Shown here: piece by piece, positions 1 to 64,000 of the stretch
Layout of the letters: every line of letters begins with the position of its first letter
Position numbering within the stretch: position 1 is the first letter of the stretch
Made by a program: the position numbers and the translations under genes
Virus record (IMG/VR): IMGVR_UViG_3300034410_000474
Coordinates: 1-64,000 of that record
Reading direction: 5' to 3' (one strand)
Origin: a virus
Lineage: Duplodnaviria; Caudoviricetes
Length of the DNA: 64,000 nucleotides
Notes under the pieces: generated by a model
What the model saw: only the letters and a program-made list of their open reading frames with translations
Database searches by the model: none
What the model was told of the DNA's origin: nothing

Positions 1-3000
1 ATAATAACTTTACAATGTACAACTCAGGTGCAACTGGTATATTCTCTGCACTTTCATCTGGTGATTTTATTATTAATAATGATTCAACAACATATACAGT
101 TTCAGACAACACAGCTTTAGTTGGTTCAATTTCTAATAATAAATTACACGTCGATGGATCAATACAACTTAACGGTGCAAATGATGCAATCGTATTTGGT
201 AACGGTACTTCAACATTCTTAAAAGATGAAGAACTAGGATTTGGTTGGGGCGGCGGTCTTTATATGACTGAAGCCACTACAATGAAGATTCGTAACAACA
301 AAAATCTTTATACAACTGGAAATATTACTGGTACTCGTTTCTACGACACAGATGCTAACTACTATTTAGATCCAGCCGGCGATTCACAATTAAATACAAT
401 CGATATCGATGATTACATTAGACATCGTGGCGATACAAATACTTATATTGGATTTGACGCAAATGACAGATTTAGAATCTGGACTGGCGGAACACAAAGA
501 GTAAATATTGATAATAACTCTGCTGATTTCGGAGTTAACGTTTATGCTCCTCGTTATTATGATTCAAATAATAATAACTACTATGTAGATCCAGCCGAAG
601 ATTCAATCATGAATAGTATTATTCTCGATGATTGGATTTATCATAACGGAAATACAGACGCTTACTTTGGTTGGGCTGGTAATAACAACTTTAAAGTATA
701 TACAAACGGAACACAGCGTTTTAATATCGACGCTAACTCAGCAGACTTTGCAGTTAATGTATATGCTCCTCGTTATTATGATTCTAACGACAATCTATAT
801 TACGTAGATCCTGCATCTACTTCAAGAATGAATAATGTTACGTTTGGTATTCCAGGCAATGGTGCTAATACTAAAGGTCGTTACTTATCTATCGAAGGTA
901 ATACTGATTCAAGTGGAGAAGGTTCAGCTCGTATATTCTTTGCAGAACATAACTCATCAACTGCTTCACAAGACAAATATGGTATGGCTCTTGCATACCA
1001 AGGTGGGTCAGCAACAGTTAATAGTGTTACAGGTCAGCCAGTAACTCTAAACGGTTTATCAAACGGAACTTGGGGACTGATTGGACATAATAATAGTATC
1101 AACGGTGCTTGGGCAATGCGTGGTCCTAGAAGTGGTGACTATGTAGAAGCTCGTGGTTCATTCAGAGCTCCAATATTCTATGATTCAAATAACACTGCTT
1201 ATTACGGTGACTTTGCTTCAACATCTATAATGAATGTTGTAAGAGCTCATCAATACCAAATGGATGTATCTGGAAGATATATTGATTCACCATCTGGTAA
1301 CTACGGTACAATTAAAGTTGAAGGTGATACTGGTGGTTGGGCGGGTTACGCAATCAGAGATGATTGGGTCTTTATGTCTAATGGTACTGCTAACGCTGGT
1401 ATCTATAATGATACACGAAACGAATGGTCGTTGCAGGCGCAGGACAACAGCTGGACTCGATTGTATGCAAACGGTGTACATCAACTGTCTGCACAAAATG
1501 GATATGGTTATGCACCAACAAGCATGCGTTCACCAATATTCTATGATCACGATGATACAACTTACTTCGGTGATTTTGCATCTCGTTCTAAGCTTAAAAC
1601 TCTTGAGCTTGGTAATCAAGGTAACTTAACAGGTTCTGGTTCATATCCGCTTGGTATCTGGCACAATAACAGATATCTTGCAGGAATGAGAAATAGTGGT
1701 GCTGGTGCTAATTATCCTTGGTTGGTACATGATAATTATAACTTTAACCAAACTGGTTCTAAAGACGCATTCATTGTACACTTCAATGGAATAGGCGATA
1801 AGTTGTACTTAGATGAAGCTGGTAATATGCTTATTACTGGTGAGATGGCCGCATCAAACTATAACCTGAATGCTGGTAACGAAAACATCTCATTGAACCC
1901 ATCATATGGTGTTGGTAAAACAGAATTTAAATTATTCGACGGTGCTAAATACTGGGAAAAGAGAGCTATCCAAGCATTACAAGGTAATGAAGATTCTCCA
2001 ACTGGTACAACAGGTGAATATGTTAAATCAACCGATGCTCCAGCTCCAGCATCATATGTATTAAGAACTTCAGCATATAGAACATTCTATTCAGATTATA
2101 TTGAAGTACAACCTGGTGAAGAAGTTTACGGCGAAATGTACGTTAAACGAATTTCAGGATCAGGTGGATTATTCTATTATGGTATTGAAAGATTCGATAA
2201 AGACAAGAAACCAATTGCTGGTAATACTGGTACAACGTATTTTGTTGGTGGCGGTAATAACGTAACAAGTACTTCTTGGCAGAAGTTCTCAGGTTATACT
2301 ACTGTACCAACAACACATACTGTGTTTAGTGGATCAGATGGTCAAGGATGTAGATATGTAAGAATGAGAGTTCTTATGAACTACTCAGGTGGCGGTGCAT
2401 TAAGAGAATTCACTCCACCTATCTTAATGAGAACAAAGGTTCCATCAAGAATTCGTACAGATGAATCAGTTTACTCACCAATCTATTATGATTCAAATGA
2501 TACAAGTTATTATTTAGATCCAAACGCAACATCTAAACTAAGCACGGTCGATGCAAGTAACTTTAGAGATAGAGATAATACTGCAAGATTCATGAATCCA
2601 AACTCTGGCGGTAATGTTCAGGGTAATTGGAACTGGAATAACGGTTCTATTACTAAGCTAAACAATCTAACATTTAATGATCCTGGAGTTAATGAAGGTA
2701 TTAAGTGGGAAGGTGGTAGCTTATGGCAGATTTATGAATCACCAGATAACCAAACAAATGCTGCAGGTAATTTACAGTTTACTTCAGGTTCTGGTAATGG
2801 TACAAGAAGATTAACACTTAACGGATCAGGCGATGCTATTGCTGGTCGTTATATGGATGCATATAGATTCCGTGATAGAGATAATACTGGTTATTATGTA
2901 GAACCAGCCTCTACTTCTGTAATGGCAGAAATTTATGTCAACGATTACATACGTCATAATGGCGATACTAATACTTATCTAAGATTTCCTGGCAATGATG

Positions 3001-6000
3001 ATATGCAGCTTGTTGCTGGTGGTCGTCAAATGCTTAGAATGGCTGAAGGTACAAACCCTGATAGACTAAGATTTGTAACTGATTCTAACTGGACAGACTC
3101 TTCTGGTAACTGGGCAATGTCTGGTAACATTACAGTTTCTGGTATTGGTTATTCATTAGCAAGTGCTAGATCACCGATCTTCTACGATTATAACAATACA
3201 AATTACTATGGTGACTTTGCATCGACATCGAGAATGAATGTTATCAATGCAAATATGTATACCTTAAATGATGGTTGGGATATTTACGATGATAATGGTG
3301 AAACATTAAATATTCGTTCTAATAACTCTGACCACGGTTATATTATATTTAGAGATTCAAATAGTACAGATTGTGGTAGAATTGAATTCGACGATGATAA
3401 CTTCTTCGGTTTAAAAACACCTGCTAATGAGTGGGGTGTTTATATTGAAAATAATGCTCGAGTTTATACTTACTATAATGGTACTTGGGAAGAAAGAACA
3501 GCTCCAGGTTATATGGAAGCTCGTGGATCTTACCGTGCTCCAATATTCTATGATTCAAATGATACTGGATTCTATGCAAATCCAAATGCAACTTCAAGAT
3601 TCCGTGATTTAACAACACTTGGTGTAATTAACACACCAGGAGTTACAGGATATGCGGGAGCATTATTAAGAAGAGATAATAGAACTATTGAGCCAAATGA
3701 TGATCCAGCCGGACAATTAAAGTTTGGTTTCGGTTCTTGGAACAATAATAACACTGCTCCTTGGGCTGATTATTTACACTTAAGATCATACACAGATTCT
3801 TCCGGTGGATCAGATAACCTTCTTATGTTTAAGAAGTCTGGTCGTGGAATGCGTCTATATCAACAGTCTTGGAACTCAGGTTCAGTATATTCAGCATACT
3901 CTGACTTAGCTATCTATAACGCTAATCCAGGCGGTGGTTCAAATGCATACTTCTACGCAAGTAGATACTATGATTCAGATGATACTGGTTATTACTTAGA
4001 TCCAAATAGTAACTCACGTATTAAGCATCTTAAAGTTGCTGCTACAAGTGCTAATGCAAGATATGACTTTGCTGCTCTTGAAGTTAGAGAACTTAACCAT
4101 GCTGGTGCTCAAAGTGCTAATGCTCAAACTGCACCAAGAATTGGTTTCCACTGGGGTGGACGAGTTGCATCGCAAATTATGCTTGAAACAAATGGTGAGA
4201 TCCAGATTAGAAACAATCCTGGTACTGGCTATGAAGATTTCAGAGCACAAATTGGTTACTTCCAAGGTGATGTAAGAGCTCCTCGTTATTACGATTCAAA
4301 TAACACTGGCTATTACGGTGACTTTGCAAGTACATCGGTAATGAATACGATTGATAACCGTGGTGAAATCTATAATGATGGTTGGTTCCGTAACGATGTA
4401 AGTGGTCGTGGTCTTTATAATACTGCTACTGCAATGCATTGGTATTCAACTGGATCAAATGCTTGGAGAGCTTATTCTACAGCAAGTACTGTAAGAATTG
4501 ATATGCACACATCTGGTAATAACAGACGTGGTGCATTCTATGCAAATAACAGTAACGAAGTAGGTATTCTATCGCAAGATGACGGTTGGGCGTTACAAAC
4601 TACTAACTCTAAAGTAGATTCACATCATAACTTCTATGCTCCTATCATGTACGATAGAAATGATAGTAACTATTATGTAGATCCTAACGGTACATCTCGA
4701 ATGAACCAAGTTAGAGCTAACTACTTTACAAATGATGGCGGCGCAAGTTCAAACGATCTCTTTGGTTTATATTGGGATTCAGGTAGATCACAGGCATATG
4801 CAATCTTTAGAGAATCAGGTGGTTGGTCTTATCCATATCCTGATCTAAGAATTGCTTTCCATACTGGTATTAAGTTTGGTGCAAACGCTTCTTACCAAGG
4901 TATGCGTTTCTATACTGACTATAATATGTCTGGTCAGGTTATGTCGATTAACAACGGTTCTGATCCACTTGGTGGCGGTAACGTTTATGTTAACAATAAC
5001 CTACAAGCTGGTTCATCGTTAAGAGCTCCAATATTCTACGATTCAAATAACACTGGTTATTATTTCGACGGTGCGTCGGCTCACAGTACAAGATTTGAAG
5101 GTGTAAGTGCTAGAACAATGGCATACACTAACAAACCTGGTCATACAAGAAACTCTGGTGATTATTACAGATCGAGACCAAGACAAACTGGTGACAGTAA
5201 CTATTGGACTGGTGCTTCAGGTTGGGGACGTCAGGATATGAACGTCGTTGGTACTTGGGGTTCAGGCTTTATCGATTCTTGGTCAAACCCACCTAACCAG
5301 CCTTCAGGTACATCTCACTGGGTTGGTACTCAGGCTTATCACTATAGAAGTTCTAATACTTCTGGTTATGGTTGGCAAATGGTTGGTGGTCCAATTGAGA
5401 ACTTAAGATTCCGTTCTTCTTGGGCTGGTTGGAGATCTTGGAGAACAATTCCAATGCTTGGTGTTAACAATGGTAATGGAGCTGCAATGTATGCAAGCAT
5501 CTATTACGATTCAAATAACACTGGTTACTATTGTGATCCATCATCGTTCTCTAACTTTAATAGTGGTATGCGTGCTACTGAGATTTATGCTCGTAACTGG
5601 TTCCGTAATGATAACTCTCGTGAAGGTATGTATAACTCAGCTACTGGTTCTCATTCTTATTCCTATCAAGGACAGTACTGGGCAATAACCGGTAACAATA
5701 ACAGTTCATCTATGTCTCTACAACTTAGAGCGGCATATAACGGTACAATGTGTCGTTGGATGTATGGTGATAGAACTTGGTCTGGTGATCTTAACGCTGC
5801 TGGTCAATGGCAATTCCAAACTCGTCACACAGATGGTTACTCACCGTCTCTAAGATTCATTGAATCTGGTAACGAATCATGGACTGGTAACATTGGTAAC
5901 GATGCTGGTAAACTTGAATATCACTCAAACCGTTTCTATCTAGAAGCTGGTGGTAACTCAAACAGAATCGTTCAGTTTAGACGTAATGGTTCTAACAGAT

Positions 6001-6446
6001 CATATATTGATAACAACGGTCTTTATGTCGGTACTGCTACTTCAGCTCGCTGGGCTGACCTTGCGGAAAGATATACCGCTGATGCAATCTATGAAAATGC
6101 AACTGTTATGGGTATTAACATTGATGGTGATTCTGAAGTTACTAAGTGGGAAAAGGGAATGCCTTTAGCAGGTGTTATCTCTACTAATCCAGCTGTTCAA
6201 ATGAACGATATGGGTATTAAACCAGGAAGTAATTCTAAGAAAGCTAAAATGAATCCATTCATTGCTCTTAAAGGACGTATTCCAGTCTTAGTAGTTGGCG
6301 ATGTTAAGAAAGGCCAATGGGTAATTCCAGCTGGTGATGGTAAAGGTAAAGGCGTAGACTACGGAACTCCTGGTATAAATAGTTATGATATAATTGGTAT
6401 TGCAGTTGGCAATAGTGAAAATGGTGAAGTAGAGGTTAAAGTATAA
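1..6446 (+). CDS. Long modular tail fibre / receptor-binding protein (5' end probably outside the window)
   Basis: 2143-aa G/N/S/Y-rich ORF from 15, but the frame is open back to the window edge. About 15 copies of an (A/S)P(I/R)(F/Y)YD.NNT.YY.DP.S.S spacer. C-terminal SARWADLAERY...GVISTNPA...IALKGRIPV resembles the auto-cleaving chaperone domains of phage fibres. Confidence 0.8.
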   Translation, partial: NNFTMYNSGATGIFSALSSGDFIINNDSTTYTVSDNTALVGSISNNKLHVDGSIQLNGANDAIVFGNGTSTFLKDEELGFGWGGGLYMTEATTMKIRNNKNLYTTGNITGTRFYDTDANYYLDPAGDSQLNTIDIDDYIRHRGDTNTYIGFDANDRFRIWTGGTQRVNIDNNSADFGVNVYAPRYYDSNNNNYYVDPAEDSIMNSIILDDWIYHNGNTDAYFGWAGNNNFKVYTNGTQRFNIDANSADFAVNVYAPRYYDSNDNLYYVDPASTSRMNNVTFGIPGNGANTKGRYLSIEGNTDSSGEGSARIFFAEHNSSTASQDKYGMALAYQGGSATVNSVTGQPVTLNGLSNGTWGLIGHNNSINGAWAMRGPRSGDYVEARGSFRAPIFYDSNNTAYYGDFASTSIMNVVRAHQYQMDVSGRYIDSPSGNYGTIKVEGDTGGWAGYAIRDDWVFMSNGTANAGIYNDTRNEWSLQAQDNSWTRLYANGVHQLSAQNGYGYAPTSMRSPIFYDHDDTTYFGDFASRSKLKTLELGNQGNLTGSGSYPLGIWHNNRYLAGMRNSGAGANYPWLVHDNYNFNQTGSKDAFIVHFNGIGDKLYLDEAGNMLITGEMAASNYNLNAGNENISLNPSYGVGKTEFKLFDGAKYWEKRAIQALQGNEDSPTGTTGEYVKSTDAPAPASYVLRTSAYRTFYSDYIEVQPGEEVYGEMYVKRISGSGGLFYYGIERFDKDKKPIAGNTGTTYFVGGGNNVTSTSWQKFSGYTTVPTTHTVFSGSDGQGCRYVRMRVLMNYSGGGALREFTPPILMRTKVPSRIRTDESVYSPIYYDSNDTSYYLDPNATSKLSTVDASNFRDRDNTARFMNPNSGGNVQGNWNWNNGSITKLNNLTFNDPGVNEGIKWEGGSLWQIYESPDNQTNAAGNLQFTSGSGNGTRRLTLNGSGDAIAGRYMDAYRFRDRDNTGYYVEPASTSVMAEIYVNDYIRHNGDTNTYLRFPGNDDMQLVAGGRQMLRMAEGTNPDRLRFVTDSNWTDSSGNWAMSGNITVSGIGYSLASARSPIFYDYNNTNYYGDFASTSRMNVINANMYTLNDGWDIYDDNGETLNIRSNNSDHGYIIFRDSNSTDCGRIEFDDDNFFGLKTPANEWGVYIENNARVYTYYNGTWEERTAPGYMEARGSYRAPIFYDSNDTGFYANPNATSRFRDLTTLGVINTPGVTGYAGALLRRDNRTIEPNDDPAGQLKFGFGSWNNNNTAPWADYLHLRSYTDSSGGSDNLLMFKKSGRGMRLYQQSWNSGSVYSAYSDLAIYNANPGGGSNAYFYASRYYDSDDTGYYLDPNSNSRIKHLKVAATSANARYDFAALEVRELNHAGAQSANAQTAPRIGFHWGGRVASQIMLETNGEIQIRNNPGTGYEDFRAQIGYFQGDVRAPRYYDSNNTGYYGDFASTSVMNTIDNRGEIYNDGWFRNDVSGRGLYNTATAMHWYSTGSNAWRAYSTASTVRIDMHTSGNNRRGAFYANNSNEVGILSQDDGWALQTTNSKVDSHHNFYAPIMYDRNDSNYYVDPNGTSRMNQVRANYFTNDGGASSNDLFGLYWDSGRSQAYAIFRESGGWSYPYPDLRIAFHTGIKFGANASYQGMRFYTDYNMSGQVMSINNGSDPLGGGNVYVNNNLQAGSSLRAPIFYDSNNTGYYFDGASAHSTRFEGVSARTMAYTNKPGHTRNSGDYYRSRPRQTGDSNYWTGASGWGRQDMNVVGTWGSGFIDSWSNPPNQPSGTSHWVGTQAYHYRSSNTSGYGWQMVGGPIENLRFRSSWAGWRSWRTIPMLGVNNGNGAAMYASIYYDSNNTGYYCDPSSFSNFNSGMRATEIYARNWFRNDNSREGMYNSATGSHSYSYQGQYWAITGNNNSSSMSLQLRAAYNGTMCRWMYGDRTWSGDLNAAGQWQFQTRHTDGYSPSLRFIESGNESWTGNIGNDAGKLEYHSNRFYLEAGGNSNRIVQFRRNGSNRSYIDNNGLYVGTATSARWADLAERYTADAIYENATVMGINIDGDSEVTKWEKGMPLAGVISTNPAVQMNDMGIKPGSNSKKAKMNPFIALKGRIPVLVVGDVKKGQWVIPAGDGKGKGVDYGTPGINSYDIIGIAVGNSENGEVEVKV

Positions 6447-6447
6447 G

Positions 6448-6825
6448 ATGGCATCATATGCAACATTGAATAATAATATGCAAACACAGTGCGGGCGTCA
6501 GCTTCGTACGTTTGATAGGACTATGCTATTGAGAGTAAACGTTTACGTTCGTGGAACTGGTGTAACGAGTTATACTTCAGGCGGAAACTATTATCATAGA
6601 TTTGAATATGTAAACGCTTCATATTCTGTGTATAGTAATTATTTGTATAGTAGAATTTATACTGGTCAGTTAATTTATGACCAGGATGTTCAAGCATCTA
6701 TTACAAGTGTTGTAAGAAGAACAGTAGATTTAATCGAAGGCAGAATGAGTAATAGAACGGTTAACGCTTATCTATGCCATGCAAGTTGCCATTCTTCATG
6801 CCATTCATCGAGAGGTAGACGCTAA
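6448..6825 (+). CDS. Cys/His-repeat protein 1 (C-terminal CHASCHSSCHSSRGRR); candidate radical-SAM substrate or fibre-associated protein
   Basis: Starts 1 nt after the fibre stop, with GAGG SD upstream; clear paralog of 6825..7208. The function is inferred. Confidence 0.75.
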   Translation: MASYATLNNNMQTQCGRQLRTFDRTMLLRVNVYVRGTGVTSYTSGGNYYHRFEYVNASYSVYSNYLYSRIYTGQLIYDQDVQASITSVVRRTVDLIEGRMSNRTVNAYLCHASCHSSCHSSRGRR

Positions 6826-7208
6826 TGACTATGGATAGAGGTGACGTCAACTCGTGGGTTCAAAGCTACGGTGGAGGTCAATTAAGAACATTTGATAAAA
6901 CTGTAAGGTGGAGAGTTAATGCATATGTTAGAGCTACGAGTGGAGCTTGGAGTTATACAACAGGTGCTAACTATTACCATAGGTTTGAATATGTGAATGC
7001 TTCAAATAGCATATATAATAACTATGTAGATAGCGGTATTAATTCGGGTAACATTATTTACCCACAAGATATTGTTGATACTATGGAAGATTTAACAAGG
7101 AGAACTGTAGACGTGATAGAAGGTAGAATTAGTAATCGTACAACGAATGCTTACTTCTGCCATGCGAGTTGTCACTCCAGTTGCCATTCATCGAGAGGTA
7201 GACGCTAA
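6825..7208 (+). CDS. Cys/His-repeat protein 2 (paralog; identical C-terminal 16 aa)
   Basis: TAATG overlap with the previous gene; shares QLRTFD, NYYHRFEYVNAS, RRTVD.IEGR.SNRT.NAY and CHASCHSSCHSSRGRR. Confidence 0.75.
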   Translation: MTMDRGDVNSWVQSYGGGQLRTFDKTVRWRVNAYVRATSGAWSYTTGANYYHRFEYVNASNSIYNNYVDSGINSGNIIYPQDIVDTMEDLTRRTVDVIEGRISNRTTNAYFCHASCHSSCHSSRGRR

Positions 7209-8383
7209 TGTCAATGCAAAAATCATACTGTAGACAAATGAAATATTCAGGGCCGGATATGCTTCCACCTTCGAATGCATATAAGTATGATATTCTAATT
7301 CAAATGGAAGTATTGTCTGGATGCGAACAAGCTTGTCTAGGTTGCTTTGTAGATAAGAATATTGATGCATCGATGAATCAACAAATTATTGATAGAGCAA
7401 AAGAATTAGCCGATGGCGTTAAACGTACTGGCATGAATCTAAGAGAATTTGTTATAGGTCCAACCGATATATTTAGTGCAAGCAATACTGAAAGAGTTTT
7501 AAATAACCCAGTTGTACATGATATTATGCGAGAACATGAACATGCTCGTATCGCTGCTCCTGCAAAGTTTGATGTAGCAACTATGGAACGTGTACAAGAA
7601 ATATTTGATATTCTTGATGACGAAGATAAATTTAGACGTGAAATGATTATCGAATTTATTATGCCAATTGGTAAAATAGATCAAATGCTTAATGATATAG
7701 TTTATCACCAAGAAGTAATGCGCAAAGTTAAATTTTTTAAAGAGAATACACCAAAGCAAATGGATTGGTCTTGGACGTTACAAGCATCTAATGTTGTTGG
7801 TAAGAAAATAGATAAAGAAACATATAACAAAATTCTAAAACGTTCAGTAAGAGATTACGAAACAATCGTTGAAATGAACCCTGCATTCTCAAGAGCTCGT
7901 AATCAGTTAATTCAACGTAGTAATTTAATGGGTTGGAATAATTGGCTAGGTAACGTTATTGATGAAGATAATCATAACGAAGCTGTTATGTCAATGGCTA
8001 ATCTATATTGTAACTCAATTAACTTTATGGGAATAACAATTGTTCCTGGTAAAGATGGACCAACAACACACCTTAATGTAAACTTATATGAACAAGCATT
8101 TTTCCTTGAAAACAAAAATCTCGATGTTACAGGTTTAACGTTTGAAGAGATTTTAGATAGAAAAGACGAATTAGCAACTAAAGGAATAAATAAGTCTACT
8201 CAGGTAAAAGATTGTAATGGCTGCGAATATGCAGTAGCTTGCGCAAACAGATTAATATTCGAGGCACAAGATACATTAAATATTAATGGTTGTGTTCTTA
8301 ACAAAGATGTATTAGATCATTATAACCCGTACGATTTTACGTGGAATGATGATGCACTTAAAAAATTAGGAGAGGCTTCATGA
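7208..8383 (+). CDS. Radical SAM protein 1 (atypical, with C-terminal Cys cluster)
   Basis: CEQACLGC (CxxxCxxC); GPTD in place of GGEP; C-terminal CNGCEYAVAC...GC. Confidence 0.8.
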   Translation: MSMQKSYCRQMKYSGPDMLPPSNAYKYDILIQMEVLSGCEQACLGCFVDKNIDASMNQQIIDRAKELADGVKRTGMNLREFVIGPTDIFSASNTERVLNNPVVHDIMREHEHARIAAPAKFDVATMERVQEIFDILDDEDKFRREMIIEFIMPIGKIDQMLNDIVYHQEVMRKVKFFKENTPKQMDWSWTLQASNVVGKKIDKETYNKILKRSVRDYETIVEMNPAFSRARNQLIQRSNLMGWNNWLGNVIDEDNHNEAVMSMANLYCNSINFMGITIVPGKDGPTTHLNVNLYEQAFFLENKNLDVTGLTFEEILDRKDELATKGINKSTQVKDCNGCEYAVACANRLIFEAQDTLNINGCVLNKDVLDHYNPYDFTWNDDALKKLGEAS

Positions 8384-9474
8384 TTGGCCAAAGTTTATAT
8401 TACTTAAATAACAAAAAATATATTACCAATGTAACAAACGCTGGTACAATTGTTGATGAAATGAATAATTTTTATCATACAAAAGAACCTCGTCCTATTA
8501 AAGTAGTTCATCCATCAATGGAAGATACACAGCTTTTTGCAAGTCAAATGATGGTAGAGGCAGAAGCTAAAAGAACAGGAGTTACAGATTTATTTACTTT
8601 CCACAACTGGGAAGACGCAAATACAGTAAGTTTTATTGAAGATAACGAAAAATGTATTATTGCATATACAGATGAAAGTGATATGTTGCATGTCTTTGCA
8701 AGATATACCGCTGGTTTATTATATGCATCACAATTTTATGCTGACACAGAACATCAGGTTGATGCTATTGCTGCTCATTTTATTGAGAAAGTTGTAGAAT
8801 CTGATACTCTTTTAACTATTATGACTACATCAGATAGTTTAACTGACGCAAGAAATTATTGTACAACAGTATTATCAAACGCAGATACTCCAAGATATAA
8901 TGTTGCATATCAAAACGGTAAAAACTTTAGTTACGATTTATTATTCTTTTTACACGAACATTATCCATGTACAGCTGTAGCTAATCTTATAATTGAGAAA
9001 TTTACTGTTCATTCTAGCGAAATTGTTAAAGATGTTATGGAACAATTTACAGCACAACGTAGAGATATGGCTTATATCATATCAGTAATCGATTGGATGA
9101 ATACTAATGCAACAGACGCTAATGAATACACTACTGATAAAACTGCATTTATTAATAAAGTATTTGTAACTCCACATGTAAATGGAAATTGGACAGTTCC
9201 TTTCTATGCATTAAACGAGTTATGGGATAAAGTAAAAGACGATGCAGCATTTATAGCTGCACATACGAGTAAAACAAATCCAATCGGTGGTTGGGAATAT
9301 AATGATCAATATAATGAGATCAATCATTTAATACCTACAGTGAAAAAGGTATTAGAAAGAACTTGGAATGCCGATAATCTTACTGCTGAGCTTAAATTAC
9401 TAGATACTGATGTTCAATTCTTTTCGAGAAGGCAAAATAGGATTCCGTATCTAATACATAAATATACATTATAA
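8380..9474 (+). CDS. Hypothetical protein in the radical-SAM locus
   Basis: 364-aa ORF with ATGA overlap to rSAM1; no recognisable motif. Confidence 0.7.
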   Translation: MIGQSLYYLNNKKYITNVTNAGTIVDEMNNFYHTKEPRPIKVVHPSMEDTQLFASQMMVEAEAKRTGVTDLFTFHNWEDANTVSFIEDNEKCIIAYTDESDMLHVFARYTAGLLYASQFYADTEHQVDAIAAHFIEKVVESDTLLTIMTTSDSLTDARNYCTTVLSNADTPRYNVAYQNGKNFSYDLLFFLHEHYPCTAVANLIIEKFTVHSSEIVKDVMEQFTAQRRDMAYIISVIDWMNTNATDANEYTTDKTAFINKVFVTPHVNGNWTVPFYALNELWDKVKDDAAFIAAHTSKTNPIGGWEYNDQYNEINHLIPTVKKVLERTWNADNLTAELKLLDTDVQFFSRRQNRIPYLIHKYTL

Positions 9475-9492
9475 TATAGAGGTGATTATATA

Positions 9493-10302
9493 ATGAGTGA
9501 AAAAGAAAAACTAGACAATGAAGAAATGATTGATATGGAGCTTACTGATATTTCTCAGTTAAAATGTTATACGCTTCCATTATCGCCACAAGATCTCGTT
9601 GCAATTTATAAAGAAAAGGGTGAAGACTCAGAAGACGAATATGTCTTGTGGGTAAATTATGCCGATTCAAGATTAAAATTATCTCCTCAACATATTCTAA
9701 TTTATCTCGCAAATACTAATTTCAATACAACATTTTCTGCTATTGACGATGATCTGCTTATTGAATATATTAAAACAGATTTCTTAGTTAACGCGCCTCT
9801 TCTTTCTCGTATTCTTACTAATATTATTAAAACAAAGTTTGGACATCCATTAGCTCCATTAGAAAAAGAGTTATATAATATATTTGATGAAGAACGTATT
9901 ATTAACTTTATTAAGAACAATGGTGAATTGCTTGACGAAGTTGTAGAAAGCATTGCATCAGTAATTCCATTTAGTCTTGTAAAATTAAATGAAAACTTGT
10001 CAGAAGAAAACCAAGCAAAAGAAGTAGAACTGCAGGAAACATTATCAGAAATTAAAGTAGTTGATACAAAAACAAATTGTGGACCAAACGTTGCAATGAT
10101 GATTAAAGCAACTTGGGATGTGTTTCTTGTCATTACACATTATCGTGGATTAAGCTTAGAATATAATAAGAATCTTTATAACGATACTCCGAAGTATTAT
10201 GGTAAAGACTTATTCTACGTTTTAAATCATTCTAATATTGTTAATAACATATTAGACTTTTTCCCACCAGGATACTTCATAACAATCGATAAAGAAGAAT
10301 AA
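9493..10302 (+). CDS. Hypothetical acidic protein in the radical-SAM locus
   Basis: 269-aa ORF with GAGGTG SD; no recognisable motif. Confidence 0.7.
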   Translation: MSEKEKLDNEEMIDMELTDISQLKCYTLPLSPQDLVAIYKEKGEDSEDEYVLWVNYADSRLKLSPQHILIYLANTNFNTTFSAIDDDLLIEYIKTDFLVNAPLLSRILTNIIKTKFGHPLAPLEKELYNIFDEERIINFIKNNGELLDEVVESIASVIPFSLVKLNENLSEENQAKEVELQETLSEIKVVDTKTNCGPNVAMMIKATWDVFLVITHYRGLSLEYNKNLYNDTPKYYGKDLFYVLNHSNIVNNILDFFPPGYFITIDKEE

Positions 10303-10308
10303 TCTTCA

Positions 10309-11469
10309 ATGCCCATAATAAAGAATAATCTTTATCATGCACTTACAACTGAAACAATTACAAAACCTGTTTCTGCTGTTAAGCTGCAATTAGATGTTCT
10401 CGATGGCTGTAAACATAAATGCCCTGGATGTTTTGTACATCGAAGAGGTAATTCCAGTGATGAGAATCAATTTAAAGATGCAGTAAAATTTGTAGATGAT
10501 ATCGCATCTCGTGGTATTCTTATCGATGAAATCATTATTGGTCCTACTGACTTTTTATCATCAGAAAACTTCTATGAAGTAATGCCTCATTTAGTCGATA
10601 TGATTAATGAGCATTCTCCTATTTTAGCTTTTATTACAACTCTTATTGATGATGAACTTGAGCCTTGGGTTAAATGGCTTAAAGAAAGTATTAACTTAAA
10701 TACTGAAATAGAGATAGGTATCGCAATTGATCCTCATAAGTTTCAGAATCAAATAAATTACGTCGAAAATATTAAACGTAAACTTAATTATATTAGTGAT
10801 AATGTAGAGCATGATGTTGTTTATACGTTCTTACTTAATATTAAAGACTATGGTTTAGACTATCAAGTATTGCATGCTCAAGCAGTAAAAGAGTTTTCCA
10901 CAACTATAGACTTTATCCCGTCAGTGTCTCGATCAGCGAGGCCTCACATTACTTTAGCAACTATCGATAAATTTAACGAATACTTTAATATATTAGCCGT
11001 TGGAGACAAGATTAATAATATTATGGTAGATCATTCGCACGCTGGTATGAATTATACAGTCCTTAATTACAAGAAAGGTAATTGGTGGTTATCGCCATTT
11101 ATGTATGAGAATATGGCTGTCGAAGATGATGTGTTTAAAATCGAAAAGTTTGAAGATATACAATTAGTTACTGAATCTCAAATAGAAAGAGCAAAGGGTA
11201 CAGAATGCGAATCATGTCCTATGTTCTTCTCATGCTATAACAGGAAAATTATCTTATTAAGAGATTATCTTGGAGTCAAACGTTGTATTGCACCTAAAGA
11301 AAATATGATAAATAACCTGCACAACTTTGATAGTGCAGCACAAGAAATGTATAACTGGTCTGAATATACGCCAGAAGCAGATAAGAACGGATACCGTAAA
11401 AAGTTTACACTTACTGACGATACGAATGGTAAAGAACTCAATCGAATAAAGAGTATTTTTTACACTTAA
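10309..11469 (+). CDS. Radical SAM protein 2 (paralog of rSAM1)
   Basis: CKHKCPGC; IIIGPTDFLSSEN; C-terminal CESCPMFFSCYNR...RC. Confidence 0.8.
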   Translation: MPIIKNNLYHALTTETITKPVSAVKLQLDVLDGCKHKCPGCFVHRRGNSSDENQFKDAVKFVDDIASRGILIDEIIIGPTDFLSSENFYEVMPHLVDMINEHSPILAFITTLIDDELEPWVKWLKESINLNTEIEIGIAIDPHKFQNQINYVENIKRKLNYISDNVEHDVVYTFLLNIKDYGLDYQVLHAQAVKEFSTTIDFIPSVSRSARPHITLATIDKFNEYFNILAVGDKINNIMVDHSHAGMNYTVLNYKKGNWWLSPFMYENMAVEDDVFKIEKFEDIQLVTESQIERAKGTECESCPMFFSCYNRKIILLRDYLGVKRCIAPKENMINNLHNFDSAAQEMYNWSEYTPEADKNGYRKKFTLTDDTNGKELNRIKSIFYT

Positions 11470-11472
11470 CCG

Positions 11473-11501
11473 TTTACATTTTGCAATTTATATGTTATAA
11501 T
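11473..11501 (+). promoter_or_regulatory. Sigma70-type (early) promoter inside the rSAM locus
   Basis: TTTACA-17 nt-TATAAT with extended -10 (TGtTATAAT), upstream of the GGAG SD of 11523. Confidence 0.7.
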
Positions 11502-11522
11502 GGTATCATTATGGAGTAGTAC

Positions 11523-12005
11523 ATGAACTTTAATGAGTTTGAAGAATTTGTATTAAGTGAAAAATGTTTCAATAACCACGACGTTTCTTATATAGACGAC
11601 GATGGATTGCAGCACTATTTGACTTATGATTCTTATTACGAGTACCATCCTAAAATTATGCATCAGCTCTTAATGACTAATAATACAATTAAAGTCGAGC
11701 AGATGGAAAGACATTACGGATATATAAATCAAACGGCACATGTTTTCTTTAACAAGAAAGATGGGCCTACTTTTGGTGTGCATACAGATCCTGTAAAAGT
11801 TATTATAGAATGCTTAGATGGAACTAAGTATATGGAAGTCGAAGGAAGAGAAGTTGAATTAAGACCTGGAGAATACGTTCATATTCCACCGAATACAGAA
11901 CACCGGGCACTAAATTATAAAAAGGCATTGATGGTAAGTTATGGCATTAGCGACACAGAAACACTTGATGGTATACGTGAAAACAACGGAGACATGCAAT
12001 CTTAA
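11523..12005 (+). CDS. Cupin/JmjC-like Fe(II) oxygenase
   Basis: FGVHTD (HxD) plus distal HIPPNTEHRA; double-stranded beta-helix pattern. Confidence 0.65.
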   Translation: MNFNEFEEFVLSEKCFNNHDVSYIDDDGLQHYLTYDSYYEYHPKIMHQLLMTNNTIKVEQMERHYGYINQTAHVFFNKKDGPTFGVHTDPVKVIIECLDGTKYMEVEGREVELRPGEYVHIPPNTEHRALNYKKALMVSYGISDTETLDGIRENNGDMQS

Positions 12006-12981
12006 TTGTTCTCATTGTTTCACGTCTGGCAGTAAAGGTAGAAAGATATATTTTAAACCAAAGGAAACCGCCGAATGGTGCAATGGTTTAGATAGTGACT
12101 CATGCGATAAAGCTATACATTTCGAGTATCACGGCGGTGAACCTATGCTTGCTCCGATGGAAGATATTATGGAATTCTATAATATTACTAAGCAACACTG
12201 GGGCGATCGTTGTACTCACGGAATTACTTCAAATCTAGTATTTAAAATAAAAGACGAGCATCTTAAGTTCTTTAAAGAATGTATTACAGGTGGATATGTT
12301 GCTACATCGTGGGATCCTAATATACGATTTGCAAATGAGAAACAGCGTAAGCTTTGGGAAGACAATGTTAAGATGTTAGTTGCCGAAGGTTTAGATATTA
12401 AATGTTTTATATCAGTATCTAAAGACGTAGTTGCTATGGATCCACTTGAAATTGCTGATTATATGCATTCACTTGGTATTGTTGATATATCTTATGAGCG
12501 TTTAACTCATAACGGTAATGCAACAATCAATATGGATATATTTCCACATAATAGAGAACTCGATGATTTCTGGATGCGTATGCATCAAACAACAAAAGAT
12601 CATCCTGTAAGTAATTCATTCTTAGAAACTGTATACGCTAAATTTGATAAAGAAGCAGATACAAGAGCTGGTACATTCTGTAGAGATTGCGAACAAAAAC
12701 TTCATACAATTAATGCTGATGGTACTATCGCAGGTTGTCCAAATTCTGCCCCTACAGATCACTATGGACATATCAGTCAACCAGTTCCAAAGGTTCGTGG
12801 ATGCTTTAAGCGTATGGAAATTATTGCACAAGAGTTACACGTTCGTGATATGAGATGTTATTCATGTCCTGTATTTGATATATGTCACTCTGATTGCCAT
12901 CAATTAGAATGGATGGATGATGTATGTCCCGCTCCTAAGTCATTAATGTTAGAGTTGGCGAAGGAAAAGCAATGGATCTAA
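11941..12981 (+). CDS. Radical SAM/SPASM protein 3
   Basis: TCNLNCSHC, HGGEP, SPASM-like CRDC...GCP...CYSCPVFDICHSDC. Confidence 0.9.
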   Translation: MALATQKHLMVYVKTTETCNLNCSHCFTSGSKGRKIYFKPKETAEWCNGLDSDSCDKAIHFEYHGGEPMLAPMEDIMEFYNITKQHWGDRCTHGITSNLVFKIKDEHLKFFKECITGGYVATSWDPNIRFANEKQRKLWEDNVKMLVAEGLDIKCFISVSKDVVAMDPLEIADYMHSLGIVDISYERLTHNGNATINMDIFPHNRELDDFWMRMHQTTKDHPVSNSFLETVYAKFDKEADTRAGTFCRDCEQKLHTINADGTIAGCPNSAPTDHYGHISQPVPKVRGCFKRMEIIAQELHVRDMRCYSCPVFDICHSDCHQLEWMDDVCPAPKSLMLELAKEKQWI

Positions 12982-14039
12982 TTATTAAGCCTACCGAGGC
13001 TTGTAACTTTAAATGTAGCTTTTGCTCGTCTACTGCGATCGATCCTGATCATGCAGGATTACTCGACTTAGATTACATCTATAAGTTTTTAAAACGATAT
13101 CCAGATACTGCTACTATTATTGTAAATGGTGGCGATCCATTAATGGTAGATCCAAGCTATTATTGGAAACTTATCGATCATTTAGATGAACATAATTATC
13201 CCGCAACTATTAGTTTTACAACTAACCTATGGCCGTTTCTTATTAAACCAAAGAAGTGGGTAGATCTATTTAATCATGATCGATTAGGTATTTGTACATC
13301 ATTTCAGTATGGTGGCGGTAGATTAAAAGGTGATTTCTCAGAATTTACTGAAGCAGATTTTTGGTTGTGCTCGGATGCAATGCTTAAACACTGTGGTTAT
13401 AGACCAGATTTTATTGCAGTTATTGTCGAAGAAAATATCGATGATGCTATTAAGAACGTAGAACTTGCTAAGGAAATGGGAGTTGTTTGTAAACTTAATT
13501 ATGCAATGGCTTCTGGTATTCAAGGTACAACATTACAGTTAAGTAAGATATACGATCTATATGTAAAGATTTACGATATGGGTCTTGCTGATTGGGAATG
13601 GAATACTCAGCAAATGATGAAACGACTTGGTGGTTCTGCAACTACTTGTCCACAAAATAGAAACTGCGATTCAGGTATACGTGCATTAAATCCTGGTGGT
13701 GACTATTATTCGTGTGGCGCATTTGGAGATGATATGGATTATCCTATTAATTTCCAAGAAGAAGTTATTGATAATGGTCCTTTGCAAACTCCATTGCAAT
13801 TAGATCCAAATATTCAATCAATGAAAACTGCATGTTTTACTTGTCCTATGTTCCAGATCTGTAATGGTTGTAAGAAAACAGTCCGTGATATGAAACGAGA
13901 AGGAACAGTAGAATCTCATTGTAGACAAATGAAAACACTTGCACCAAGAATATTAGAGATTAATGGACTTGATCCTAATAGTGTAACACCTTATGTTGAC
14001 GAAACACCTGATAATATGATCGCAATAGCTAATATATAA
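12972..14039 (+). CDS. Radical SAM/SPASM protein 4
   Basis: ACNFKCSFC, NGGDP, CPQNRNC...YSCG...CFTCPMFQICNGC. Confidence 0.9.
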   Translation: MDLIIKPTEACNFKCSFCSSTAIDPDHAGLLDLDYIYKFLKRYPDTATIIVNGGDPLMVDPSYYWKLIDHLDEHNYPATISFTTNLWPFLIKPKKWVDLFNHDRLGICTSFQYGGGRLKGDFSEFTEADFWLCSDAMLKHCGYRPDFIAVIVEENIDDAIKNVELAKEMGVVCKLNYAMASGIQGTTLQLSKIYDLYVKIYDMGLADWEWNTQQMMKRLGGSATTCPQNRNCDSGIRALNPGGDYYSCGAFGDDMDYPINFQEEVIDNGPLQTPLQLDPNIQSMKTACFTCPMFQICNGCKKTVRDMKREGTVESHCRQMKTLAPRILEINGLDPNSVTPYVDETPDNMIAIANI

Positions 14040-14040
14040 T

Positions 14041-14943
14041 ATGAATATATCAATTAATCCTACTTATTATTGTAACTTTCGATGTGATTTCTGTTACTTA
14101 ACTGAAGCTCAACTTGCTGATAGGAATAAGATTAGTCCTGAAAAGCTTGATGAAGTATTAAGTAAAGTCACAGATCCAATAGAACATATTGATCTATATG
14201 GCGGTGAAATTAGCCTATTGACAAAAGAGTATTTTTATGATATAAAAGATGTGATACGTAAATATTATGATGGTGATATAAACATTAACACTAATTTTAG
14301 TGCATTACCAGATTACTTTTATGATGACGATATTACAATAAGTGTATCGTATGATTTTTCTGCACGAGAAAAAGAACAATTTGTTTTAAACAATATGATG
14401 GCTTCTCGTAAACCATTATCTGTTTTGATATTAGCATCAGAAAAAGTATTGGCAACTGATGTGGAGTTTATGATCTTTACATTAAACATGTGTTCACAGG
14501 TAAAATCAGTAGAAATCAAACCATATTCTACTAATCAAGCTAATGCGCATCCTGTAACACATCGAGATTTTGAAGAACATATTAAGAAATGGATTGACGC
14601 AAAAACTGAGAAAAGGTTTCAGTTTATTAACCAAGATCTAATAGAAGATGCTCTCGACGGTAATTATTCAGCGTTCAGTGATGATCATGTATATATAACA
14701 CCGAAGGGTAAATTTGGCGTATTGGAGTTCGATAAATACGATCGAGAGTATTTCAAAGAATATTCTACGTACGAAGAGTACAAGCAATGGGCAGCACTTG
14801 AGCCTATCAACAACGTATCTGATATCTGTAAAGCATGTCCATATTATGGCGGATGTTTAACAGAACATTATAGATATGTACGAGATTTAGACAACAGCTG
14901 TAACGGATATAGAGGATTATTAGATTGGTATGATGGGAAATAA
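14041..14943 (+). CDS. Radical SAM protein 5 (short C-terminal Cys cluster)
   Basis: YCNFRCDFC, YGGE, CKACPYYGGC...SC. Confidence 0.85.
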   Translation: MNISINPTYYCNFRCDFCYLTEAQLADRNKISPEKLDEVLSKVTDPIEHIDLYGGEISLLTKEYFYDIKDVIRKYYDGDININTNFSALPDYFYDDDITISVSYDFSAREKEQFVLNNMMASRKPLSVLILASEKVLATDVEFMIFTLNMCSQVKSVEIKPYSTNQANAHPVTHRDFEEHIKKWIDAKTEKRFQFINQDLIEDALDGNYSAFSDDHVYITPKGKFGVLEFDKYDREYFKEYSTYEEYKQWAALEPINNVSDICKACPYYGGCLTEHYRYVRDLDNSCNGYRGLLDWYDGK

Positions 14944-15340
14944 TATGAAAAATTGGAAAGCAAGTCAGGCAGCGTATCACACCGCAAACAAAAGCTTTAA
15001 AGATGATTTAACAGACGAGGATATAGTCTATTCAGAAGATATCGTTGAAGATGTGTTAAGGCACTTTGTAGAATATGTTGATGAGTGGATCTATCCTGCA
15101 AAATCATATGTAGTAGGTATATGCTATGCTAAATGGTTAGAACGAGATTTTGGTGAGGATTTTTACGAGGTATTGGACGATCCAGATTTGTTATTTGGTA
15201 ATGACCCATACTTTGTTCCTTATTCAGAAGATGAACAAGTATATGAAGCAATATTAAGAGAACTTGATTTTAATGAAGATTTAGGAATGGTTCCTGATAT
15301 TCACGAGTATTATCGAGAGGAAATGTTTTTTGGTAGCTAA
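14930..15340 (+). CDS. Acidic hypothetical protein between rSAM5 and rSAM6 (start may be 14945)
   Basis: 136-aa D/E-rich ORF overlapping both neighbours. Confidence 0.7.
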   Translation: MMGNNMKNWKASQAAYHTANKSFKDDLTDEDIVYSEDIVEDVLRHFVEYVDEWIYPAKSYVVGICYAKWLERDFGEDFYEVLDDPDLLFGNDPYFVPYSEDEQVYEAILRELDFNEDLGMVPDIHEYYREEMFFGS

Positions 15341-16448
15341 ATTTCCAAACGGTTCGTTAATAATGACAGATCGTCAGCGTAACAGCGGGCTAGTTAATCC
15401 TGCCGATCCTGAAGCCGATGCAGTAACTAAAATTATCCTTGAGGATAAGAGACCGGATATCGGCGAAATAGAGTTGACTCTATTTGAAAATTGTCATTTG
15501 AACTGTTTCTTTTGTCACCACGACAAACAATCAACAGTAGGATTATCAAGAGAAGAAATATTCTCTAAATTAACCCTTGTTGAAGATCATCTTATTAAGA
15601 TGAAAGGCCGAGCTGATGTTGTACAAATCAATATGGTCGGTGGAGAGTTATTTCAAGATAGAATATCTGAGTGGGCATATCCTGTCTATTATGATTTTTT
15701 AATTGAAATTAAAAAGTTATATGATAAGTACGATCATAATATTAAAGTCGTATGGGTAACATCATTTCAGTTTGTAAAACGCGATAGAGTACAAAAACTT
15801 ATCGATGATTTAAACGCTGCTGATATACCGTCATATATAATATGTTCATATGACTTTGATGGTAGACCTGTTAAAGGACCATATGGTAAGAATATAGAAT
15901 ACTTTGCAGATTATATTACATCGATTAATATGGTTGCAACTGTACCTTCTATTGAAAAGTTTATGGAAGACAAGGACGAGTATTTCCATTATCTATATGA
16001 GAAGTTTGATAATTTCTACTTTGATGATTATATTCCTGATAAAGGCTTTGATCATTTAATACCAAGCGATAGTTTATATCTCGAGTTCTTAAAATTCGTA
16101 TATCACAACTATCCTGATATTAATCCTATCAAAGATCTAATATATAAAGATAAGAACCATATGCATTGCTTGTCATTAAATAAGGTTACGATCTTTCCAG
16201 ATAATAGTACATCTAATTGTCGTTGGGATAGATATACTCCTGAAGATTTCAATACGCCATTACATAGAAAAGATAACGCGTCAATGATGCAAGCTTATAT
16301 GAATGAGCATGGATGTTTATCTTGTAAATGGTGGGATAAATGTGGTTTTAGATGTTATACACAATGGGATTGGAAAAATCGTGAACGTGATTTACCTGAT
16401 TGTATTATGCGAATGTGGTTTAATTATATGGAAAAAGATAAATTATGA
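15330..16448 (+). CDS. Radical SAM protein 6 (start may be ATG 15363)
   Basis: NCHLNCFFC, VGGE, CLSCKWWDKCGFRC...DC. Confidence 0.85.
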   Translation: MVAKFPNGSLIMTDRQRNSGLVNPADPEADAVTKIILEDKRPDIGEIELTLFENCHLNCFFCHHDKQSTVGLSREEIFSKLTLVEDHLIKMKGRADVVQINMVGGELFQDRISEWAYPVYYDFLIEIKKLYDKYDHNIKVVWVTSFQFVKRDRVQKLIDDLNAADIPSYIICSYDFDGRPVKGPYGKNIEYFADYITSINMVATVPSIEKFMEDKDEYFHYLYEKFDNFYFDDYIPDKGFDHLIPSDSLYLEFLKFVYHNYPDINPIKDLIYKDKNHMHCLSLNKVTIFPDNSTSNCRWDRYTPEDFNTPLHRKDNASMMQAYMNEHGCLSCKWWDKCGFRCYTQWDWKNRERDLPDCIMRMWFNYMEKDKL

Positions 16449-17143
16449 AGTTAGATTTTTATACATTTGATAAGACGTTACTTGAGTTATTACCAGTTAA
16501 AAGAAAAGTACAAAATCCATCTTGGTGGAGTAAACTTAAAAAGTTTTATTATGAGTTTGATGTTAAATCAGGTATTAAGGTACCGGCTCCTACTGTTAAA
16601 CTCTGTCCTGGCGTTGCAGATTATATAAGAAACTCAATCGATATTAAGTTGTGGTCTGATGTTATTTTTAAAATAAAACCTAATGGACAAGTAACAAGCG
16701 CTAGTCCACTTACAGATGAAGGTAGAATGCATGTGTCATTACATTCTGATGATCAAACAGGACCTGACTTATATAATGGTAGAACTGTTGTAAAACTTGC
16801 AAATCCTTGGGCTGTAAAAGCTTCGGATAGAACAAAGTTTCTTATTACAGAAAACCATTATAATGAAGAATTAAGAGAACATGGAATACTCATATCACCA
16901 GGATTAACTAATTTTTACGATCAACATGCTTTAAATATATTCTTAGTATTTCCTATTAAGGAAGAAGAGTATGAAGTAACACTTAACTATGGTACAACAT
17001 TAATGTCGTTGCATCCTATGACTGATAAACCAGTTGATGTTAAATGTAGTTTTATGAATCAAGAGAATTTCAACGGATTATTAGCAAACTTTCCTAATAA
17101 GTTCTTTGGAAGATATTATGCGAAAAGAAAGGTTACTGAATAA
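16445..17143 (+). CDS. Hypothetical protein
   Basis: 232-aa ORF coupled to its neighbours (ATGA and TAATG overlaps); CPGVADY motif; beta-rich by eye. Confidence 0.7.
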   Translation: MKLDFYTFDKTLLELLPVKRKVQNPSWWSKLKKFYYEFDVKSGIKVPAPTVKLCPGVADYIRNSIDIKLWSDVIFKIKPNGQVTSASPLTDEGRMHVSLHSDDQTGPDLYNGRTVVKLANPWAVKASDRTKFLITENHYNEELREHGILISPGLTNFYDQHALNIFLVFPIKEEEYEVTLNYGTTLMSLHPMTDKPVDVKCSFMNQENFNGLLANFPNKFFGRYYAKRKVTE

Positions 17144-17703
17144 TGGAATACTTGAATTTATGGCCAACAACAATTTTAAAAGGTAAATTTGATACCGACG
17201 GAATGGTTGACTATATACTAACCAACTATGATATAAATAATTTGCATTCCGAAACATCAGGCTATAATATGTTTGATAACGACCACAAGGTTTTAGATCA
17301 GTTTAAAGCCATGTGTTATAATCATTTTGATGATTATCTTACAAAGACTCTCGATAAAAAGATTTCTGACTGGGGTAATTATACTATGAAGGCTTGGCTT
17401 ACAGGCCACGGTAAAGATTACAATATGACTATACATAATCATTCAGGCGCTCATTTATCGGCTGTCTATTATGTATTGGCTGAGCAAGAAAATGCAGGTG
17501 GTGCGATCGTATTTTCAGATCCACGTACGAACGCAAATAGAGGTTTTGATGATAAGTGGGGAGTAATGTTTGAACAATTTAAACATGTACCCAAAACAGG
17601 AGATTTTATGATCTTTCCAAGTTTTACTTACCATCACGTAAATCCTTACCTTTCCTCACTACGGATGTGTATACCGGTAGATCTCTTTCTACACAGAGGA
17701 TAA
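17143..17703 (+). CDS. Putative 2OG-Fe(II) oxygenase (2OG-FeII_Oxy_5-like)
   Basis: HNHSGAHLSAVYYV ... PKTGDFMIFPSFTYHHV...R. Confidence 0.75.
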   Translation: MEYLNLWPTTILKGKFDTDGMVDYILTNYDINNLHSETSGYNMFDNDHKVLDQFKAMCYNHFDDYLTKTLDKKISDWGNYTMKAWLTGHGKDYNMTIHNHSGAHLSAVYYVLAEQENAGGAIVFSDPRTNANRGFDDKWGVMFEQFKHVPKTGDFMIFPSFTYHHVNPYLSSLRMCIPVDLFLHRG

Positions 17704-17707
17704 AACA

Positions 17708-17715
17708 TATAAATA
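17708..17715 (+). promoter_or_regulatory. T4-type late promoter
   Basis: Intergenic TATAAATA. Confidence 0.7.
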
Positions 17716-17791
17716 GAACTAATAAAGATAAAGTTCAAACAAAATAAATAACCTAACTATTATAGTTATATTAACAATTGGAGAATAAAAA

Positions 17792-18208
17792 ATGGCTCTT
17801 ACATTAGAATACTCAATTACTAGTCTTAAAGTAAAAGATGAAGTAAACGCAGATGGCGAAACGCTGCCAAACGCAGTTGTTCAGACATATTGGAAAGTTG
17901 TTGGCACCGATAATGGTGGTAATACTTCTGATTGGGCTGGTGCAACTCCTTTCACAGCTGCTAACGTTCCTGCTGGTTCATTTACTGCTTTCGAAGACTT
18001 AGAAGAAGCAACAGTAGTTGGATGGGTTCAAGCAATCGTTGATGGCGATGCTGGTTACAAACAGCATATCACTGATCAACTACAACGTCAGATTGATGAA
18101 GATCTTGTCGAAGAACGCGCCATGCCTTGGGCTGAGGATGTTACACCACCTCTACCTGATGACGCACCTGGAGCAGAAGATCCCGCTCCTGCAGAAGGCG
18201 GCGAGTAA
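17792..18208 (+). CDS. Small virion/tail-fibre-associated protein (paralog of 18228)
   Basis: GGAG SD, late promoter upstream; Y.W.I..L...V..V.W pattern common near fibre genes. Confidence 0.55.
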   Translation: MALTLEYSITSLKVKDEVNADGETLPNAVVQTYWKVVGTDNGGNTSDWAGATPFTAANVPAGSFTAFEDLEEATVVGWVQAIVDGDAGYKQHITDQLQRQIDEDLVEERAMPWAEDVTPPLPDDAPGAEDPAPAEGGE

Positions 18209-18227
18209 TTAGATAAAGGAATCTATC

Positions 18228-18554
18228 GTGAATTATACTTGGAAAATTTCAAAGCTTGGATTAACTGATCAAATGAGTACAGACGACGTCTTACTCGAAA
18301 ATGCGATCGTTAATGTTAAGTGGAAAAGAATTGCGACAGATACTGATGGATTAAAAGCGAGTTACCTCGGTAGTACTGATTTGAATGCCGCTATTTTGGC
18401 GGCAGACTTTGTTGCATTAAACGATGTAACAGCTGAAAACGTTACTAGTTGGCTCGAGGCTGCAATAACAGCAAATGGAATTGCAAAAATCGATGCTAAA
18501 TTAGCAACAAAAATTGAACGAAAAAGATTGCGTAGTATCTCACCTTCCTGGTAG
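18228..18554 (+). CDS. Small virion/tail-fibre-associated protein (paralog of 17792)
   Basis: GTG start with AAGGA SD; NYTWKI...NAIVNVKWK...F.A..D.T...V..W. Confidence 0.55.
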   Translation: MNYTWKISKLGLTDQMSTDDVLLENAIVNVKWKRIATDTDGLKASYLGSTDLNAAILAADFVALNDVTAENVTSWLEAAITANGIAKIDAKLATKIERKRLRSISPSW

Positions 18555-18555
18555 A

Positions 18556-18563
18556 TATAAATA
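18556..18563 (+). promoter_or_regulatory. T4-type late promoter
   Basis: TATAAATA upstream of 18600. Confidence 0.7.
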
Positions 18564-18599
18564 AACTAAACAATCAATCTTTTATATTATGGAGGTGAC

Positions 18600-19646
18600 A
18601 TGCACGATTTGCATATGGGTGGCTTAGCGGCTTGGGCTTTGAAAAGAGGCGGGTCGCTCCATCCAATACTATTACCAAAATCGGTAACCGGTAATGAAAC
18701 CGGAATTATGAATCCGTCGATCTATTCCCACAAGGGAAAGCTTCTTCTTAACATAAGACATATCAACTATATTCTCTATCATTCAGAGGGTAAGCGGTTT
18801 CCACATCAATGGGGACCATTAGTCTATATTCATCCCGAAAACGACGTAACTTTAACAACTCATAACGTAATGTGTGAGCTTGACAATAACCTGAATCTTG
18901 CATCTGCTCAAAGAGTAGATATGGCTTTAGATACTGGCAAGCCTACGTGGAACTTTATTGGTTTAGAAGATGCTCGTTTATTTGAGTGGGATGATAAATT
19001 ATATCTTTGTGGCGTACGAAGAGATTGTTATGATGATAAAGGTACAGGTCGTATGGAACTATGCCATATTGATCAAGTAGATGGTAAATGGACAGAGATT
19101 TCTCGACATCCTATTCCAGCTCCTGGTGATGATGGTTCTTTCTGCGAAAAGAATTGGATGCCTGTTTTAGATGAACCTTATACTTTCGTTAAATGGTGTA
19201 ACCCAACTCAAGTCGTTAAGTTTAATATTGAAGAAGGTACAACTGAAGTTGTATATGAAGATACTTCAGAACGTGCACCATTTGAAAAAGATTTCCGTGG
19301 TGGTTCACAAGTATTAAGATTAAACGATGACCAGCGCATGGCATTCGTACACGAAACAAATCTATTAAGAGATCCCTTTGGTCGTAAAGATGGTGACTAT
19401 TCTCATCGCATATTGGTATGGGATAATGATTGGAACTTAATCCATGCATCTCGTAAATTTCATTTTATGGGTACGTTCTTTGATCATGTAACAGGTATTG
19501 ATTACAATATTGAGTTTGTTACTGGAATGTGCGTACATCCTGAAACTGGAGATATTCTGGTATCTTATGGATTCCAAGATAATGCTACGTTTATTTTAAG
19601 ACTTCCTCATAAGTTGTTCTTAGACTTTTTGAATAGTAAGGTATAA
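18600..19646 (+). CDS. Five-bladed beta-propeller glycosidase-like protein (GH130/GH43-clan-like)
   Basis: NPSI, GLEDARLF, EKNWMP and RGGSQ blade motifs. Confidence 0.6.
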   Translation: MHDLHMGGLAAWALKRGGSLHPILLPKSVTGNETGIMNPSIYSHKGKLLLNIRHINYILYHSEGKRFPHQWGPLVYIHPENDVTLTTHNVMCELDNNLNLASAQRVDMALDTGKPTWNFIGLEDARLFEWDDKLYLCGVRRDCYDDKGTGRMELCHIDQVDGKWTEISRHPIPAPGDDGSFCEKNWMPVLDEPYTFVKWCNPTQVVKFNIEEGTTEVVYEDTSERAPFEKDFRGGSQVLRLNDDQRMAFVHETNLLRDPFGRKDGDYSHRILVWDNDWNLIHASRKFHFMGTFFDHVTGIDYNIEFVTGMCVHPETGDILVSYGFQDNATFILRLPHKLFLDFLNSKV

Positions 19647-19648
19647 TT

Positions 19649-20881
19649 ATGAAATTTGATATAAAACTTTTAAATGATGTAGTATTAGATTACGATAACC
19701 CCGATAAAATATACGCATTAGCAAGACAATACGATAAACTCGAACAAGGATCAGGAGCACATAGCTTTTATTTAAGAGCTGCTGATATGTCGCCAGGTAA
19801 AACCTTTGAGGAAAAATGGTTACAATATAAATGTATGATACTTTCTTCGATGATTTATCAAAGAAATGAAAATCGTAATCAAAGTGTTCAAGGATTATTA
19901 AAGATTGCAATTGCAACATTACCAAATAGACCTGAAGCTTATTACTTTATGGCTAAACTTAAAAGAGATCAAGAAGATTATCGTGAAGCAATAATGTATG
20001 CTCAAATAGGTATGCAGTTTGAAGGTCAAGAGTACCTTGATAACGATGTTGGTTATCCTGGTGATAATGCATTAAAAGTATTATATGCTCGTTGTAGATG
20101 GAAAACCGATGGTAGAGATGATTCAAAGAACCTTGCATTTGATTTAAAATATAAGAATAAATTAAACAAAAAAGATGAAAAGGCTGTTAATGCTTTATTG
20201 GCAGAACACGGGTATCCAAGTACTCTTGCATATGACCCATCATTATTTGGTCAATATAAATTTAAGTTTGATGGCCAAGAAGATATAAAGACTAACTATT
20301 CTCGTCATTTCCAAGATATGTTTGTACTATCTGTATTAGATGGTAAGCGTGACGGTACCTTTATTGAAATCGGTTCTGGACATCCTGAGCTATTTAATAA
20401 TACATTATTATTAGAAAGAGACTTTGGATGGCGTGGAATTAACATCGATAGTTCAGAAAGATTTGCTCATATATTCTCAAGACATCGAAAAACTAATATG
20501 ATCCATGCTGATGCAGCTGGTACAGATTATGGTACAGTATTTAAACAACAATGTTTAGAACAACATATAGATTTTTTAAGAATCAATTGTGAATATGCAT
20601 CTATTGAAGCTTTAAAGAATATTCCGTTTGCTAAACACGAGTTTGGTATTATTCAGTTCCAGCATAACGCAACTTGGTGGGGAGATCAATTTAGAAAAGA
20701 ATCTCGAGAGATACTGCAAAAGATCGGATATATACTATTAGTAAGTGATGTTGCAGTAGATAATACTCAAAACTATGAAGATTGGTGGGTACATCCAATG
20801 CACGCAAATCGTAAACAAAATATGAAGTCTAGCAATAAGATAAACTTTGCTTGGGACTATATGATGGAGAATGTTAAATGA
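19649..20881 (+). CDS. TPR-like N-terminus fused to FkbM-like methyltransferase domain
   Basis: P.RPEAYYF..K TPR pattern; FIEIGSGHPELFNNT...GWRGINID. Confidence 0.6.
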   Translation: MKFDIKLLNDVVLDYDNPDKIYALARQYDKLEQGSGAHSFYLRAADMSPGKTFEEKWLQYKCMILSSMIYQRNENRNQSVQGLLKIAIATLPNRPEAYYFMAKLKRDQEDYREAIMYAQIGMQFEGQEYLDNDVGYPGDNALKVLYARCRWKTDGRDDSKNLAFDLKYKNKLNKKDEKAVNALLAEHGYPSTLAYDPSLFGQYKFKFDGQEDIKTNYSRHFQDMFVLSVLDGKRDGTFIEIGSGHPELFNNTLLLERDFGWRGINIDSSERFAHIFSRHRKTNMIHADAAGTDYGTVFKQQCLEQHIDFLRINCEYASIEALKNIPFAKHEFGIIQFQHNATWWGDQFRKESREILQKIGYILLVSDVAVDNTQNYEDWWVHPMHANRKQNMKSSNKINFAWDYMMENVK

Positions 20882-21639
20882 AACCAGTATTGATAACAGG
20901 AGGATTTGATCCTCTACACTCAGGCCATATTGCATATATGAAAGCAGCTAAAGAACTTGGCTCTATTTTATATGTGGGTGTTAATTCTGATGAATGGTTA
21001 ACTCGTAAGAAAGGTAGACCATTTATGTCACTCGAAGAAAGAATGGCAATTATTAAAGAGATTGGTTGTGTAGGACACGTATTCTCATTTAATGATGATG
21101 ACGATACTGCTATTAATGCTATCGAATATGTAAAGTATTCTGCTCCTCGTAACGCTGAAATCATTTTTGCAAATGGTGGAGATCGTACAAAAGGTAATAT
21201 CCCTGAAATGTTTAGTGGAGGAGATCAAGTAAAATTCGTATTTGGTGTAGGTGGAGATGATAAAAAGAATAGCTCATCTTGGATTCTAAACGAATGGGAT
21301 AAACCTACTACTCAAAGACTCTGGGGTAAATATCGAGATCTTGATTCTAACGGTCATTGGAAAGTTAAAGAACTCTCTATTGATGTAACTAAATCTCTAT
21401 CTGATCAACGACATTTTAAACGTTCAGAACATTGGCATATTGTTGATGGAGAGTTAAGAATGGAACTTGCGTTTGGAAATGGTTACTCAACTAATAAGAT
21501 CTATAAAACTGGTGACAGTATCGATATTCCGATAAATACTTGGCATAAAGCAACTAATGTTGGAGACCGACCTGTCAAGGTTATTGAAGTTTGGATGGGT
21601 TCAGAACTATCTGAAGATGATATAGAAAGAAGATCTTAG
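20878..21639 (+). CDS. Cytidylyltransferase (HIGH) fused to mannose-6-phosphate-isomerase-type cupin
   Basis: TGGFDPLHSGH, NSDEWLTRKKG, FANGGDR; C-terminal SDQRHFKRSEHW...WH. Confidence 0.8.
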   Translation: MKPVLITGGFDPLHSGHIAYMKAAKELGSILYVGVNSDEWLTRKKGRPFMSLEERMAIIKEIGCVGHVFSFNDDDDTAINAIEYVKYSAPRNAEIIFANGGDRTKGNIPEMFSGGDQVKFVFGVGGDDKKNSSSWILNEWDKPTTQRLWGKYRDLDSNGHWKVKELSIDVTKSLSDQRHFKRSEHWHIVDGELRMELAFGNGYSTNKIYKTGDSIDIPINTWHKATNVGDRPVKVIEVWMGSELSEDDIERRS

Positions 21640-21663
21640 TAGTGTTTTAAGGATGATAATCCT

Positions 21664-21692
21664 ATTATACCATAGTTCATCGCGGGTGTCAA
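21664..21692 (-). promoter_or_regulatory. Sigma70-type promoter pointing antisense into the left + strand cluster
   Basis: Perfect TTGACA-17-TATAAT on the - strand, with the same ACAG flank as the right-arm early promoters. Confidence 0.65.
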
Positions 21693-21701
21693 CTGTTATT
21701 T

Positions 21702-21709
21702 TATAAATA
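21702..21709 (+). promoter_or_regulatory. T4-type late promoter
   Basis: TATAAATA at the start of the morphogenesis block. Confidence 0.7.
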
Positions 21710-21740
21710 TGTATAAATTAATCTATAAACAAAGGAGACG

Positions 21741-22151
21741 ATGATGGCTTTTCAGTTATCAGTAGCCGCAAGAAACGCTACTTTAGCCGCGATCGAAACA
21801 GAAGTTGGTATTAACCCTATTTTAACCATCAATACTGGTACAAAACCTGCCGACGCAGCTACTGCAAACACAGGTTCAGTTCTAGCAACTATGGTTCTAC
21901 CAAGTGATTGGTTGGGTGATGCTACTGCTGGATCTATTGCATTATCAGGTACTTGGCAAGATTTATCAGCCGATGATTCTGGTACTGCTGGATATTTCAG
22001 ATTGCATAATAACGCTGGCACAGTATGCCATATGCAAGGTACTATTACTGCCACAGGCGCTGGCGGAGATATGCAGTTGGATAATACTAACATTGCAACA
22101 GGTCAGCAAATTAATATTACCACGTTCACAATCACAGCTGGTGGGGCTTAA
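21741..22151 (+). CDS. Putative virion structural protein
   Basis: G/A/T-rich; AGGAG SD; late promoter upstream. Confidence 0.55.
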   Translation: MMAFQLSVAARNATLAAIETEVGINPILTINTGTKPADAATANTGSVLATMVLPSDWLGDATAGSIALSGTWQDLSADDSGTAGYFRLHNNAGTVCHMQGTITATGAGGDMQLDNTNIATGQQINITTFTITAGGA

Positions 22152-22173
22152 CTTTAACATAAGGTAAAGCCAC

Positions 22174-22764
22174 ATGTCTGCAAATGGTGCTGTTACTACA
22201 ACATTAGATTTTGAATACTTTGGCGGCGGCGTCATTCAAGTATCAGGAGAAGTATCAGGTTTAATTGATAATTCTTTTGTGTTTGATGGCCGCGTACCTG
22301 TTTTTGGTCACATCGAACCAGTTACTATTGACTTTGGATTTAGTGCTGGTATTGAAACACCTACAATTTATGGCACCGTTGAAAATGCAAGCTTTGATTT
22401 TACCTCATATAGTTTTGTAGAGTTTGGTGTACAACGATATCTTTCAGTAGCAAATAACACATTATTTGATTATAGTGCTACTTCCGAAGGTTATGTTACA
22501 ACTCACGTAAACTTTAATCCCACTTTAGACTTTAACATTGATACACACATCTATGTATTCTCATTAGGTGATGGTGAAGGCACGTATTCTTTCAGTGTTG
22601 AAGGATTAGGTTTAAATGTATCTACAAGAGAATATTCAAAAACTGGCGGAAACTATGTTACTTTTGATGGAATCGACAATAATGACTATAGAATAGTTGA
22701 TTCAAAGAATGGAATTAAATTAATTAGCAACGGAATATCACAAGCTGATATCATACAGACATAG
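22174..22764 (+). CDS. Hypothetical beta-rich structural protein
   Basis: F/D/T-rich ORF within the late operon. Confidence 0.55.
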   Translation: MSANGAVTTTLDFEYFGGGVIQVSGEVSGLIDNSFVFDGRVPVFGHIEPVTIDFGFSAGIETPTIYGTVENASFDFTSYSFVEFGVQRYLSVANNTLFDYSATSEGYVTTHVNFNPTLDFNIDTHIYVFSLGDGEGTYSFSVEGLGLNVSTREYSKTGGNYVTFDGIDNNDYRIVDSKNGIKLISNGISQADIIQT

Positions 22765-22816
22765 TTTGCTTTTAATAAATATCTAATAAATAAAAGTAAA
22801 ACTCGGAGATAAACAA

Positions 22817-23149
22817 ATGGCGGCTAGCTTTTACATAAAACAAAACGACACTGCACCGTCTATTGAGGCTGGCCTTACAGATTCTAACGGTAGAACTAAA
22901 TCTATGGCCAATGCTTCTGCAGTTAAGTTTCATATGAAAGACGAGAATGGAAACATTCTTATCGAAAACGGTCTTGGAACTATTAAGAGTCCTACAAAAG
23001 GAATCGTTGCTTATGAATGGCAGACAGGAGATACTGCAAATTCTGGTATCCATAGTGCAGAATTCCAAGTAACGTATAATAACGGTCAAATCGAAACTTT
23101 CCCTAACACTGGTTATATTAAAGTAATCGTTAAAGACGAATTGGCTTAA
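22817..23149 (+). CDS. BppU-N-like small structural protein
   Basis: FYIKQNDT.P...V.Y.W..GDT...AEF.VTY..G..ETFP pattern. Confidence 0.55.
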   Translation: MAASFYIKQNDTAPSIEAGLTDSNGRTKSMANASAVKFHMKDENGNILIENGLGTIKSPTKGIVAYEWQTGDTANSGIHSAEFQVTYNNGQIETFPNTGYIKVIVKDELA

Positions 23150-23161
23150 AAGGAAAAACAA

Positions 23162-23905
23162 ATGGCACAACCACAATCAAGAGAAGAATTTAAAGATTAT
23201 ATTTTAAGAAAAATCGGTGCACCAGTTATCGATATTAATGTGTCTGAGGAACAAGTTGAAGATCGTGTAGATGAAGCCGTTTCTTTTTGGAGAGATTATC
23301 ACTATAACGGTAGTCAACAAGTATATCTTAAGCATCAACTTACAGCTCAAGATGTAGAGAATGGATATATTAACTTACCGGCAGGATTGCTTGGTATTTC
23401 ATCTATCTTTCCATTAGATACTTCTATTTCTACCGGTAGCGGAATATTTAACGTAAACTACCAATTCGTTTTAAATAATCTTAATGATCTTACAGGTTAT
23501 ACAATTCAAAATTATTATATGACTATGTCGCACTTATCATTCTTACAAGAATGGTTAGTAGGCTTAGCTCCTATTCGTTACAACAAACATGTAAACAAAC
23601 TTTATATCGATGCTGGTAAAGCATCTTTCAGAGAAGGTAAGTATATCATCGTTGAAGCATATGATGTTATTGATGAAGATGCTTATCCTGACGTGTGGGG
23701 AGATCGTTGGTTACAAAACTATTCATCAGTTCTTGTAAGAGAACAATGGGGTCTTAACCTTACTAAGTTCACTAACATGCAGTTAGTTGGTGGCGTTAGC
23801 TTTAATGGCGAACAAATTCTGCAAGAAGCAAGAGCTGAAAGGGAAAAAATGGAAGAAGAAGCAATCCGGACTCTTCAACCTCTCGCCCACAATTTTATTG
23901 GATAA
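23162..23905 (+). CDS. gp13: Neck protein gp13
   Basis: LRKIGAPVIDINV..EQVEDR, GGVSFNG; synteny. Confidence 0.9.
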   Translation: MAQPQSREEFKDYILRKIGAPVIDINVSEEQVEDRVDEAVSFWRDYHYNGSQQVYLKHQLTAQDVENGYINLPAGLLGISSIFPLDTSISTGSGIFNVNYQFVLNNLNDLTGYTIQNYYMTMSHLSFLQEWLVGLAPIRYNKHVNKLYIDAGKASFREGKYIIVEAYDVIDEDAYPDVWGDRWLQNYSSVLVREQWGLNLTKFTNMQLVGGVSFNGEQILQEARAEREKMEEEAIRTLQPLAHNFIG

Positions 23906-23908
23906 AAA

Positions 23909-24589
23909 ATGGCAACGAATTCGTACTTCAGAAATTACGACAATTTCAACGAGCAGAATCTAATTGACGACCTTGTAATCGAATCAATTAAAATCTATGG
24001 CGTTGATGTTAAATACCTGAGTGGTCAATTTAACAATGTTGATAAAATCTTTAATGAAGATGATACACCTCTTTATGATGAGATGTATGGCTTTGAAGTA
24101 TATGTGAAAAATGTCGATGGCTTCGAAGGTGAAGGAGATTTCTTATCTAAGTTTGGTTTACAAATAAGAGATCAAGTTACATTTACAGTCGCTATCAGAA
24201 CATTTGAAAGATATGTTACTCGTAAAGATGCAGAAAAAGTACGACCAAGAGAAAACGATGTTATTTGGTTACCACTTAATCAGAAAATGTATAGAATTAC
24301 TTATGTAGAACATGAAAGCGTATTCTATCAATCTGGTAAGTTACAAGTTTACGATATTAAATGTGAACTTATGGAATACTCAAACGAAAGATTCGATACA
24401 GGCCGATACGAAATCGATCATTACTTTGATGATATTAAATCCACAACTGATGTTGTACAAACTCTTGAAGATGTTGCTAACAACGATCCAATTGCTCAGA
24501 ACTTTGAATTCGAAAAATTAGCCGATGATATATTAGACTTTTCTGAAGTTGATCCATTCAGTGAAAACATTAGCATAGAGGATTCATAA
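23909..24589 (+). CDS. gp14: Neck protein gp14
   Basis: LVIESIKIYG, GFEGEGDFLSKFGL; synteny. Confidence 0.9.
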   Translation: MATNSYFRNYDNFNEQNLIDDLVIESIKIYGVDVKYLSGQFNNVDKIFNEDDTPLYDEMYGFEVYVKNVDGFEGEGDFLSKFGLQIRDQVTFTVAIRTFERYVTRKDAEKVRPRENDVIWLPLNQKMYRITYVEHESVFYQSGKLQVYDIKCELMEYSNERFDTGRYEIDHYFDDIKSTTDVVQTLEDVANNDPIAQNFEFEKLADDILDFSEVDPFSENISIEDS

Positions 24590-26676
24590 TGGCTATTGCA
24601 AATTACTTTTATAATGAAACTACAAGACGATATGTAGCTTTATTCGGTACATTGTTTAATCAATTAAAGATTGAAAGAAACGATAATGCCGGTAACTTAG
24701 TACAGTCAATGATTGTACCATTGTCCTATGCACCATTCCAAAAAGTTATTTCAAGACTTAGAGAAGATCCTGATCTATTAAACAGTACAAGACCTGCAAT
24801 AAGCTTACCTCGTATGTCTTTTGAGATTACAAGCTTAAACTACGATCCACAACGTAAAATTGGATCTACTCAAAAGATGACAAAGAGACAAAAGCCAGAG
24901 TCTGAATCATCTCGTAATTTTGTACATGCTTCAGTACCATACAATATAGAATTTTCTTTGTACATTATGACTAAGTATTCAGAAGATGCTACAAAGATTA
25001 TGGAACAAATTATTCCATTCTTTACTCCTGATTGGACTGTTACTGCTAAGATGGTTAACGATCTAGATCCAATCGATATTCCAATTATATTGAACTCAGT
25101 AACAACCGAAGACTTATATGAAGGTGACTACGAGTCACGTCAAACCATACTGTACACACTCACGTTTACTTTAAAAGGTTGGTACTTTGGACCAGAGAAG
25201 AAACAAAAAGTAATTAAGTTTATCGATATTGATATGATGACTGACACAGCATCAAATGCTCCTCGTCAAGAAGGCATTACTATTAAGCCAGGTTTAGATT
25301 CAAACGGTAATCCACTTACAGAAGATGGTATAGGCGTAACTGCGGTTGCAAACACTACGAATGGTACTATATCTGGTATTACAATTACAAATGACGGTGA
25401 AAACTATAATCCTAATAATGATATATCAGTAACTATTGCTGCACCTGATACATTAGATGCTAGCATTTCTCCAAATATAGTAGACACTGAGATCACCTCG
25501 TTCACCATAAATGAAGGTGGAGGGTACTACTCTAGCCTGCCAAGTATTACTATAAGCGAGCCAGATATGCCTGTAACCAATGCTACGGCTTCACAGCAAC
25601 TATCTGGAAGCACCATTGGATCAATCACAATAGATGAAGGTGGTACATATTATAACTCAGCAGGTATTACGATATCAGAACCACCTGCAAAATCTCCCTA
25701 TGTTAAATTTGGAGATGACGCTTTATATCACGCTAATCATACTGACACTACAACCTTACATACAACTGGAATCAACTTCGTAACTGCTGGTAGTGGTTAT
25801 GCTATCGAGTTTTGGATATATCCAACAGAATTCCACGCAAACGATAATGTTATTCTGCATATGCAAGGTAATAATATGAGAATCGAAATTGAAAACGGAA
25901 CTCTTGCATTATTCTATGCGACAGGTGGAGCACCTTGTAGATCTACACCAGAAGTAATAGTCCTTAATCAATGGAATCATTGTCGTGTTGAACACTTTGG
26001 TGCAACGGCAAGATGGTTAGTAAACGGTGTAGCAGATGATGGTACTTCAGGACCACAAGGATTCTTACTTGGTGGTGGAGCAACTGTTGTTGCCGGTGAA
26101 CGTTCTGCAAATGAAAGATCTTTCCTAGGTGCTTTGGATAATATTACTATCGGTACAATTAGTTCATTAACACCTGCAGGAACATATACAATACCAACAA
26201 CTCCACAAAGTGGTGGAGACTATACTGGTAACTTTGATAAAGATATCGCAACTGCCGATGTTGTAGTTACAAATGGAGAAGTAGTTTCTGCTACTATAAC
26301 TAATCCTGGCTCAAACTATGATGCCAATACAGTAATTACAATTACAGCACCAGATTCTACTCCTGCTAATTTCCAAGCATCAGTTACTCCAGTTCTTACC
26401 GACGGAACAGTAAGTGGAATAACGATAAATAACAGTGGTAGGTTCTATGCTACGGCTAATGTTTCAATATCATCTGCTGTTGCTAATACTGCTACTGCAG
26501 AAATAGTAATAGACGGAACAGGACAAGCAAGTGCGATTAACGTAACAAATGCTGGTTCTGGATATAGAACACCTCCTGTAGTTACAATCGGCGGACCTGC
26601 TGCAACATCAGTTCCATATACACAAATTGAATTTGATGACGACTGGGGTATTATTACGATATTTGAGGATGCATAA
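24589..26676 (+). CDS. gp15: Tail sheath terminator gp15 with a large internal beta-repeat/LamG-like extension
   Basis: N-terminal YFYNET.RRYVALFGTLFN, LPRMSFE; 695 aa versus about 270 aa for T4 gp15. Confidence 0.85.
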   Translation: MAIANYFYNETTRRYVALFGTLFNQLKIERNDNAGNLVQSMIVPLSYAPFQKVISRLREDPDLLNSTRPAISLPRMSFEITSLNYDPQRKIGSTQKMTKRQKPESESSRNFVHASVPYNIEFSLYIMTKYSEDATKIMEQIIPFFTPDWTVTAKMVNDLDPIDIPIILNSVTTEDLYEGDYESRQTILYTLTFTLKGWYFGPEKKQKVIKFIDIDMMTDTASNAPRQEGITIKPGLDSNGNPLTEDGIGVTAVANTTNGTISGITITNDGENYNPNNDISVTIAAPDTLDASISPNIVDTEITSFTINEGGGYYSSLPSITISEPDMPVTNATASQQLSGSTIGSITIDEGGTYYNSAGITISEPPAKSPYVKFGDDALYHANHTDTTTLHTTGINFVTAGSGYAIEFWIYPTEFHANDNVILHMQGNNMRIEIENGTLALFYATGGAPCRSTPEVIVLNQWNHCRVEHFGATARWLVNGVADDGTSGPQGFLLGGGATVVAGERSANERSFLGALDNITIGTISSLTPAGTYTIPTTPQSGGDYTGNFDKDIATADVVVTNGEVVSATITNPGSNYDANTVITITAPDSTPANFQASVTPVLTDGTVSGITINNSGRFYATANVSISSAVANTATAEIVIDGTGQASAINVTNAGSGYRTPPVVTIGGPAATSVPYTQIEFDDDWGIITIFEDA

Positions 26677-27149
26677 TGAGCGACGAAAAGATTTCTTCTG
26701 CACTTGGGATTAGGCCAATGTCAGAAATAGATGAAGATGAAAAGAATGTTCCAGTAGTAGCAAAGGCTACTGAAGACAAAGCATTACCTGCTGTTGTCTC
26801 TGAGCAAGATGATGAGAACTTAGAAGATATCGAAGCTGTAAGAAAAAATGTTGCAGACGTTATTGAAACAGGTAAAGATGCAATGATGGAAATGCTAGAA
26901 ATTGCAAAACAATCTGAACAACCTCGAGCATTCGAAGTAGTTTCTACTTTAATGAAAACTCTTCTCGACGCCAACAAAGATTATGCAGACATATCAACTA
27001 AAAAGAAGTTTGCTAAAGAAGAAATAAACGCTCCCAAAGAAGCAGCCCAAACAAACACTGTAAATAATAATCTAATCGTATCGACAGCAGATTTACTTAA
27101 GATGCTGAAAGATCAGAAACCGGACGATGATGGTGTAATAGATGGGTGA
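26676..27149 (+). CDS. gp16: Terminase small subunit
   Basis: A.QSEQPRAFEVVSTL, NNNLIV.ST.DLLK; synteny. Confidence 0.85.
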   Translation: MSDEKISSALGIRPMSEIDEDEKNVPVVAKATEDKALPAVVSEQDDENLEDIEAVRKNVADVIETGKDAMMEMLEIAKQSEQPRAFEVVSTLMKTLLDANKDYADISTKKKFAKEEINAPKEAAQTNTVNNNLIVSTADLLKMLKDQKPDDDGVIDG

Positions 27150-28737
27150 TGGATATTTAGGAAACACTCACCTTAAAAAGGTTCAAGAACAAATTGAATG
27201 GACGCCAGATCTTGTTCAAGAATATATGAAGTGTGCTGAAGATCCTATTTACTTTGCAAAAGAATATATTAAAATTGTACATGTGGATCGAGGATTAGTT
27301 CCCTTTGATATGTACGATTATCAAAAAGAGATTTGTGATAAGATTTTTAAAGAAAGAAGAGTTGCAGTTTTAACAGCTCGTCAGTCAGGTAAGACCACAA
27401 CAGCAGTGGCAGTTATTCTACATTATATCTTATTCAATGAATTTAAAACTGTAGCTATCCTTGCGAATAAAGGAGATGCCTCTAGAGAGGTTATGGCTAG
27501 AGTTAAGTTAGCATATGAAGCATTGCCAAAATGGTTACAGCAGGGCATCGAGGAGTGGAATAAAGGTAACATAGCACTCGAGAATGGATGCCAAGTACTA
27601 GCAGGAACAACATCTTCCAGCGCTATTCGTGGTAAATCAGTTAACTTTCTATACCTAGATGAGGTTGCCTTTATTGAAGGATACGATGAGTTTTTCGCAT
27701 CAGTATATCCAACTATTTCATCTGGTGAGAGCACTAAGCTATTAATGACTTCTACACCTAATGGATTAAATCATTTTTGGAAAACCTGTAAAGGAGCCAA
27801 AGAAGGTACAAACGGTTATGAATATCAAGAAGTAATGTGGTATGATGTTCCTGGTCGAGATGATAAATGGAAACGAGAAACACTTGAAGCTTTAGATCAC
27901 GATGAACAAAAGTTTAACCAAGAATATTGTTGTGAGTTTCTTGGTTCTTCGGGTACACTTGTTTCAGGAGCTAAGCTCAAAGAACTTTATGCTGAAAAAC
28001 CTATTGCTCAAAGCGAAGGGTTTATTCAATATGAAAAACCTGAAAAAGATAAAAATTATGTAATAACTGCAGACGTTGCAAGAGGTAAAGGTTTAGATTA
28101 TTCAACTTTTACTGTTTTTGATATTACTGATATGCCATATAGACAGGTCGCTGTTTATAGAGATAATTATATCGGTCCAATAGATTTTGCATCTGTATTG
28201 AATAGATGTGGTAAACTATATAATGAAGCAGGTGTATTAGTAGAAATTAACGATATCGGCGGGCAAGTTGTCGATGTTTTACACATAGACTATGGTTATG
28301 AGAATTTACTTTATACGCAAAACTCTGGGCGGAGTGGTAAAGTACTTAGTGGCGGATTCGGAAAAAACGTAGAAAATGGTATAAGAACAACAAAACTTGT
28401 AAAGGGAACTGGTTGTTCTATGTTAAAAATGCTCGTTGAACAAAACCAATTGTTTATACGAGACCATGAAACAATACAAGAATTGAGCAGGTTTTCTAGA
28501 AAAGCTAACTCATTCGAAGCAGAATCCGGTTTTCATGATGATTTAGTAATGAATTTAGTATTGTTTGCTTGGATGACCGAGCAGGCCTACTTTAAAGATA
28601 TGACTGACATAAATACATTAAAGAAGCTCAGAGAAAAAACAGAAGAGCAAATTGAAGAAGAAATGCTACCGTTTGGTTTTATCGATGATGGAGACAATGA
28701 TGATGGATTCTATCACGATGATGGCCTTCGACTATGA
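27142..28737 (+). CDS. gp17: Terminase large subunit
   Basis: ARQSGKTT Walker A, YLDEVAF Walker B, ADVARG and HDDLVM nuclease motifs. Confidence 0.97.
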   Translation: MGDGYLGNTHLKKVQEQIEWTPDLVQEYMKCAEDPIYFAKEYIKIVHVDRGLVPFDMYDYQKEICDKIFKERRVAVLTARQSGKTTTAVAVILHYILFNEFKTVAILANKGDASREVMARVKLAYEALPKWLQQGIEEWNKGNIALENGCQVLAGTTSSSAIRGKSVNFLYLDEVAFIEGYDEFFASVYPTISSGESTKLLMTSTPNGLNHFWKTCKGAKEGTNGYEYQEVMWYDVPGRDDKWKRETLEALDHDEQKFNQEYCCEFLGSSGTLVSGAKLKELYAEKPIAQSEGFIQYEKPEKDKNYVITADVARGKGLDYSTFTVFDITDMPYRQVAVYRDNYIGPIDFASVLNRCGKLYNEAGVLVEINDIGGQVVDVLHIDYGYENLLYTQNSGRSGKVLSGGFGKNVENGIRTTKLVKGTGCSMLKMLVEQNQLFIRDHETIQELSRFSRKANSFEAESGFHDDLVMNLVLFAWMTEQAYFKDMTDINTLKKLREKTEEQIEEEMLPFGFIDDGDNDDGFYHDDGLRL

Positions 28738-28745
28738 AAAGCTCA

Positions 28746-28776
28746 TATAAATAGCAAATCGAGTAATTTATAAATA
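28746..28776 (+). promoter_or_regulatory. Tandem T4-type late promoters
   Basis: TATAAATA at 28746 and 28769, upstream of gp18. Confidence 0.75.
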
Positions 28777-28833
28777 GAAACAGTTATAACAATTAAATTA
28801 AAACGCGTTTCTAATTAAATAAAGGAGAAAAAC

Positions 28834-30783
28834 ATGGCTTTTTCCGTAAGTCCTTCCGTCATTGTTCGTGAAGTGGATGCGAGTCAGGCAGTACCAGGCG
28901 TTGCAACAGCTCCAGCGGCAATAGCTGGCATATTCAAGTGGGGTCCAACTAATGATCCTATTTTAATTACTTCCGAAAATCAATTAGTAGATCGCTTTGG
29001 TACACCAACCGACGACAACTACGAGACATTTTTCACAGCAACAGACTACCTCTCATATTCAAATGCCCTTTACGTGGCACGAGCAGATGATGGATCATTA
29101 ACCGCCTCAGGTACTACCGAAGTACTTGATGCAAATAACAACGTAATTGCAGAAGACAGTACATATGCAGCTTTTGACGCTAAATACGCTGGTGCTTTAG
29201 GTAACTCAATTGAGGTATCTTGGGCCACGGCAGGTTCCTTCACGGATACCGTAGCAGCTGTAGGTGATATTGAAAATAATGGAATTTCTAACAACTCAGT
29301 AACACAGACAATTGATTTTAATGCTTCAGCGTTAACCTTTGAAACTGCAAATACAGTAGCAGCCCCATCAGTATATGTTGGCGATGTTCTTGTAATTGGT
29401 AATTCAAGTGTTGGATTCCAAGAGATGACCGTAGCTACAGTAGAGTCTACTGATATCGATGAAGAATTCGGTTCTGGTAACACTGCAGTAACTGTAACAG
29501 TTGGTACTACAACTGCTCTTACATTCACTACAAGATATACACTCGCTGAAACAGCCTTAACTAAAGTTTCTATTGTTAAGAAATGGCAACATAACTCGTT
29601 GTTTGGTAAATCACCATCAGCTGGAAATGTTCACATTGCTGTTATCGATAAAGATGGTTTGATTTCTGGAACACCAAACACAGTACTAGAAGTATTTGAA
29701 AACTTATCTTCAACAGTAGGTTCAGTTGATCCACAAGGTGCATCTAACTATTATCCTAATGTTATTGAAAACAGATCATCTTGGGTTAAAGTGGCTAACA
29801 CCGCTGTAGTCGATGCTGGAATTGCTCAAAGCGCAGTAAATTCTGTTAATGCATATGAAAGAATGTCAGCCGGTACAGACGCTTCAACTGAAAGTAATGC
29901 AACTTTAAGTGCATTAGCGTTTGCTTGGGATACATTTAAAAATACAAACGAACTGGATATCGCTTTCGCCCTACAAGGCAAGGGTGATGATGATGCAGTT
30001 AGAGCTAACTATATTGTTTCTAACATTGCTGATTACAGAAGAGATTGTGTTGCTTTCCTATCGCCTTCAAAAGAAGCTGTAGTTGACGAATTAAAAACCA
30101 ACGAAAAAATGACCAAAGCGATTGCATATCGTAATAAGGTTCAGAACTCTTCTTACGCATTCATTGACAGTGGTTATAAATATAGGTATGATAAGTATAA
30201 CGATTCATATCGTTGGACACCACTAAACGGTGATATGGCTGGTTTAGCTTCAAGGGTAGATCCTTGGGAATCTCCAGCTGGTTACAGAAAAGGTATTATT
30301 AAGAATATTGTTAAATTAGCATTTAACCCAAGTAAGCCTCAAAGAGATCAACTATATAGCTCGGATGTTAATCCAGTTATGTCTCAGGCAGGTCGTGGAA
30401 TTGTTCTATTTGGTGACAAAACAGGTCTTGGACTACAAAGTGCATTCGACAGATTAAATGTTCGTAGATTGTTCATCTCAGTTGAGAAATCAATCGCAAC
30501 AGCAGCAGAAAGCTTCTTATTCGAGTTTAATGATGATTTCACACAAACTCAATTCAAGAACATAGTCGATCCATTCTTAAGGGATATACAAGGTCGTCGT
30601 GGTATTATTGATTATAGAGTCGTTTCTGATTCTACAGTTAATACCCCCGAAGTTGTAGATGCAAATAAGTTCCGTGCAAGCATATTCATTAAACCAGCAC
30701 GTTCTATCAACGTAATCGAATTAACATTCGTTGCAACTAGAACCGGCGTTGAGTTTGACGAAATTGTTGGTCAGATCGCATAA
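28834..30783 (+). CDS. gp18: Tail sheath protein
   Basis: SPSVIVREVD, FKWGP, FGDKT, RLNVRRLF, IKPARSIN. Confidence 0.97.
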   Translation: MAFSVSPSVIVREVDASQAVPGVATAPAAIAGIFKWGPTNDPILITSENQLVDRFGTPTDDNYETFFTATDYLSYSNALYVARADDGSLTASGTTEVLDANNNVIAEDSTYAAFDAKYAGALGNSIEVSWATAGSFTDTVAAVGDIENNGISNNSVTQTIDFNASALTFETANTVAAPSVYVGDVLVIGNSSVGFQEMTVATVESTDIDEEFGSGNTAVTVTVGTTTALTFTTRYTLAETALTKVSIVKKWQHNSLFGKSPSAGNVHIAVIDKDGLISGTPNTVLEVFENLSSTVGSVDPQGASNYYPNVIENRSSWVKVANTAVVDAGIAQSAVNSVNAYERMSAGTDASTESNATLSALAFAWDTFKNTNELDIAFALQGKGDDDAVRANYIVSNIADYRRDCVAFLSPSKEAVVDELKTNEKMTKAIAYRNKVQNSSYAFIDSGYKYRYDKYNDSYRWTPLNGDMAGLASRVDPWESPAGYRKGIIKNIVKLAFNPSKPQRDQLYSSDVNPVMSQAGRGIVLFGDKTGLGLQSAFDRLNVRRLFISVEKSIATAAESFLFEFNDDFTQTQFKNIVDPFLRDIQGRRGIIDYRVVSDSTVNTPEVVDANKFRASIFIKPARSINVIELTFVATRTGVEFDEIVGQIA

Positions 30784-30810
30784 TAAATATATTTAAAAGG
30801 AGAAAGCAAC

Positions 30811-31344
30811 ATGGCATTTAACATCAATCAGTTCAAATCAGAACTTGTCGGTGGCGGTGCACGTCCTACGCTCTTCCAATGTCAGATCACCAACCCAGTT
30901 AATACAGCTGCCGATATTAAAGTGCCATTTATGGTACGGGCAGCTGGAATTCCTGAGTCCACAGTAGGTCAATACACCGTACCTTACTTTGGACGTCAGG
31001 TTAAGTATGCTGGCGATAGAACATTTGCAGACTGGACAGTAACCGTAATCAACGACGAAGACTTCGCTATAAGAAACGCAATGGAAGAGTGGATGAACTT
31101 CATTAACTCTCATGATTCAAACGCAAGAGGTTTACCTCAACAGTACAAATCTAACGGGCAAATTACCCAGTTTAGTAAAGATGGTTCGCCATTACGTACT
31201 TATGTTTTTGAAGGCATGTTCCCTATTGCTATCGATGGCATTCAGATGGATTGGTCCGCCACCGATTCTATCGAAGAATTTAGTATTACATTCCAATATG
31301 ATTTATGGAGAGTTGAAGGTAATACTGGCGTACCAACTACATAA
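30811..31344 (+). CDS. gp19: Tail tube protein
   Basis: GGARP.LF, VPYFGR.VK.AGDRTF.DWTVTV.NDEDF. Confidence 0.95.
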   Translation: MAFNINQFKSELVGGGARPTLFQCQITNPVNTAADIKVPFMVRAAGIPESTVGQYTVPYFGRQVKYAGDRTFADWTVTVINDEDFAIRNAMEEWMNFINSHDSNARGLPQQYKSNGQITQFSKDGSPLRTYVFEGMFPIAIDGIQMDWSATDSIEEFSITFQYDLWRVEGNTGVPTT

Positions 31345-31371
31345 TTTATTATATAATGTGAGGAATGAAAA

Positions 31372-32949
31372 TTGAGATTATTTGGATTTGAAATAAATCG
31401 TGATTCTGGCGAAGAGATCGTAGCTCCGGTCTCCTTCGCTGAACCACAAAATGATGACGGTGCAATTACCGTCGGTAACGCTGTGGGAGGTTTCTACAGT
31501 ACTATTCTAGATTTAGAAGGTACTGCAAAAACTGAATCAGAGCTTGTGACAAAATATCGTGGCTTAGCTATGAACCCAGAAATTACTCAGGCGGTGGATG
31601 AAATCGTTAATGAAGCAATTTCTGTGGATCTAGAAGATAAAGTTGTAGATATTATTATGGACGATTCAGATCTTCCAGATAAAGTTAAAGAAAAAGTATC
31701 AGAAACATTCCAAGAAGTTCTTACCTTATTAGATTTTACTAATAAAGGCTATGATACATTTTCAAAATTCTATGTCGATGGTAGAGTAAACTATCACTGT
31801 ATCATCGATAACGACAATTTAAAAGACGGTATTAAGGAACTACGATATGTAGATCCACGCAAACTTAAACTTATTCGTGAAATGGATAAGAAAGGTACCG
31901 ATCAACATTCAGGAATTCCAGTCAAAAAAGTTAAAGCTGAGTACTATATGTATTCAGAAAACGGTTTTGGTAGTGAAAAAGGTTCAGGAACATCAGGCTC
32001 TCAAGGCTATAAAATCGCAAAAGATTCTATTGCTAGGATAACGTCAGGTCAAATGAGTGAGAATAACGCTCTTGTTCTTAGCCATTTGCATGCTGCTATT
32101 AAGCCTATCAATCAGTTAAGGATGCTCGAAGATGCAACAATCATTTATACTCTTACTCGAGCTCCTGAGAGAAGAATCTTCTATATTGATGTCGGCAACT
32201 TACCTAAGTCGAAAGCTGAACAATATCTAAGAGATATGATGGTTCGTCATAAGAACAAGCTACAGTACAATTCATCTACTGGTGAAATTACAGATGCTCG
32301 TAAAATGATGACTATGACTGAAGATTTCTGGTTCCCACGTAGAGGTGGTGAAAGAACTACTGAAGTAGATACACTAGCCGGTGGTAATGCAGCAGGTTTA
32401 ACTAACGATGAAAACCTACAGTACTTCCAACGCAAATTATACAAATCACTTAAAGTTCCGTTATCACGTTTAGAGCCAGAAACAATGTACTCATTCGGTC
32501 GTGTTTCTGAAATTACTCGTGACGAACTTAAATTTAGCAAATTCATTCAACGTTTAAGAAATAGATTTTCTGGATTGTTTACACAAGTCTTAGAAAAGCA
32601 ACTTATTCTTAAAGGTATTATGACACCAGAAGAATTTGCAGAAGTTAAAAATCAACTTAGATATGACTTTATTCAGGATAACTATTTTTCTGAATTAAAA
32701 GAAGCTGAAATTGCTCGTGAAAGATTAACAACTCTAAGAGAAGTTGATGAGCATATTGGTACTTACTATTCTAGAGAATGGGTTCGTAAGAATGTTCTTA
32801 GAATGTCAGACGACGATATTAAGTCTATGGATAAACAAATTGCAGCTGAAGCGGCAGCGGCTGAACCTGAAGAAGACGAACAAGATGATCAGGACAACCA
32901 ATTCCAAAGTAACAGCGCAAGTACAGATTCAAAAACAGTTAATGGATAA
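31372..32949 (+). CDS. gp20: Portal protein (TTG start)
   Basis: RAPERRIFYIDVGNLPK.KAEQYL, EDFWFPRRGG. Confidence 0.97.
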   Translation: MRLFGFEINRDSGEEIVAPVSFAEPQNDDGAITVGNAVGGFYSTILDLEGTAKTESELVTKYRGLAMNPEITQAVDEIVNEAISVDLEDKVVDIIMDDSDLPDKVKEKVSETFQEVLTLLDFTNKGYDTFSKFYVDGRVNYHCIIDNDNLKDGIKELRYVDPRKLKLIREMDKKGTDQHSGIPVKKVKAEYYMYSENGFGSEKGSGTSGSQGYKIAKDSIARITSGQMSENNALVLSHLHAAIKPINQLRMLEDATIIYTLTRAPERRIFYIDVGNLPKSKAEQYLRDMMVRHKNKLQYNSSTGEITDARKMMTMTEDFWFPRRGGERTTEVDTLAGGNAAGLTNDENLQYFQRKLYKSLKVPLSRLEPETMYSFGRVSEITRDELKFSKFIQRLRNRFSGLFTQVLEKQLILKGIMTPEEFAEVKNQLRYDFIQDNYFSELKEAEIARERLTTLREVDEHIGTYYSREWVRKNVLRMSDDDIKSMDKQIAAEAAAAEPEEDEQDDQDNQFQSNSASTDSKTVNG

Positions 32950-32985
32950 ATATAATCAAATTAAACCAAATTTAGGAGATTCCCA

Positions 32986-34098
32986 ATGAGGTCCTTTAAA
33001 AAATATATAGCAGAAGTTGCTCAGCCAAGAGAAAAGGGCGCTCACGAAGAGCAGGCTTTTAAAGATCAACACGTATACGAAGTTGTTCCGCATCCAGTTG
33101 CATTAGATACACAATTCACTGGTGACATTCAACAAGCAACCCGCCCTGCAGATCAAAAAGGCGATGCTGCTTACGACCAAGCTTATTCAAAAGGCGTATT
33201 CGAAGAAAGCGCTGAAGAAGCTGTATCTGAAGCTTTATCACCAAAGCAAAAAGAACTTGATCACGACAAAGATGGCGACATCGATGGTAAAGATCTTGCA
33301 GCTTTAAGAGCTAAAAAGAAAAAGAAAACTGAAGAAGTAGAAGCTGATCTAGAAGAAAAAGTAAAGCATTCTGATAAGCATATTAAAATGGCCATTGGTA
33401 TTGCATCTGATAAAAGATACAAAGGTGGTAATATGACTGGCGCTGTTAAGGCTATGAACAAAATGAAGCCTGGTATTTCAGATCATCCACAAGTTGCAGC
33501 AGTTCTTAAAAGACAAAACGAAGAGTTTGTTGCATTAGAAGAAGATATGAATAAGGTTCATACTGTTGATATCGATCATACTGGCGAACATGATTCAGCT
33601 GCTAAAAAGCATAACATTACTATTAAGAAATCTAAAGGTACTGCTGATTCACACTCTGCTACTGGTAAGAAAAAAGATCTTCAAAAGTATTTAGCACACC
33701 ATTATGATTCAGCTGAAGATGCAAAAGATATTCATCCTGAAGTACATGAAACAACTATGTCTGCCGTTAAAAAGCCAGTAACAATGACTGGTCCAGATGG
33801 TAAGACTCGTACAGTTATGAAAACTACTAAAGTAAAAAATACTGACGATCACGGACAAGATAAAATCAAAACAAACGAATCTATTATCCAAGAGTTAGAA
33901 GAAAATATCAAGTTTAAAGTTGGTATGCTGAGACTTAAAAATGGTAAATCAGTAGTTCTTAAGAAGCAAGACTCAGACTTATTAACTCAAATGTTTAAAG
34001 ATCTTTCACCTACAAACCGTAGAAAACTTGGTGCAGTAGCTATGAAAGACGAAGCTGGATTTAAAGAAATCCTTGGATTTGCAAGAGAAGCGTTGTAA
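32986..34098 (+). CDS. Charged prohead-core-region protein (gp67/gp68 position)
   Basis: Lies between gp20 and gp21; K/E/D/H-rich; contains DHDKDGDIDGKD. Confidence 0.55.
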   Translation: MRSFKKYIAEVAQPREKGAHEEQAFKDQHVYEVVPHPVALDTQFTGDIQQATRPADQKGDAAYDQAYSKGVFEESAEEAVSEALSPKQKELDHDKDGDIDGKDLAALRAKKKKKTEEVEADLEEKVKHSDKHIKMAIGIASDKRYKGGNMTGAVKAMNKMKPGISDHPQVAAVLKRQNEEFVALEEDMNKVHTVDIDHTGEHDSAAKKHNITIKKSKGTADSHSATGKKKDLQKYLAHHYDSAEDAKDIHPEVHETTMSAVKKPVTMTGPDGKTRTVMKTTKVKNTDDHGQDKIKTNESIIQELEENIKFKVGMLRLKNGKSVVLKKQDSDLLTQMFKDLSPTNRRKLGAVAMKDEAGFKEILGFAREAL

Positions 34099-34100
34099 AA

Positions 34101-34343
34101 ATGGCCTGGGTAGAAGTTCCTGGATCATACCACGCTGTTAGCAATACTCATATTTGGGAGTATGATAACGCCGCCACAGCAGCAAGTACATATGTAGATG
34201 CTAATGGAACAACGGCAAATGGCATAAGAAGTTTTACACCACCGGGTGGAACCGCACAAGAAATATACGTAAAGGTGCGTAAAACAGGTGAAACCGCAGA
34301 ACGCGGCGAGTTAAGTAAAACATATTATGACGCAAGAGTATAA
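34101..34343 (+). CDS. Hypothetical protein
   Basis: 80-aa ORF in the head operon. Confidence 0.6.
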   Translation: MAWVEVPGSYHAVSNTHIWEYDNAATAASTYVDANGTTANGIRSFTPPGGTAQEIYVKVRKTGETAERGELSKTYYDARV

Positions 34344-34350
34344 AAAGAAT

Positions 34351-34358
34351 TATAAATA
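34351..34358 (+). promoter_or_regulatory. T4-type late promoter
   Basis: TATAAATA upstream of gp21. Confidence 0.7.
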
Positions 34359-34389
34359 TAACTGAATAGTATAAAGATAGAGGCACAAA

Positions 34390-35082
34390 ATGAAACTTAT
34401 TACAGAAGTTGTAGAAGAATGTAATGTTATTACAGATCTCAATGAAGAAACTGGCGAAAAGTCGTACTTCATTGAAGGTATCTTCATGCAAGGAGATATC
34501 AAGAATCGTAACGGGCGCATTTATCCTTCTGCGGTTCTAGAAAAAGAAATGAATCGTTATAATAAAGATTTCATTGGTACTAAAAGAGCACTTGGTGAGT
34601 TGGGACACCCCGATGGACCAGCTATTAACGGAGATAGAGTATCACACCTTATCACCGAAATGTCAAAAGATGGCTCTAATTTTACCGGCAAAGCAAAGAT
34701 TTTAGGTACTCCGATGGGTAACATCGTCAAAACATTAATGGACGAAGGTGTTCTTATTGGTGTATCTACAAGAGGACTTGGTTCTGTTAAGCAAGGCAAA
34801 GACGGAATCATGGAAGTACAAAACGATTTCCATTTAGCTACTGTTGATATTGTAACAGATCCATCTGGACCGAATTGTTTCGTAAATGGCATTATGGAAA
34901 ATGCGGAATATTTCTACGATATTGCTTCAGGTAACTGGCTTCCTCAGGACGTTTCGGTTGAAGAAGTAATTGAAGAAATCCAGCAAACAGTAGAGAAAGA
35001 AGTTAGAAGAACAGTTCGTCGAGTAGATGAAAGCACAGCCGCTGCGTTATTCGAGCGATTTGTGTCTGGTCTTAGAAAATAA
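34390..35082 (+). CDS. gp21: Prohead protease
   Basis: NRNGRIYP, GELGHP, GVSTRGLGS, DIVTDPS. Confidence 0.97.
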   Translation: MKLITEVVEECNVITDLNEETGEKSYFIEGIFMQGDIKNRNGRIYPSAVLEKEMNRYNKDFIGTKRALGELGHPDGPAINGDRVSHLITEMSKDGSNFTGKAKILGTPMGNIVKTLMDEGVLIGVSTRGLGSVKQGKDGIMEVQNDFHLATVDIVTDPSGPNCFVNGIMENAEYFYDIASGNWLPQDVSVEEVIEEIQQTVEKEVRRTVRRVDESTAAALFERFVSGLRK

Positions 35083-35140
35083 CTTTTTAATAAATAGTAA
35101 ACATATAGAATAACCAATTAAGTTAAAAGGAGTAGAACAT

Positions 35141-36121
35141 ATGTCAAATGAGTTAGACGAAAAGTTCGTTGAGAAATCTGGTGGCGACGTTGTTCCTGCA
35201 GCAGAAGTGCAGGATACCGTATCTCCAGAAGGCGGCGAAATCAAGAAGAAAAAGGCAGATGTCAAAAAATCAGTAGATCCAAAAGCTGACAAAGTAGACA
35301 AAGTCACTCCAGGCCAAGGCGCTGTTGCAGAAGAAGCTGAAGAAGCTGATGCTGAAGCGGTTGTTGAAGAAGTAGTTGAAATTGAGGAATCAATCCAAGC
35401 TATGTTCGAAGGCGTGGACCTCTCAGAAGAATTCAAATCAAAAGTAACATTAGTCTTTGAAGCAGCTGTTCATGAAGCAGCAACTGCAAAAGCTGAAGTT
35501 GTAATTGCAGAGAAAACTGAAGCTCTAGAAGTAGAGATGAAAGAATCAGTAGATACTGCAGTTGAAAAAATCGTTGAAAATCTTGATTCTTATCTCGACT
35601 ACGTAGTAGAAGAGTGGATGAAAGAGAACGAGCTTGCTATTGAAACCGGCGTTAAGGTAGAAATGGCAGAGTCATTAATGACTGGTCTTAAAGGATTATT
35701 CGAAGAGCACAACATCGAAGTCGATGATGAAACTATCGACGTAGTTGCTGGCTTGGAAGAAGAAGTTCAAGAACTTAAGACTACTGCTAATGAAAAGATC
35801 AGTGAAAACGTTGAACTACATAAGCAGATTGCATCACTTAATGCAGATAGAGTATTTGACGAAATGACCGAAGACTTGACTATCACCCAGCGTGAGAGAC
35901 TTAAAGTTCTTTCTGAGAAACTCGACGTACAAGATATTGCGGAATACAAAACCGATCTTTCAACACTTAAGGAATCTTTCTTTGCTAAGAAAGCTACTGT
36001 AGTTGAGGAAGTTGAGGAAGAGCAAGAAATCATTACTGAAGAAACAGCGGTTAAGAGACCAGTCTCTGATCACTCTTCAATTAATGCTCTCGTTGAGTCT
36101 CTAAACGCAAGAAACAAATAA
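35141..36121 (+). CDS. gp22: Prohead scaffolding/core protein
   Basis: E-rich coiled coil, YLDYVVEEWM.EN..AI. Confidence 0.92.
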   Translation: MSNELDEKFVEKSGGDVVPAAEVQDTVSPEGGEIKKKKADVKKSVDPKADKVDKVTPGQGAVAEEAEEADAEAVVEEVVEIEESIQAMFEGVDLSEEFKSKVTLVFEAAVHEAATAKAEVVIAEKTEALEVEMKESVDTAVEKIVENLDSYLDYVVEEWMKENELAIETGVKVEMAESLMTGLKGLFEEHNIEVDDETIDVVAGLEEEVQELKTTANEKISENVELHKQIASLNADRVFDEMTEDLTITQRERLKVLSEKLDVQDIAEYKTDLSTLKESFFAKKATVVEEVEEEQEIITEETAVKRPVSDHSSINALVESLNARNK

Positions 36122-36137
36122 CCCAAAACAATAATAT

Positions 36138-36145
36138 TATAAATA
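36138..36145 (+). promoter_or_regulatory. T4-type late promoter
   Basis: TATAAATA upstream of gp23. Confidence 0.75.
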
Positions 36146-36185
36146 GATCCAGATAGAACTTATTTAAACAAGGAGATAGACAATT

Positions 36186-37529
36186 ATGGCACAGTCAAAC
36201 TATCAAGCTCTTGTGGAGAAGTGGGGCCCCATTTTGGAGCACGACTCTTTTTCACCAATTGCAGATCAACACAAGAAATCTGTCACTGCGACAATTCTTG
36301 AAAACACAGAAAAGGCTCTCGTAGAATCAGGTGATATCTCTGCTTCTATGACTGGTCTTCTTAGCGAAACTACAGTAACAGGCGATGGCGGCTTCGGTTC
36401 AGCTTCAACTGCTGCTGGTCCAACTGCTGGTTACGATCCAGTATTAATCTCATTAGTACGTCGTGCAATGCCTAATCTTATGGCATACGACATTGCTGGT
36501 GTACAGCCAATGACAGGTCCAACAGGACTTATCTTTGCAATGCGTTCAACTTACACTAACCAAGCTGGCGGCGAAGCTTTCTACAACGAAGCTGATACTG
36601 ACTTCTCTGGTACAGGTGCTCATAGCGCGAAACTAGGCGAAGGTTCAGAAACTACTGGTGTAGGCCTTGACACTGACGATGCTGAAGCATTGGGAACTCT
36701 CCCAATCGTAGGCGGAACCGGTGCTGCTGGTGACCCAGTTGCTCCAACTACTTCATTCGGCGAAATGGCCTTCTCAATCGAGAAAGTTACGGTTGCTGCG
36801 AAGTCAAGAGCTCTGAAAGCTGAATACACTACTGAGCTTGCTCAGGACCTTAAAGCAGTTCACGGCTTAGATGCTGAAACTGAATTAGCCAACATTCTCC
36901 AGTCTGAAATCTTAGTTGAGATCAACAGAGAATTGGTTCGTACAATCTACTCAAATGCTGTTGCTGGTGCAACTGCTACCGCCGCTCCGGGTACATTCGA
37001 CTTAGACGTTGATGCAAACGGTCGTTGGTCAGTAGAGAAGTTCAAAGGTTTAATGTTCCAAATCGAGCAAGAAGCTAACGCTATTGCAAAAGGAACCAGA
37101 CGTGGTAAAGGTAACATCGTAATTTGTTCTTCAGACGTAGCTTCTGCATTACAAATGGCTGGTGTTCTTGATTACACTCCTGCTCTTAACTCTAACAGCT
37201 TATCAGTAGATGATACAGGTAATACTTTTGCTGGTGTTCTTAACGGACGTTACAAAGTATATATCGATCCATATGCTGGTTCAAACTACTTAGTAGTTGG
37301 TTATAAAGGTTCTAGCGCATTCGATGCTGGTATCTTCTATTGCCCATATGTTCCATTACAAATGGTTCGCGCAGTTGGCGAGAATTCATTCCAACCAAAA
37401 ATCGGGTTCAAAACTCGTTACGGTATGGTATCGAATCCTTATGCTAAAGGCATTACTCAAGGTTCAGGCGCATTGGATGCAAATTCAAACGTTTACTACC
37501 GTAGAGTGGGTATCGCAAACTTATTCTAA
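36186..37529 (+). CDS. gp23: Major capsid protein
   Basis: VQPMTGPTGLIFAMR, KSRALKAEYT.ELAQDLKAVHG, FYCPYVPLQM. Confidence 0.98.
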   Translation: MAQSNYQALVEKWGPILEHDSFSPIADQHKKSVTATILENTEKALVESGDISASMTGLLSETTVTGDGGFGSASTAAGPTAGYDPVLISLVRRAMPNLMAYDIAGVQPMTGPTGLIFAMRSTYTNQAGGEAFYNEADTDFSGTGAHSAKLGEGSETTGVGLDTDDAEALGTLPIVGGTGAAGDPVAPTTSFGEMAFSIEKVTVAAKSRALKAEYTTELAQDLKAVHGLDAETELANILQSEILVEINRELVRTIYSNAVAGATATAAPGTFDLDVDANGRWSVEKFKGLMFQIEQEANAIAKGTRRGKGNIVICSSDVASALQMAGVLDYTPALNSNSLSVDDTGNTFAGVLNGRYKVYIDPYAGSNYLVVGYKGSSAFDAGIFYCPYVPLQMVRAVGENSFQPKIGFKTRYGMVSNPYAKGITQGSGALDANSNVYYRRVGIANLF

Positions 37530-37588
37530 GTTAAGATACAATAATAAGAAGGGTGGGTTAAACCACCCCCACTATTATAATAAGAATT

Positions 37589-37614
37589 AGAGAGACTTCG
37601 GTCTCTCTTTTTTT
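37589..37614 (+). terminator. Intrinsic terminator after gp23
   Basis: AGAGAGAC-TTCG-GTCTCTCT-TTTTTT (UUCG tetraloop). A second hairpin GGGTGG/CCACCC lies at 37551..37568. Confidence 0.9.
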
Positions 37615-38365
37615 ATGCGAGATAATCGCTAAGTTTGTGGACTTTATTGAGGAAGTCATTATAAGCGCTCGTGACTTTATAATGATTGTAGAAGAAATAC
37701 TTATGGATTCTTTCCCACAATGATTTTTCTACCATAGGATAACCAAACGAGAATACAATACACTCGTAATGTTTATAGTTGCGCCACATCTGAATGTTCC
37801 AGAACTTAGTAAGTTCCTCATCAGTATATGGCTTTTCGCGTCTTTCCATTTGCGAAACGTTATCAAAGTTATGATCATCGTATACTATATGCAAAGTAAT
37901 ACCACCCTCAGACCACCACGGAACCTCGCTGCAGGGTCTTTCTACTGAGTTAATGGTATTATCATACCAATGAATATCACATCTGAGGTCTTTCATATCC
38001 CTTATAAACTGACCTTTCTGTGCTTTATTATTGAATACTACGCCAATATATCGATGCTTAGAATCAGCATGACCTTGGCAGCTGGTAAATGTTAGATACC
38101 CTTTTTGTTGAAGAGCAAGGACTGCATCTTTAACTCCTGGCTCGAGATTCTTTTCCATAATATCAGAATACTGACTTACGAATGTAGATACATATTTACC
38201 AAACTCGTCTTTAAACACGTACGTACGACCATTATCAAAATGCTCATTACCTTTAACGAACATAGCATAATGGTGACAATCTTCGGGAGTATTTAAAGCT
38301 GGTATAGTTTCTTCTTGAACGTATTGTTGTTCGTACTGAACTCTATACTCATACTGAGTTTTCAT
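37613..38365 (-). CDS. Hypothetical protein
   Basis: 250-aa ORF with GGAG SD; GYLTFTSCQGH motif. Confidence 0.7.
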   Translation of the reverse strand: MKTQYEYRVQYEQQYVQEETIPALNTPEDCHHYAMFVKGNEHFDNGRTYVFKDEFGKYVSTFVSQYSDIMEKNLEPGVKDAVLALQQKGYLTFTSCQGHADSKHRYIGVVFNNKAQKGQFIRDMKDLRCDIHWYDNTINSVERPCSEVPWWSEGGITLHIVYDDHNFDNVSQMERREKPYTDEELTKFWNIQMWRNYKHYECIVFSFGYPMVEKSLWERIHKYFFYNHYKVTSAYNDFLNKVHKLSDYLA

Positions 38366-38384
38366 TGTGGTGCTCCATAACTAT

Positions 38385-38408
38385 AAAAAAGGAGAGCCTT
38401 AGCTCTCC
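38385..38408 (-). terminator. Intrinsic terminator
   Basis: GGAGAGC-TAAG-GCTCTCC-TTTTTT on the - strand. Confidence 0.8.
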
Positions 38409-38418
38409 TCTTTATTTA

Positions 38419-38553
38419 TTACAGTCCTAAGATACCAAATAGATTAAACCATCCCATCGAAGTTCCAATAATGACTGGTAATCCAATCATTGTAAAAACG
38501 ATAATAAGAAAAGCTAATCCGACACCTTTATTATGATACGGTTCCTGATCCAT
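38419..38553 (-). CDS. Small membrane peptide (44 aa, not in the ORF track)
   Basis: MDQEPYHNKGVGLAFLIIVFTMIGLPVIIGTSMGWFNLFGILGL; AAAGGA SD; fills the gap exactly. Confidence 0.6.
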   Translation of the reverse strand: MDQEPYHNKGVGLAFLIIVFTMIGLPVIIGTSMGWFNLFGILGL

Positions 38554-38842
38554 CTGAATCCTTTCCGAGCTGTAATGGCTCCATAACTGCTTCAGCAAAT
38601 TGTAAGAACTCTTCGCTTTTAGCTGCTTCTTGTGCTAAATTAGACGCATGATAGATACGTGCTAACTTATTAAAGTCTTTCTTTGGCACTAAACAATCTT
38701 CGAGAATTTTCTCTGCAATTGCTTTCATATGATCTTTTTCAGCTTCTACTCTTACCATTGAATTCGACATTTCTTTCAGAGCATTCTGAATTTGTTGCCT
38801 ATTCTTTTCGGTAATTATAGTTGGTAGTGTTTCATCACTCAT
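38531..38842 (-). CDS. dsbA: T4 DsbA-like double-stranded DNA-binding protein
   Basis: KEMSNS...E...K.I......PKKDFNKLARIYH..N matches the T4 DsbA pattern. Confidence 0.7.
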   Translation of the reverse strand: MSDETLPTIITEKNRQQIQNALKEMSNSMVRVEAEKDHMKAIAEKILEDCLVPKKDFNKLARIYHASNLAQEAAKSEEFLQFAEAVMEPLQLGKDSDGSGTVS

Positions 38843-38853
38843 TGTATACTCCT

Positions 38854-39000
38854 TTAAGATACACTTATAACATAATTAATTAAAGCCATTGCACCAAACA
38901 TAAAAGCTAATACAACGAATTGTACTATTGAAGCATATGCTGCTTGCCTTATTGGATGTACATCAGCCAGTTTTTCTATTACTGATTCTTGTTCTTTCAT
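38854..39000 (-). CDS. Small membrane peptide (48 aa, not in the ORF track)
   Basis: MKEQESVIEKLADVHPIRQAAYASIVQFVVLAFMFGAMALINYVISVS. Confidence 0.55.
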   Translation of the reverse strand: MKEQESVIEKLADVHPIRQAAYASIVQFVVLAFMFGAMALINYVISVS

Positions 39001-39230
39001 TGACACAAGTCCTCGTAAATGCCAGAATACTTTCGATGATGACTTTGATCAGCATCGTGTATTTTGATTTTATAGTTTCCCATCTTCTCTAAGTTGGGCC
39101 CTGATTTTTGTTGCTGAGATTTCATGAATCTCTTTTCCAAGATCGTGCTCGGTAAAAGTATAGCCGACACCTCGACCATAGCTAATATCCACAATGTTAG
39201 GAACGCAAATAATAATATACTCGTGACCAT
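38997..39230 (-). CDS. Possible small protein (true start uncertain; overlaps 39070..39492)
   Basis: Only the 3' part (MGNYKIKIHD...) fills intergenic space. Confidence 0.3.
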   Translation of the reverse strand: MVTSILLFAFLTLWILAMVEVSAILLPSTILEKRFMKSQQQKSGPNLEKMGNYKIKIHDADQSHHRKYSGIYEDLCQ

Positions 39231-39492
39231 TATAATAACCCTCCGCCGCTAGTCCGGCTTCAATTTGTTCGATTACTTTTATTTCACCAAAGGGATTATC
39301 AGACTGATCAACGGTACGTCCACCGCCTGCATCTTTATCTGTTATCCCGCCTACGTCTCTGACCATAATTGCAACTTGTCCAGTGACTTCTAAGGCCCTT
39401 TTAAAAAGAGCTGTATGTCCATCGTGCCAAGGTTGCCAACGCCCTAGCATTTGAGCTGTGGGCTTCTGATAGTCAAAATATTCTTTCATCAT
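39070..39492 (-). CDS. HIGH-type nucleotidyltransferase (cytidylyltransferase-like)
   Basis: MLGRWQPWHDGH; ISATKIR. Confidence 0.75.
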   Translation of the reverse strand: MMKEYFDYQKPTAQMLGRWQPWHDGHTALFKRALEVTGQVAIMVRDVGGITDKDAGGGRTVDQSDNPFGEIKVIEQIEAGLAAEGYYNGHEYIIICVPNIVDISYGRGVGYTFTEHDLGKEIHEISATKIRAQLREDGKL

Positions 39493-39716
39493 GATTCATC
39501 TTTCCTCCTTAAACCAATTTTGATGTACTTATACCACAATCTTTCGTGACCATAATACAAGACGAATTTAATGATAAGATCAGCAACAAATACAAGTCCG
39601 ATTGCTTTTGGCGGTAAACCAAAGTACCACGCTATTAAAACTGTTGTTACACTAGCTATTATACGCCAAGTTATTGCTTTTGTCAAATGACGAATTGGTC
39701 TTACTGATTCAGTCAT
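39489..39716 (-). CDS. DUF2061-like membrane protein
   Basis: KAITWRIIAS...YYGHERLW. Confidence 0.75.
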   Translation of the reverse strand: MTESVRPIRHLTKAITWRIIASVTTVLIAWYFGLPPKAIGLVFVADLIIKFVLYYGHERLWYKYIKIGLRRKDES

Positions 39717-40156
39717 TTTTGATCTCGTTTTTCGCTGTGCTTTCTTTGCATGAATACTGATATAACCTGCATCAAAGTTTGATGAGTATCATCGAACCAT
39801 TCTGAAACTTTGTAATCACATTGAGTAGGAGGTACGAACATTTTATTTGTATCTTCGTAACGTCCCTCTTCAATAGTATCCATCCACACAGTAAAATCTG
39901 GATTGAAAGCTAATCTCGCTTCCTCGGTTGGACAAACAAAATCTGTAACTGCAATTGCTCCGGCTTTAACTGCACCGTCGCTTAAATGTCTCATACGATT
40001 TGCTTGTCTCATACGACCTTCAGGAGTAAAATCCCAGTCGTTATATTCTTCGCGAACTTCGTCTGCATTAATGTGAACTGCACCTAGCAATTCAGCAAGA
40101 GGTTTTGCCAGTGTCGTCTTACCTGAACCTGGCAATCCAAATATCAAGATTTTCAT
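39713..40156 (-). CDS. Adenylylsulfate-kinase-like P-loop kinase
   Basis: GLPGSGKTT, NADEVR, DFTPEGR.RQ, DFVCPT. Confidence 0.75.
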   Translation of the reverse strand: MKILIFGLPGSGKTTLAKPLAELLGAVHINADEVREEYNDWDFTPEGRMRQANRMRHLSDGAVKAGAIAVTDFVCPTEEARLAFNPDFTVWMDTIEEGRYEDTNKMFVPPTQCDYKVSEWFDDTHQTLMQVISVFMQRKHSEKRDQK

Positions 40157-40176
40157 TTCTTCTCCTTTAGAACATG

Positions 40177-40207
40177 AAAATGAGGAGCAGGGCGAACCAT
40201 ACTCCTC
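40177..40207 (-). terminator. Hairpin / likely terminator
   Basis: GAGGAG-tatgg-TTCG-ccctg-CTCCTC-ATTTT on the - strand. Confidence 0.6.
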
Positions 40208-40217
40208 GATTGTTTCA

Positions 40218-41177
40218 CTAGGCTGCTTCTGCCATTTCCAAAGCGATGTCTAATGCATCTACTTTTTTCTTGGCGTTTCCACCAAACCATGCGGCATGCA
40301 TTCTAGCATCTGCTGTACGGCATAGCTCGTGGTCAGTCATATAAGTTACTGCGTTATATGCATTCCACCAAGAGCCAGGACGGAAGTGATCACCAGGTTG
40401 GTTCTCAACAAACTGCATCGCCTGTTCTGCTGTACGTGATAGAGTCTTATCTTCTCTTGAAGATGTGCCAAACACTTTAGCCATAAAGCGTTCCAGTGCT
40501 GCTTGGTCTTTGTATTGCTTAGAACCAAGAAACTCTGCAGCTTCTTTGAATTTCTCAACTTTGTTGTGAGATAAGCCAAGTGCTTGCTTAACGACTTCAG
40601 CGTCAAACTTTGAACGGTGGTTGATACGAATAGATGGTTGGTTCTTTTCGTTAAGAGCCACTGCCAAAGTGTTATTGCAAACAACACGTTCCATTACGAA
40701 CTTAACATCGATTGCTTTACCATATTGGTGCGGATTAGAAAAGAGCATGTAACCACGAACTTCATCACCATTGAATAGAGAGAAGCCGTCTTTTACGTCA
40801 GCCAACGCCCATACAATTTGTCCGTCTTTAAGAGAACCAGCTGTATCCATTACCATATCGCCAGCTTTTACGAAATCTGTAAAGAAGTCGAAAGCTTCGG
40901 AGTTTTGTACTGGATTCCAACCTGGACCAACTTGTGTAAGGACTTTGCTGTCACTAGAGCGGACTAGAGCTTGCTGGCCGCTTAGGTGGTTATCACCTTT
41001 GTGCCTGAAGATAGTGTCGATTTTCTCGACTTCCCAGTCTAGACCTGCAGCAATTTGCATTTCACGTGGAGTCATATCGTCTGATACTGGAGTACCAAGA
41101 CCGTGCCAAGGGAGACCCTTGCTTTCGCGATAAGCCATTTGAGCTTCGCCGTTAATCATTTCTAATTCATGTGCCAT
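40218..41177 (-). CDS. DUF932-family phage/plasmid protein
   Basis: PWHGLG, AGLDWEVEK, TAGSLKDG, RVVCNNTL. Confidence 0.85.
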   Translation of the reverse strand: MAHELEMINGEAQMAYRESKGLPWHGLGTPVSDDMTPREMQIAAGLDWEVEKIDTIFRHKGDNHLSGQQALVRSSDSKVLTQVGPGWNPVQNSEAFDFFTDFVKAGDMVMDTAGSLKDGQIVWALADVKDGFSLFNGDEVRGYMLFSNPHQYGKAIDVKFVMERVVCNNTLAVALNEKNQPSIRINHRSKFDAEVVKQALGLSHNKVEKFKEAAEFLGSKQYKDQAALERFMAKVFGTSSREDKTLSRTAEQAMQFVENQPGDHFRPGSWWNAYNAVTYMTDHELCRTADARMHAAWFGGNAKKKVDALDIALEMAEAA

Positions 41178-41213
41178 AATATAGTTTCCTCAGTTTTTTC
41201 AATTTGTACGAAC

Positions 41214-41242
41214 ATTATATATCTTTTAAGATTAAATGTCAA
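41214..41242 (-). promoter_or_regulatory. Early sigma70-type promoter
   Basis: TTGACA-17-TATAAT. Confidence 0.8.
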
Positions 41243-41260
41243 CTGTTTTTTGCAATTAAT

Positions 41261-41470
41261 TTAAAAAGAAATTGCTGGTTGAGATAACGGATCTTGAGCA
41301 TCGAGGATGTCCATTAGATCTACTTTCAATTGAGCAATAAGCACTTTAGTTTCTTGTGGTATTGCGTTTGGTTTAATGCTTTCGATTGTAGCGAAAGCGT
41401 TTTGTGCAGCTGATAGAGCCTGCATTTTTTCAGAAATTTTAGCGATTTGCATTTTGTAATCCTTTATCAA
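41261..41470 (-). CDS. Hypothetical protein
   Basis: Has its own promoter and SD; the ATG start is probably a few codons in (MQIAK). Confidence 0.6.
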   Translation of the reverse strand: MIKDYKMQIAKISEKMQALSAAQNAFATIESIKPNAIPQETKVLIAQLKVDLMDILDAQDPLSQPAISF

Positions 41471-41481
41471 TTTACTAGATA

Positions 41482-41510
41482 ATTATATATCGTTTTAAAA
41501 CGATTGTCAA
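41482..41510 (-). promoter_or_regulatory. Early sigma70-type promoter
   Basis: TTGACA-17-TATAAT. Confidence 0.8.
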
Positions 41511-41518
41511 CAACTTTT

Positions 41519-41881
41519 TTAAGAAATTGTTAATTTATCAAAACTTTTTTCACCTGAAAGATTGCATACATTCCACTCGATGCCGTCCCACAAGTACAAG
41601 AAATCAGCCCAACATTCGGTACCAGCATCGATAAAATCTCGATATGAGTCGAATGTTTCTGCAGGATCTGAATTTACTGCTGAGCTTTTAGACTCTGCGT
41701 AATCGTTACTTAAAGAAGAAAGATAACCACCCTTTGCAACTAGATCTGCAGAGTCGCTATCATTGTAGCTTTCGAGTAGAGTTTTGCCAACACCAGAGAT
41801 ATAGCCATCATAGTGGCAGTAACTTGCTGTGACGTTTCTTGTTTCTTTATCGAAGCTTCCAATCAGTGAACGTGTACCCAT
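41519..41881 (-). CDS. Conserved phage hypothetical protein
   Basis: MGTRSLIG...YCHYDGY motif. Confidence 0.7.
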   Translation of the reverse strand: MGTRSLIGSFDKETRNVTASYCHYDGYISGVGKTLLESYNDSDSADLVAKGGYLSSLSNDYAESKSSAVNSDPAETFDSYRDFIDAGTECWADFLYLWDGIEWNVCNLSGEKSFDKLTIS

Positions 41882-41912
41882 AATTTGATTCCTTTATTTA
41901 ATTTATGAGACT

Positions 41913-41941
41913 ATTATATATCTTCTAAGAACAAATGTCAA
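41913..41941 (-). promoter_or_regulatory. Early sigma70-type promoter
   Basis: TTGACA-17-TATAAT. Confidence 0.8.
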
Positions 41942-42386
41942 CTGTTTTTTTGATTTTATTTGATAAAAATTCAAATTTATTTTCGACATCGATATCAGGA
42001 ATAGGGTCGAAACCCCAGTGAAGAAGAGCTTGTCGTTGTTTACGACGCTTAGAAAGATCGCCATTACCGTTCTTTTTTACTTGAGCTCCGTGCCTTGCAC
42101 CAAACGATTTCCAACGTTTAATCTGATGAGCATCTAGAGCCTCTATTCGACGTCCTTGGTAATACCTTAGATACCATTGAAACCAACCCATCGGATCTTC
42201 AGGGGTGATCCAGCCCTTCTCTTGCCACATCTCGAGTGGTTGAGAAGCACCTTCCATAAACAAATTTTCTTTGGTAATTGTGGGTCTCACAAGGAAATCT
42301 GGATTAGTATCTTTGTAGTATGAACCATCAAAGATACCAAGTTCCAGCATTTCATAGGGAGTAAAAGTAGGGTTAAACTCGTTCAT
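41925..42386 (-). CDS. Conserved viral hypothetical protein
   Basis: F.P..TP.EMLELG.F.G.Y; DPMGWFQWY.RYY.GRR. Confidence 0.7.
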   Translation of the reverse strand: MNEFNPTFTPYEMLELGIFDGSYYKDTNPDFLVRPTITKENLFMEGASQPLEMWQEKGWITPEDPMGWFQWYLRYYQGRRIEALDAHQIKRWKSFGARHGAQVKKNGNGDLSKRRKQRQALLHWGFDPIPDIDVENKFEFLSNKIKKTVDICS

Positions 42387-42489
42387 AAGTTGTCCATACT
42401 ACGTTGATGTAATGAGCGTCGAGATGTTCGCGATATTCCATTGCGTCAAATATGCAAGTAAATATCGCACCATTAATATCGTAAATCAT
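42373..42489 (-). CDS. Small protein (38 aa, not in the ORF track)
   Basis: MIYDINGAIFTCIFDAMEYREHLDAHYINVVWTTYERV; TAATG coupling. Confidence 0.5.
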   Translation of the reverse strand: MIYDINGAIFTCIFDAMEYREHLDAHYINVVWTTYERV

Positions 42490-42791
42490 TACGAACGAAG
42501 CTCATAGCCAAGAGTTAACTCAATGAATTGAGTGCCAAGATCTTTAGCAAATGCAACTACAAGCTCTTCTCTAGGAGAAGTATCCATGTAATCAACGTGT
42601 TGAGAAAGAGCTTCAGCATCTGACTGTCTGAATAAAGCAACTGCTTTTTTGAAATCGTCACGATCTTCTCTGTACATCTCAGCAAAATCGTCGTGACCTT
42701 GATCAGCGTACTGATCGTATTTGTTGATAAGTTGTTCAACGTTAGAAAGATTTGATTCGATCCAGAAAGCTACAGTGTTCATTTTTATCAT
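42489..42791 (-). CDS. Hypothetical protein
   Basis: Promoter cassette and SD upstream. Confidence 0.65.
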   Translation of the reverse strand: MIKMNTVAFWIESNLSNVEQLINKYDQYADQGHDDFAEMYREDRDDFKKAVALFRQSDAEALSQHVDYMDTSPREELVVAFAKDLGTQFIELTLGYELRS

Positions 42792-42812
42792 CCTTTATCA
42801 ATTTATATATAC

Positions 42813-42841
42813 ATTATAAATCATCTTAAAAGAAATGTCAA
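42813..42841 (-). promoter_or_regulatory. Early sigma70-type promoter
   Basis: TTGACA-17-TATAAT. Confidence 0.8.
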
Positions 42842-42881
42842 CGATTAATTTCACTTTTTTTCAATTTATTTTGAATTATTT

Positions 42882-43247
42882 TTAGTGATCTACTTGCGAT
42901 TGCATTGGTAGAGCATCGATCATATCCCAAGCATATTTGCCATAGCCAGATTTTACGATGTTTACTACGTCAGCATAAGGACCTTTTGTGTCGTCACTAA
43001 TTTCAGCTACGAAACAATTTGCGCATCTTCGTTTGAGATAGATACGAGCATATTCTTCAGCGTCTTCTCTATCGAAAAAGCCAACAGCTTTGGTAATATC
43101 TAAAACATTATTTGTTGAGAATAGAGCAACTAACCGTGGATCTGATGGAGATCTATCCATAAAAGACATATCGTCGTTCTTTGCAGTACCGAGGAATATG
43201 CCTTCTTCTGGATCGATGATGATATATTTTTTAACCATCTCATTCAT
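42882..43247 (-). CDS. Hypothetical protein
   Basis: Tightly packed - strand ORF. Confidence 0.65.
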   Translation of the reverse strand: MNEMVKKYIIIDPEEGIFLGTAKNDDMSFMDRSPSDPRLVALFSTNNVLDITKAVGFFDREDAEEYARIYLKRRCANCFVAEISDDTKGPYADVVNIVKSGYGKYAWDMIDALPMQSQVDH

Positions 43248-43467
43248 AATATTTGATAAGCTCTATTTCGCCATTCTCATCTCGGCTTGTTTTAATGTAA
43301 CCGTCTGCAATAAGGCGATCGATGGTCGATTCTATGATAAGAGTTGTATTATCACGTTCGTTATTTCTTTGCATCCACATTCCAACCAGTGTAAAAATAA
43401 CTGCTGTAATTAATATCCATACTTCTGTGATCATGCTATTATTTCTCCTTGATAGCCTTGCCACCAC
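43240..43467 (-). CDS. Small membrane-anchored protein (start probably about 43437)
   Basis: N-terminal hydrophobic helix; AGGAG SD. Confidence 0.6.
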   Translation of the reverse strand: MVARLSRRNNSMITEVWILITAVIFTLVGMWMQRNNERDNTTLIIESTIDRLIADGYIKTSRDENGEIELIKYYE

Positions 43468-44003
43468 GATGGAGCTGATCTTCCTTTAACCCATTTAGCA
43501 AAAGGTTTAGCTTCGTGATAATAGTTTCGATATGCTTCGACAGCGTCGCCTTTAACAACACATTGAGGATATTGAGACATTGCTTGAGCGAACTCAGTTA
43601 GTCCAATATCAGGTATGTTGTTCGGCGCCTCGGATAGAAGCTCGTTTAGTTTTATATATGTCAGATGTTCTTTCTTAAAACGAAATCTGAATTCATCACA
43701 AAGAGCAAGAAAATGCTTAAAGTGCCAATCATAGTTACCTTTAGACTCCATTGTCCACTTAGTACAAGGATGTCCAGCATGAACTGATTTGTACATAACA
43801 GCTTCTCGATTAGAGTCTGGTAACAAGTAATGTTTCACCATTGTCTTGCCAGACTTTGAAGGTGCTTTGTACACTTCGCCATCAAGCATACGATGAGCAG
43901 TGGAGAGCATTTGAGCTGACTCCACGATCATTTTTGGAATGTGTTTGTCACACATCATTTTTGCCGATTCAACAGGGCATTCTGATAATACGAATACGTT
44001 CAT
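43431..44003 (-). CDS. Pyrimidine-dimer DNA glycosylase / endonuclease V family protein
   Basis: MNVF.L...P..SA...CDKH..KM..ESAQMLST; H.GHPCT.W; AYR.YY. Confidence 0.75.
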   Translation of the reverse strand: MNVFVLSECPVESAKMMCDKHIPKMIVESAQMLSTAHRMLDGEVYKAPSKSGKTMVKHYLLPDSNREAVMYKSVHAGHPCTKWTMESKGNYDWHFKHFLALCDEFRFRFKKEHLTYIKLNELLSEAPNNIPDIGLTEFAQAMSQYPQCVVKGDAVEAYRNYYHEAKPFAKWVKGRSAPSWWQGYQGEIIA

Positions 44004-44230
44004 TACTTAACCCAGATGTGGTTATACTTTGGAGGTAAATCGCTGCACGTATATGCATCACCTTCAGCATAATTAGTTACGCCAATACATTCATTGGTCG
44101 AATAGCTTACTTTAACATCAGGAATAGATAACATGCTATTGACTGAGTTTGCCAAGAAGCAAACACCAATAATGCAAAGAGTACCAATAATAAGAGTTGA
44201 TTTTGAAATTTTCATAGCGTTTACCTTCAT
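44003..44230 (-). CDS. Small membrane/periplasmic protein
   Basis: N-terminal hydrophobic segment; PDV.VSYST.EC..V...Y.C. Confidence 0.6.
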   Translation of the reverse strand: MKVNAMKISKSTLIIGTLCIIGVCFLANSVNSMLSIPDVKVSYSTNECIGVTNYAEGDAYTCSDLPPKYNHIWVK

Positions 44231-44233
44231 TTT

Positions 44234-44374
44234 TTATTTATTTGATTGATCTAATTCAGGTTGAGGAGATTCGAAATCAAGATCAGTCATTGGCTCAGAC
44301 GAACCATCGTTTGCCATTCCATCGAATTCAGTATCGATAAGTTCTTGAGATACGTCTTCATATTTGATTTGCAT
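44234..44374 (-). CDS. Small acidic protein (46 aa, not in the ORF track)
   Basis: MQIKYEDVSQELIDTEFDGMANDGSSEPMTDLDFESPQPELDQSNK; AAAGGA SD. Confidence 0.5.
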   Translation of the reverse strand: MQIKYEDVSQELIDTEFDGMANDGSSEPMTDLDFESPQPELDQSNK

Positions 44375-44388
44375 TGCGCAGATCCTTT

Positions 44389-44607
44389 CTATTGAGCTAA
44401 GAATTCGTCAGCAGATTTATCAAACTGCTCACATATTTCGTCAAGTGGTATTGCACCACTTTCAGTTTCAAGATTAAGAAACACATCGGCTTCTACAAAA
44501 TTCCAATTGATACTGCCGTCTGAATTGATGTTCTCGTCAGACTTAACCGCAGCGGCGAATACGTCGTTAAACATTGGTAGCCAGAGGCTTTTAGATTGAA
44601 TTTGCAT
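44389..44607 (-). CDS. Hypothetical protein
   Basis: Has its own promoter cassette; AAGGA SD. Confidence 0.65.
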   Translation of the reverse strand: MQIQSKSLWLPMFNDVFAAAVKSDENINSDGSINWNFVEADVFLNLETESGAIPLDEICEQFDKSADEFLAQ

Positions 44608-44636
44608 ATTTGGTTCCTTAATTAATTTATAGGTTT

Positions 44637-44665
44637 ATTATACATCATCTAAAAAGAAATGTCAA
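44637..44665 (-). promoter_or_regulatory. Early sigma70-type promoter
   Basis: TTGACA-17-TATAAT. Confidence 0.8.
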
Positions 44666-44673
44666 CGGTTATT

Positions 44674-44904
44674 TTAAATTACTTTCATATAATCTGAAAA
44701 GAATTCAGAATGACCGCTATGCTCGAAGTATATAGTGTCTTCGTAGTTATCAGTATACTTGAAGTGTTTGTACTGATAAGTCTCAAAATTAAGCTTACAA
44801 AATTCGATTGCTTGAGATCTCCAATCAGAGTGGAATTTGACTGGATTGTTCTCTCCACTCATCATCCACTTCTGTTTGTACTCGAAGATCTCTACCGGAG
44901 TCAT
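44674..44904 (-). CDS. Hypothetical protein
   Basis: ATGA-coupled to 44901. Confidence 0.65.
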   Translation of the reverse strand: MTPVEIFEYKQKWMMSGENNPVKFHSDWRSQAIEFCKLNFETYQYKHFKYTDNYEDTIYFEHSGHSEFFSDYMKVI

Positions 44905-45215
44905 TCTATTAGACCTTTTCCTTTAGCAACCTTGAGGATCACTTCATCCATTCGTGGTTCAGTGATTTCTTCGACTGCATCCCAGTCAATATTGCGGTAT
45001 TTGAGTTGAGACATAACACCAGGAAAGTGCCTTGCAACTTGACGACTGACTGAATTACAACCAGCGTTGTTGTAAATATCGTAGTAGGCATTAACCATTT
45101 TACGCAAACGTTCAATGTACCTATCGTCTGCTTCGCCCATCATAGGGATCTGGCCAGTCAGTTTATCAGCCAGATCTTGATATTTACCTTTGTTGTTCCA
45201 ATAAGTATTGCTCAT
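44901..45215 (-). CDS. Hypothetical protein
   Basis: TYWNNKGKYQ...YYDIYNN pattern seen in phage ORFs. Confidence 0.65.
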   Translation of the reverse strand: MSNTYWNNKGKYQDLADKLTGQIPMMGEADDRYIERLRKMVNAYYDIYNNAGCNSVSRQVARHFPGVMSQLKYRNIDWDAVEEITEPRMDEVILKVAKGKGLIE

Positions 45216-45517
45216 TATGCAACCCTCCTTTTACGTGGTTTAAAACCAAGTTGTTCCATTGCTCCTACTGGAGAATCGTTTTGCTGAAGTTCAATATACT
45301 TCTCAACAGTACAATTCTTTACCAAGAAGTTGACCCAAGATTTCCAAGGCTTCGAACCATACTTGAAACGAGCAATAAATGTAGGCTGTGGTTTGCCAAT
45401 CCAAGATGGGTGACAGTCAGGACGAGCCACTTCCATATTTACAGATAACTCGTGGCGTCCACGATACATTAGATACATACCATCCCAAGTGAATTCGTCT
45501 TTGATAAATGCAGTCAT
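45215..45517 (-). CDS. Hypothetical protein
   Basis: Promoter cassette upstream; FIARFKY...K.W..FL.KN.TVE.Y. Confidence 0.65.
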   Translation of the reverse strand: MTAFIKDEFTWDGMYLMYRGRHELSVNMEVARPDCHPSWIGKPQPTFIARFKYGSKPWKSWVNFLVKNCTVEKYIELQQNDSPVGAMEQLGFKPRKRRVA

Positions 45518-45547
45518 ATTTTGGTTCCTTATTTAATTTATATAGAT

Positions 45548-45576
45548 ATTATACATCATCTAAAAGCAAATGTCAA
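45548..45576 (-). promoter_or_regulatory. Early sigma70-type promoter
   Basis: TTGACA-17-TATAAT. Confidence 0.8.
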
Positions 45577-45589
45577 CTGTTTTTTTCAT

Positions 45590-45769
45590 TTAATTTGATT
45601 TATTTTTAAAATAATACAATAATTGTGCACAAAAGACTGCTGCGACGGGAGTTCCGATAAGATATAGCACAATCAGGAGCATATCAGCATGGCCGTAGTA
45701 TATTCTCTCATAAGCCATCATACAGACAAGCGCCACATACCAGATAAGAGTAAGTATCTTAATCTTCAT
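45590..45769 (-). CDS. Small membrane protein (start re-assigned to MKIKIL)
   Basis: Two hydrophobic helices. Confidence 0.55.
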   Translation of the reverse strand: MKIKILTLIWYVALVCMMAYERIYYGHADMLLIVLYLIGTPVAAVFCAQLLYYFKNKSN

Positions 45770-45902
45770 TTTCTTTCTTCGCTGGTATCTCAATTACCGT
45801 GTTTCCACGATTATCTTTAGTATCAGACATAAAGCATTCAACATCTTCTTTACGAGTAGCAATTGCCAATACGTTGCCAGATTCACTTTTAACTATATAC
45901 AT
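45759..45902 (-). CDS. Small protein (47 aa, not in the ORF track)
   Basis: MYIVKSESGNVLAIATRKEDVECF...; GGGAG SD. Confidence 0.5.
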   Translation of the reverse strand: MYIVKSESGNVLAIATRKEDVECFMSDTKDNRGNTVIEIPAKKENED

Positions 45903-45906
45903 AATG

Positions 45907-46140
45907 TTATGACTCCCAGATTGAGGTTTTGATAAATTCCATGTCAGTGTTGACGCCCAAGACTTGAGATGCTAATTCGTCGAGGTAGTCGAACTTTTGA
46001 GATTGGAATAAGTAAACAGGATTGCCGCCAGCAGGACCGTTGGCATTAACTAAAGTGGCTGTACAGCCGTGATCTTTTGCGAATTGAGAAACTTCTGATT
46101 GAGTTGGCTCGTGAGATACGTCAAGTTCTATATTATACAT
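45907..46140 (-). CDS. Hypothetical protein
   Basis: NGPAGGNP motif; has its own promoter. Confidence 0.65.
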   Translation of the reverse strand: MYNIELDVSHEPTQSEVSQFAKDHGCTATLVNANGPAGGNPVYLFQSQKFDYLDELASQVLGVNTDMEFIKTSIWES

Positions 46141-46166
46141 TTTTATTCCTTTGATTTGATATATAC

Positions 46167-46195
46167 ATTATACATCATTTAAAAGCAAATGTCAA
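46167..46195 (-). promoter_or_regulatory. Early sigma70-type promoter
   Basis: TTGACA-17-TATAAT. Confidence 0.8.
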
Positions 46196-46864
46196 CTAAA
46201 TTTTATATATTTCTTTGTATTTTTTTCGAACAGATAAGAAGTGCTCGAGATAGTCAAAGGTATTTACCTTAAAGACTTGAGCTTCGTGACCATCTACAGC
46301 AATGAGAATTACTGCTTGTTTGATTGCCACGCCTGTTCTTTCTAGGAAAGCTGCAGCGTAAAAGCATGCTTGGATAAAGTAACCTTCAATCCATTCTTCC
46401 TTTTTAGGTTTACGTGAGGTTTTAAAATCGATGATAGATAACGTACCATCGTATTCAGCTATACAGTCGACCTGACCAGCTGTTTTAAGTTTATCGCTAT
46501 AGAGAAAAACTTCTTGCATCCATACATTATCTAAACGACCGTCTATGACTTGTCGTAAATCATTAAATGTATTGAGATTAGCAGGCATTTGTTTGCCTCT
46601 CCAATCTTCTTTGTTATCGATGTAATCTTCAGCAAGTTTGTGAACTGCTGTTCCACGACCAGCTGCTTGACGAGAGATCTTATTAGCTTCTTCTTCGCCA
46701 ACTCGAGCTCGCCATGCCATAATACCTTCTTTTGAAAGTATTCCTAGAACTGTTGTGATTGATGGATATGCGTTACCTTCAGGAGTAAAGTATCTCCGGC
46801 CTGCTTCAGTAGTTTTCCGAGTTAGAGCCGGTAACTCTATGCCGTGTTCGACGTGTGTAAACAT
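46196..46864 (-). CDS. PD-(D/E)XK exonuclease (RecB/Cas4-like fold)
   Basis: YPSITTVL, RGT.VH, E..LYS....AG.VDC, IIDFKTS. Confidence 0.85.
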   Translation of the reverse strand: MFTHVEHGIELPALTRKTTEAGRRYFTPEGNAYPSITTVLGILSKEGIMAWRARVGEEEANKISRQAAGRGTAVHKLAEDYIDNKEDWRGKQMPANLNTFNDLRQVIDGRLDNVWMQEVFLYSDKLKTAGQVDCIAEYDGTLSIIDFKTSRKPKKEEWIEGYFIQACFYAAAFLERTGVAIKQAVILIAVDGHEAQVFKVNTFDYLEHFLSVRKKYKEIYKI

Positions 46865-46896
46865 AGTATAGCCTCATTTTGTATCATATAGTTGAC

Positions 46897-46925
46897 ATTA
46901 TATCACATAAGAAGCGAAATGTCAA
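46897..46925 (-). promoter_or_regulatory. Early sigma70-type promoter
   Basis: TTGACA-17-TATAAT. Confidence 0.8.
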
Positions 46926-46932
46926 CTATTTT

Positions 46933-48909
46933 TTAATTCAACGATTCCCACGCGAAACCAGTATATACTTCGAGCTTTTGGTTACTAGTATTCCAAAGAA
47001 CCATACCTGCCACTGCTGTAAGCGCGTTACGTTCAGTAGTTGTAAATTGACCAAACTGAACTGGTAATTCATCTACAATAACTGCTCTGTTAGTACCTTG
47101 GTTATCTGCAAAAACACTAATACCATAAGTACCAGCCGAAGCTCCGCTTACCATCAGGTCAATTCTATCTTCGTATGAATTATTTGTACCACCGACTCGT
47201 ATGGTAGATCTTGTTGTAGTTCCAGCAACGTAACTAATTTCCATTGGCACCGCGCCGTCAGTATTTTCAATTGCGTATCCAGCTGGATCTAAATCTGCAG
47301 AAAGAGTACTTAAATCTGCTGGTTCAAATGTAAATTCAGAAGTTACATCAGAATATGTTAACGTACCACCTGCGTTTGGAGAACCAGTAGTTACTGAGAA
47401 GTCAGAAGCAGAAATTCCGTTATCTGGTCCTTGAAGACCTTGAACAGATTGAATACCTTGGAAACCTTGAACACCTTGAGTAGCAATTGGACCGATTAGA
47501 CCTTGAGTACCTTGGAAACCTTCATTACCTTGAATACCTTGTGCACCAACTCCGTCAGTACCAGTCGCGCCTTGAAAACCACCTGCTCCTTGTAAACCAT
47601 TTGGCCCTGGAACAGCTTCACCTTGAATACCTTGTATGCTTAAACCTTGTGTACCCTGAACTCCTTGTGGTCCAATATCTCCAACTAAACCTTGAGCACC
47701 TGAACCTGTTAAACCCTGAACGCCCGGATCACCAATACCGGTAACACCTTGGATACCTTGAACAGAACCTGCTGGTCCTTGAACACCTTGAGGTCCATCT
47801 GGTCCATCTCCACCATCTCCACCAAGTAATCCTTGAATACCAGTTGTACCTTGGATGCCTTGAGCACCTTCGCCTTCAGGACCTTCTTCTCCAGGTCCAC
47901 CTTGAATACCCTGAATACCCTGCAATCCGAATCCTGCTGGACCGTCTGCACCTTGAACACCTTGAGCTCCTGCAGCGTCTGTACCTTGCATACCTTGGAA
48001 ACCAGGTTGTCCATCATTACCTAATGAACCTTGAACACCTTGTGTACCTTGGACTGTAGCACCCGCTGGAGCAGATGGTCCTTGGATACCTTGAGCACCA
48101 GATCCGCCATCGTTACCAGTAGTTCCTTGACTACCGTCTGCACCTTGAATACCTTGAGAACCAAAACCAGTTAAACCTCTTTCGCCTTGAAGGCCTTGAA
48201 CGCCTTGGTTACCAGCGCCTCCGCCACCTCCGCCTTCAGGTCCTTGAATACCTTGGTTACCAGATAATCCAATACCGTTTGTACCTTGAGCTCCAGTAAA
48301 ACCTTGAAGACCGTTTCCGCCAGTTTGACCAGTGAAACCTTGAACACCTTGTGCTCCGCCTCCACCACCACCGCCATCGGTAATTCCGTAACCTGCTAAT
48401 GTAGTTGGTGTATTTGTAATTGTGCTCCAATCTTGGTTATGTCCAGATGGAGGAAAAGATGATGGTACGCCAGTTAAACTTGAATATGCAAAATCTTGAG
48501 TAAGACCTGAAGCTGCAATTGTAATACTGTCGTTTGTTGAATTTGTTGTAAGAGTAATATTTGAACCAGCAATGAACTCTACGGTATCTGTTGCTGTATC
48601 TGCGGAAACACTTGCTTGACCTGAAACTGATAAAATACTGAAAGCGTTTTGGTTAACGTCACCGCCACCGCCTCCGCCGCCAGAACCTAGGTTACCCCAA
48701 GCACCGTTTTGATATCCTTCAAAGGAATTAAGACTTGTGTTGTATCTTAAGTAACCATCTGATGGTGAACCGTCTCTTGCGCTCGTATCGCCGGCTGGAA
48801 TTTGAATAGATCCTGTTGCACTTGTACGTGGAGCAATAGCATCAAAGTTATCGTCCATTTCGTCATAAGTTAAGGCTGAGCCTTTATCATTTCTTTTTGT
48901 AATTGACAT
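46933..48909 (-). CDS. Collagen-like (Gly-X-Gln rich) virion fibre protein
   Basis: N-terminal KGSALTYDEMDDNF; long G-X-Y repeats (QGIQG/QGVQG); C-terminal TTTER.AL...G....N......LEVY. Confidence 0.8.
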   Translation of the reverse strand: MSITKRNDKGSALTYDEMDDNFDAIAPRTSATGSIQIPAGDTSARDGSPSDGYLRYNTSLNSFEGYQNGAWGNLGSGGGGGGGDVNQNAFSILSVSGQASVSADTATDTVEFIAGSNITLTTNSTNDSITIAASGLTQDFAYSSLTGVPSSFPPSGHNQDWSTITNTPTTLAGYGITDGGGGGGGAQGVQGFTGQTGGNGLQGFTGAQGTNGIGLSGNQGIQGPEGGGGGGAGNQGVQGLQGERGLTGFGSQGIQGADGSQGTTGNDGGSGAQGIQGPSAPAGATVQGTQGVQGSLGNDGQPGFQGMQGTDAAGAQGVQGADGPAGFGLQGIQGIQGGPGEEGPEGEGAQGIQGTTGIQGLLGGDGGDGPDGPQGVQGPAGSVQGIQGVTGIGDPGVQGLTGSGAQGLVGDIGPQGVQGTQGLSIQGIQGEAVPGPNGLQGAGGFQGATGTDGVGAQGIQGNEGFQGTQGLIGPIATQGVQGFQGIQSVQGLQGPDNGISASDFSVTTGSPNAGGTLTYSDVTSEFTFEPADLSTLSADLDPAGYAIENTDGAVPMEISYVAGTTTRSTIRVGGTNNSYEDRIDLMVSGASAGTYGISVFADNQGTNRAVIVDELPVQFGQFTTTERNALTAVAGMVLWNTSNQKLEVYTGFAWESLN

Positions 48910-49334
48910 TACGTTGTTTCCCCTAGATCATTGTAGTATTGGCCCACGTACGAACTAAAACCACTGCTGATTGATGTATCTGTTAATTCTAAATAACCTT
49001 CTTGTACATATCCGGCAGCAGCATACAATCCACTGTCTGGATATTCTATATTTATATAACCGCTGACAACGTAATCTGGGAATGTATAAGCAAGGGTAAC
49101 TTGACCTGCTGGGCTTACATATCCTGGGTTATCTACAATATAGTCGTCTGCCATATAGGCAAAGAATTCTTTTTCTGTTGGTGTAAGTAAATAATCATCG
49201 ATAGTCTCACCTTCAGGTAATGGAGAAGGTGGAGTAAAATTATAAACTAAAGCGTTTAGCGCAGCTCGTGTTGGTGAACCTGGCGCTGAGTTTTCTATGT
49301 CAGCAAATATCTGCGCGTAGTTTAACTTAGGCAT
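48909..49334 (-). CDS. Putative virion protein
   Basis: Repeated Y...GYV motifs; TAATG-coupled to the fibre gene. Confidence 0.55.
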   Translation of the reverse strand: MPKLNYAQIFADIENSAPGSPTRAALNALVYNFTPPSPLPEGETIDDYLLTPTEKEFFAYMADDYIVDNPGYVSPAGQVTLAYTFPDYVVSGYINIEYPDSGLYAAAGYVQEGYLELTDTSISSGFSSYVGQYYNDLGETT

Positions 49335-49337
49335 TTC

Positions 49338-49634
49338 TTATTTCCAAGCAATAACGGTTGAAGATCCGCCGGCTGATACATTTGGTGGAAATGATCCGTG
49401 ACCACTTGTAGCATCAAACATTCTATGGACTGGAATACCTTGTGCAGTTACAAAGGCTGAACCGCCAACTGCAAAGTCGCCGCATGCAGTTGCTCCACCG
49501 ACAACAACTACAGGAATACCATTAGCTGTTACTCTTGAGTTGGGCGAAGCCACATATGGCGTTGCGTGAAATGGATTAGGTGTTGGACTTGCATGTCCAA
49601 AGTGTCTATCCACAAATAATCTTGTTACAAACAT
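49338..49634 (-). CDS. PAAR-domain baseplate spike tip (gp5.4-like)
   Basis: GHASP...GSP/SPN.V..NGIPV..VG..T.CG...GS..V..G.P.HR..D...GH. Confidence 0.85.
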   Translation of the reverse strand: MFVTRLFVDRHFGHASPTPNPFHATPYVASPNSRVTANGIPVVVVGGATACGDFAVGGSAFVTAQGIPVHRMFDATSGHGSFPPNVSAGGSSTVIAWK

Positions 49635-49653
49635 TTTTATATCCTATTAAAGT

Positions 49654-49677
49654 AAGAATGCCCCGAAGGGCATCCTT
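49654..49677 (-). terminator. UUCG hairpin between phoH and PAAR (weak U-tract)
   Basis: AAGGATGCCC-TTCG-GGGCATTCTT on the - strand. Confidence 0.55.
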
Positions 49678-49688
49678 GTTTTTGGCTG

Positions 49689-50441
49689 TTAAGCCGCGAC
49701 TTGTAATCTTTCCTTTGCTAATATATATTCTTTTACGAGTCCTGACCGAACGATATCATCCGGTGTAAACTGAATAGTGTCGAAGCTATCCACTCTTTTG
49801 ATAACGCGTAAAAATTCTTTAAGTCCGGAAACTTCTGCTCGATTCCTAGATGTCGCTAAGTCATCTTGCCTTGTGTCTCCGCAAAATACAATCTTGGACG
49901 ATTCTCCTACTCGTGTGATAATTGTATCTAATTCGTGGTATGTCATAGATTGACATTCGTCTACAATAATAATTGCGTTATCGAATGTTAATCCTCTGAC
50001 GAATGAGGACGTCATAAACTTAACCATGCCTTTTTGTTGAAGTATTTGATATGCATCTCCACGACCGAATAAGTCGTTGACGATATCTGAGTAGGGTACT
50101 GAATATAGTGCCTCTTTTTGCTCTTTGCTTCCTGGCATGAAGCCTTGTTCGCGTGTCTGAACTGCAGATCTAACTACGATGATTTGTTCATATCCTCCTT
50201 TCTTAAGTACGTCGTTCAGTGCTAAATACATAGCACACATCGTTTTACCTGTACCTGCTGTCCCGATGGCCGCGATATTGTATCCTGAATTATAAGATTT
50301 AAACATATCTCCCTGAGTTGGTGTTAATGGTTTAATTTGTCTCATACCAAAGTTTTGATTTAAGATACTTACCATGTGCTCCTGATCTCTTGATTGACGT
50401 TGTTTTTCTCTTCTGGATAATCTTCGCTGTTTAGCTGCCAT
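49689..50441 (-). CDS. phoH: PhoH-family ATPase
   Basis: GTAGTGKT, RSAV, GFMPG, RGLTF.NA.IIVDECQ, GD.RQ.D, DIVRSGLVK. Confidence 0.95.
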   Translation of the reverse strand: MAAKQRRLSRREKQRQSRDQEHMVSILNQNFGMRQIKPLTPTQGDMFKSYNSGYNIAAIGTAGTGKTMCAMYLALNDVLKKGGYEQIIVVRSAVQTREQGFMPGSKEQKEALYSVPYSDIVNDLFGRGDAYQILQQKGMVKFMTSSFVRGLTFDNAIIIVDECQSMTYHELDTIITRVGESSKIVFCGDTRQDDLATSRNRAEVSGLKEFLRVIKRVDSFDTIQFTPDDIVRSGLVKEYILAKERLQVAA

Positions 50442-50484
50442 TGAACTCTCCTAGTTGTTATAGGATACATCATTCAAATTCAAA

Positions 50485-50721
50485 TTACCAAGTATTGATG
50501 TTATTCCTTTTGTGGTGGTGTTTTACGTTTCTGAGAACATCACGAAATCCGTCATCAGGCTTTTTAAGCCCAAGACGGTGCGCATCTCCAAGTGATGGAG
50601 GGCGTACAATTCTTTGTGATAAGTGCGGGTTATCTAGCTTGAACTGATCAAGCTCTGCGATCTTCATTGTGACTTCAACAAGATCGTTAGTGTTAGTGTT
50701 TTCAAATGTATATGTAGGCAT
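50485..50721 (-). CDS. FmdB-like protein lacking the zinc-ribbon cysteines
   Basis: Start re-assigned to MPTYTFEN with GGAG SD; KPDDGFRDVL typical of T4-like phages. Confidence 0.65.
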   Translation of the reverse strand: MPTYTFENTNTNDLVEVTMKIAELDQFKLDNPHLSQRIVRPPSLGDAHRLGLKKPDDGFRDVLRNVKHHHKRNNINTW

Positions 50722-50743
50722 ACATTCTCCTATGTTATAATAT

Positions 50744-50776
50744 AAAAAAAGCCAACCCATAATACAAGGTTAGCTT
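50744..50776 (-). terminator. Intrinsic terminator in the late-operon leader
   Basis: AAGCTAACC-10 nt-GGTTGGCTT followed by a T-tract. Confidence 0.65.
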
Positions 50777-50811
50777 AACGAATTTTTATGTTAGGCTTGT
50801 ATTACTGATTA

Positions 50812-50819
50812 TATTTATA
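50812..50819 (-). promoter_or_regulatory. T4-type late promoter
   Basis: TATAAATA on the - strand, upstream of phoH/PAAR/collagen-like fibre. Confidence 0.7.
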
Positions 50820-50839
50820 ATCGAGCCAAGCTGGAAACC

Positions 50840-51439
50840 CTATTCTCCGGTGATTTTTTGATAAATTTCTTTCCAGTTTTTAGCTCGAGTTAGACCATCA
50901 TTCTTAGGATCACGATTAAAAGTGTGATCTACAAGGATTGAGTCTAGTCCAAGTTCGTTACCAAGCCATGCATTTTCTGGTTTATCTTCGATCCACCAAC
51001 ATCCACTACCACGATACTGTTCCAATGCATCATCTTTATCAGCACCTGTATCTAAGTAGACAAATGTATCGAAAACACTTGGTCCAAACATTTCGATTAG
51101 ATTTTTAGTACGTAAATGCTGAGCATAATAGTCGTTACTTAAAGAACTGATAACACGGAATACGTATCCATGTTCTTCGTGTAGCTTTTTAACGTACTTG
51201 ATAGTATCACGTAAAGGTGGTAAACAACGTATCCAAGCTGACTCGTTGAACATTCGAACTAGACGTTCTTTTTCAACTTCTTCTAGACCATAACGTATTG
51301 TAACGTCGTAGCTATTTTCGCCACCTTCGACTGTTTTATAGCCGTGTTTTTCCATCCATTGCGTAAATGAGAAGAGCCAATCAAGAAGGACTCCATCTAC
51401 GTCTGTTAAGATTACTTTTTCATTTAGATTCATATTCAT
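50840..51439 (-). CDS. HAD-family 5'(3')-deoxyribonucleotidase-like phosphatase
   Basis: DVDGVL, WIEDK..N. Confidence 0.8.
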   Translation of the reverse strand: MNMNLNEKVILTDVDGVLLDWLFSFTQWMEKHGYKTVEGGENSYDVTIRYGLEEVEKERLVRMFNESAWIRCLPPLRDTIKYVKKLHEEHGYVFRVISSLSNDYYAQHLRTKNLIEMFGPSVFDTFVYLDTGADKDDALEQYRGSGCWWIEDKPENAWLGNELGLDSILVDHTFNRDPKNDGLTRAKNWKEIYQKITGE

Positions 51440-51468
51440 ACTTTCTGTTTAATTTAATTTATATTACT

Positions 51469-51497
51469 ATTATAACAAAAAAGGGATTGAATGTCAA
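51469..51497 (-). promoter_or_regulatory. Early sigma70-type promoter
   Basis: TTGACA-17-TATAAT. Confidence 0.8.
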
Positions 51498-51526
51498 CCC
51501 CTTTTTCACTTTAATTTGAAATTAAA

Positions 51527-51889
51527 TTATGAAGCGAACTTCATTTTAGCTTGAGTTGGCGAACATTTGTAACGCTTTCCTGTAGTACCGCATGTGTACT
51601 GGTAAGGATAAGCTTTTGCTCTTGAGTTATAACCAGTTAAGGTATCACCATTCGAGTTAGTCATTTTAAGACCAGCTGATTTTGCCATAGCTTCAAGCAT
51701 CATATCAGACCTAGTAACACCACCTTTGATTTTAGCTTCTACCTTGATAGTAACTTCAGCATCTGAGAACCGCATGTTACCAACGTTAATATCCAAGTTA
51801 GCTTTAACAGCGTACTTGTTCATTACTTCTTGCATTTCTGAACGAAGAGCTTTAAGAGTAGATTTGTCAAATTTAGCATATTTAGTCAT
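51527..51889 (-). CDS. Hypothetical basic protein
   Basis: LTGYNSRAKAYPY; has its own promoter. Confidence 0.7.
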   Translation of the reverse strand: MTKYAKFDKSTLKALRSEMQEVMNKYAVKANLDINVGNMRFSDAEVTIKVEAKIKGGVTRSDMMLEAMAKSAGLKMTNSNGDTLTGYNSRAKAYPYQYTCGTTGKRYKCSPTQAKMKFAS

Positions 51890-51921
51890 AGTATATTTCC
51901 TTTTTGATTGATTATGTATAC

Positions 51922-51950
51922 ATTATAAACTAGTTCGAAGCGATTGTCAA
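51922..51950 (-). promoter_or_regulatory. Early sigma70-type promoter
   Basis: TTGACA-17-TATAAT. Confidence 0.8.
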
Positions 51951-52021
51951 CTGTTATTTCACTTTTATTTGAAATTAATTTGAATCGTTTCTAGTAGTCC
52001 TTTTCCTCATTTGTTATATAC

Positions 52022-52050
52022 ATTATAAGTCATTTAAAAGGAAATGTCAA
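52022..52050 (-). promoter_or_regulatory. Early sigma70-type promoter (tandem; no dedicated gene)
   Basis: TTGACA-17-TATAAT. Confidence 0.75.
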
Positions 52051-52074
52051 CTGTTTATTTCACTTTAAAGTGAA

Positions 52075-52272
52075 TTATTTTGACTTTTTTGGCTTTCTTT
52101 TGATGTTATTGTTGTCATCATACCAACGATCTGAGAACTTTTGACGACGAGCCTCTTTTACTGCTCGCTGCTTGCCACTTTTGTTCTTACCATTCGTTTT
52201 GTAATCTTCGTCAGTACCCCACTCATCATCTTCCCAAGCGTCGCGGAATTTCTTGATGCGCTTCTTACTCAT
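52075..52272 (-). CDS. Small basic protein
   Basis: K/R-rich 65-aa ORF. Confidence 0.6.
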   Translation of the reverse strand: MSKKRIKKFRDAWEDDEWGTDEDYKTNGKNKSGKQRAVKEARRQKFSDRWYDDNNNIKRKPKKSK

Positions 52273-52289
52273 GTTGATTTACCCTTATA

Positions 52290-52715
52290 TCATTCTTTTA
52301 TTAAGTTTGGAAATGCTTCTGTTATAACTTTCTTAGATAACCCTTTAAATGGCTTCTTAGATATCATCTGAACCAGCGTTTTAGCATCGTCATTGTCTAC
52401 ATCTTCTAATAAACTAATGAATAGCTGCTCACGCTTAATTTGCTTCAAATTATCATATCCGCCACCTTCAACAAAAATTCTTAGACGACGAGCCTCTGAA
52501 TATAACAGTGCTTTTGCTTCGTCTTCATATTCATTTTCATTCCACGGTGGTGGAGTATCAGGTACTAAGAATTTAATATTACTGTCATATGTATAAGATA
52601 TGATAGTTCTCAAAGGCTGATTGTCATGCTTTTGAAGGAATGCTACCTTCGCCTTAGCTGATTTCTCTGCACCTGCTCCAGCGAGTATTTCGCTGATTGA
52701 TATTCGTACCGCCAT
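52290..52715 (-). CDS. Conserved T4-like hypothetical protein adjacent to rnh
   Basis: K...L.K.D...LR.I....YD..IKF..P...PP; KRE.LFI.LLE. Confidence 0.7.
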   Translation of the reverse strand: MAVRISISEILAGAGAEKSAKAKVAFLQKHDNQPLRTIISYTYDSNIKFLVPDTPPPWNENEYEDEAKALLYSEARRLRIFVEGGGYDNLKQIKREQLFISLLEDVDNDDAKTLVQMISKKPFKGLSKKVITEAFPNLIKE

Positions 52716-52716
52716 G

Positions 52717-53577
52717 TTAAAAGTCCTGTATGTCTGTGATCAAGTGCTTTAATTTCTTTTCTACAAAGAAGTTGAATAGGCGTTCCCTGCCAACACTTGA
52801 TTCTTTATTATATGATTCAAGAACTAAATCTTGATACTTTTGTGGAATCTGAGAAAGGTCGATCATCATTTTATTACGATGGAATCGACGAAGAGTTTCT
52901 TCATCCATAACCTCTGGGCCTTGTGAATAAAGTGCTAGACGCTTTTTAGTCATAGGACTTTGACGTTCACCAACAGCCAAGCAATTATCTGGGGATAAGA
53001 TGTTTGGAACACCATCACCGGTATCACCCTTTAGAATATGCTCATTGAGATAGTTAACGGGCTGATCATTACGAATCCAGCGTTTGCGGATAGGATCATA
53101 CTGATCGACGTTAGCATATTTTTGCAACTGGATAAAATCCTTATCAGCTGAAAGAATCAAGAACTTTTCAGAACCAATGTTCAATTCAGATCCATATTCA
53201 TTAATAACTGCACCGATAATATCGTCAGCTTCACAATGTTCAATATGGATTACTTTATAAGGAAAGTACTCATCCATTTCAGAACGCACGTTATTCATAA
53301 TTTGAAATAGTGCATTCCAATCCATGCCTGATTTATCCCTACCAGCTTTACGATTTGCCTTGTAGTAAGGATATGCCTCTTTGCGCCACGTATTTTTACC
53401 GTCGCAACAAACTACGATTTCACCATACTCTTCTGAGAATTTTTTACGGTTTGATCGTATTGAGTTTAAAAACATGTGGCGAATGATATTTTCATCTGCT
53501 GCCACATCTGTGTGGTTACCAATGCTTGCAAACAGCGAAGCCAGGATAACCTGATTGTAGTCTACTAATATAGCCAT
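52717..53577 (-). CDS. rnh: T4-type RNase H / 5'-3' flap exonuclease
   Basis: YPYYKANRK, EADDIIG, SADKDFIQL, GD.GDGVPNI. Confidence 0.92.
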   Translation of the reverse strand: MAILVDYNQVILASLFASIGNHTDVAADENIIRHMFLNSIRSNRKKFSEEYGEIVVCCDGKNTWRKEAYPYYKANRKAGRDKSGMDWNALFQIMNNVRSEMDEYFPYKVIHIEHCEADDIIGAVINEYGSELNIGSEKFLILSADKDFIQLQKYANVDQYDPIRKRWIRNDQPVNYLNEHILKGDTGDGVPNILSPDNCLAVGERQSPMTKKRLALYSQGPEVMDEETLRRFHRNKMMIDLSQIPQKYQDLVLESYNKESSVGRERLFNFFVEKKLKHLITDIQDF

Positions 53578-53611
53578 AATATTTTCCGTTTTAATTTAAT
53601 CTACATAATCT

Positions 53612-53640
53612 ATAATAAACTATGTAGATGTAATTGTCAA
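53612..53640 (-). promoter_or_regulatory. Sigma70-type promoter
   Basis: TTGACA-17-TATTAT. Confidence 0.65.
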
Positions 53641-54602
53641 CCCTTATTTTCAGCGACAGCCTTTTCTCTTAGGAGTTTAGTCCATAGATGACCGAAGGTG
53701 TCGATGTCGTTAGGGACAAGACCAAATTTGTCTGATCTTGTAAACCGGTTAAAGAATTGAGGATCGTTCTTCTGAGCCTCGAGTATACTTTTACCGACTG
53801 CATAAGCCATTGAAGCATGAGCTGTTGGATCTTCGGTATAGTCATACATAATTGTAGCATTACTTGCTGTTTCAGCGAGTGCGCCATAATTTGGATGAAT
53901 ACATATCAATCCAGATCGTATTGCTTCAATCAACGCGATACACGATGTTTCTTTCCATATGTTAGGATATAAGAATACGTGCGAGTTATCTAATGCTTTA
54001 AGTACCTGATCGTTAGGAACAGAACCGTGATACGTCATCTTTGGATGATTGTGTATCTCTGTAAACAATTTAACGTATGGATCGTCTCTTTGAGGCCAAC
54101 CATAGATAGCAAATGATGAATACACGTCGAGATGAATATTATCATATTCTTTTGTGAGTGCGTCAAATGCTGGTACTAAAAGTTCTAAACCACGATGTGG
54201 AGTAGTGTGATAGATAAATCTAATTGTTTCCGTATTCTTTTCTTCTGCTTCATAACGCTTTTCAATAGCATTAGGAATAACCGAACATTTAGAATATGGA
54301 ATTTGAAAGTACGTAATGTACTGATCACGTTGCCATGCTGTAACAAAAACAAAGTGATCGAATTTCTTCCATCCACCGTCTTGTAAGATCGCATTTTCAG
54401 GATCTTCAGCAAGGTCGTGACAATACATTATATTAAGAACGTCTTCAGGAATATCCCTTGGACGCGAAAAATGAATTGCAAACCCATTTAGCAATTCTGG
54501 TTGAACGGTGTCGAGAAGACGCTTTCGCATCATCTCGGTACCACCCTTTGAATTTTTAGATAGTTCGGTCTCTACGACGTCACCATTGTAAATCATGCTC
54601 AT
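53637..54602 (-). CDS. GT-B glycosyltransferase (GT4-like)
   Basis: GGTE, HDL..D, Y.TTP.RGL, YP....ETSCI.LIEA...G. Confidence 0.85.
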   Translation of the reverse strand: MSMIYNGDVVETELSKNSKGGTEMMRKRLLDTVQPELLNGFAIHFSRPRDIPEDVLNIMYCHDLAEDPENAILQDGGWKKFDHFVFVTAWQRDQYITYFQIPYSKCSVIPNAIEKRYEAEEKNTETIRFIYHTTPHRGLELLVPAFDALTKEYDNIHLDVYSSFAIYGWPQRDDPYVKLFTEIHNHPKMTYHGSVPNDQVLKALDNSHVFLYPNIWKETSCIALIEAIRSGLICIHPNYGALAETASNATIMYDYTEDPTAHASMAYAVGKSILEAQKNDPQFFNRFTRSDKFGLVPNDIDTFGHLWTKLLREKAVAENKG

Positions 54603-54605
54603 TTA

Positions 54606-54872
54606 TTACTCCACTTGAAAGCTTTTCAAAGAGTCCCAGCGGAATGAGCGCCATCCAGGTGCATTTACATCATACACAGCTAGAACACTTGGGTTAGGTT
54701 TTTTAGGTGCCGGTGGCGTTTCACCTTCGGCAAGTACTTTTTCTACTACTGCTGGCAGAAGATCTGCTTTAAGTGTAGCCTGCATTACACGCTCATCGCC
54801 ATTTACTTTTGTAAAGGTAATTGAACAAACTCCGTTATGGAGGGCAGTTTTGATTTCATCTTGATTTAACAT
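54606..54872 (-). CDS. WYL-like / SH3-fold small protein
   Basis: V..ITFTK.NG.ER.M.ATL; V.D....GWRSFRWD. Confidence 0.7.
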   Translation of the reverse strand: MLNQDEIKTALHNGVCSITFTKVNGDERVMQATLKADLLPAVVEKVLAEGETPPAPKKPNPSVLAVYDVNAPGWRSFRWDSLKSFQVE

Positions 54873-54882
54873 AGTATAGCTC

Positions 54883-55509
54883 CTATTTCACATTAATATT
54901 TATTTCATTTTCATAGATCTCTTCTAGAGCTTCATTGAAGTCTTTAAGAGTTGAGTTATTGTGTACTCTATATGATATTACATCAAACTTATGAGGAAGT
55001 ACATACTTTTTTTCAACTTGTGTTGGTTTATTTAGTATATATTCTTTAGTTATGTTACCATCAAAGTATCTACGAGAGTCAGACGAGAAGTCGTGACCTT
55101 CACGGGTAAGTTGTACTAGGCGAAAGTTTTTATTGCCAACTTTTTCAACTACCGGTAATAACTCATCGATAAAGCCGCCATCAGAAATTGCATAGTCTTT
55201 CGATAAATCAATTTCATCTGCTACGAGTTTACCAAAGTAATCTAAACCCATACGAGGTTTGATCTTTTCTTCTGAAACATAGATCATTGCCTCGCGACAG
55301 GACATGTTTCCAAGCCAATACGTTGGAACTTCTTTTAAAGAACGATCATTATATCGTTCCATAAACCATTCCGATCCAACATTAAAGTACTTAATTGTTT
55401 CTTTAAATAGCTGATACTTGAACGAAAGGTGTTTATATCCTTTAGCTTTAAAGTAATCAGCAGCGTGGTCTTTTCCACAGGCCGGTGGCCCATTAAACAG
55501 TACAATCAA
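54883..55509 (-). CDS. Deoxynucleoside monophosphate kinase (gp1-like)
   Basis: NGPPACGKD, R.AMI..SE...KP..G..YFG, ISDGGF..E. Confidence 0.75.
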   Translation of the reverse strand: MIVLFNGPPACGKDHAADYFKAKGYKHLSFKYQLFKETIKYFNVGSEWFMERYNDRSLKEVPTYWLGNMSCREAMIYVSEEKIKPRMGLDYFGKLVADEIDLSKDYAISDGGFIDELLPVVEKVGNKNFRLVQLTREGHDFSSDSRRYFDGNITKEYILNKPTQVEKKYVLPHKFDVISYRVHNNSTLKDFNEALEEIYENEININVK

Positions 55510-55511
55510 AC

Positions 55512-55757
55512 TTAGGCTCCAAACTTATCATTAACTATTGCTTGCAATTCAGTTGAAAAAGCATTTTTGAGCTCAGAGTCAGTTATACCAACCATAATAA
55601 AGTCTCGATCAGAGGAGGTTAGATAAGGCATAGCATCAGCCATAGAACATGCACCACTTTCATATAGTGCTAGATCTTTTGGATCAACTGAAATGTTTCT
55701 TGTACGGGATTTACCGGTAAGAACGCTTTTACGAGTTACAATCATAATATTCTCCAT
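55512..55757 (-). CDS. Conserved phage hypothetical protein
   Basis: RKS.LTGK.R....; AMPYL...DR.FI..G.T. Confidence 0.7.
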   Translation of the reverse strand: MENIMIVTRKSVLTGKSRTRNISVDPKDLALYESGACSMADAMPYLTSSDRDFIMVGITDSELKNAFSTELQAIVNDKFGA

Positions 55758-55783
55758 TGAAAGATAATAAATTTATATTATCT

Positions 55784-55812
55784 AATATAACATACATTCA
55801 GCAAAATGTCAA
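55784..55812 (-). promoter_or_regulatory. Sigma70-type promoter
   Basis: TTGACA-17-TATATT. Confidence 0.65.
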
Positions 55813-55815
55813 CTG

Positions 55816-56226
55816 TTATTTTAAACTTTTTACGTGGTTCCTATGTATTTTACATTGGATGATACCGTTGTAATAGTCGTCTCTTAACAAAACATCGTGC
55901 TCAAATTGATACTTGGCTTCTAAATAACCAAGTTCACCTTTACTTTTACATAAGGTTAAGATTTCACGGTGAAAATTATCTGCACCTTTTTCCTCAACCA
56001 TCAATTTAACTTCTTCAGAAGACCCATAGTATTTTTGCCAATCGGTTTCTTTTACTACAGTTCTTCGTCTTTTCTTACCTTTAAGCGGTGGTAACTTTCT
56101 TTTTGATGTAAGTAATTTCTTACCCACATATTTCATGTCGTTTGATCGATCAGTGATAAGGTAAACAAACCCTACCCAATCTTCAATCATTTCAGAGGTG
56201 AATTCCTCACCTTGGTACAACCACAT
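55816..56226 (-). CDS. GIY-YIG-fold nuclease-like protein
   Basis: GFVY-9aa-YVG, Y.GSS, E...Q, YYN. Confidence 0.65.
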   Translation of the reverse strand: MWLYQGEEFTSEMIEDWVGFVYLITDRSNDMKYVGKKLLTSKRKLPPLKGKKRRRTVVKETDWQKYYGSSEEVKLMVEEKGADNFHREILTLCKSKGELGYLEAKYQFEHDVLLRDDYYNGIIQCKIHRNHVKSLK

Positions 56227-56255
56227 AGCAACTCCATAGTTTATTCATATAGAGT

Positions 56256-56263
56256 TATTTATA
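56256..56263 (-). promoter_or_regulatory. T4-type late promoter
   Basis: TATAAATA 30 nt upstream of 56226. Confidence 0.7.
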
Positions 56264-56264
56264 G

Positions 56265-56453
56265 TCAGTAACCACCGCTCTTAAACCAGCCTTTCCCTTT
56301 GAGTGCAAACCCACCGCTTTCGGAAGGTTTAATTACTTTCTTTAATTCCTTTGCCTTACATTCTGGACAATCTTTAAGTGGATCATCGCTGATCCTTTGA
56401 AGTATATCAAATTCATGTCCGCACTTTTTACATTCATATGAATATGTTGGCAT
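56265..56453 (-). CDS. FmdB-family zinc-ribbon protein
   Basis: MPTYSYECKKCGH...CPEC; GF.LKG.GW. Confidence 0.85.
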   Translation of the reverse strand: MPTYSYECKKCGHEFDILQRISDDPLKDCPECKAKELKKVIKPSESGGFALKGKGWFKSGGY

Positions 56454-56460
56454 AAGTCTC

Positions 56461-57600
56461 CTATTGCAGTACGTCTACAATTACTTGAGCGATTTCTTTA
56501 AATCGTGCTTCATCATATCCACGAGTAGTTTCAGCTGCAGTTCCGATACGAATACCACTTGTTTCCATAAAGGAACGAGGATCGTCTGGTACTCCGTTTT
56601 TATTTACTGTAATACCAACTGCTTCCAATCTATCTGCAGCTTCACGACCACTATATTTGCTTTCACTTAAATCCATTAAGATGATATGACTATCAGTACC
56701 ACCAGTTAAAACTTTGAAACCGTATTTATTGAATACATCACACATTGCTTGAGCGTTCTTAACTACTTGGGCTGCATAATTATTAAAATCTAAATTAGAA
56801 GCTTCGATAAAACACTGAGCCTTTGCTGCAATGATATGCATCAATGGACCGCCTTGCGTGCCTGGGAAAATAGCACTATTAATTTTACGTGTATAGTCTT
56901 TATTGTTCCACAGAATGATCCCACCACGAGGGCCTCGCAGTGTTTTATGTGTAGTTGATGTAACAACATCTGCATAAGGAATTGGACTATCATATACTCC
57001 ACCGGCAATAAGACCAGAATAGTGAGCCATATCGACGAGTAGCATTGCGCCTACTTCATCAGCAATTTCTCTAAACTTTGCCCAATCAATTTGTCGAGGA
57101 TATGCACTTGCTCCAGCAATAATCATTTTAGGTTCAAGCTCAATAGCTTCTTCTCTAATTTCATCATAGTCAAGATAGCCGTTTGCATCTACTCCATATG
57201 TGTATGAACTAAACCAAGCACCTGATACATTTACTTCAGCACCATGCGATAAGTGTCCACCACTTGCAAGATCCATACCGAGTACTTTATCGCCAGGATT
57301 CAAAAATGCTTTAAATACAGCAAGATTAGCGTTTGCTCCAGAGTGTGGTTGTACATTTGCATAATTGCATCCAAACAATTCGCATACTGTATCGATTGCT
57401 AATGTTTCAATACTATCTGTATTTTCACATCCATTATAGTACCTACGTCCAGGATAGCCTTCAGCGTATTTGTTAGTAAAGATACTACCAGACAATTCCA
57501 TAACAGCTTCACTTGCAAAGTTTTCACTTGCAATAAGCTCTACAGTTTCTGATTGTCTAGCAGATTCTTTTGCTAGAATTTCTAGAATTCTATTATCCAT
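56461..57600 (-). CDS. glyA: Serine hydroxymethyltransferase
   Basis: LIASENF, KYAEGYPGRRYY.GC, NVQPHSG, GGHLSHG, TTHKTLRGPRGG (PLP lysine), FPGTQGGP. Confidence 0.97.
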   Translation of the reverse strand: MDNRILEILAKESARQSETVELIASENFASEAVMELSGSIFTNKYAEGYPGRRYYNGCENTDSIETLAIDTVCELFGCNYANVQPHSGANANLAVFKAFLNPGDKVLGMDLASGGHLSHGAEVNVSGAWFSSYTYGVDANGYLDYDEIREEAIELEPKMIIAGASAYPRQIDWAKFREIADEVGAMLLVDMAHYSGLIAGGVYDSPIPYADVVTSTTHKTLRGPRGGIILWNNKDYTRKINSAIFPGTQGGPLMHIIAAKAQCFIEASNLDFNNYAAQVVKNAQAMCDVFNKYGFKVLTGGTDSHIILMDLSESKYSGREAADRLEAVGITVNKNGVPDDPRSFMETSGIRIGTAAETTRGYDEARFKEIAQVIVDVLQ

Positions 57601-57605
57601 TATTA

Positions 57606-58727
57606 TTAATCCTCTCGTTGTCCGAAACCCCAGTCAATAACAACTGGGAACCTTGGTATGCCATCAGGCGTTAATTGAAAGTAACGTAATGTTGCCCAAT
57701 CAGGCGATACACCTGACTCGAATAATGACGCCATTACAGTTTGATTGCCTCTTACGCCAGCTCCAAACTCTTCGCCATCTTTTTCTAAGACGAATCGTTT
57801 GATATGACCGGCCCAATTGCCTTTTCCTTCTTCTACCCTTAGAACATTAAATTCTTCAGTGATAAATTCTTTTCGTTTTAAAAGAGTTTTTGATCTTTTA
57901 TTTTGTTGATACGGATCGTTAGTACGTATCATTTGACCTTCATATCCATCTTCAGTATATTCACCGTATAACTCGTCCATTTGTTCTTGATTTGAAATAG
58001 AACGGGTTGATACACAATGGATATGATCGAGATCACCCACAGATCTTATAGAACTAATACGCTTTTTAAATACAGCTTTTTCTGTAACAAGATCATATAC
58101 GTGATATTCAACTAAACCTTTAGCCTCGATAATATCTTCTGGCTTTGGTTTACTCTTACGAACTAATGATGTGATCTTATTAAAATTATCTTTAAGATCA
58201 TGATTGTATAATTCACCATCAAGTATTGCGCCTGGATTGCGATAAAAATAAGGCTTTAAAGCTTCGTGGATATGTGGTACGCCAAGTATCTCTTTACCTG
58301 AACGAGACCATAATCCATCAGCTCTTGCAATACAACGAATGCCATCAAGTTTTGGTTGAGAAAAATATTCATTGTTATCCCAATCAAACTTAGCATCTTC
58401 GTATTTTGCTGCCAACATTGGCTTAACTTTTTCGAAGTTATCAATTTCTTCTATATTACGAAAATAACCACGTTCAAGTTTCTTTTTAAAGTCTGCCAAC
58501 ATTTCAAGTTCGGCTTGTTGTTGCAAAGATGTTTCATTGGCTTTACCAATATTCTTTTGCTCTACAATTTTCCAACCGGACTCAACCTGTTTGCCTTCTT
58601 GTAAACCAGCAATGGCTCTCCAATAGTAGTTACCTTCACTTTCACTTACTTCACCACGCCACATTCGAACTCCACCTTTAGAGTCTCGTTTGTAGAGTGG
58701 CGCTGTTCCTGCAATAATATTATTCAT
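57606..58727 (-). CDS. gp30: ATP-dependent DNA ligase
   Basis: QPKLDGIRC, LDGELY, YEGQMIR, LLKRK. Confidence 0.9.
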   Translation of the reverse strand: MNNIIAGTAPLYKRDSKGGVRMWRGEVSESEGNYYWRAIAGLQEGKQVESGWKIVEQKNIGKANETSLQQQAELEMLADFKKKLERGYFRNIEEIDNFEKVKPMLAAKYEDAKFDWDNNEYFSQPKLDGIRCIARADGLWSRSGKEILGVPHIHEALKPYFYRNPGAILDGELYNHDLKDNFNKITSLVRKSKPKPEDIIEAKGLVEYHVYDLVTEKAVFKKRISSIRSVGDLDHIHCVSTRSISNQEQMDELYGEYTEDGYEGQMIRTNDPYQQNKRSKTLLKRKEFITEEFNVLRVEEGKGNWAGHIKRFVLEKDGEEFGAGVRGNQTVMASLFESGVSPDWATLRYFQLTPDGIPRFPVVIDWGFGQRED

Positions 58728-59170
58728 TAGCGCCTCATATTTGCTATGTCTTTTGCTTGTTCTGTTCCTCGCATGATTGGAACTGCGTTTGATTTGTGCA
58801 TTGTTCCGATTCCGACAATAAGATCTCCGGTATATTTTGGGTTTTCTTTGAGTCTTCCAGAACCTGGAACTGTATCCGACGTCTTGAGCGTTGGTGCGCT
58901 TGGATACTGCGTCGTGTTGCGGACATACGATTGTGGCGGGACATAGGGTTTAAATTCCTTCTTTTTGGGTTTATATTCTCCAAAGACGTATGACATATAG
59001 TCACTAAATTCTTTGAACTGTAAATCGTGCATATGCTTTCTTCGCATAGCTTTATTATGTTGACGCCACTTAACTTCCATATCGGACAGTTGCTTCTGGG
59101 TAAGCTTACGCCTACCTTTCTTCGTCGATTTTCCGTGTATTTGTACACCTTTAATCATATGCATTGACAT
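58727..59170 (-). CDS. Conserved T4-like hypothetical protein
   Basis: YTG..I.GIGTMHKSNAVP. Confidence 0.7.
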   Translation of the reverse strand: MSMHMIKGVQIHGKSTKKGRRKLTQKQLSDMEVKWRQHNKAMRRKHMHDLQFKEFSDYMSYVFGEYKPKKKEFKPYVPPQSYVRNTTQYPSAPTLKTSDTVPGSGRLKENPKYTGDLIVGIGTMHKSNAVPIMRGTEQAKDIANMRR

Positions 59171-59205
59171 GATAAAGACCTCGCTTTCTTCATAATATAG
59201 ATACC

Positions 59206-59234
59206 ATTATACAACAAAGGCTGACAAATGTCAA
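59206..59234 (-). promoter_or_regulatory. Early sigma70-type promoter
   Basis: TTGACA-17-TATAAT. Confidence 0.8.
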
Positions 59235-59243
59235 CCTTTATTT

Positions 59244-59501
59244 TTACAAACTGTAACCAGTTCCGGTATATCCCGTGTCTTCAACATATTTGATGAGTTC
59301 ATTATATCCACCAATATGTTCAGAGTTAACGAATATCTGAGGTACACTTCTTACTGTACCTGTTGCTCTATCCATTAGCTCATTTAAAGTATCTTGACTG
59401 ATACCAACATCTTTATATTCGAACTTTAATTGTCGTTCTTTTGCAAACGCTTTTGCTTTTGTGCAAAAACCACAGTTTGCTTTACCGTAAATTGTAATCA
59501 T
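59244..59501 (-). CDS. Glutaredoxin
   Basis: CGFC active site, RSVPQIF, IGGY. Confidence 0.92.
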   Translation of the reverse strand: MITIYGKANCGFCTKAKAFAKERQLKFEYKDVGISQDTLNELMDRATGTVRSVPQIFVNSEHIGGYNELIKYVEDTGYTGTGYSL

Positions 59502-59728
59502 TCTTTATCTCCTAAAATATATGCTCCCTCTGGTAGTTTAAAGGAAGTCAAAAACATGTGCATCATTTGTGGCGACATGACTATGTAGTGATGTCTATCG
59601 AGATCGTGATCCCATTGTCTTAAATAGACAACATCATCGTACATAATACATTGAAAATCTTCATATTCCGCCGTGGGATCTAAAACGGTTATAGCAGTTT
59701 CGTCCCACTCCATCTCTACTGTAAACAA
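59498..59728 (-). CDS. Hypothetical protein
   Basis: Coupled to its neighbours. Confidence 0.65.
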   Translation of the reverse strand: MFTVEMEWDETAITVLDPTAEYEDFQCIMYDDVVYLRQWDHDLDRHHYIVMSPQMMHMFLTSFKLPEGAYILGDKE

Positions 59729-59950
59729 TCAAATCCATCCTAACTTTGTTGCGTTGTGGATTATGATCATAAAGCATGTTGCAATATGTACTGTCCACCA
59801 AAACGTTCTTATTATTGCGACAACATCAGCTTGCCTATCAGATTCTCCTACTTTTTCTCCTAAGCTCTGTGCCCATATACGCCACCATTTATTCAGTCTC
59901 TTCTTAATCCCAAAGTCCTTCATAGTATTTTCCAAACAATTTAAAACCAT
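59729..59950 (-). CDS. Small membrane protein (start uncertain)
   Basis: WRIWAQSLGEK...AD.VAIIRTF. Confidence 0.6.
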   Translation of the reverse strand: MVLNCLENTMKDFGIKKRLNKWWRIWAQSLGEKVGESDRQADVVAIIRTFWWTVHIATCFMIIIHNATKLGWI

Positions 59951-60518
59951 TTGACATTCTTTTTTGATGAGCTTTTCTGCCTTTCTCGTCAGCTCTAATC
60001 AGCCTCAAACCAAATGCCCCCGTCTCGTCTTCGCCGTAATCGTAGTAATCTTCTAACCAATCATCTCTACATTTTTGTTCAAACGCCCAGATCATTTCAT
60101 CAAGTACATATTCCCACCTATCATGATGAAACTCATCAGTATCGTTTGCGTTTTCTATTGCTTTAGCACTTGTTGATTTAAGTCTTTTTGGAACATCAAC
60201 ATCGTCCACATGTGGAGAACCATGCTTAGTTTCTTTTAATTGAATTAACATTGGTAGTATAATATGAGATAAAGTACTGTCCATACTCCAAGTATCTTGT
60301 GGATCAATTGTTACACTAACCTTCTGTTTTCTTCTATCAAACCATATACGATTAAAGAAATTATATACATCTTGATAGAGTTTGTCAACGGCTTCCATAT
60401 AATAATCTGCAAAGTCACCTTTGTCAGGCCATTGATTAAAACCATATTTATTATTCATATGCTTTTCATACATTGTGCTAGTTAATCTACTAGGATATTT
60501 ACCAATCTTAATTTTCAT
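59904..60518 (-). CDS. Conserved phage hypothetical protein
   Basis: DTWSMD.TL..II.P.L.QLK...HG.P; W..VLDEMIWAF. Confidence 0.7.
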   Translation of the reverse strand: MKIKIGKYPSRLTSTMYEKHMNNKYGFNQWPDKGDFADYYMEAVDKLYQDVYNFFNRIWFDRRKQKVSVTIDPQDTWSMDSTLSHIILPMLIQLKETKHGSPHVDDVDVPKRLKSTSAKAIENANDTDEFHHDRWEYVLDEMIWAFEQKCRDDWLEDYYDYGEDETGAFGLRLIRADEKGRKAHQKRMSNGFKLFGKYYEGLWD

Positions 60519-60520
60519 TT

Positions 60521-61228
60521 TTACCCTGCCGTGTCGGCCATTTGTGTAAGTTTATTATATGTGTCACGCCAATCTTTTACGTGATAATTCTTTCCACGTT
60601 TGTTTGCTTTTGCCAGTGGATAGTCATTACCGCCTGGCTCCATTTTGTCTCCAAAGAAACGAATATCATCGTCTTCATTAAAGTCTTCTAAAATTTGTCT
60701 TTTGTCGCCGCCAGTTCTACCGATATCTATACCAGTTTCACCACCAACAGTTGCGGTAATATTTTCGAATTCAGAATTAATTTGATATGCAATACTCTCG
60801 CGTTCACGGTTTAATTCATCATACTTAACATATTCAGCTCTTTCATCCATAGTCGCATTACGACCAACTATAGAAAAGTTCCACATACCTCTTCTTTTTT
60901 CGATATGATTACCTGTTCTAAGAGGAAATAAACTTGCTTGCAACCAACCAAGTAATAAATTCTCTAAGTCTTTTGGTGCAGTAAACGACTTAGTGTTAAC
61001 CCGTTTACCGCGATGCCATACGTCATTACCTTGACAGTTATAGCAAGTTACTACGTTTTCGCATATCTCTGGACCAAGCTGCTCGAGTGTTTTATCGTAG
61101 TCACTACCAGTAACTAACCAAACACTATTTTTGCTTATAAAGTCTACAAACCATAATCTAAATTCTTCGTCAATTCTACTTCTGCTTGGTGTAAGTGTTC
61201 CATCGACGTCGAAAACGTATCTTATCAT
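60521..61228 (-). CDS. Phosphomannomutase-like HAD-IIB enzyme (eukaryote-type PMM fold)
   Basis: FDVDGTLTPSR, LVTGSD, IEKRRGM.NFSIVGR, FFGD.M..GGNDY. Confidence 0.85.
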   Translation of the reverse strand: MIRYVFDVDGTLTPSRSRIDEEFRLWFVDFISKNSVWLVTGSDYDKTLEQLGPEICENVVTCYNCQGNDVWHRGKRVNTKSFTAPKDLENLLLGWLQASLFPLRTGNHIEKRRGMWNFSIVGRNATMDERAEYVKYDELNRERESIAYQINSEFENITATVGGETGIDIGRTGGDKRQILEDFNEDDDIRFFGDKMEPGGNDYPLAKANKRGKNYHVKDWRDTYNKLTQMADTAG

Positions 61229-61419
61229 ATTTCATCCGTTCTAATACACATCATTCCTACACCAGGTGTTGGTGGAGTATATTCTTGCATAATCAAGTAA
61301 CCTGCAAATTCGCACGCTTCTCTAGACTCAAAAGCCTTTATTTTAGAATAGTGCATTGAGTCGTCGCCGCCTGAATTAGACTGCAGAACGACTACTAAGA
61401 ATAAAGTAAAATAACTCAT
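61225..61419 (-). CDS. Small exported/membrane protein
   Basis: Hydrophobic N-terminus; F.S...C ... C. Confidence 0.55.
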   Translation of the reverse strand: MSYFTLFLVVVLQSNSGGDDSMHYSKIKAFESREACEFAGYLIMQEYTPPTPGVGMMCIRTDEI

Positions 61420-61595
61420 TATTCATGTCCTGTCCAATGCTTTCTATCATGTGCTTTGCGAGCAAGTTGAGAAAACCTTTCAGCCACACGACTGATAAGT
61501 TCATTGTTTTCCCTTGCTGCTAAGTTATGCAAGAAGCTTTCGAGTTCACCATCTTTTTTACGGATTTCAGTGGTATCATAAATATCATTTTTCAT
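61419..61595 (-). CDS. Small protein (58 aa, not in the ORF track)
   Basis: MKNDIYDTTEIRKKDGELESFLHNLAARE...; TAATG coupling. Confidence 0.55.
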   Translation of the reverse strand: MKNDIYDTTEIRKKDGELESFLHNLAARENNELISRVAERFSQLARKAHDRKHWTGHE

Positions 61596-61878
61596 AATTG
61601 ATTCCTAACCAGTTTCCTATTTTTGTTTTTAACCAACCAGATTCTTGTTTAAGTACAAGACCATAATCAGTTACTTTTAAAATCTCTTCACCAGCAACAT
61701 TTATTGAAACATCATTATATGTTATATCGTCAATAGCATACGTATTAAGAGTTCCAATTTGCATGTTCATATTATATGAGTAAGTAAGGCCGTTTTCGGT
61801 TCCTGAATAGTCTAAAGGTAATTCGATCTGCTCAGGATAGAGATCGTAAAATTTAAATTCCATTTGTTTATTAAACAT
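61585..61878 (-). CDS. Hypothetical protein (start re-assigned to MFNKQ)
   Basis: This start avoids a 77-nt overlap with the TagD-like gene. Confidence 0.55.
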   Translation of the reverse strand: MFNKQMEFKFYDLYPEQIELPLDYSGTENGLTYSYNMNMQIGTLNTYAIDDITYNDVSINVAGEEILKVTDYGLVLKQESGWLKTKIGNWLGINYEK

Positions 61879-62281
61879 GTTCGCATACCCTTTGTCTGAG
61901 ATCGCTTGAACTAAATCTATGATCTCGTTTATTGAAATAGAGATCAATATCGCGTTTGCGGCAAATATCTTTACCAGTAAACTCTTTATCTCTATACTCT
62001 TCTCCTAATATTCTAACATCAATATCGAGCATTGTCAATATGTCTTCGACATCTTTTTCACAATTATATGGAATAATTTCATCAACATAACGAACACCAT
62101 TAAGTTGTGTATAGCGTTCTACAATTGTTTGAACAGGAGCTTTTTTATCATCACGATCTTGACTTGGATCCATTTGTAATCCACAGATAAGATAATCACA
62201 TTGAGATTTTGCTTCTCTTAACATCGATACATGTCCAGCATGTAATAGATCAAAGGTACTAAATGTAATCCCTACAATCAT
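61871..62281 (-). CDS. Glycerol-3-phosphate-cytidylyltransferase-like protein (TagD-like)
   Basis: FSTFDLLHAGH, R...L......VDE, R.H..SSS.LR. Confidence 0.85.
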   Translation of the reverse strand: MIVGITFSTFDLLHAGHVSMLREAKSQCDYLICGLQMDPSQDRDDKKAPVQTIVERYTQLNGVRYVDEIIPYNCEKDVEDILTMLDIDVRILGEEYRDKEFTGKDICRKRDIDLYFNKRDHRFSSSDLRQRVCEHV

Positions 62282-63024
62282 GATTGAATCCTCTTATTAT
62301 AATCTATTGCCTCACTAATAATAGACAAATCGCAACTTATTCTTTTTGCAGATTCGACTATGGCCGCAGTATCTTTTGGAAAGCAATGCCCACCAAAACC
62401 ACGTTCATCGGTAACTTTACTGTGGCTGTCACCAATGCGCCTATCTTTAGTTATAAAACGAGCAACTTCGTGATAGCTAATATCAGACTTTTCGCATAAA
62501 TCATAAACTTGATTAAAGAAAGCAACTTTAGTAGCTAAGAAACTATTGCGCATATACTTAGCAACAATCAAAGCTTCAGGAGTTCCAACCTCTACATCTA
62601 CATTAAGACGTTCAGCTAAAAGTGTACTCCAAAAAGAAATGTTACCACCACCAATATAAACAACGTCTTGATTCTTAAAATCTTCCAATGCATTTTGAGC
62701 ACGTAAGAACTCAGGTGAAAATGTAATTGATCTATCAGGAAACATTCTTTGTATTTCAGACCAGCCTTCGAGAGATATAGTACTTTTGATTAGAATAGGA
62801 GCATCAGGAGACATTTGTATTGCATCATAAACGTTCTCCATATAACATGCTCCGGTTCTACTTTCTGGAGTACTTACTGCAATAATTACAGCATCTGCAT
62901 ATTGATTAATATCTTTAGAACCTAATGCAGGATCATACACATGATAATCGTCCGAGAATGCTAATGCATGTGCTCTACCTACGAAACCATATCCAAAAAT
63001 CTGTACCTTCACGTGATAATCCAA
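62278..63024 (-). CDS. UDP-glucose/GDP-mannose dehydrogenase family (short; lacks the C-terminal domain)
   Basis: G.GFVG, AV.TP, IKST, SPEFLR, KY..NSFLA.KV.F.N, GFGGHCFPKD. Confidence 0.85.
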   Translation of the reverse strand: MDYHVKVQIFGYGFVGRAHALAFSDDYHVYDPALGSKDINQYADAVIIAVSTPESRTGACYMENVYDAIQMSPDAPILIKSTISLEGWSEIQRMFPDRSITFSPEFLRAQNALEDFKNQDVVYIGGGNISFWSTLLAERLNVDVEVGTPEALIVAKYMRNSFLATKVAFFNQVYDLCEKSDISYHEVARFITKDRRIGDSHSKVTDERGFGGHCFPKDTAAIVESAKRISCDLSIISEAIDYNKRIQS

Positions 63025-63332
63025 TCAATATCCATAATATTCTTTGGTTGTTCATCCATAGGAATAAAAAGATCATGCTCATAATTCTTTATTACAGCCC
63101 ACCCATACGATGTTGCGCCATAAGAATCTTTCCAACACTCATAGGTTGAGCCTGAATGACCATCAAAGTAATACTTTTCATCGTCTTCAGTTACTTTTAC
63201 GACACCAGAGTTTAATCTCCAGTCGTCGCCATTAAAGGGATTACCTTTTATCCAAGTACCAAACACTCTATAATGAGGATCAGTTCCTTCGATCTTTACA
63301 AGCATCCATTTGTCTGGTCTGTATTTACTCAT
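63009..63332 (-). CDS. Conserved phage hypothetical protein
   Basis: PD.W..VKI...YRVFG.W...WRLNSG...F.G.SGS.Y.C. Confidence 0.7.
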   Translation of the reverse strand: MSKYRPDKWMLVKIEGTDPHYRVFGTWIKGNPFNGDDWRLNSGVVKVTEDDEKYYFDGHSGSTYECWKDSYGATSYGWAVIKNYEHDLFIPMDEQPKNIMDIDWIIT

Positions 63333-63672
63333 CTTTGTCTTGCCAAGCGTTAATAAATTCGAGCTTTTGTTGACGAGTCCAATCTTTCAGATAATCGTTG
63401 TCTCTATCCCAGATGTTTATAATGCGTTCTTCATCAAGTAGGAATGTATCAACAATTTGTTCGCCAATCCATTTTTGAGAAAACTCTCGTACGTTTTCAC
63501 ATGTAACACTATCGTTAGCCCATTCAATTGGTTTACCCATTGGACCTTCACTCATAATATCTACATCTGGATTTGTTTTTTGTAATTCAGATACGGGTAC
63601 AACATACCTTTGCCTGAATTGGCTTACAGTTGTTACAACCACGTAGAGTTCGTTGGGATCAATTTTCGACAT
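63325..63672 (-). CDS. Hypothetical protein
   Basis: Tightly packed - strand ORF. Confidence 0.65.
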   Translation of the reverse strand: MSKIDPNELYVVVTTVSQFRQRYVVPVSELQKTNPDVDIMSEGPMGKPIEWANDSVTCENVREFSQKWIGEQIVDTFLLDEERIINIWDRDNDYLKDWTRQQKLEFINAWQDKDE

Positions 63673-64000
63673 TTATAAATTCTCCATTTTTTATTTTAAA
63701 GACGCCATCAAGACCTGTAGACCTGATATAGACTCTACCACCATCAATCATTTTACCGTCTATAAAGAGGCAATCATGATGGCAAGAAGAGTAATACCAG
63801 TTATTATCTTTATCTTGAATCATACCAAACTCAAAGTCTTCAACAGAATCAGCATCTGTAATCATCAAGCTATCTTTTGATTTGTATAGACCAAAGTATT
63901 TATTGCCAAACTCTGGATGTGGTGTTTCCCTATAGAAAATGTCCAAAGGTTGGTCACTATTCTTTAAATCAGTAGTAACTACATACTTTACTGGTACTCC
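63659..64000 (-). CDS. Hypothetical protein (5'-truncated by the window edge)
   Basis: Frame is open from 64000 (GVPVKYVVTTD...) through SSCHHDC.FIDG..IDGGR.Y. Confidence 0.65.
   Translation of the reverse strand, partial: GVPVKYVVTTDLKNSDQPLDIFYRETPHPEFGNKYFGLYKSKDSLMITDADSVEDFEFGMIQDKDNNWYYSSCHHDCLFIDGKMIDGGRVYIRSTGLDGVFKIKNGEFINVEN

What the first reader, a model, noticed from the sequence alone, without database searches (positions are those of the whole stretch)
6448..17703. Tail-fibre-coupled, RiPP-like locus: two CHxS-repeat proteins plus six radical-SAM enzymes and two Fe(II) oxygenases in a lytic T4-like phage
Seen: directly after the tail-fibre stop, one contiguous + strand run encodes two paralogous ~125-aa proteins ending CHASCHSSCHSSRGRR. 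It also encodes six CxxxCxxC radical-SAM proteins that all carry extra C-terminal Cys clusters, an HxD...H cupin, a 2OG-Fe(II) oxygenase and four unknown ORFs. Established: radical-SAM/SPASM enzymes next to short Cys- or His/Ser-repeat genes are the hallmark of peptide-modification systems (SCIFF/ranthipeptide thioether formation, CXXX-repeat systems, His-Xaa-Ser repeat Hxs systems). The motif here is a hybrid of CXXX and HxS repeats. Inference: the phage post-translationally cross-links or metallates its own proteins. Because they sit in the T4 gp38 position, they may be virion fibre-tip components. Alternatively the phage makes a modified peptide effector. Six rSAMs is a very large Fe-S/SAM investment for a phage. 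I cannot tell without a search whether this architecture has been described.
Basis: partly seen in the sequence, partly recalled or inferred. Interest (0 to 1): 0.92.

Follow-up and report, generated by a model that had tools for sequence, protein, structure and literature searches.

The report
Radical-SAM cassette maturing Cys-His-tailed virion proteins
Right behind its giant fibre gene, this marine T4-like phage carries six radical-SAM enzymes, two iron oxygenases and helper proteins around two small proteins ending in (Cys-His-x-Ser)x3-RGRR; I found the kit described in no paper, it recurs in many phages and in predatory bacteria, and it probably modifies that tail chemically on a particle protein.

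Summary
One co-directional, mostly overlapping gene run (6448-17703) encodes two paralogs ending CHASCHSSCHSSRGRR, six CX3CX2C enzymes with C-terminal Cys clusters, a cupin, a 2OG oxygenase and four unknown ORFs.

The association is not chance:
- The tail pattern occurs in at least 119 IMG/VR stretches and 24 genome contigs.
- 95 of 99 testable viral loci have a radical-SAM ORF within 5 kb.
- 57 of 59 have the same unknown ~250-aa gene (u269 family) just downstream.
- 39 of 54 have a fibre-type gene just upstream.
- In reverse, most rS4 homologs with full flanks have a tailed gene nearby.

The cassette also occurs in cultured jumbo phages (Atu_ph07, RSF1, Phosso, DT01) and in Bdellovibrionota chromosomes. 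There, 9 of 21 Peptidase_S74 fibre-type matches lie within about 10 kb of it. Published Atu_ph07 virion mass spectrometry lists the tailed protein gp170 but none of the enzymes.

My best reading (0.62) is enzymatic maturation of the tail of a fibre-module, particle-associated protein. The chemistry is unknown. It fails the tested sequence criteria for the HXS, CXXX-repeat and anSME families. I found no paper describing it.

This scan has already reported the same cassette on other DNA, and one such claim partly fell on checking (which part was not stated).

The parts
15..6446 (+). Giant fibre-like structural protein (2143 aa). Its last ~190 residues (5859-6443) form a phi29 gp12-like auto-chaperone (IMC) domain.
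   Evidence: The ORF is. PHROG 'tail fiber protein' matches at E 5.5e-12 over a short stretch. A profile of the C-terminal domain hits the phi29 pre-neck appendage auto-chaperone at E 0.006. The Atlas points to Peptidase_G2 as a lead. Homologs of this domain lie just upstream of the cassette in 39 of 54 testable loci.
6374..6381 (+). T4-late-promoter-like TATAAATA, 67 nt before the chsA start
   Evidence: The motif count in the window is not enriched (13 against 9.7 expected). Most + strand copies (17708, 18556, 21702, 28746/28769, 34351, 36138) lie within about 100 nt upstream of an ORF start, while 17232 and 30175 lie inside ORFs. This is consensus evidence only.
6448..6825 (+). chsA: 125-aa protein ending CHASCHSSCHSSRGRR (candidate substrate 1)
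   Evidence: It matches PHROG 35144 (unknown function) at E 1.9e-7.
6825..7208 (+). chsB: 127-aa paralog with the identical 16-residue tail (candidate substrate 2)
   Evidence: 129 homologous clusters were found in metagenomes. The AlphaFold model has pLDDT 82.6 with a low-confidence tail and no PDB fold match.
7208..8383 (+). rS1: radical-SAM enzyme with CX3CX2C at residue 39 and one C-terminal CX2CX5C(+C) cluster
   Evidence: It falls in one clade with rS2. Pfam shows only a weak Fer4_12 match.
8380..9474 (+). u364: unknown 364-aa protein found only in the window-type (type A) cassettes
   Evidence: No Pfam or NCBIfam match. It occurs in 22 loci. A distant link to the ~370-aa protein of type B cassettes is not shown (hhalign probability 13%).
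9493..10302 (+). u269: member of the ~250-aa unknown family that follows the tailed gene almost everywhere
   Evidence: Iterated HMM search gave 127 hits in 126 loci. The family lies within 2.6 kb downstream of the tailed gene in 57 of 59 testable loci. The AlphaFold model has pLDDT 91.2 and no clear PDB fold (best Z 5.1).
10309..11469 (+). rS2: radical-SAM enzyme, paralog group of rS1
11473..11501 (+). Best sigma-70-like promoter match of the region (TTTACA-17-TATAAT with extended -10), at the joint between the two modules
   Evidence: It matches 11 of 12 positions. This is consensus evidence only.
11523..12005 (+). Cupin, borderline JmjC-like (candidate Fe(II) protein hydroxylase)
   Evidence: Cupin_2 matches at E 3.8e-9. 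JmjC_2 scores 21.8 bits against a cut-off of 22. In type B cassettes it sits directly before rS3.
11941..12981 (+). rS3: rSAM with a SPASM-type Cys signature (TIGR04085 24.6 bits against a cut-off of 27). Its ortholog directly precedes the tailed gene in most other cassettes.
   Evidence: The best NCBIfam matches are DynA, AmcB, PapB, DarE, anSME and HxsB, all far below their cut-offs. It carries CX2CX5CX3C. Synteny is and the clade.
12972..14039 (+). rS4: the most conserved enzyme of the cassette (52-81% identity across phages and bacteria)
   Evidence: Its best family match is anSME (44 bits against 349).
14041..14943 (+). rS5: radical-SAM enzyme with one auxiliary Cys cluster
14930..15340 (+). 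u136: acidic 136-aa unknown protein (PHROG 20737) conserved in phage, jumbo-phage and Bdellovibrionota cassettes
15330..16448 (+). rS6: radical-SAM enzyme with the CX2CX5CX3C SPASM-type signature
16445..17143 (+). u232: unknown protein (PHROG 7084), rare among cassettes
   Evidence: It was found in only 3 other loci.
17143..17703 (+). 2OG-Fe(II) oxygenase (PF13759 / TIGR02466-like)

Best explanation
The locus is one copy of a widespread gene cassette, described in no paper I found, that matures a protein tail after translation.

The likely substrate is the extreme C-terminus, (Cys-His-x-Ser/Asn)x3 usually followed by Arg-Gly-Arg-Arg, of a folded protein. Here that is the two paralogs chsA and chsB.

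Five orthologous groups of RRE-less radical-SAM enzymes with SPASM- or twitch-like Cys clusters (rS3, rS4, rS5, rS6 and the rS1/rS2 group) would each perform a different radical step on the invariant Cys, His and Ser side chains. I think the most likely steps are His-to-Ser/Asn and/or Cys thioether-type cross-links. The JmjC-like cupin and the 2OG oxygenase would add hydroxylations. The conserved unknowns (the u269 family, u136 and u364) would act as helpers.

The finished protein then joins the virus particle in or near the fibre apparatus. There the rigid, possibly metal-binding or covalently linking end would serve fibre stability or contact with the host envelope.

Shown: the gene content, the motif, its conservation, co-occurrence in both directions, the link to fibre genes in phages and in Bdellovibrionota, and the presence of the Atu_ph07 homolog in purified particles.

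Inferred: that the tail is the substrate, the kind of chemistry, the order of steps, and the role in the particle.
For: 1. The tail pattern is found in at least 119 IMG/VR stretches and 24 genome contigs. Among 115 distinct tails, Ser at both repeat positions is invariant although the DNA pattern also allowed other residues.
2. Synteny: 95 of 99 testable loci have an rSAM ORF within 5 kb, and 57 of 59 have the u269 family just downstream. Order and strand are fixed.
3. Reverse test: of 24 rS4-homolog loci with full 10-kb flanks, 14 carry the strict tail, six more carry variants such as CHSNCHSNCHASRGRR, and one lies on a contig that holds two tailed genes elsewhere.
4. rS3, rS4, rS5 and rS6 each form a pure clade holding window, viral-contig, jumbo-phage and Bdellovibrionota members. 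This pattern is expected for distinct conserved steps.
5. The nearest curated families are rSAM/SPASM peptide and protein maturases. CX3CX2C sits at residues 11-55, which leaves no room for an RRE domain, as in anSME, an enzyme that acts on whole proteins.
6. The tail always sits at the very end of proteins of about 100 to 541 aa whose N-terminal parts match no Pfam family.
7. Fibre link: a gp12-like auto-chaperone fibre gene lies within 3 kb upstream in 39 of 54 loci. In five Bdellovibrionota genomes, 9 of 21 Peptidase_S74 matches lie within about 10 kb of the cassette, including the only match in a 3.7-Mb genome.
8. In the Atu_ph07 virion MS (PMC6102473, Suppl. Table S5), gp170, the tailed protein of 31.9 kDa, has 8 unique peptides and 35% coverage. 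It is most abundant in gel fragment 1, which also holds proteins of 87 to 127 kDa. The neighbouring fibre-type gp176 is listed too. The rSAMs gp165, gp168 and gp171, gp169 and the cupin gp172 are not.
9. There is a precedent for rSAM maturation of a folded protein with HxS repeats: the HXS system (PMC13128918).
Against: - No mass, structural or genetic datum shows any modification of the tail.
- The Atu_ph07 sample was only PEG-purified, and its list also holds non-structural proteins (RNR, RecA-like, terminase). 'Virion-associated' is therefore moderate evidence.
- gp170 shares only its C-terminal part with chsA and chsB, so the transfer to this window is an inference.
- Three Cys plus three His could simply bind a metal without any modification.
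- All enzyme-family scores are far below their cut-offs, so the chemistry cannot be read from homology.
- Radical-SAM enzymes are oxygen-sensitive, yet the cassette also holds O2-dependent oxygenases and occurs in phages of oxic seawater.
- An earlier check of the same claim on other DNA reported that 'part of it fell', without saying which part.
Confidence: 0.62

Rival explanations
1. The tail is an unmodified metal-binding or Fe-S-binding element, acting for example as a structural metal site or a cluster or sulfur donor. On this reading the radical-SAM enzymes act on something else, such as the neighbouring fibre protein or a glycan or small molecule needed for the fibre.
For: Three Cys and three His at fixed spacing make a plausible metal site. 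The fibre gene is as tightly linked to the cassette as the tailed gene in many loci. Sugar-tailoring genes travel with some cassettes. A glycosyltransferase-like ORF lies beside one Bdellovibrionota cassette.
Against: Ser (or Asn) at the fourth position of each unit is nearly invariant, and that is not explained by metal binding. The rS3 ortholog and the u269 family flank the tailed gene directly in most loci. The nearest enzyme families modify peptides or proteins. Fibre bodies differ completely between phages (G2-type) and Bdellovibrionota (S74-type), whereas the tail stays the same.
Confidence: 0.15
2. This is a classical RiPP or a peptide-derived cofactor. On this reading the N-terminal body is a large leader, the modified 12-16-residue tail is cut off, and it acts as a free effector, metallophore or redox cofactor (in the manner of PQQ or mycofactocin).
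For: The locus has a short conserved C-terminal core, several SPASM enzymes and oxygenases, as in the PQQ and mycofactocin pathways (general knowledge of those pathways).
Against: No protease, RRE domain or exporter was found in the cassette. The bodies are folded proteins of up to 541 aa. Peptides of the Atu_ph07 body are abundant in particles. The cassette is linked to fibre genes in two very different lineages.
Confidence: 0.1
3. This is a conflict system related in function to HXS. On this reading the matured basic tail acts in the host periplasm on DNA entry, superinfection exclusion or counter-defence, not as a structural part.
For: HxsA is a protein with HxS repeats and basic residues, matured by two rSAM enzymes, and it acts in the periplasm on phage DNA entry. 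Both phages and Bdellovibrionota work in the prey periplasm.
Against: No HXS family model reaches its cut-off. PADLOC gives only weak matches of the rSAM N-terminal region to the pVip models. I noticed no signal peptide or peptidoglycan-binding domain in chsA or chsB. The homolog was detected in particles.
Confidence: 0.06
4. The enzymes are auxiliary metabolic or nucleic-acid-modifying enzymes (DNA base, tRNA or cofactor), and the small proteins are unrelated neighbours.
For: Phages often carry rSAM genes such as QueE or NrdG. In RSF1, two DHFR genes and an HNH gene sit inside the cassette.
Against: Matches to QueE, NrdG and MoaA are weaker than those to peptide maturases and cover only the N-terminal cluster motif. 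Co-occurrence with the tailed gene is near-universal in both directions. The cassette lies in the structural, host-recognition part of the genomes, not with replication genes.
Confidence: 0.03

Closest known systems
HXS antiphage system (HxsA effector, rSAM enzymes HxsB and HxsC, HxsD; TIGR03976-03979; Li et al., Nat Commun 2026, PMC13128918)
   Same: Several radical-SAM enzymes mature a folded protein, not a short peptide. The protein carries His-x-Ser units next to basic residues. In HxsA a +8 Da change was mapped to an SHRSS motif, and His and Ser were essential.
   Different: Here each unit begins with an invariant Cys, and the repeats form the extreme C-terminus. There are five enzyme groups plus oxygenases and other helper families. 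No Hxs model reaches its cut-off (rS3 against HxsB: 30.9 bits against 370). The carriers are phages and predatory bacteria, and the cassette is linked to fibre genes, not to a defence locus.
Anaerobic sulfatase-maturating enzyme (anSME; TIGR03942; PDB 4K36-4K39) with its sulfatase
   Same: It is a compact rSAM/SPASM enzyme without an RRE that acts on a Cys or Ser of a whole protein. It is the best family and PDB sequence match of rS4.
   Different: rS4 scores 44 bits against a cut-off of 349. The sulfatase motif C/S-x-P/A-x-R is not kept: the last unit reads C-H-(G/S/T)-S-R. There is no sulfatase here, and there are many enzymes instead of one.
Three-residue cyclophane (triceptide) synthases acting on His motifs (HaaB, HtkB; PMC11499958) and other cyclophane- or ether-forming SPASM enzymes (AmcB, DynA, DarE)
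   Same: His-x-Ser/Asn has the aromatic-X-X3 form of their substrates. HtkB makes a His-C2 to Lys-C-beta bond (abstract). AmcB, DynA and DarE are the top curated matches of rS3.
   Different: All scores are about 40 bits against cut-offs of 425-650. Those are RiPP pathways with leader peptides in bacteria. The invariant Cys has no counterpart in them.
Cys-rich thioether systems: CXXX-repeat maturase (TIGR04115), SCIFF/ranthipeptide (PapB, CteB), and QhpD acting on the QHNDH gamma subunit
   Same: Cys residues sit at a period of four. The enzymes are SPASM enzymes. QhpD cross-links a protein subunit rather than a free peptide (family knowledge).
   Different: Scores are 21.9 bits against 350 (CXXX), 39.7 against 340 (PapB) and 22.4 against 453 (QhpD). 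There are no Asp or Glu acceptor residues in the tail.
Radical-SAM 'gene cassettes' noted in the host recognition cluster of pelagimyophages (PMC7029224)
   Same: That paper records rSAM gene cassettes next to tail-fibre genes in marine T4-like phage genomes. This is probably the same thing.
   Different: In the passages I read, the paper only mentions their presence. No substrate, motif, function or wider distribution appears there, and I did not read the whole paper.

Membership tests
Radical SAM superfamily (PF04055) | CX3CX2C cluster motif and a Pfam score above the gathering cut-off of 29.5 bits | tested here: met
   All six enzymes carry CX3CX2C. rS4 scores 35.9 and rS5 32.9 bits. rS2 (22.9), rS3 (23.8) and rS6 (15.8) are below the cut-off, and rS1 matches only Fer4_12 weakly. 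All six fall in the same tree of cassette rSAM ORFs as rS4 and rS5.
SPASM domain (TIGR04085) | A seven-Cys signature with CX2CX5CX3C, and a score of at least 27 bits | tested here: inconclusive
   rS3 and rS6 carry CX2CX5CX3C plus upstream Cys residues. rS4 has CX2CX5CX2C. rS1, rS2 and rS5 have only CX2CX5C plus one Cys. Scores are 24.6 (rS3), 20.3 (rS4) and 13.5 (rS6) bits, all below 27.
HXS system | HxsB (TIGR03978, cut-off 370) and HxsC (TIGR03977, cut-off 267.9) | tested here: not met
   rS3 scores 30.9 bits against HxsB. rS4 scores 22.3 and rS5 17.7 bits against HxsC.
HXS system | HxsA (TIGR03979) effector and HxsD (TIGR03976) partner | tested here: not met
   chsA, chsB, u364, u269, u136 and u232 give no match to these models at E up to 0.1.
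HXS system | Tandem His-x-Ser units in the target protein | tested here: met
   Three H-x-S units lie within C-H-x-S. In some relatives Asn replaces Ser.
CXXX-repeat peptide modification system | Maturase TIGR04115 (cut-off 350) | tested here: not met
   rS3 scores 21.9 bits.
anSME / sulfatase maturation | TIGR03942 (cut-off 349.45) and the target motif C/S-x-P/A-x-R | tested here: not met
   rS4 scores 44.1 bits. Among 115 distinct tails, the third position of the last unit is G in 52, S in 32, T in 24, A in 4 and N in 3.
RRE-dependent RiPP pathways | A PqqD-like recognition element, fused or separate | tested here: not met
   No Pfam or NCBIfam match to such a domain was found in any of the 14 proteins. 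CX3CX2C begins at residues 11-55. A structurally divergent element is not excluded.
Triceptide (three-residue cyclophane) systems | An aromatic-X-X motif in the substrate, and a maturase of the AmcB, XyeB, GrrM or YhhB families | tested here: inconclusive
   The H-x-S/N motif is present. Enzyme scores are 40.4 (AmcB, cut-off 425), 21.3 (GrrM, cut-off 310) and 23.9 bits (YhhB, cut-off 445).
Fibre or spike proteins with a phi29 gp12-type (Peptidase_G2) auto-chaperone | A C-terminal IMC domain homologous to gp12 residues ~690-854 | tested here: inconclusive
   A profile of 27 sequences hits 3gqh and 6qz9 at E 0.006-0.008 and the Dpo31 chaperone domain at E 0.009-0.07. The Atlas gives a lead. Pfam gives no match for the C-terminal 348 residues (window 5400-6443) at E up to 0.01.

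The most novel reading that the evidence does not exclude
Phages and predatory Bdellovibrionota share a radical-SAM-built 'warhead'. On this reading the (Cys-His-x-Ser)x3 tail is turned into a polycyclic, metal-binding or covalently linking end. That end locks the small protein onto trimeric fibres once their C-terminal chaperone domain has been cut off. It would give an SDS-resistant fibre tip needed to attach to or breach Gram-negative envelopes, and would be a new class of post-translational chemistry in virus particles.
Probability: 0.2. Interest if true: 0.9.

Novelty: new variant of a known kind. Interest (0 to 1): 0.8.

Why it matters
Radical-SAM maturation of peptides is well known. 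Maturation of whole proteins by such enzymes is rare (sulfatases, the QHNDH gamma subunit, and since 2026 HxsA).

A dedicated battery of five enzyme groups plus oxygenases that tailors a virus-particle protein would be a new kind of virion biochemistry. It would also explain the unexplained 'radical SAM cassettes' in the host-recognition regions of abundant marine phages.

The same kit sits beside fibre genes in predatory bacteria. That points to a shared piece of machinery for attacking Gram-negative cells.

The invariant 12-residue core with three enzyme-sized repeats is a compact, testable substrate, likely to reveal new radical chemistry on Cys, His and Ser. Cultured carriers (Atu_ph07, RSF1/RSL2 and relatives, Phosso, pPa_SNUABM_DT01) make it directly testable.

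Tried and rejected
- Megablast of the whole locus and tblastn of chsB against 50,697 phage records found nothing. The short, low-complexity tail and very close records may have been filtered out.
- Foldseek of the chsB model against the PDB gave no match with E up to 0.001.
- Foldseek and the wide VIA search of the u269 model gave a best Z of 5.1 over 58 residues. Several radical-SAM structures appeared at Z 3.1-3.8 (ChlB, anSME, Elp3, Cfr), which is within noise.
- Complex prediction of u269 with chsB returned no verdict. I do not count it either way.
- The Atlas search of u136 gave no usable hit.
- hhalign of the u364 family against the ~370-aa family of type B cassettes gave probability 13% around a shared I-I-x-Y-x-D stretch, so homology is not shown.
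- phmmer of rS3 against PDB sequences found nothing. rS4 matched only anSME, over its N-terminus.
- The long tailed proteins (up to 541 aa) have no Pfam domain and no PDB relative.
- PADLOC gave only generic N-terminal viperin-model matches.
- Literature searches for the cassette found only passing mentions. The terms covered radical SAM with jumbo phage, Atu_ph07, tail fibre, RiPP and Bdellovibrio.
- I considered a lanthionine-type or formylglycine-type reading of the tail. Neither can be supported from sequence.

Full report
**What is there**

The window is part of an 81.6-kb virus record. It holds T4-type structural genes: tail sheath stabilizer, large terminase, tail sheath, portal and major head protein.

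After a 2143-aa fibre-like ORF (15-6446), fourteen ORFs follow on the + strand, most with overlapping or abutting stops and starts. They are chsA, chsB, rS1, u364, u269, rS2, cupin, rS3, rS4, rS5, u136, rS6, u232 and a 2OG oxygenase.

chsA and chsB are 62% identical overall but share an identical last 16 residues, CHASCHSSCHSSRGRR. These are encoded with five synonymous differences followed by 27 identical bases, and each stop overlaps the next start as TAATG.

All six enzymes carry CX3CX2C close to the N-terminus (residues 11-55) and Cys clusters near the C-terminus. rS3 and rS6 have the full SPASM-type signature, rS4 a variant of it, and rS1, rS2 and rS5 a four-Cys form.

The cupin is a Cupin_2 with a borderline JmjC_2 match. 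The last gene is a PF13759 2OG-Fe(II) oxygenase. The four unknown ORFs and the two small proteins match no Pfam or NCBIfam family. PHROGs places them in families of unknown function.

**Is it more than chance?**

I back-translated the tail into a degenerate DNA pattern.

In 115 distinct tails the Ser of the first two units is invariant, although the pattern also allowed Thr, Cys, Trp, Arg and Gly codons. The Ser of the third unit, which the pattern left free, is kept in 108 of 115. The position before the first Cys is always hydrophobic.

In the IMG/VR loci with enough flanking DNA:
- 95 of 99 have a radical-SAM ORF within 5 kb.
- 57 of 59 have a member of the u269 family within 2.6 kb downstream on the same strand.
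- 39 of 54 have a homolog of the fibre's C-terminal domain ending within 3 kb upstream on the same strand.

Gene order and strand are fixed, and two layouts appear:
- Type A, as in the window: fibre, two tailed genes of ~126 aa, rS1, u364, u269, rS2.
- Type B, the commoner one: fibre, cupin, rS3, one tailed gene of 177-309 aa, u269 family, a ~370-aa unknown, rS6, rS4, rS5, u136, oxygenases.

The window joins a type A module to a type B module that has lost its own tailed gene. The joint carries the best sigma-70-like promoter match of the region (11473-11501). A T4-late-like TATAAATA lies 67 nt before chsA. Both are consensus matches only.

**The reverse test**

I started from rS4 homologs. 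Of 24 loci with a full 10 kb on both sides:
- 14 carry the strict tail.
- Six more carry variants, such as CHSNCHSNCHASRGRR and a form ending CHSNCHGSCHGSI without the Arg-rich end.
- One lies on a contig that holds two tailed genes further away.

A profile search of 1.84 billion representative proteins found 101 clusters at E up to 0.001. In most of the full-length hits the match runs to the protein's last residue; a few hits are fragments or multi-stretch proteins. The hits have N-terminal bodies of about 100 to 541 aa that match no Pfam family.

**Who carries it**

rS4 has 54-61% identical homologs in cultured jumbo phages of Agrobacterium (Atu_ph07), Sinorhizobium (Phosso), Ralstonia and Burkholderia (RSF1, RSL2, FLC phages, SURPRISE13) and Pseudomonas (pPa_SNUABM_DT01). 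In the four I examined (Atu_ph07, RSF1, Phosso, DT01), the cupin, rS3 and a protein ending in the same tail are adjacent.

About 18 of the 24 genome hits are Bdellovibrionota. They lie on contigs of up to 1.29 Mb, beside ordinary chromosomal genes such as PilM and an ABC-transporter binding protein.

These bacterial cassettes hold the tailed gene, the u269 family, rS3, rS4, rS5, rS6 and u136. Most also hold a cupin or a 2OG oxygenase, and some add a B12-binding radical-SAM enzyme.

In a tree of 120 enzymes, rS3, rS4, rS5 and rS6 each form a pure clade holding window, viral-contig, jumbo-phage and bacterial members. rS1 and rS2 together form a fifth clade. Five conserved paralog groups argue for five different steps rather than redundancy.

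**The fibre link**

A profile of the last ~190 residues of the window's fibre and 26 homologs hits the auto-chaperone domain of the phi29 pre-neck appendage protein (E 0.006-0.05). It also hits the chaperone domain of a Klebsiella-phage tailspike. This agrees with the Atlas lead to Peptidase_G2, and both signals are weak.

In Bdellovibrionota the neighbours are small proteins with a Peptidase_S74 intramolecular chaperone domain, which is the other fibre-type C-terminal chaperone. Across five genomes of 2.9-3.8 Mb, 9 of 21 S74 matches lie within about 10 kb of the cassette. These include the only match in one genome. A single random gene has roughly a 0.6% chance of falling that close.

The cassette therefore travels with fibre genes in two lineages whose fibre bodies and chaperone types differ.

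**Particle association**

The published ESI-MS/MS list of Atu_ph07 virion proteins (PMC6102473, Suppl. Table S5) includes the following:
- gp170: 31.89 kDa, 8 unique peptides, 35% coverage.
- gp176, a fibre-type protein: 66 kDa, 14 peptides.
- gp177.

The molecular weights match the RefSeq genes of the same numbers, and gp170 is the tailed protein. The rSAM genes gp165, gp168 and gp171, the u269-family gene gp169 and the cupin gp172 are absent from the list.

gp170 was found in gel fragments 1-9 and was most abundant in fragment 1, which also holds proteins of 87-127 kDa. That could mean an SDS-stable or covalent assembly. This is my reading of the table, not a claim of the authors.

There are caveats. 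The phage was PEG-purified only, and the list includes a few clearly non-structural proteins with 1-4 peptides. gp170 resembles chsA and chsB only in its C-terminal part.

**What it most likely does**

The enzymes' best curated matches are rSAM/SPASM peptide and protein maturases: DynA, AmcB, PapB, DarE, anSME, HxsB, QhpD and the CXXX-repeat maturase. All lie far below the family cut-offs, so only the enzyme class can be inferred.

The missing RRE and the folded substrate bodies resemble the protein-modifying members (anSME) more than leader-dependent RiPP enzymes.

The closest functional precedent is the HXS defence system. There, HxsB and HxsC mature the 214-residue effector HxsA, and a +8 Da change maps to an SHRSS motif whose His and Ser are essential.

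His-x-Ser/Asn also has the form of three-residue cyclophane motifs, and a His-C2 to C-beta cross-link is known from HtkB.

I therefore commit to this model:
- The tail is modified in the cytoplasm by successive radical steps on His, Ser/Asn and Cys, giving cross-links.
- The cupin and the 2OG oxygenase add hydroxylations.
- The product is built into the fibre apparatus.

Only the genomic and proteomic associations are shown. Substrate identity, chemistry and role in the particle are inferred.

**Comparison and novelty**

The locus is not a member of the HXS, CXXX-repeat or anSME families by their curated models or target motifs, and its match to the PapB ranthipeptide model is far below cut-off (see the membership table).

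The only literature mentions I found are:
- Unexplained 'radical SAM' annotations in jumbo-phage genome papers.
- A remark that rSAM gene cassettes vary within the host recognition cluster of pelagimyophages.

I rate it a new variant of a known kind (radical-SAM protein or peptide maturation), with an unusual substrate motif, enzyme number and biological setting.

**Earlier notes of this scan**

The same cassette has been reported by other agents on many other genomes, with very similar readings. I reached my results with my own calls.
My Bdellovibrionota results contradict that.
- One note reports a relative with 13 repeat units. I did not check it.
- One entry says that the same claim on other DNA was checked and 'part of it fell', without detail. 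I have therefore kept the particle and substrate claims explicitly as inferences.

Noticed in passing
window 17792-21639: Two DUF7936 paralogs (17792-18208, 18228-18554), a 348-aa unknown and a 410-aa FkbM- or glycosyltransferase-like protein follow the cassette. In five other IMG/VR loci (L008, L026, L059, L104, L106) all four genes and a 2OG oxygenase lie directly beside the cupin on the opposite strand, and L027 and L079 hold part of the set. They therefore often travel with the cassette.
   Followed up: partly
L149:10153-11877 and L151:13572-15308: Bdellovibrionota versions of the cassette hold an extra ~575-aa B12-binding radical-SAM enzyme (the class B methyltransferase type). This suggests a further C-methylation step in those lineages.
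   Followed up: no
L150:18511-19470 (- strand): A 320-aa Bacteriovoracaceae protein next to the cassette combines a prepilin-type N-terminal methylation motif (weak, 18.3 bits) with a Peptidase_S74 chaperone domain. This is an odd hybrid of pilin and fibre.
   Followed up: no
L205, L206, L207 (about 5980, 7417 and 7426): A tail variant ends CHSNCHGSCHGSI-stop and lacks the Arg-Gly-Arg-Arg end, so the basic end is not strictly required.
   Followed up: partly
window 24589-26676: The gp15-type tail sheath stabilizer is 695 aa. Residues 4-241 match the family, and a long C-terminal extension matches virion structural and baseplate-wedge repeat families. An earlier first-reader note also flagged this.
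   Followed up: no
window 46933-48909 (- strand): A second fibre gene of 657 aa, with collagen-like and tail-fibre PHROG matches, lies far from the cassette on the other strand.
   Followed up: no
L002 10691-11980 (RSF1 ORF076-078): In RSF1 and its relatives, an HNH endonuclease and two dihydrofolate reductase genes are inserted inside the cassette, between rS6 and rS4.
   Followed up: no

What the first reader, a model, noticed from the sequence alone, without database searches (positions are those of the whole stretch)
6775..7208. C-terminal CHASCHSSCHSSRGRR is identical in both paralogs despite synonymous divergence
Seen: the two proteins differ widely overall, yet their last 16 residues are identical. 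In the CHASCHSS part the codons differ at five synonymous sites (gca/gcg, tgc/tgt, cat/cac, tct/tcc and a Ser-family switch tca/agt). Inference: purifying selection acts on the exact C-x3-C-x3-C / H-x-S pattern, as expected for an enzyme-modified core peptide or a metal site. The ~105-aa N-terminal part would be a folded leader or structural domain.
Basis: partly seen in the sequence, partly recalled or inferred. Interest (0 to 1): 0.78.

Follow-up and report, generated by a model that had tools for sequence, protein, structure and literature searches.

The report
Cys-His-tailed phage proteins, radical-SAM partners
Two small neighbouring genes behind the giant tail fibre of a marine T4-like phage end in the same 16-residue Cys-His-x-Ser tail, which is kept almost unchanged in hundreds of very different phages and always sits beside radical-SAM enzymes, so it is most likely a chemically modified part of a virus-particle protein that no paper describes.

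Summary
The paralogs 6448-6825 and 6825-7208 are 64% identical. Both end in CHASCHSSCHSSRGRR, with the five reported synonymous codon differences.

The tail belongs to a large, phage-borne family with no Pfam model.
- In 88 distinct tail DNA sequences, Cys, His, the Ser after each x, and Arg are nearly invariant. Both synonymous codons and both Ser and Arg codon families are used.
- pN/pS is 0.03-0.09 for the 13 fixed codons and about 0.55 for the protein body.
- The three x residues vary freely between genomes but match between the two copies within a genome.

The duplication is old and the gene order is stable. The tail protein always occurs with four radical-SAM/SPASM-like enzymes, a small 136-aa protein and usually a cupin. 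In jumbo phages the tail gene directly follows the rSAM3 homologue.

The Agrobacterium phage Atu_ph07 counterpart (gp170) was found in purified virions. It was most abundant in the top gel band despite a mass of 32 kDa.

My best reading (about 0.6) is that the tail is the target of radical-SAM modification on a fibre-module virion protein. A plain metal site is the main rival.

The closest known analogue is the bacterial HXS system, but membership is not met. This scan has already met the same system in at least 17 other genomes.

The parts
15..6446 (+). Giant tail-fibre-like protein (2143 aa; the frame is open to the window start)
   Evidence: ORF. It is the upstream neighbour of the tail proteins in 29 of 29 type I loci with enough flank. 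Its stop lies 1 nt before the start of the first paralog.
6006..6446 (+). C-terminal ~145-aa fibre domain, the only fibre part shared with fibre genes of type II loci
   Evidence: BLASTP matches of type II upstream ORFs cover residues about 1998-2143 only. It matches phrog_19602 'tail fiber protein' at 1.3e-6. No PDB sequence match.
6448..6825 (+). Paralog A ('first' copy), 125 aa, folded body plus tail
   Evidence: It falls in a supported clade made only of first copies (99/93). It matches phrog_35144 at 1.9e-7.
6775..6822 (+). Tail of paralog A: (C-H-x-S)x3-R-G-R-R, 16 codons
6825..7208 (+). Paralog B ('second' copy), 127 aa
   Evidence: AF2 model m1601afe60f2c has pLDDT 84: helix 5-20, hairpin 24-55, helix 80-101, tail at low confidence. 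No fold match.
7158..7205 (+). Tail of paralog B, same 16 residues
7208..8383 (+). rSAM1: atypical CxxxCxxC protein with a C-terminal CxxCx5C motif; specific to type I loci
   Evidence: Weak Fer4_12/NrdG-type matches. Present in 21 of 21 type I loci and 0 of 21 type II loci. Its start overlaps the stop of paralog B (TAATG).
8380..9474 (+). Unknown 364-aa protein, type I specific
   Evidence: No family hit. Present in 21 of 21 type I loci.
9493..10302 (+). Unknown 269-aa protein, type I specific
   Evidence: No family hit. Present in 21 of 21 type I loci.
10309..11469 (+). rSAM2: paralog of rSAM1, type I specific; other phages hold 1-4 copies
   Evidence: Radical_SAM at 1.1e-4, phrog_31457. Mean 3.5 copies per type I locus.
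11523..12005 (+). Cupin / JmjC-like protein, preceded by a strong sigma-70-like promoter at 11473-11501
   Evidence: Cupin_2 at 3.8e-9. Promoter matches 11 of 12 positions with an extended -10. A cupin sits just upstream of the rSAM3 homologue in 19 of 21 type II loci and in RSF1, Phosso, Atu_ph07 and DT01.
11941..12981 (+). rSAM3: radical-SAM/SPASM-like enzyme and the prime candidate maturase
   Evidence: phrog_1802 at 7.6e-53. Best NCBIfam matches are peptide maturases DynA, AmcB, PapB and DarE at about 1e-10, all far below cutoff. The SPASM domain scores 24.6 bits against a cutoff of 27. It is the immediate upstream neighbour of the tail gene in 29 of 29 type II loci and 4 of 4 cultured jumbo phages.
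12972..14039 (+). rSAM4: radical-SAM/SPASM-like enzyme, core cassette member
   Evidence: Radical_SAM at 1.1e-8. anSME-like at 1.4e-11, below cutoff. Present in 21 of 21 type II loci.
14041..14943 (+). rSAM5: radical-SAM enzyme, core cassette member
   Evidence: Radical_SAM at 8.7e-8. Present in 21 of 21 type II loci.
14930..15340 (+). 136-aa protein of unknown function, core cassette member; possibly a small enzyme partner
   Evidence: phrog_20737 at 2.2e-41. Present in 21 of 21 type II and 19 of 21 type I loci. No NCBIfam hit, HxsD included.
15330..16448 (+). rSAM6: radical-SAM-like enzyme, core cassette member
   Evidence: phrog_1802 at 1.7e-20. Present in 21 of 21 loci of both types.
16445..17143 (+). 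232-aa protein of unknown function, seen in about half of type I loci
   Evidence: phrog_7084 at 3.6e-15. Present in 10 of 21 type I loci.
17143..17703 (+). 2OG-Fe(II) oxygenase
   Evidence: 2OG-FeII_Oxy_5 at 2.1e-13. Present in 21 of 21 type II loci.

Best explanation
The 16-residue C-terminal tail (C-H-x-S)x3-R-G-R-R is the conserved recognition and modification site of a phage-encoded radical-SAM/SPASM enzyme cassette. The cassette core is rSAM3-6, a 136-aa partner, a cupin and a 2OG oxygenase. This phage lineage adds rSAM1/2 and two unknown proteins.

The two paralogs are whole folded proteins, not leader-plus-core peptides. They are made together with the giant tail fibre and are modified in the cytoplasm on Cys, His and/or Ser. 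Plausible products are thioether or His-to-C-beta cyclophane-type cross-links. The proteins then become part of the virion's fibre module, probably as very stable oligomers.

Shown here:
- The motif, its extreme protein-level conservation and the within-genome covariation of the x residues.
- The old duplication.
- The strict gene linkage to the radical-SAM enzymes.
- From the literature, the virion presence of one distant counterpart.

Inferred, not shown: that the enzymes act on the tail, what the chemistry is, and that the window's own proteins are virion components.
For: 1. Selection is at the protein level. In 88 distinct tail DNA sequences, C, H and R are 88/88 and the repeat Ser are 88, 87 and 82 of 88. 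TGT/TGC, CAT/CAC, AGY/TCN and AGR/CGN are all used. pN/pS of the fixed codons is 0.03-0.09, against 0.53-0.56 in the body.
2. Invariant Ser and the invariant RGRR end are not what a plain Cys/His metal site needs. They fit an enzyme-read motif.
3. Linkage is strict. Every locus with enough flank holds rSAM6, and 21 of 21 type II loci hold rSAM3, 4, 5, 6, the 136-aa protein and the oxygenase. The tail gene directly follows the rSAM3 homologue in 29 of 29 type II loci.
4. The reverse test also holds. I started from rSAM3 homologues in cultured phages. All 4 inspected (RSF1, Phosso, Atu_ph07, pPa_SNUABM_DT01) have a gene ending in CH.SCH.SCH..R.RR right after it. The 5 full MAG loci show the same cassette.
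5. Across type II proteins (mean column identity 18%), the only invariant columns are three Cys, two His and three Arg of the tail.
6. The x residues match between the two copies of a genome at 2.31 of 3, against 0.85 of 3 when genomes are shuffled (0 of 5000 shuffles reach this). The match is still 2.04 of 3 in pairs with at least 6 nt differences. This is as expected if both tails must fit one enzyme set.
7. rSAM3's nearest curated families are cross-linking peptide maturases. His-X-X cyclophane synthases are known (PMC11499958). HxS repeats are matured by radical-SAM enzymes in HXS (PMC13128918).
8. Atu_ph07 gp170 carries the tail. It was detected in purified virions with 8 unique peptides and 35% coverage. 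It was most abundant in gel band 1, where the other well-supported proteins are 75-139 kDa, although its own mass is 31.9 kDa. The neighbouring radical-SAM proteins were not detected (PMC6102473 Table S5).
9. The tail has low confidence in both AF2 models, as expected for a flexible end accessible to enzymes.
Against: - There is no direct evidence of any modification.
- None of the six radical-SAM-like proteins reaches a curated family cutoff, so their chemistry cannot be assigned.
- Cys and His are classic metal ligands, so a metal site would also explain their invariance.
- The gene linkage could reflect a shared role in fibre maturation without the tail being the substrate.
- The band-1 migration of gp170 comes from one gel in which many proteins smear over several bands.
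- gp170 is only related through the tail and the preceding C-terminal module.
- Radical-SAM enzymes are oxygen-sensitive, while the presumed hosts live in oxic sea water.
Confidence: 0.6

Rival explanations
1. The tail is a plain metal-binding site with no covalent modification. Zn, Fe or an Fe-S cluster would be held by the three Cys and three His, perhaps shared between subunits of an oligomer. This resembles the metal ions held by His motifs in T4 fibre proteins. On this reading the radical-SAM genes act on something else in the fibre module.
For: Cys and His are the invariant residues. The i, i+4, i+8 spacing would put the Cys on one face of a helix, and AF2 draws a weak helix at 114-121. 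From general knowledge, T4 gp37 and gp12 hold Fe or Zn on their trimer axes. An SDS-stable oligomer would also explain gp170 in gel band 1.
Against: The Ser of each repeat and the R-G-R-R end are as invariant as Cys and His, which a metal site does not require. The tail gene is never found without the radical-SAM cassette, in either direction of the test. Within-genome covariation of the x residues is more easily explained by a shared enzyme than by metal geometry, although contact between tails in a hetero-oligomer could also produce it.
Confidence: 0.2
2. The tail protein serves the enzymes rather than the reverse. It would be an Fe-S cluster scaffold or carrier, or an activating partner, that supplies the 6-12 cluster-rich radical-SAM enzymes. 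Those enzymes would modify another target such as the fibre.
For: Three Cys plus adjacent His recall the ligand set of Fe-S scaffold proteins (general knowledge). Phages with more radical-SAM genes keep the same tail.
Against: The Atu_ph07 counterpart is a well-covered virion protein, while the enzymes were not detected. The bodies are hypervariable (18% mean identity), which is unlike a housekeeping scaffold. In this window the genes are translationally coupled to the fibre gene, not to the enzyme genes, which have their own promoter.
Confidence: 0.06
3. The locus makes a classical RiPP. The body would be a long leader that is cleaved off, and the modified 12-16-residue peptide would be released as a free bioactive molecule.
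For: The locus has a C-terminal Cys-rich core next to SPASM-type radical-SAM enzymes, as in SCIFF/ranthipeptide-type loci.
Against: No protease or exporter gene was recognised in the cassette. The body is a confidently folded domain of 110-290 aa. Peptides of gp170 covering 35% of the protein were recovered from virions. The genes sit in the late structural operon.
Confidence: 0.04
4. The identity of the two tails in this window is a DNA-level effect with no special protein function. It would come from gene conversion between tandem copies, or from constraint by the ribosome-binding site and start of the next gene.
For: The last 27 nt are identical and carry GAGAGGT and the TAATG overlap. In L004 and L010 the tails of the two copies differ by only 0-1 nt, so short conversion tracts probably do occur.
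Against: The first 24 nt of the tail differ at 7 positions with no amino-acid change. In L021/L022 the tails differ at 17 of 48 nt with none. The tree shows no whole-gene concerted evolution. Single-copy type II genes keep the same tail.
Confidence: 0.03

Closest known systems
HXS antiphage system (HxsA effector with His-Xaa-Ser repeats, radical-SAM enzymes HxsB/HxsC, small partner HxsD; Li et al., Nat Commun 2026, PMC13128918)
   Same: A whole protein, not a short peptide, carries tandem H-x-S repeats in a basic context. Dedicated radical-SAM enzymes mature it together with a small accessory protein. His and Ser of the modified repeat are essential.
   Different: [quoted passage not shown] Here each repeat starts with an invariant Cys. 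The motif lies at the extreme C-terminus and ends in RGRR. There are 4-9 enzymes plus a cupin and an oxygenase. The setting is a phage structural operon, whereas HXS is a bacterial defence island. No peptidoglycan-binding domain was found.
Radical-SAM/SPASM peptide maturases that form cross-links: ranthipeptide/SCIFF PapB-type thioethers; three-residue cyclophane synthases such as AmcB, GrrM/OscB, HtkB and HaaB; DynA and DarE
   Same: These are the nearest curated families of rSAM3 and rSAM5. Cys-rich C-terminal cores and aromatic-X-X motifs including His-X-X are known substrates (PMC11499958).
   Different: The scores are 20-40 bits against cutoffs of 300-650. The substrate is a folded 125-300-aa protein that stays whole. 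No leader protease or exporter was recognised. rSAM3 starts its CxxxCxxC at residue 19, so it has no N-terminal recognition domain (sequence).
Haft's CXXX-repeat peptide system (TIGR04115 maturase family)
   Same: The target shows a Cys-x-x-x periodicity, next to a radical-SAM/SPASM enzyme.
   Different: rSAM3 scores 21.9 bits against a cutoff of 350. The setting is a phage virion module.
Anaerobic sulfatase-maturating enzyme (anSME) acting on C/S-x-P/A-x-R
   Same: A radical-SAM/SPASM enzyme modifies a Cys or Ser within a whole folded protein. rSAM4's best curated hit is anSME (1.4e-11). The last repeat reads C-H-S-S-R, that is C-x-S-x-R.
   Different: The score is 44 bits against a cutoff of 349. 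The motif lacks the Pro/Ala at position 3 in most repeats. The substrate is not a sulfatase.
Metal-binding His motifs on the trimer axis of T4 fibre proteins gp37 and gp12 (general knowledge)
   Same: Metal-ligand residues repeat at short intervals in a T4-like fibre module.
   Different: The motif differs (C-H-x-S rather than H-x-H). It lies on a separate small protein at its flexible C-terminus. It is always linked to radical-SAM genes.

Membership tests
HXS system (HxsA/B/C/D) | Effector matches the HxsA model (TIGR03979, His-Xaa-Ser repeat protein) | tested here: not met
   The NCBIfam scan of both paralogs at E<=0.1 gave no HxsA hit.
HXS system (HxsA/B/C/D) | Paired radical-SAM maturases that are equivalogs of HxsB (TIGR03978) and HxsC (TIGR03977) | tested here: not met
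   rSAM3 scores 30.9 bits against HxsB (cutoff 370). rSAM4 scores 22.3 and rSAM5 17.7 bits against HxsC (cutoff 267.9). rSAM1 and rSAM2 give no hit.
HXS system (HxsA/B/C/D) | Small partner protein HxsD (TIGR03976) | tested here: not met
   The 136-aa cassette protein has no NCBIfam hit at E<=1.
HXS system (HxsA/B/C/D) | Tandem His-Xaa-Ser repeats in the matured protein | tested here: met
   There are three H-x-S units with a period of 4. His and Ser are nearly invariant.
HXS system (HxsA/B/C/D) | Bacterial defence locus whose effector is exported to the periplasm and has a peptidoglycan-binding domain | tested here: not met
   The locus lies in a phage late structural operon behind the fibre gene. 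The paralogs have no Pfam domain. Export signals were not tested.
RiPP (radical-SAM/SPASM class: ranthipeptide, triceptide, daropeptide) | Maturase reaches the curated score of a characterised family | tested here: not met
   The best scores are 40.6 bits against DynA (cutoff 450), 40.4 against AmcB (425), 39.7 against PapB (340) and 29.9 against GrrM/OscB (310).
RiPP (radical-SAM/SPASM class: ranthipeptide, triceptide, daropeptide) | SPASM or twitch auxiliary-cluster domain in the maturase | tested here: inconclusive
   Against TIGR04085 (cutoff 27), rSAM3 scores 24.6 bits, rSAM4 20.3 and rSAM6 13.5. C-terminal CxxCx5C motifs are visible in the sequences.
RiPP (radical-SAM/SPASM class: ranthipeptide, triceptide, daropeptide) | Short precursor whose leader is removed by a protease, with the product released or exported | tested here: not met
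   The bodies are folded domains of 110-290 aa. No protease or transporter family was found in the cassette. gp170 peptides covering 35% of the protein were found in virions. Cleavage itself cannot be tested here.
RiPP (radical-SAM/SPASM class: ranthipeptide, triceptide, daropeptide) | Covalent modification of the core residues | not testable with these tools
   This needs mass spectrometry of the C-terminal peptide.
CXXX-repeat peptide system | Maturase of family TIGR04115 | tested here: not met
   rSAM3 scores 21.9 bits against a cutoff of 350.
anSME / formylglycine maturation | anSME equivalog (TIGR03942) and a C/S-x-P/A-x-R motif in a sulfatase | tested here: not met
   rSAM4 scores 44.1 bits against a cutoff of 349. 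The substrate has no sulfatase domain. Only the last repeat resembles the motif.
phrog_35144 (phage protein family of unknown function) | Match to the family profile | tested here: met
   Paralog A matches at 1.9e-7 and paralog B at 3.7e-6. Both matches are to the C-terminal part of the 186-position profile. RSF1 ORF071 (186 aa) carries the tail.
T4 gp38-type adhesin or fibre chaperone encoded after the distal fibre gene | Sequence or fold similarity to gp38 or gp57-like proteins | tested here: inconclusive
   There is no Pfam or PHROG annotation of that kind. No PDB fold match was found: best Z is 5.2 for type I and 3.6 for type II. Only the gene position is similar.

The most novel reading that the evidence does not exclude
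Phages use a dedicated set of radical-SAM enzymes to install covalent cross-links in the (C-H-x-S)3 tail of a fibre-module protein. Candidate chemistries are Cys thioethers and/or His-to-Ser C-beta cyclophanes, possibly between subunits or onto the fibre. The result would be an SDS-resistant and perhaps metal-binding knot that is part of the infectious particle. That would be a new kind of virion maturation chemistry. Fibre-bearing predatory bacteria would share it. The three free x positions would co-evolve with each phage's own enzymes.
Probability: 0.35. Interest if true: 0.85.

Novelty: new variant of a known kind. Interest (0 to 1): 0.74.

Why it matters
Radical-SAM maturation of whole proteins is known for only a few cases: sulfatases, quinohemoprotein amine dehydrogenase and, since 2026, the HXS defence effector. 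I found no description of it for a virus-particle protein.

This cassette takes up 10-20 kb of phage genome. It occurs in abundant marine T4-like phages, in jumbo phages of Ralstonia, Burkholderia, Agrobacterium, Sinorhizobium and Pseudomonas, and in Bdellovibrio-like MAGs. In every case it sits beside fibre genes.

If the tail is modified, three things follow:
- It defines a new substrate motif and probably new cross-link chemistry.
- It shows that oxygen-sensitive chemistry is used by phages of oxic-ocean bacteria.
- It gives a testable handle on how host-recognition fibres are finished.

Cultured phages (RSF1, RSL2, Atu_ph07, pPa_SNUABM_DT01) make this directly testable.

Tried and rejected
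- **tblastn misses.** tblastn of paralog B and of a type II protein against 50,697 phage records found nothing. Yet RSF1, Phosso, Atu_ph07 and DT01 do hold tail proteins. The misses reflect divergence and the low-complexity filter, not absence.
- **Fold searches.** Searches with both AF2 models (Foldseek PDB and BFVD, VIA-align wide) gave no match above background. Best Z was 5.2 for type I and 3.6 for type II. This does not show that the folds are new.
- **ESM Atlas.** It gave no usable hit.
- **Body-domain repeats in larger proteins.** Two profile hits suggested this: P0165 (564 aa) and P0173 (1621 aa). Pfam shows they are a Kre9/Ig-repeat protein and a PPR/TPR protein, so I reject them as spurious.
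- **Complex prediction.** I asked for paralog A with paralog B, using alignments A3 and A4. No test of hetero-oligomerisation was made.
- **C-terminal fibre domain.** It has no PDB sequence match.
- **RGRR as a furin-like cleavage site.** I considered this and dropped it, because nothing follows RGRR in the protein.
- **Literature searches.** Searches on pelagimyophage radical SAM, jumbo phage radical SAM, and SPASM plus tail fiber found only passing mentions of radical-SAM genes. None mentions the motif.
Full report
**What is in the window.** The window is a fragment of an uncultured T4-like myophage. The record is 81.6 kb and about 38% complete. It carries T4-type sheath, portal, terminase and major head genes. 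Its nearest cultured relatives are phages of alpha- and other proteobacteria, including Pelagibacter phage Mosig, at 38-42% sheath identity.

A giant fibre-like gene (15..6446) is followed 1 nt later by two small genes, 6448..6825 (125 aa) and 6825..7208 (127 aa). Each small gene's stop overlaps the next start in TAATG. Downstream on the same strand lie:
- six CxxxCxxC radical-SAM-like genes;
- two unknown genes;
- a cupin;
- a 136-aa protein of unknown function;
- a 232-aa protein of unknown function;
- a 2OG-Fe(II) oxygenase.

**Check of the observation.** The two proteins are 64% identical. Both end in CHASCHSSCHSSRGRR. That is 7 nt changes and no amino-acid change.

The last 27 nt are identical. 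They also contain a Shine-Dalgarno-like GAGAGGT and the overlap with the next start codon. For that half, this window alone cannot exclude a nucleotide-level cause.

**The tail is a family signature under strong protein-level selection.**
- A word-indexed search found 129 relatives from marine metagenomes, and 120 were listed. Of these, 118 end in C-H-x-S-C-H-x-S-C-H-x-S-R-G-R-R with few exceptions. The other two are truncated fragments.
- A profile search of 1.84 billion cluster representatives gave 109 hits. Most are 170-320 aa, with bodies so diverged that only the C-terminal module aligns. Nearly all end in the same tail.
- In an alignment of 64 such proteins the mean column identity is 18%. 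The only invariant columns are three Cys, two His and three Arg of the tail.
- In 88 distinct tail DNA sequences from 84 loci, Cys, His and Arg are 88/88 and the repeat serines are 88, 87 and 82 of 88. TGT/TGC, CAT/CAC, both serine codon families and both arginine codon families are all used.

Nei-Gojobori counts are:

| Region | pN/pS |
|---|---|
| 13 fixed tail codons (pS about 0.85, near saturation) | 0.03-0.09 |
| Protein body | 0.53-0.56 |
| Three x codons, between genomes | about 1.0 |

Part of the small pN at fixed codons is an artefact. Ser and Arg family switches are counted through non-synonymous paths. In L021 and L022 the two tails differ at 17 of 48 nt without any amino-acid change. 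Gene conversion and ribosome-binding-site constraint therefore cannot be the general explanation. Tails that differ by 0-1 nt in L004 and L010 suggest that short conversion tracts do occur.

**The paralogs.** Among 35 distinct loci of the window's type, 31 have two tandem copies. A maximum-likelihood tree puts the first copies of 25 genomes in one supported clade (99/93), apart from the second copies. A second phage group shows the same split. The duplication is therefore old, the order is stable, and there is no whole-gene concerted evolution.

The three free x residues nevertheless agree between the two copies of a genome:
- The agreement is 2.31 of 3, against 0.85 of 3 when genomes are shuffled. 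None of 5000 shuffles reached this.
- It is 2.04 of 3 in pairs whose CHxS regions differ at 6 or more nt.
- Within-genome pN at the x codons is 0.215, against 0.56-0.58 between genomes.

The shuffle ignores relatedness, so it overstates significance. Several separate groups show the effect, however. A shared partner would explain it: one enzyme set, or contact between the two tails.

**Genomic company.** Two architectures appear.
- **Type I**, the window's type: fibre, two tail proteins, rSAM1, two unknown proteins, and 1-4 rSAM2 paralogs. The core set of rSAM3-6, the 136-aa protein and the cupin follows or lies inverted beyond.
- **Type II**: fibre-like gene, cupin, rSAM3 homologue, a single 180-300-aa tail protein, then rSAM6, rSAM4, rSAM5, the 136-aa protein and the 2OG oxygenase. 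rSAM1, rSAM2 and the two unknown proteins are absent.

In 21 of 21 type II loci with enough flank, all four core radical-SAM genes are present. In 29 of 29, the rSAM3 homologue is the gene directly upstream.

I also ran the test in reverse. tblastn with rSAM3 found 15 cultured phage records. All four that I inspected have a gene ending in CH.SCH.SCH..R.RR immediately after the rSAM3 homologue, with a cupin before it. These were Ralstonia RSF1, Sinorhizobium Phosso, Agrobacterium Atu_ph07 and Pseudomonas pPa_SNUABM_DT01.

A scan of one genome per prokaryotic species found only six loci, all in MAGs. The five full ones hold the same cassette. Three are Bdellovibrionaceae contigs. One of these is flanked by an AMP-binding enzyme gene and another by a Peptidase_S74 fibre-like gene. 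The earlier notes of this scan about predatory bacteria are therefore plausible, but I checked them only in part.

Between the two architectures, fibre similarity is limited to the last ~145 residues of the window's fibre.

**Nature of the proteins.** AlphaFold2 with family alignments gives confident bodies.
- Type I: pLDDT 84, with a helix, a long hairpin and a long helix.
- Type II: pLDDT 88 and pTM 0.82, an alpha/beta fold.
- In both, the tail has low confidence, with pLDDT 54-66.

Neither body matches a solved or predicted viral structure above background.

Published virion proteomics of Atu_ph07 list gp170, the tail protein, with 8 unique peptides and 35% coverage. It was most abundant in gel band 1. 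The other well-supported band-1 proteins are 75-139 kDa, while gp170 is 31.9 kDa. The adjacent radical-SAM and cupin-like proteins are not listed (PMC6102473 Table S5). I checked the gene numbering by the masses of gp170, gp176 and gp177. This shows that a family member is a virion component and hints at an SDS- and heat-stable or covalent high-mass form. It is one gel, with much smearing.

**Mechanism.** The best-supported reading is that the tail is the site read and modified by the radical-SAM cassette, on a whole protein that then joins the fibre module.
- The invariance of Ser and of RGRR, the strict two-way linkage and the x-residue covariation speak for an enzyme-read motif rather than a simple metal site.
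- rSAM3's nearest curated families are cross-linking peptide maturases: DynA, AmcB, PapB and DarE. rSAM5's nearest is GrrM/OscB, and rSAM4's is anSME. All score 20-44 bits against cutoffs of 270-650, so no chemistry can be assigned.
- His-X-X cyclophane synthases exist (PMC11499958). The bacterial HXS defence effector shows that H-x-S repeats in a whole protein can be matured by paired radical-SAM enzymes, with a +8 Da change on SHRSS (PMC13128918).
- In this window a strong sigma-70-like promoter precedes the cupin and rSAM3-6, while the tail genes are coupled to the fibre gene. This would let the enzymes be made before their substrate. That timing is an inference only.

**Rivals.**
- A plain Zn/Fe site, about 0.2. 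It is not excluded, and could also coexist with modification.
- An Fe-S scaffold role, about 0.06. Virion presence and hypervariable bodies argue against it.
- A released RiPP, about 0.04. There is no protease or exporter, the body is folded, and body peptides are found in virions.
- A DNA-level artefact, about 0.03. It may hold locally for the 27 identical bases.

**Comparison with what is known.** The closest functional analogue is HXS, but the HxsA, B, C and D models are not met and the setting is a phage structural operon. It is also not a member of any curated RiPP maturase family, of the CXXX-repeat system or of anSME.

The papers I could search mention radical-SAM genes in pelagimyophages and in RSL2/RSF1-type jumbo phages only in passing, and do not mention the motif. 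I therefore class it as a new variant of a known kind: radical-SAM maturation of a protein, here in a virion module with a new motif.

The same system has already been noted and followed up by this scan in at least 17 other genomes, with the same general reading.
- the codon-level numbers;
- the old duplication and the within-genome covariation of the x residues;
- the split into a universal core (rSAM3-6) and a lineage-specific add-on (rSAM1/2);
- the gel-band detail for gp170.

**Limits.**
- No modification or metal was measured.
- The covariation test does not correct for phylogeny.
- The 10-kb flanks do not reach the far end of most type I cassettes.

Noticed in passing
L092:7896-8516, L093:7551-8141, L095:7404-8051 (Bdellovibrionaceae MAG contigs): The same tail protein and radical-SAM core cassette occurs on three Bdellovibrio-like MAG contigs. 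L092 is flanked by a cellular-type AMP-binding enzyme gene. L095 is flanked by a fibre-like gene with a Peptidase_S74 chaperone domain. The cassette may therefore also serve bacterial fibre proteins, or these contigs may be phage or prophage DNA.
   Followed up: partly
window 11473-11501: A near-consensus sigma-70-type promoter (TTTACA, 17 nt spacer, TG-extended TATAAT; 11 of 12 positions) sits in the gap before the cupin and rSAM3-6. The tail genes have no such site and are coupled to the fibre gene. This suggests the enzymes and the presumed substrates are expressed at different times.
   Followed up: partly
window 17792-18208 and 18228-18554: Two adjacent small genes both match DUF7936 (1.6e-10 and 7e-14) directly after the oxygenase. 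In locus L076 their homologues lie next to the cassette on the opposite strand.
   Followed up: no
window 24589-26676: The gp15-like tail sheath stabiliser (phrog_227, residues 4-241) is extended to 695 aa. The C-terminal part matches virion structural and baseplate repeat families.
   Followed up: no
L084 (Ralstonia phage RSF1 NC_028899.1, record 74901-75461, ORF071): Cultured jumbo phages annotate their tail protein only as 'hypothetical protein'. In RSF1 a GIY-YIG nuclease gene lies between the virion structural gene and the cupin, so the cassette is not always contiguous with the fibre gene.
   Followed up: partly
type I loci such as L001:13954-18297: Most relatives of this phage carry three or four tandem rSAM2-like paralogs at 22-27% identity to each other, where the window has one. 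Copy number of this enzyme is highly variable between otherwise syntenic cassettes.
   Followed up: no
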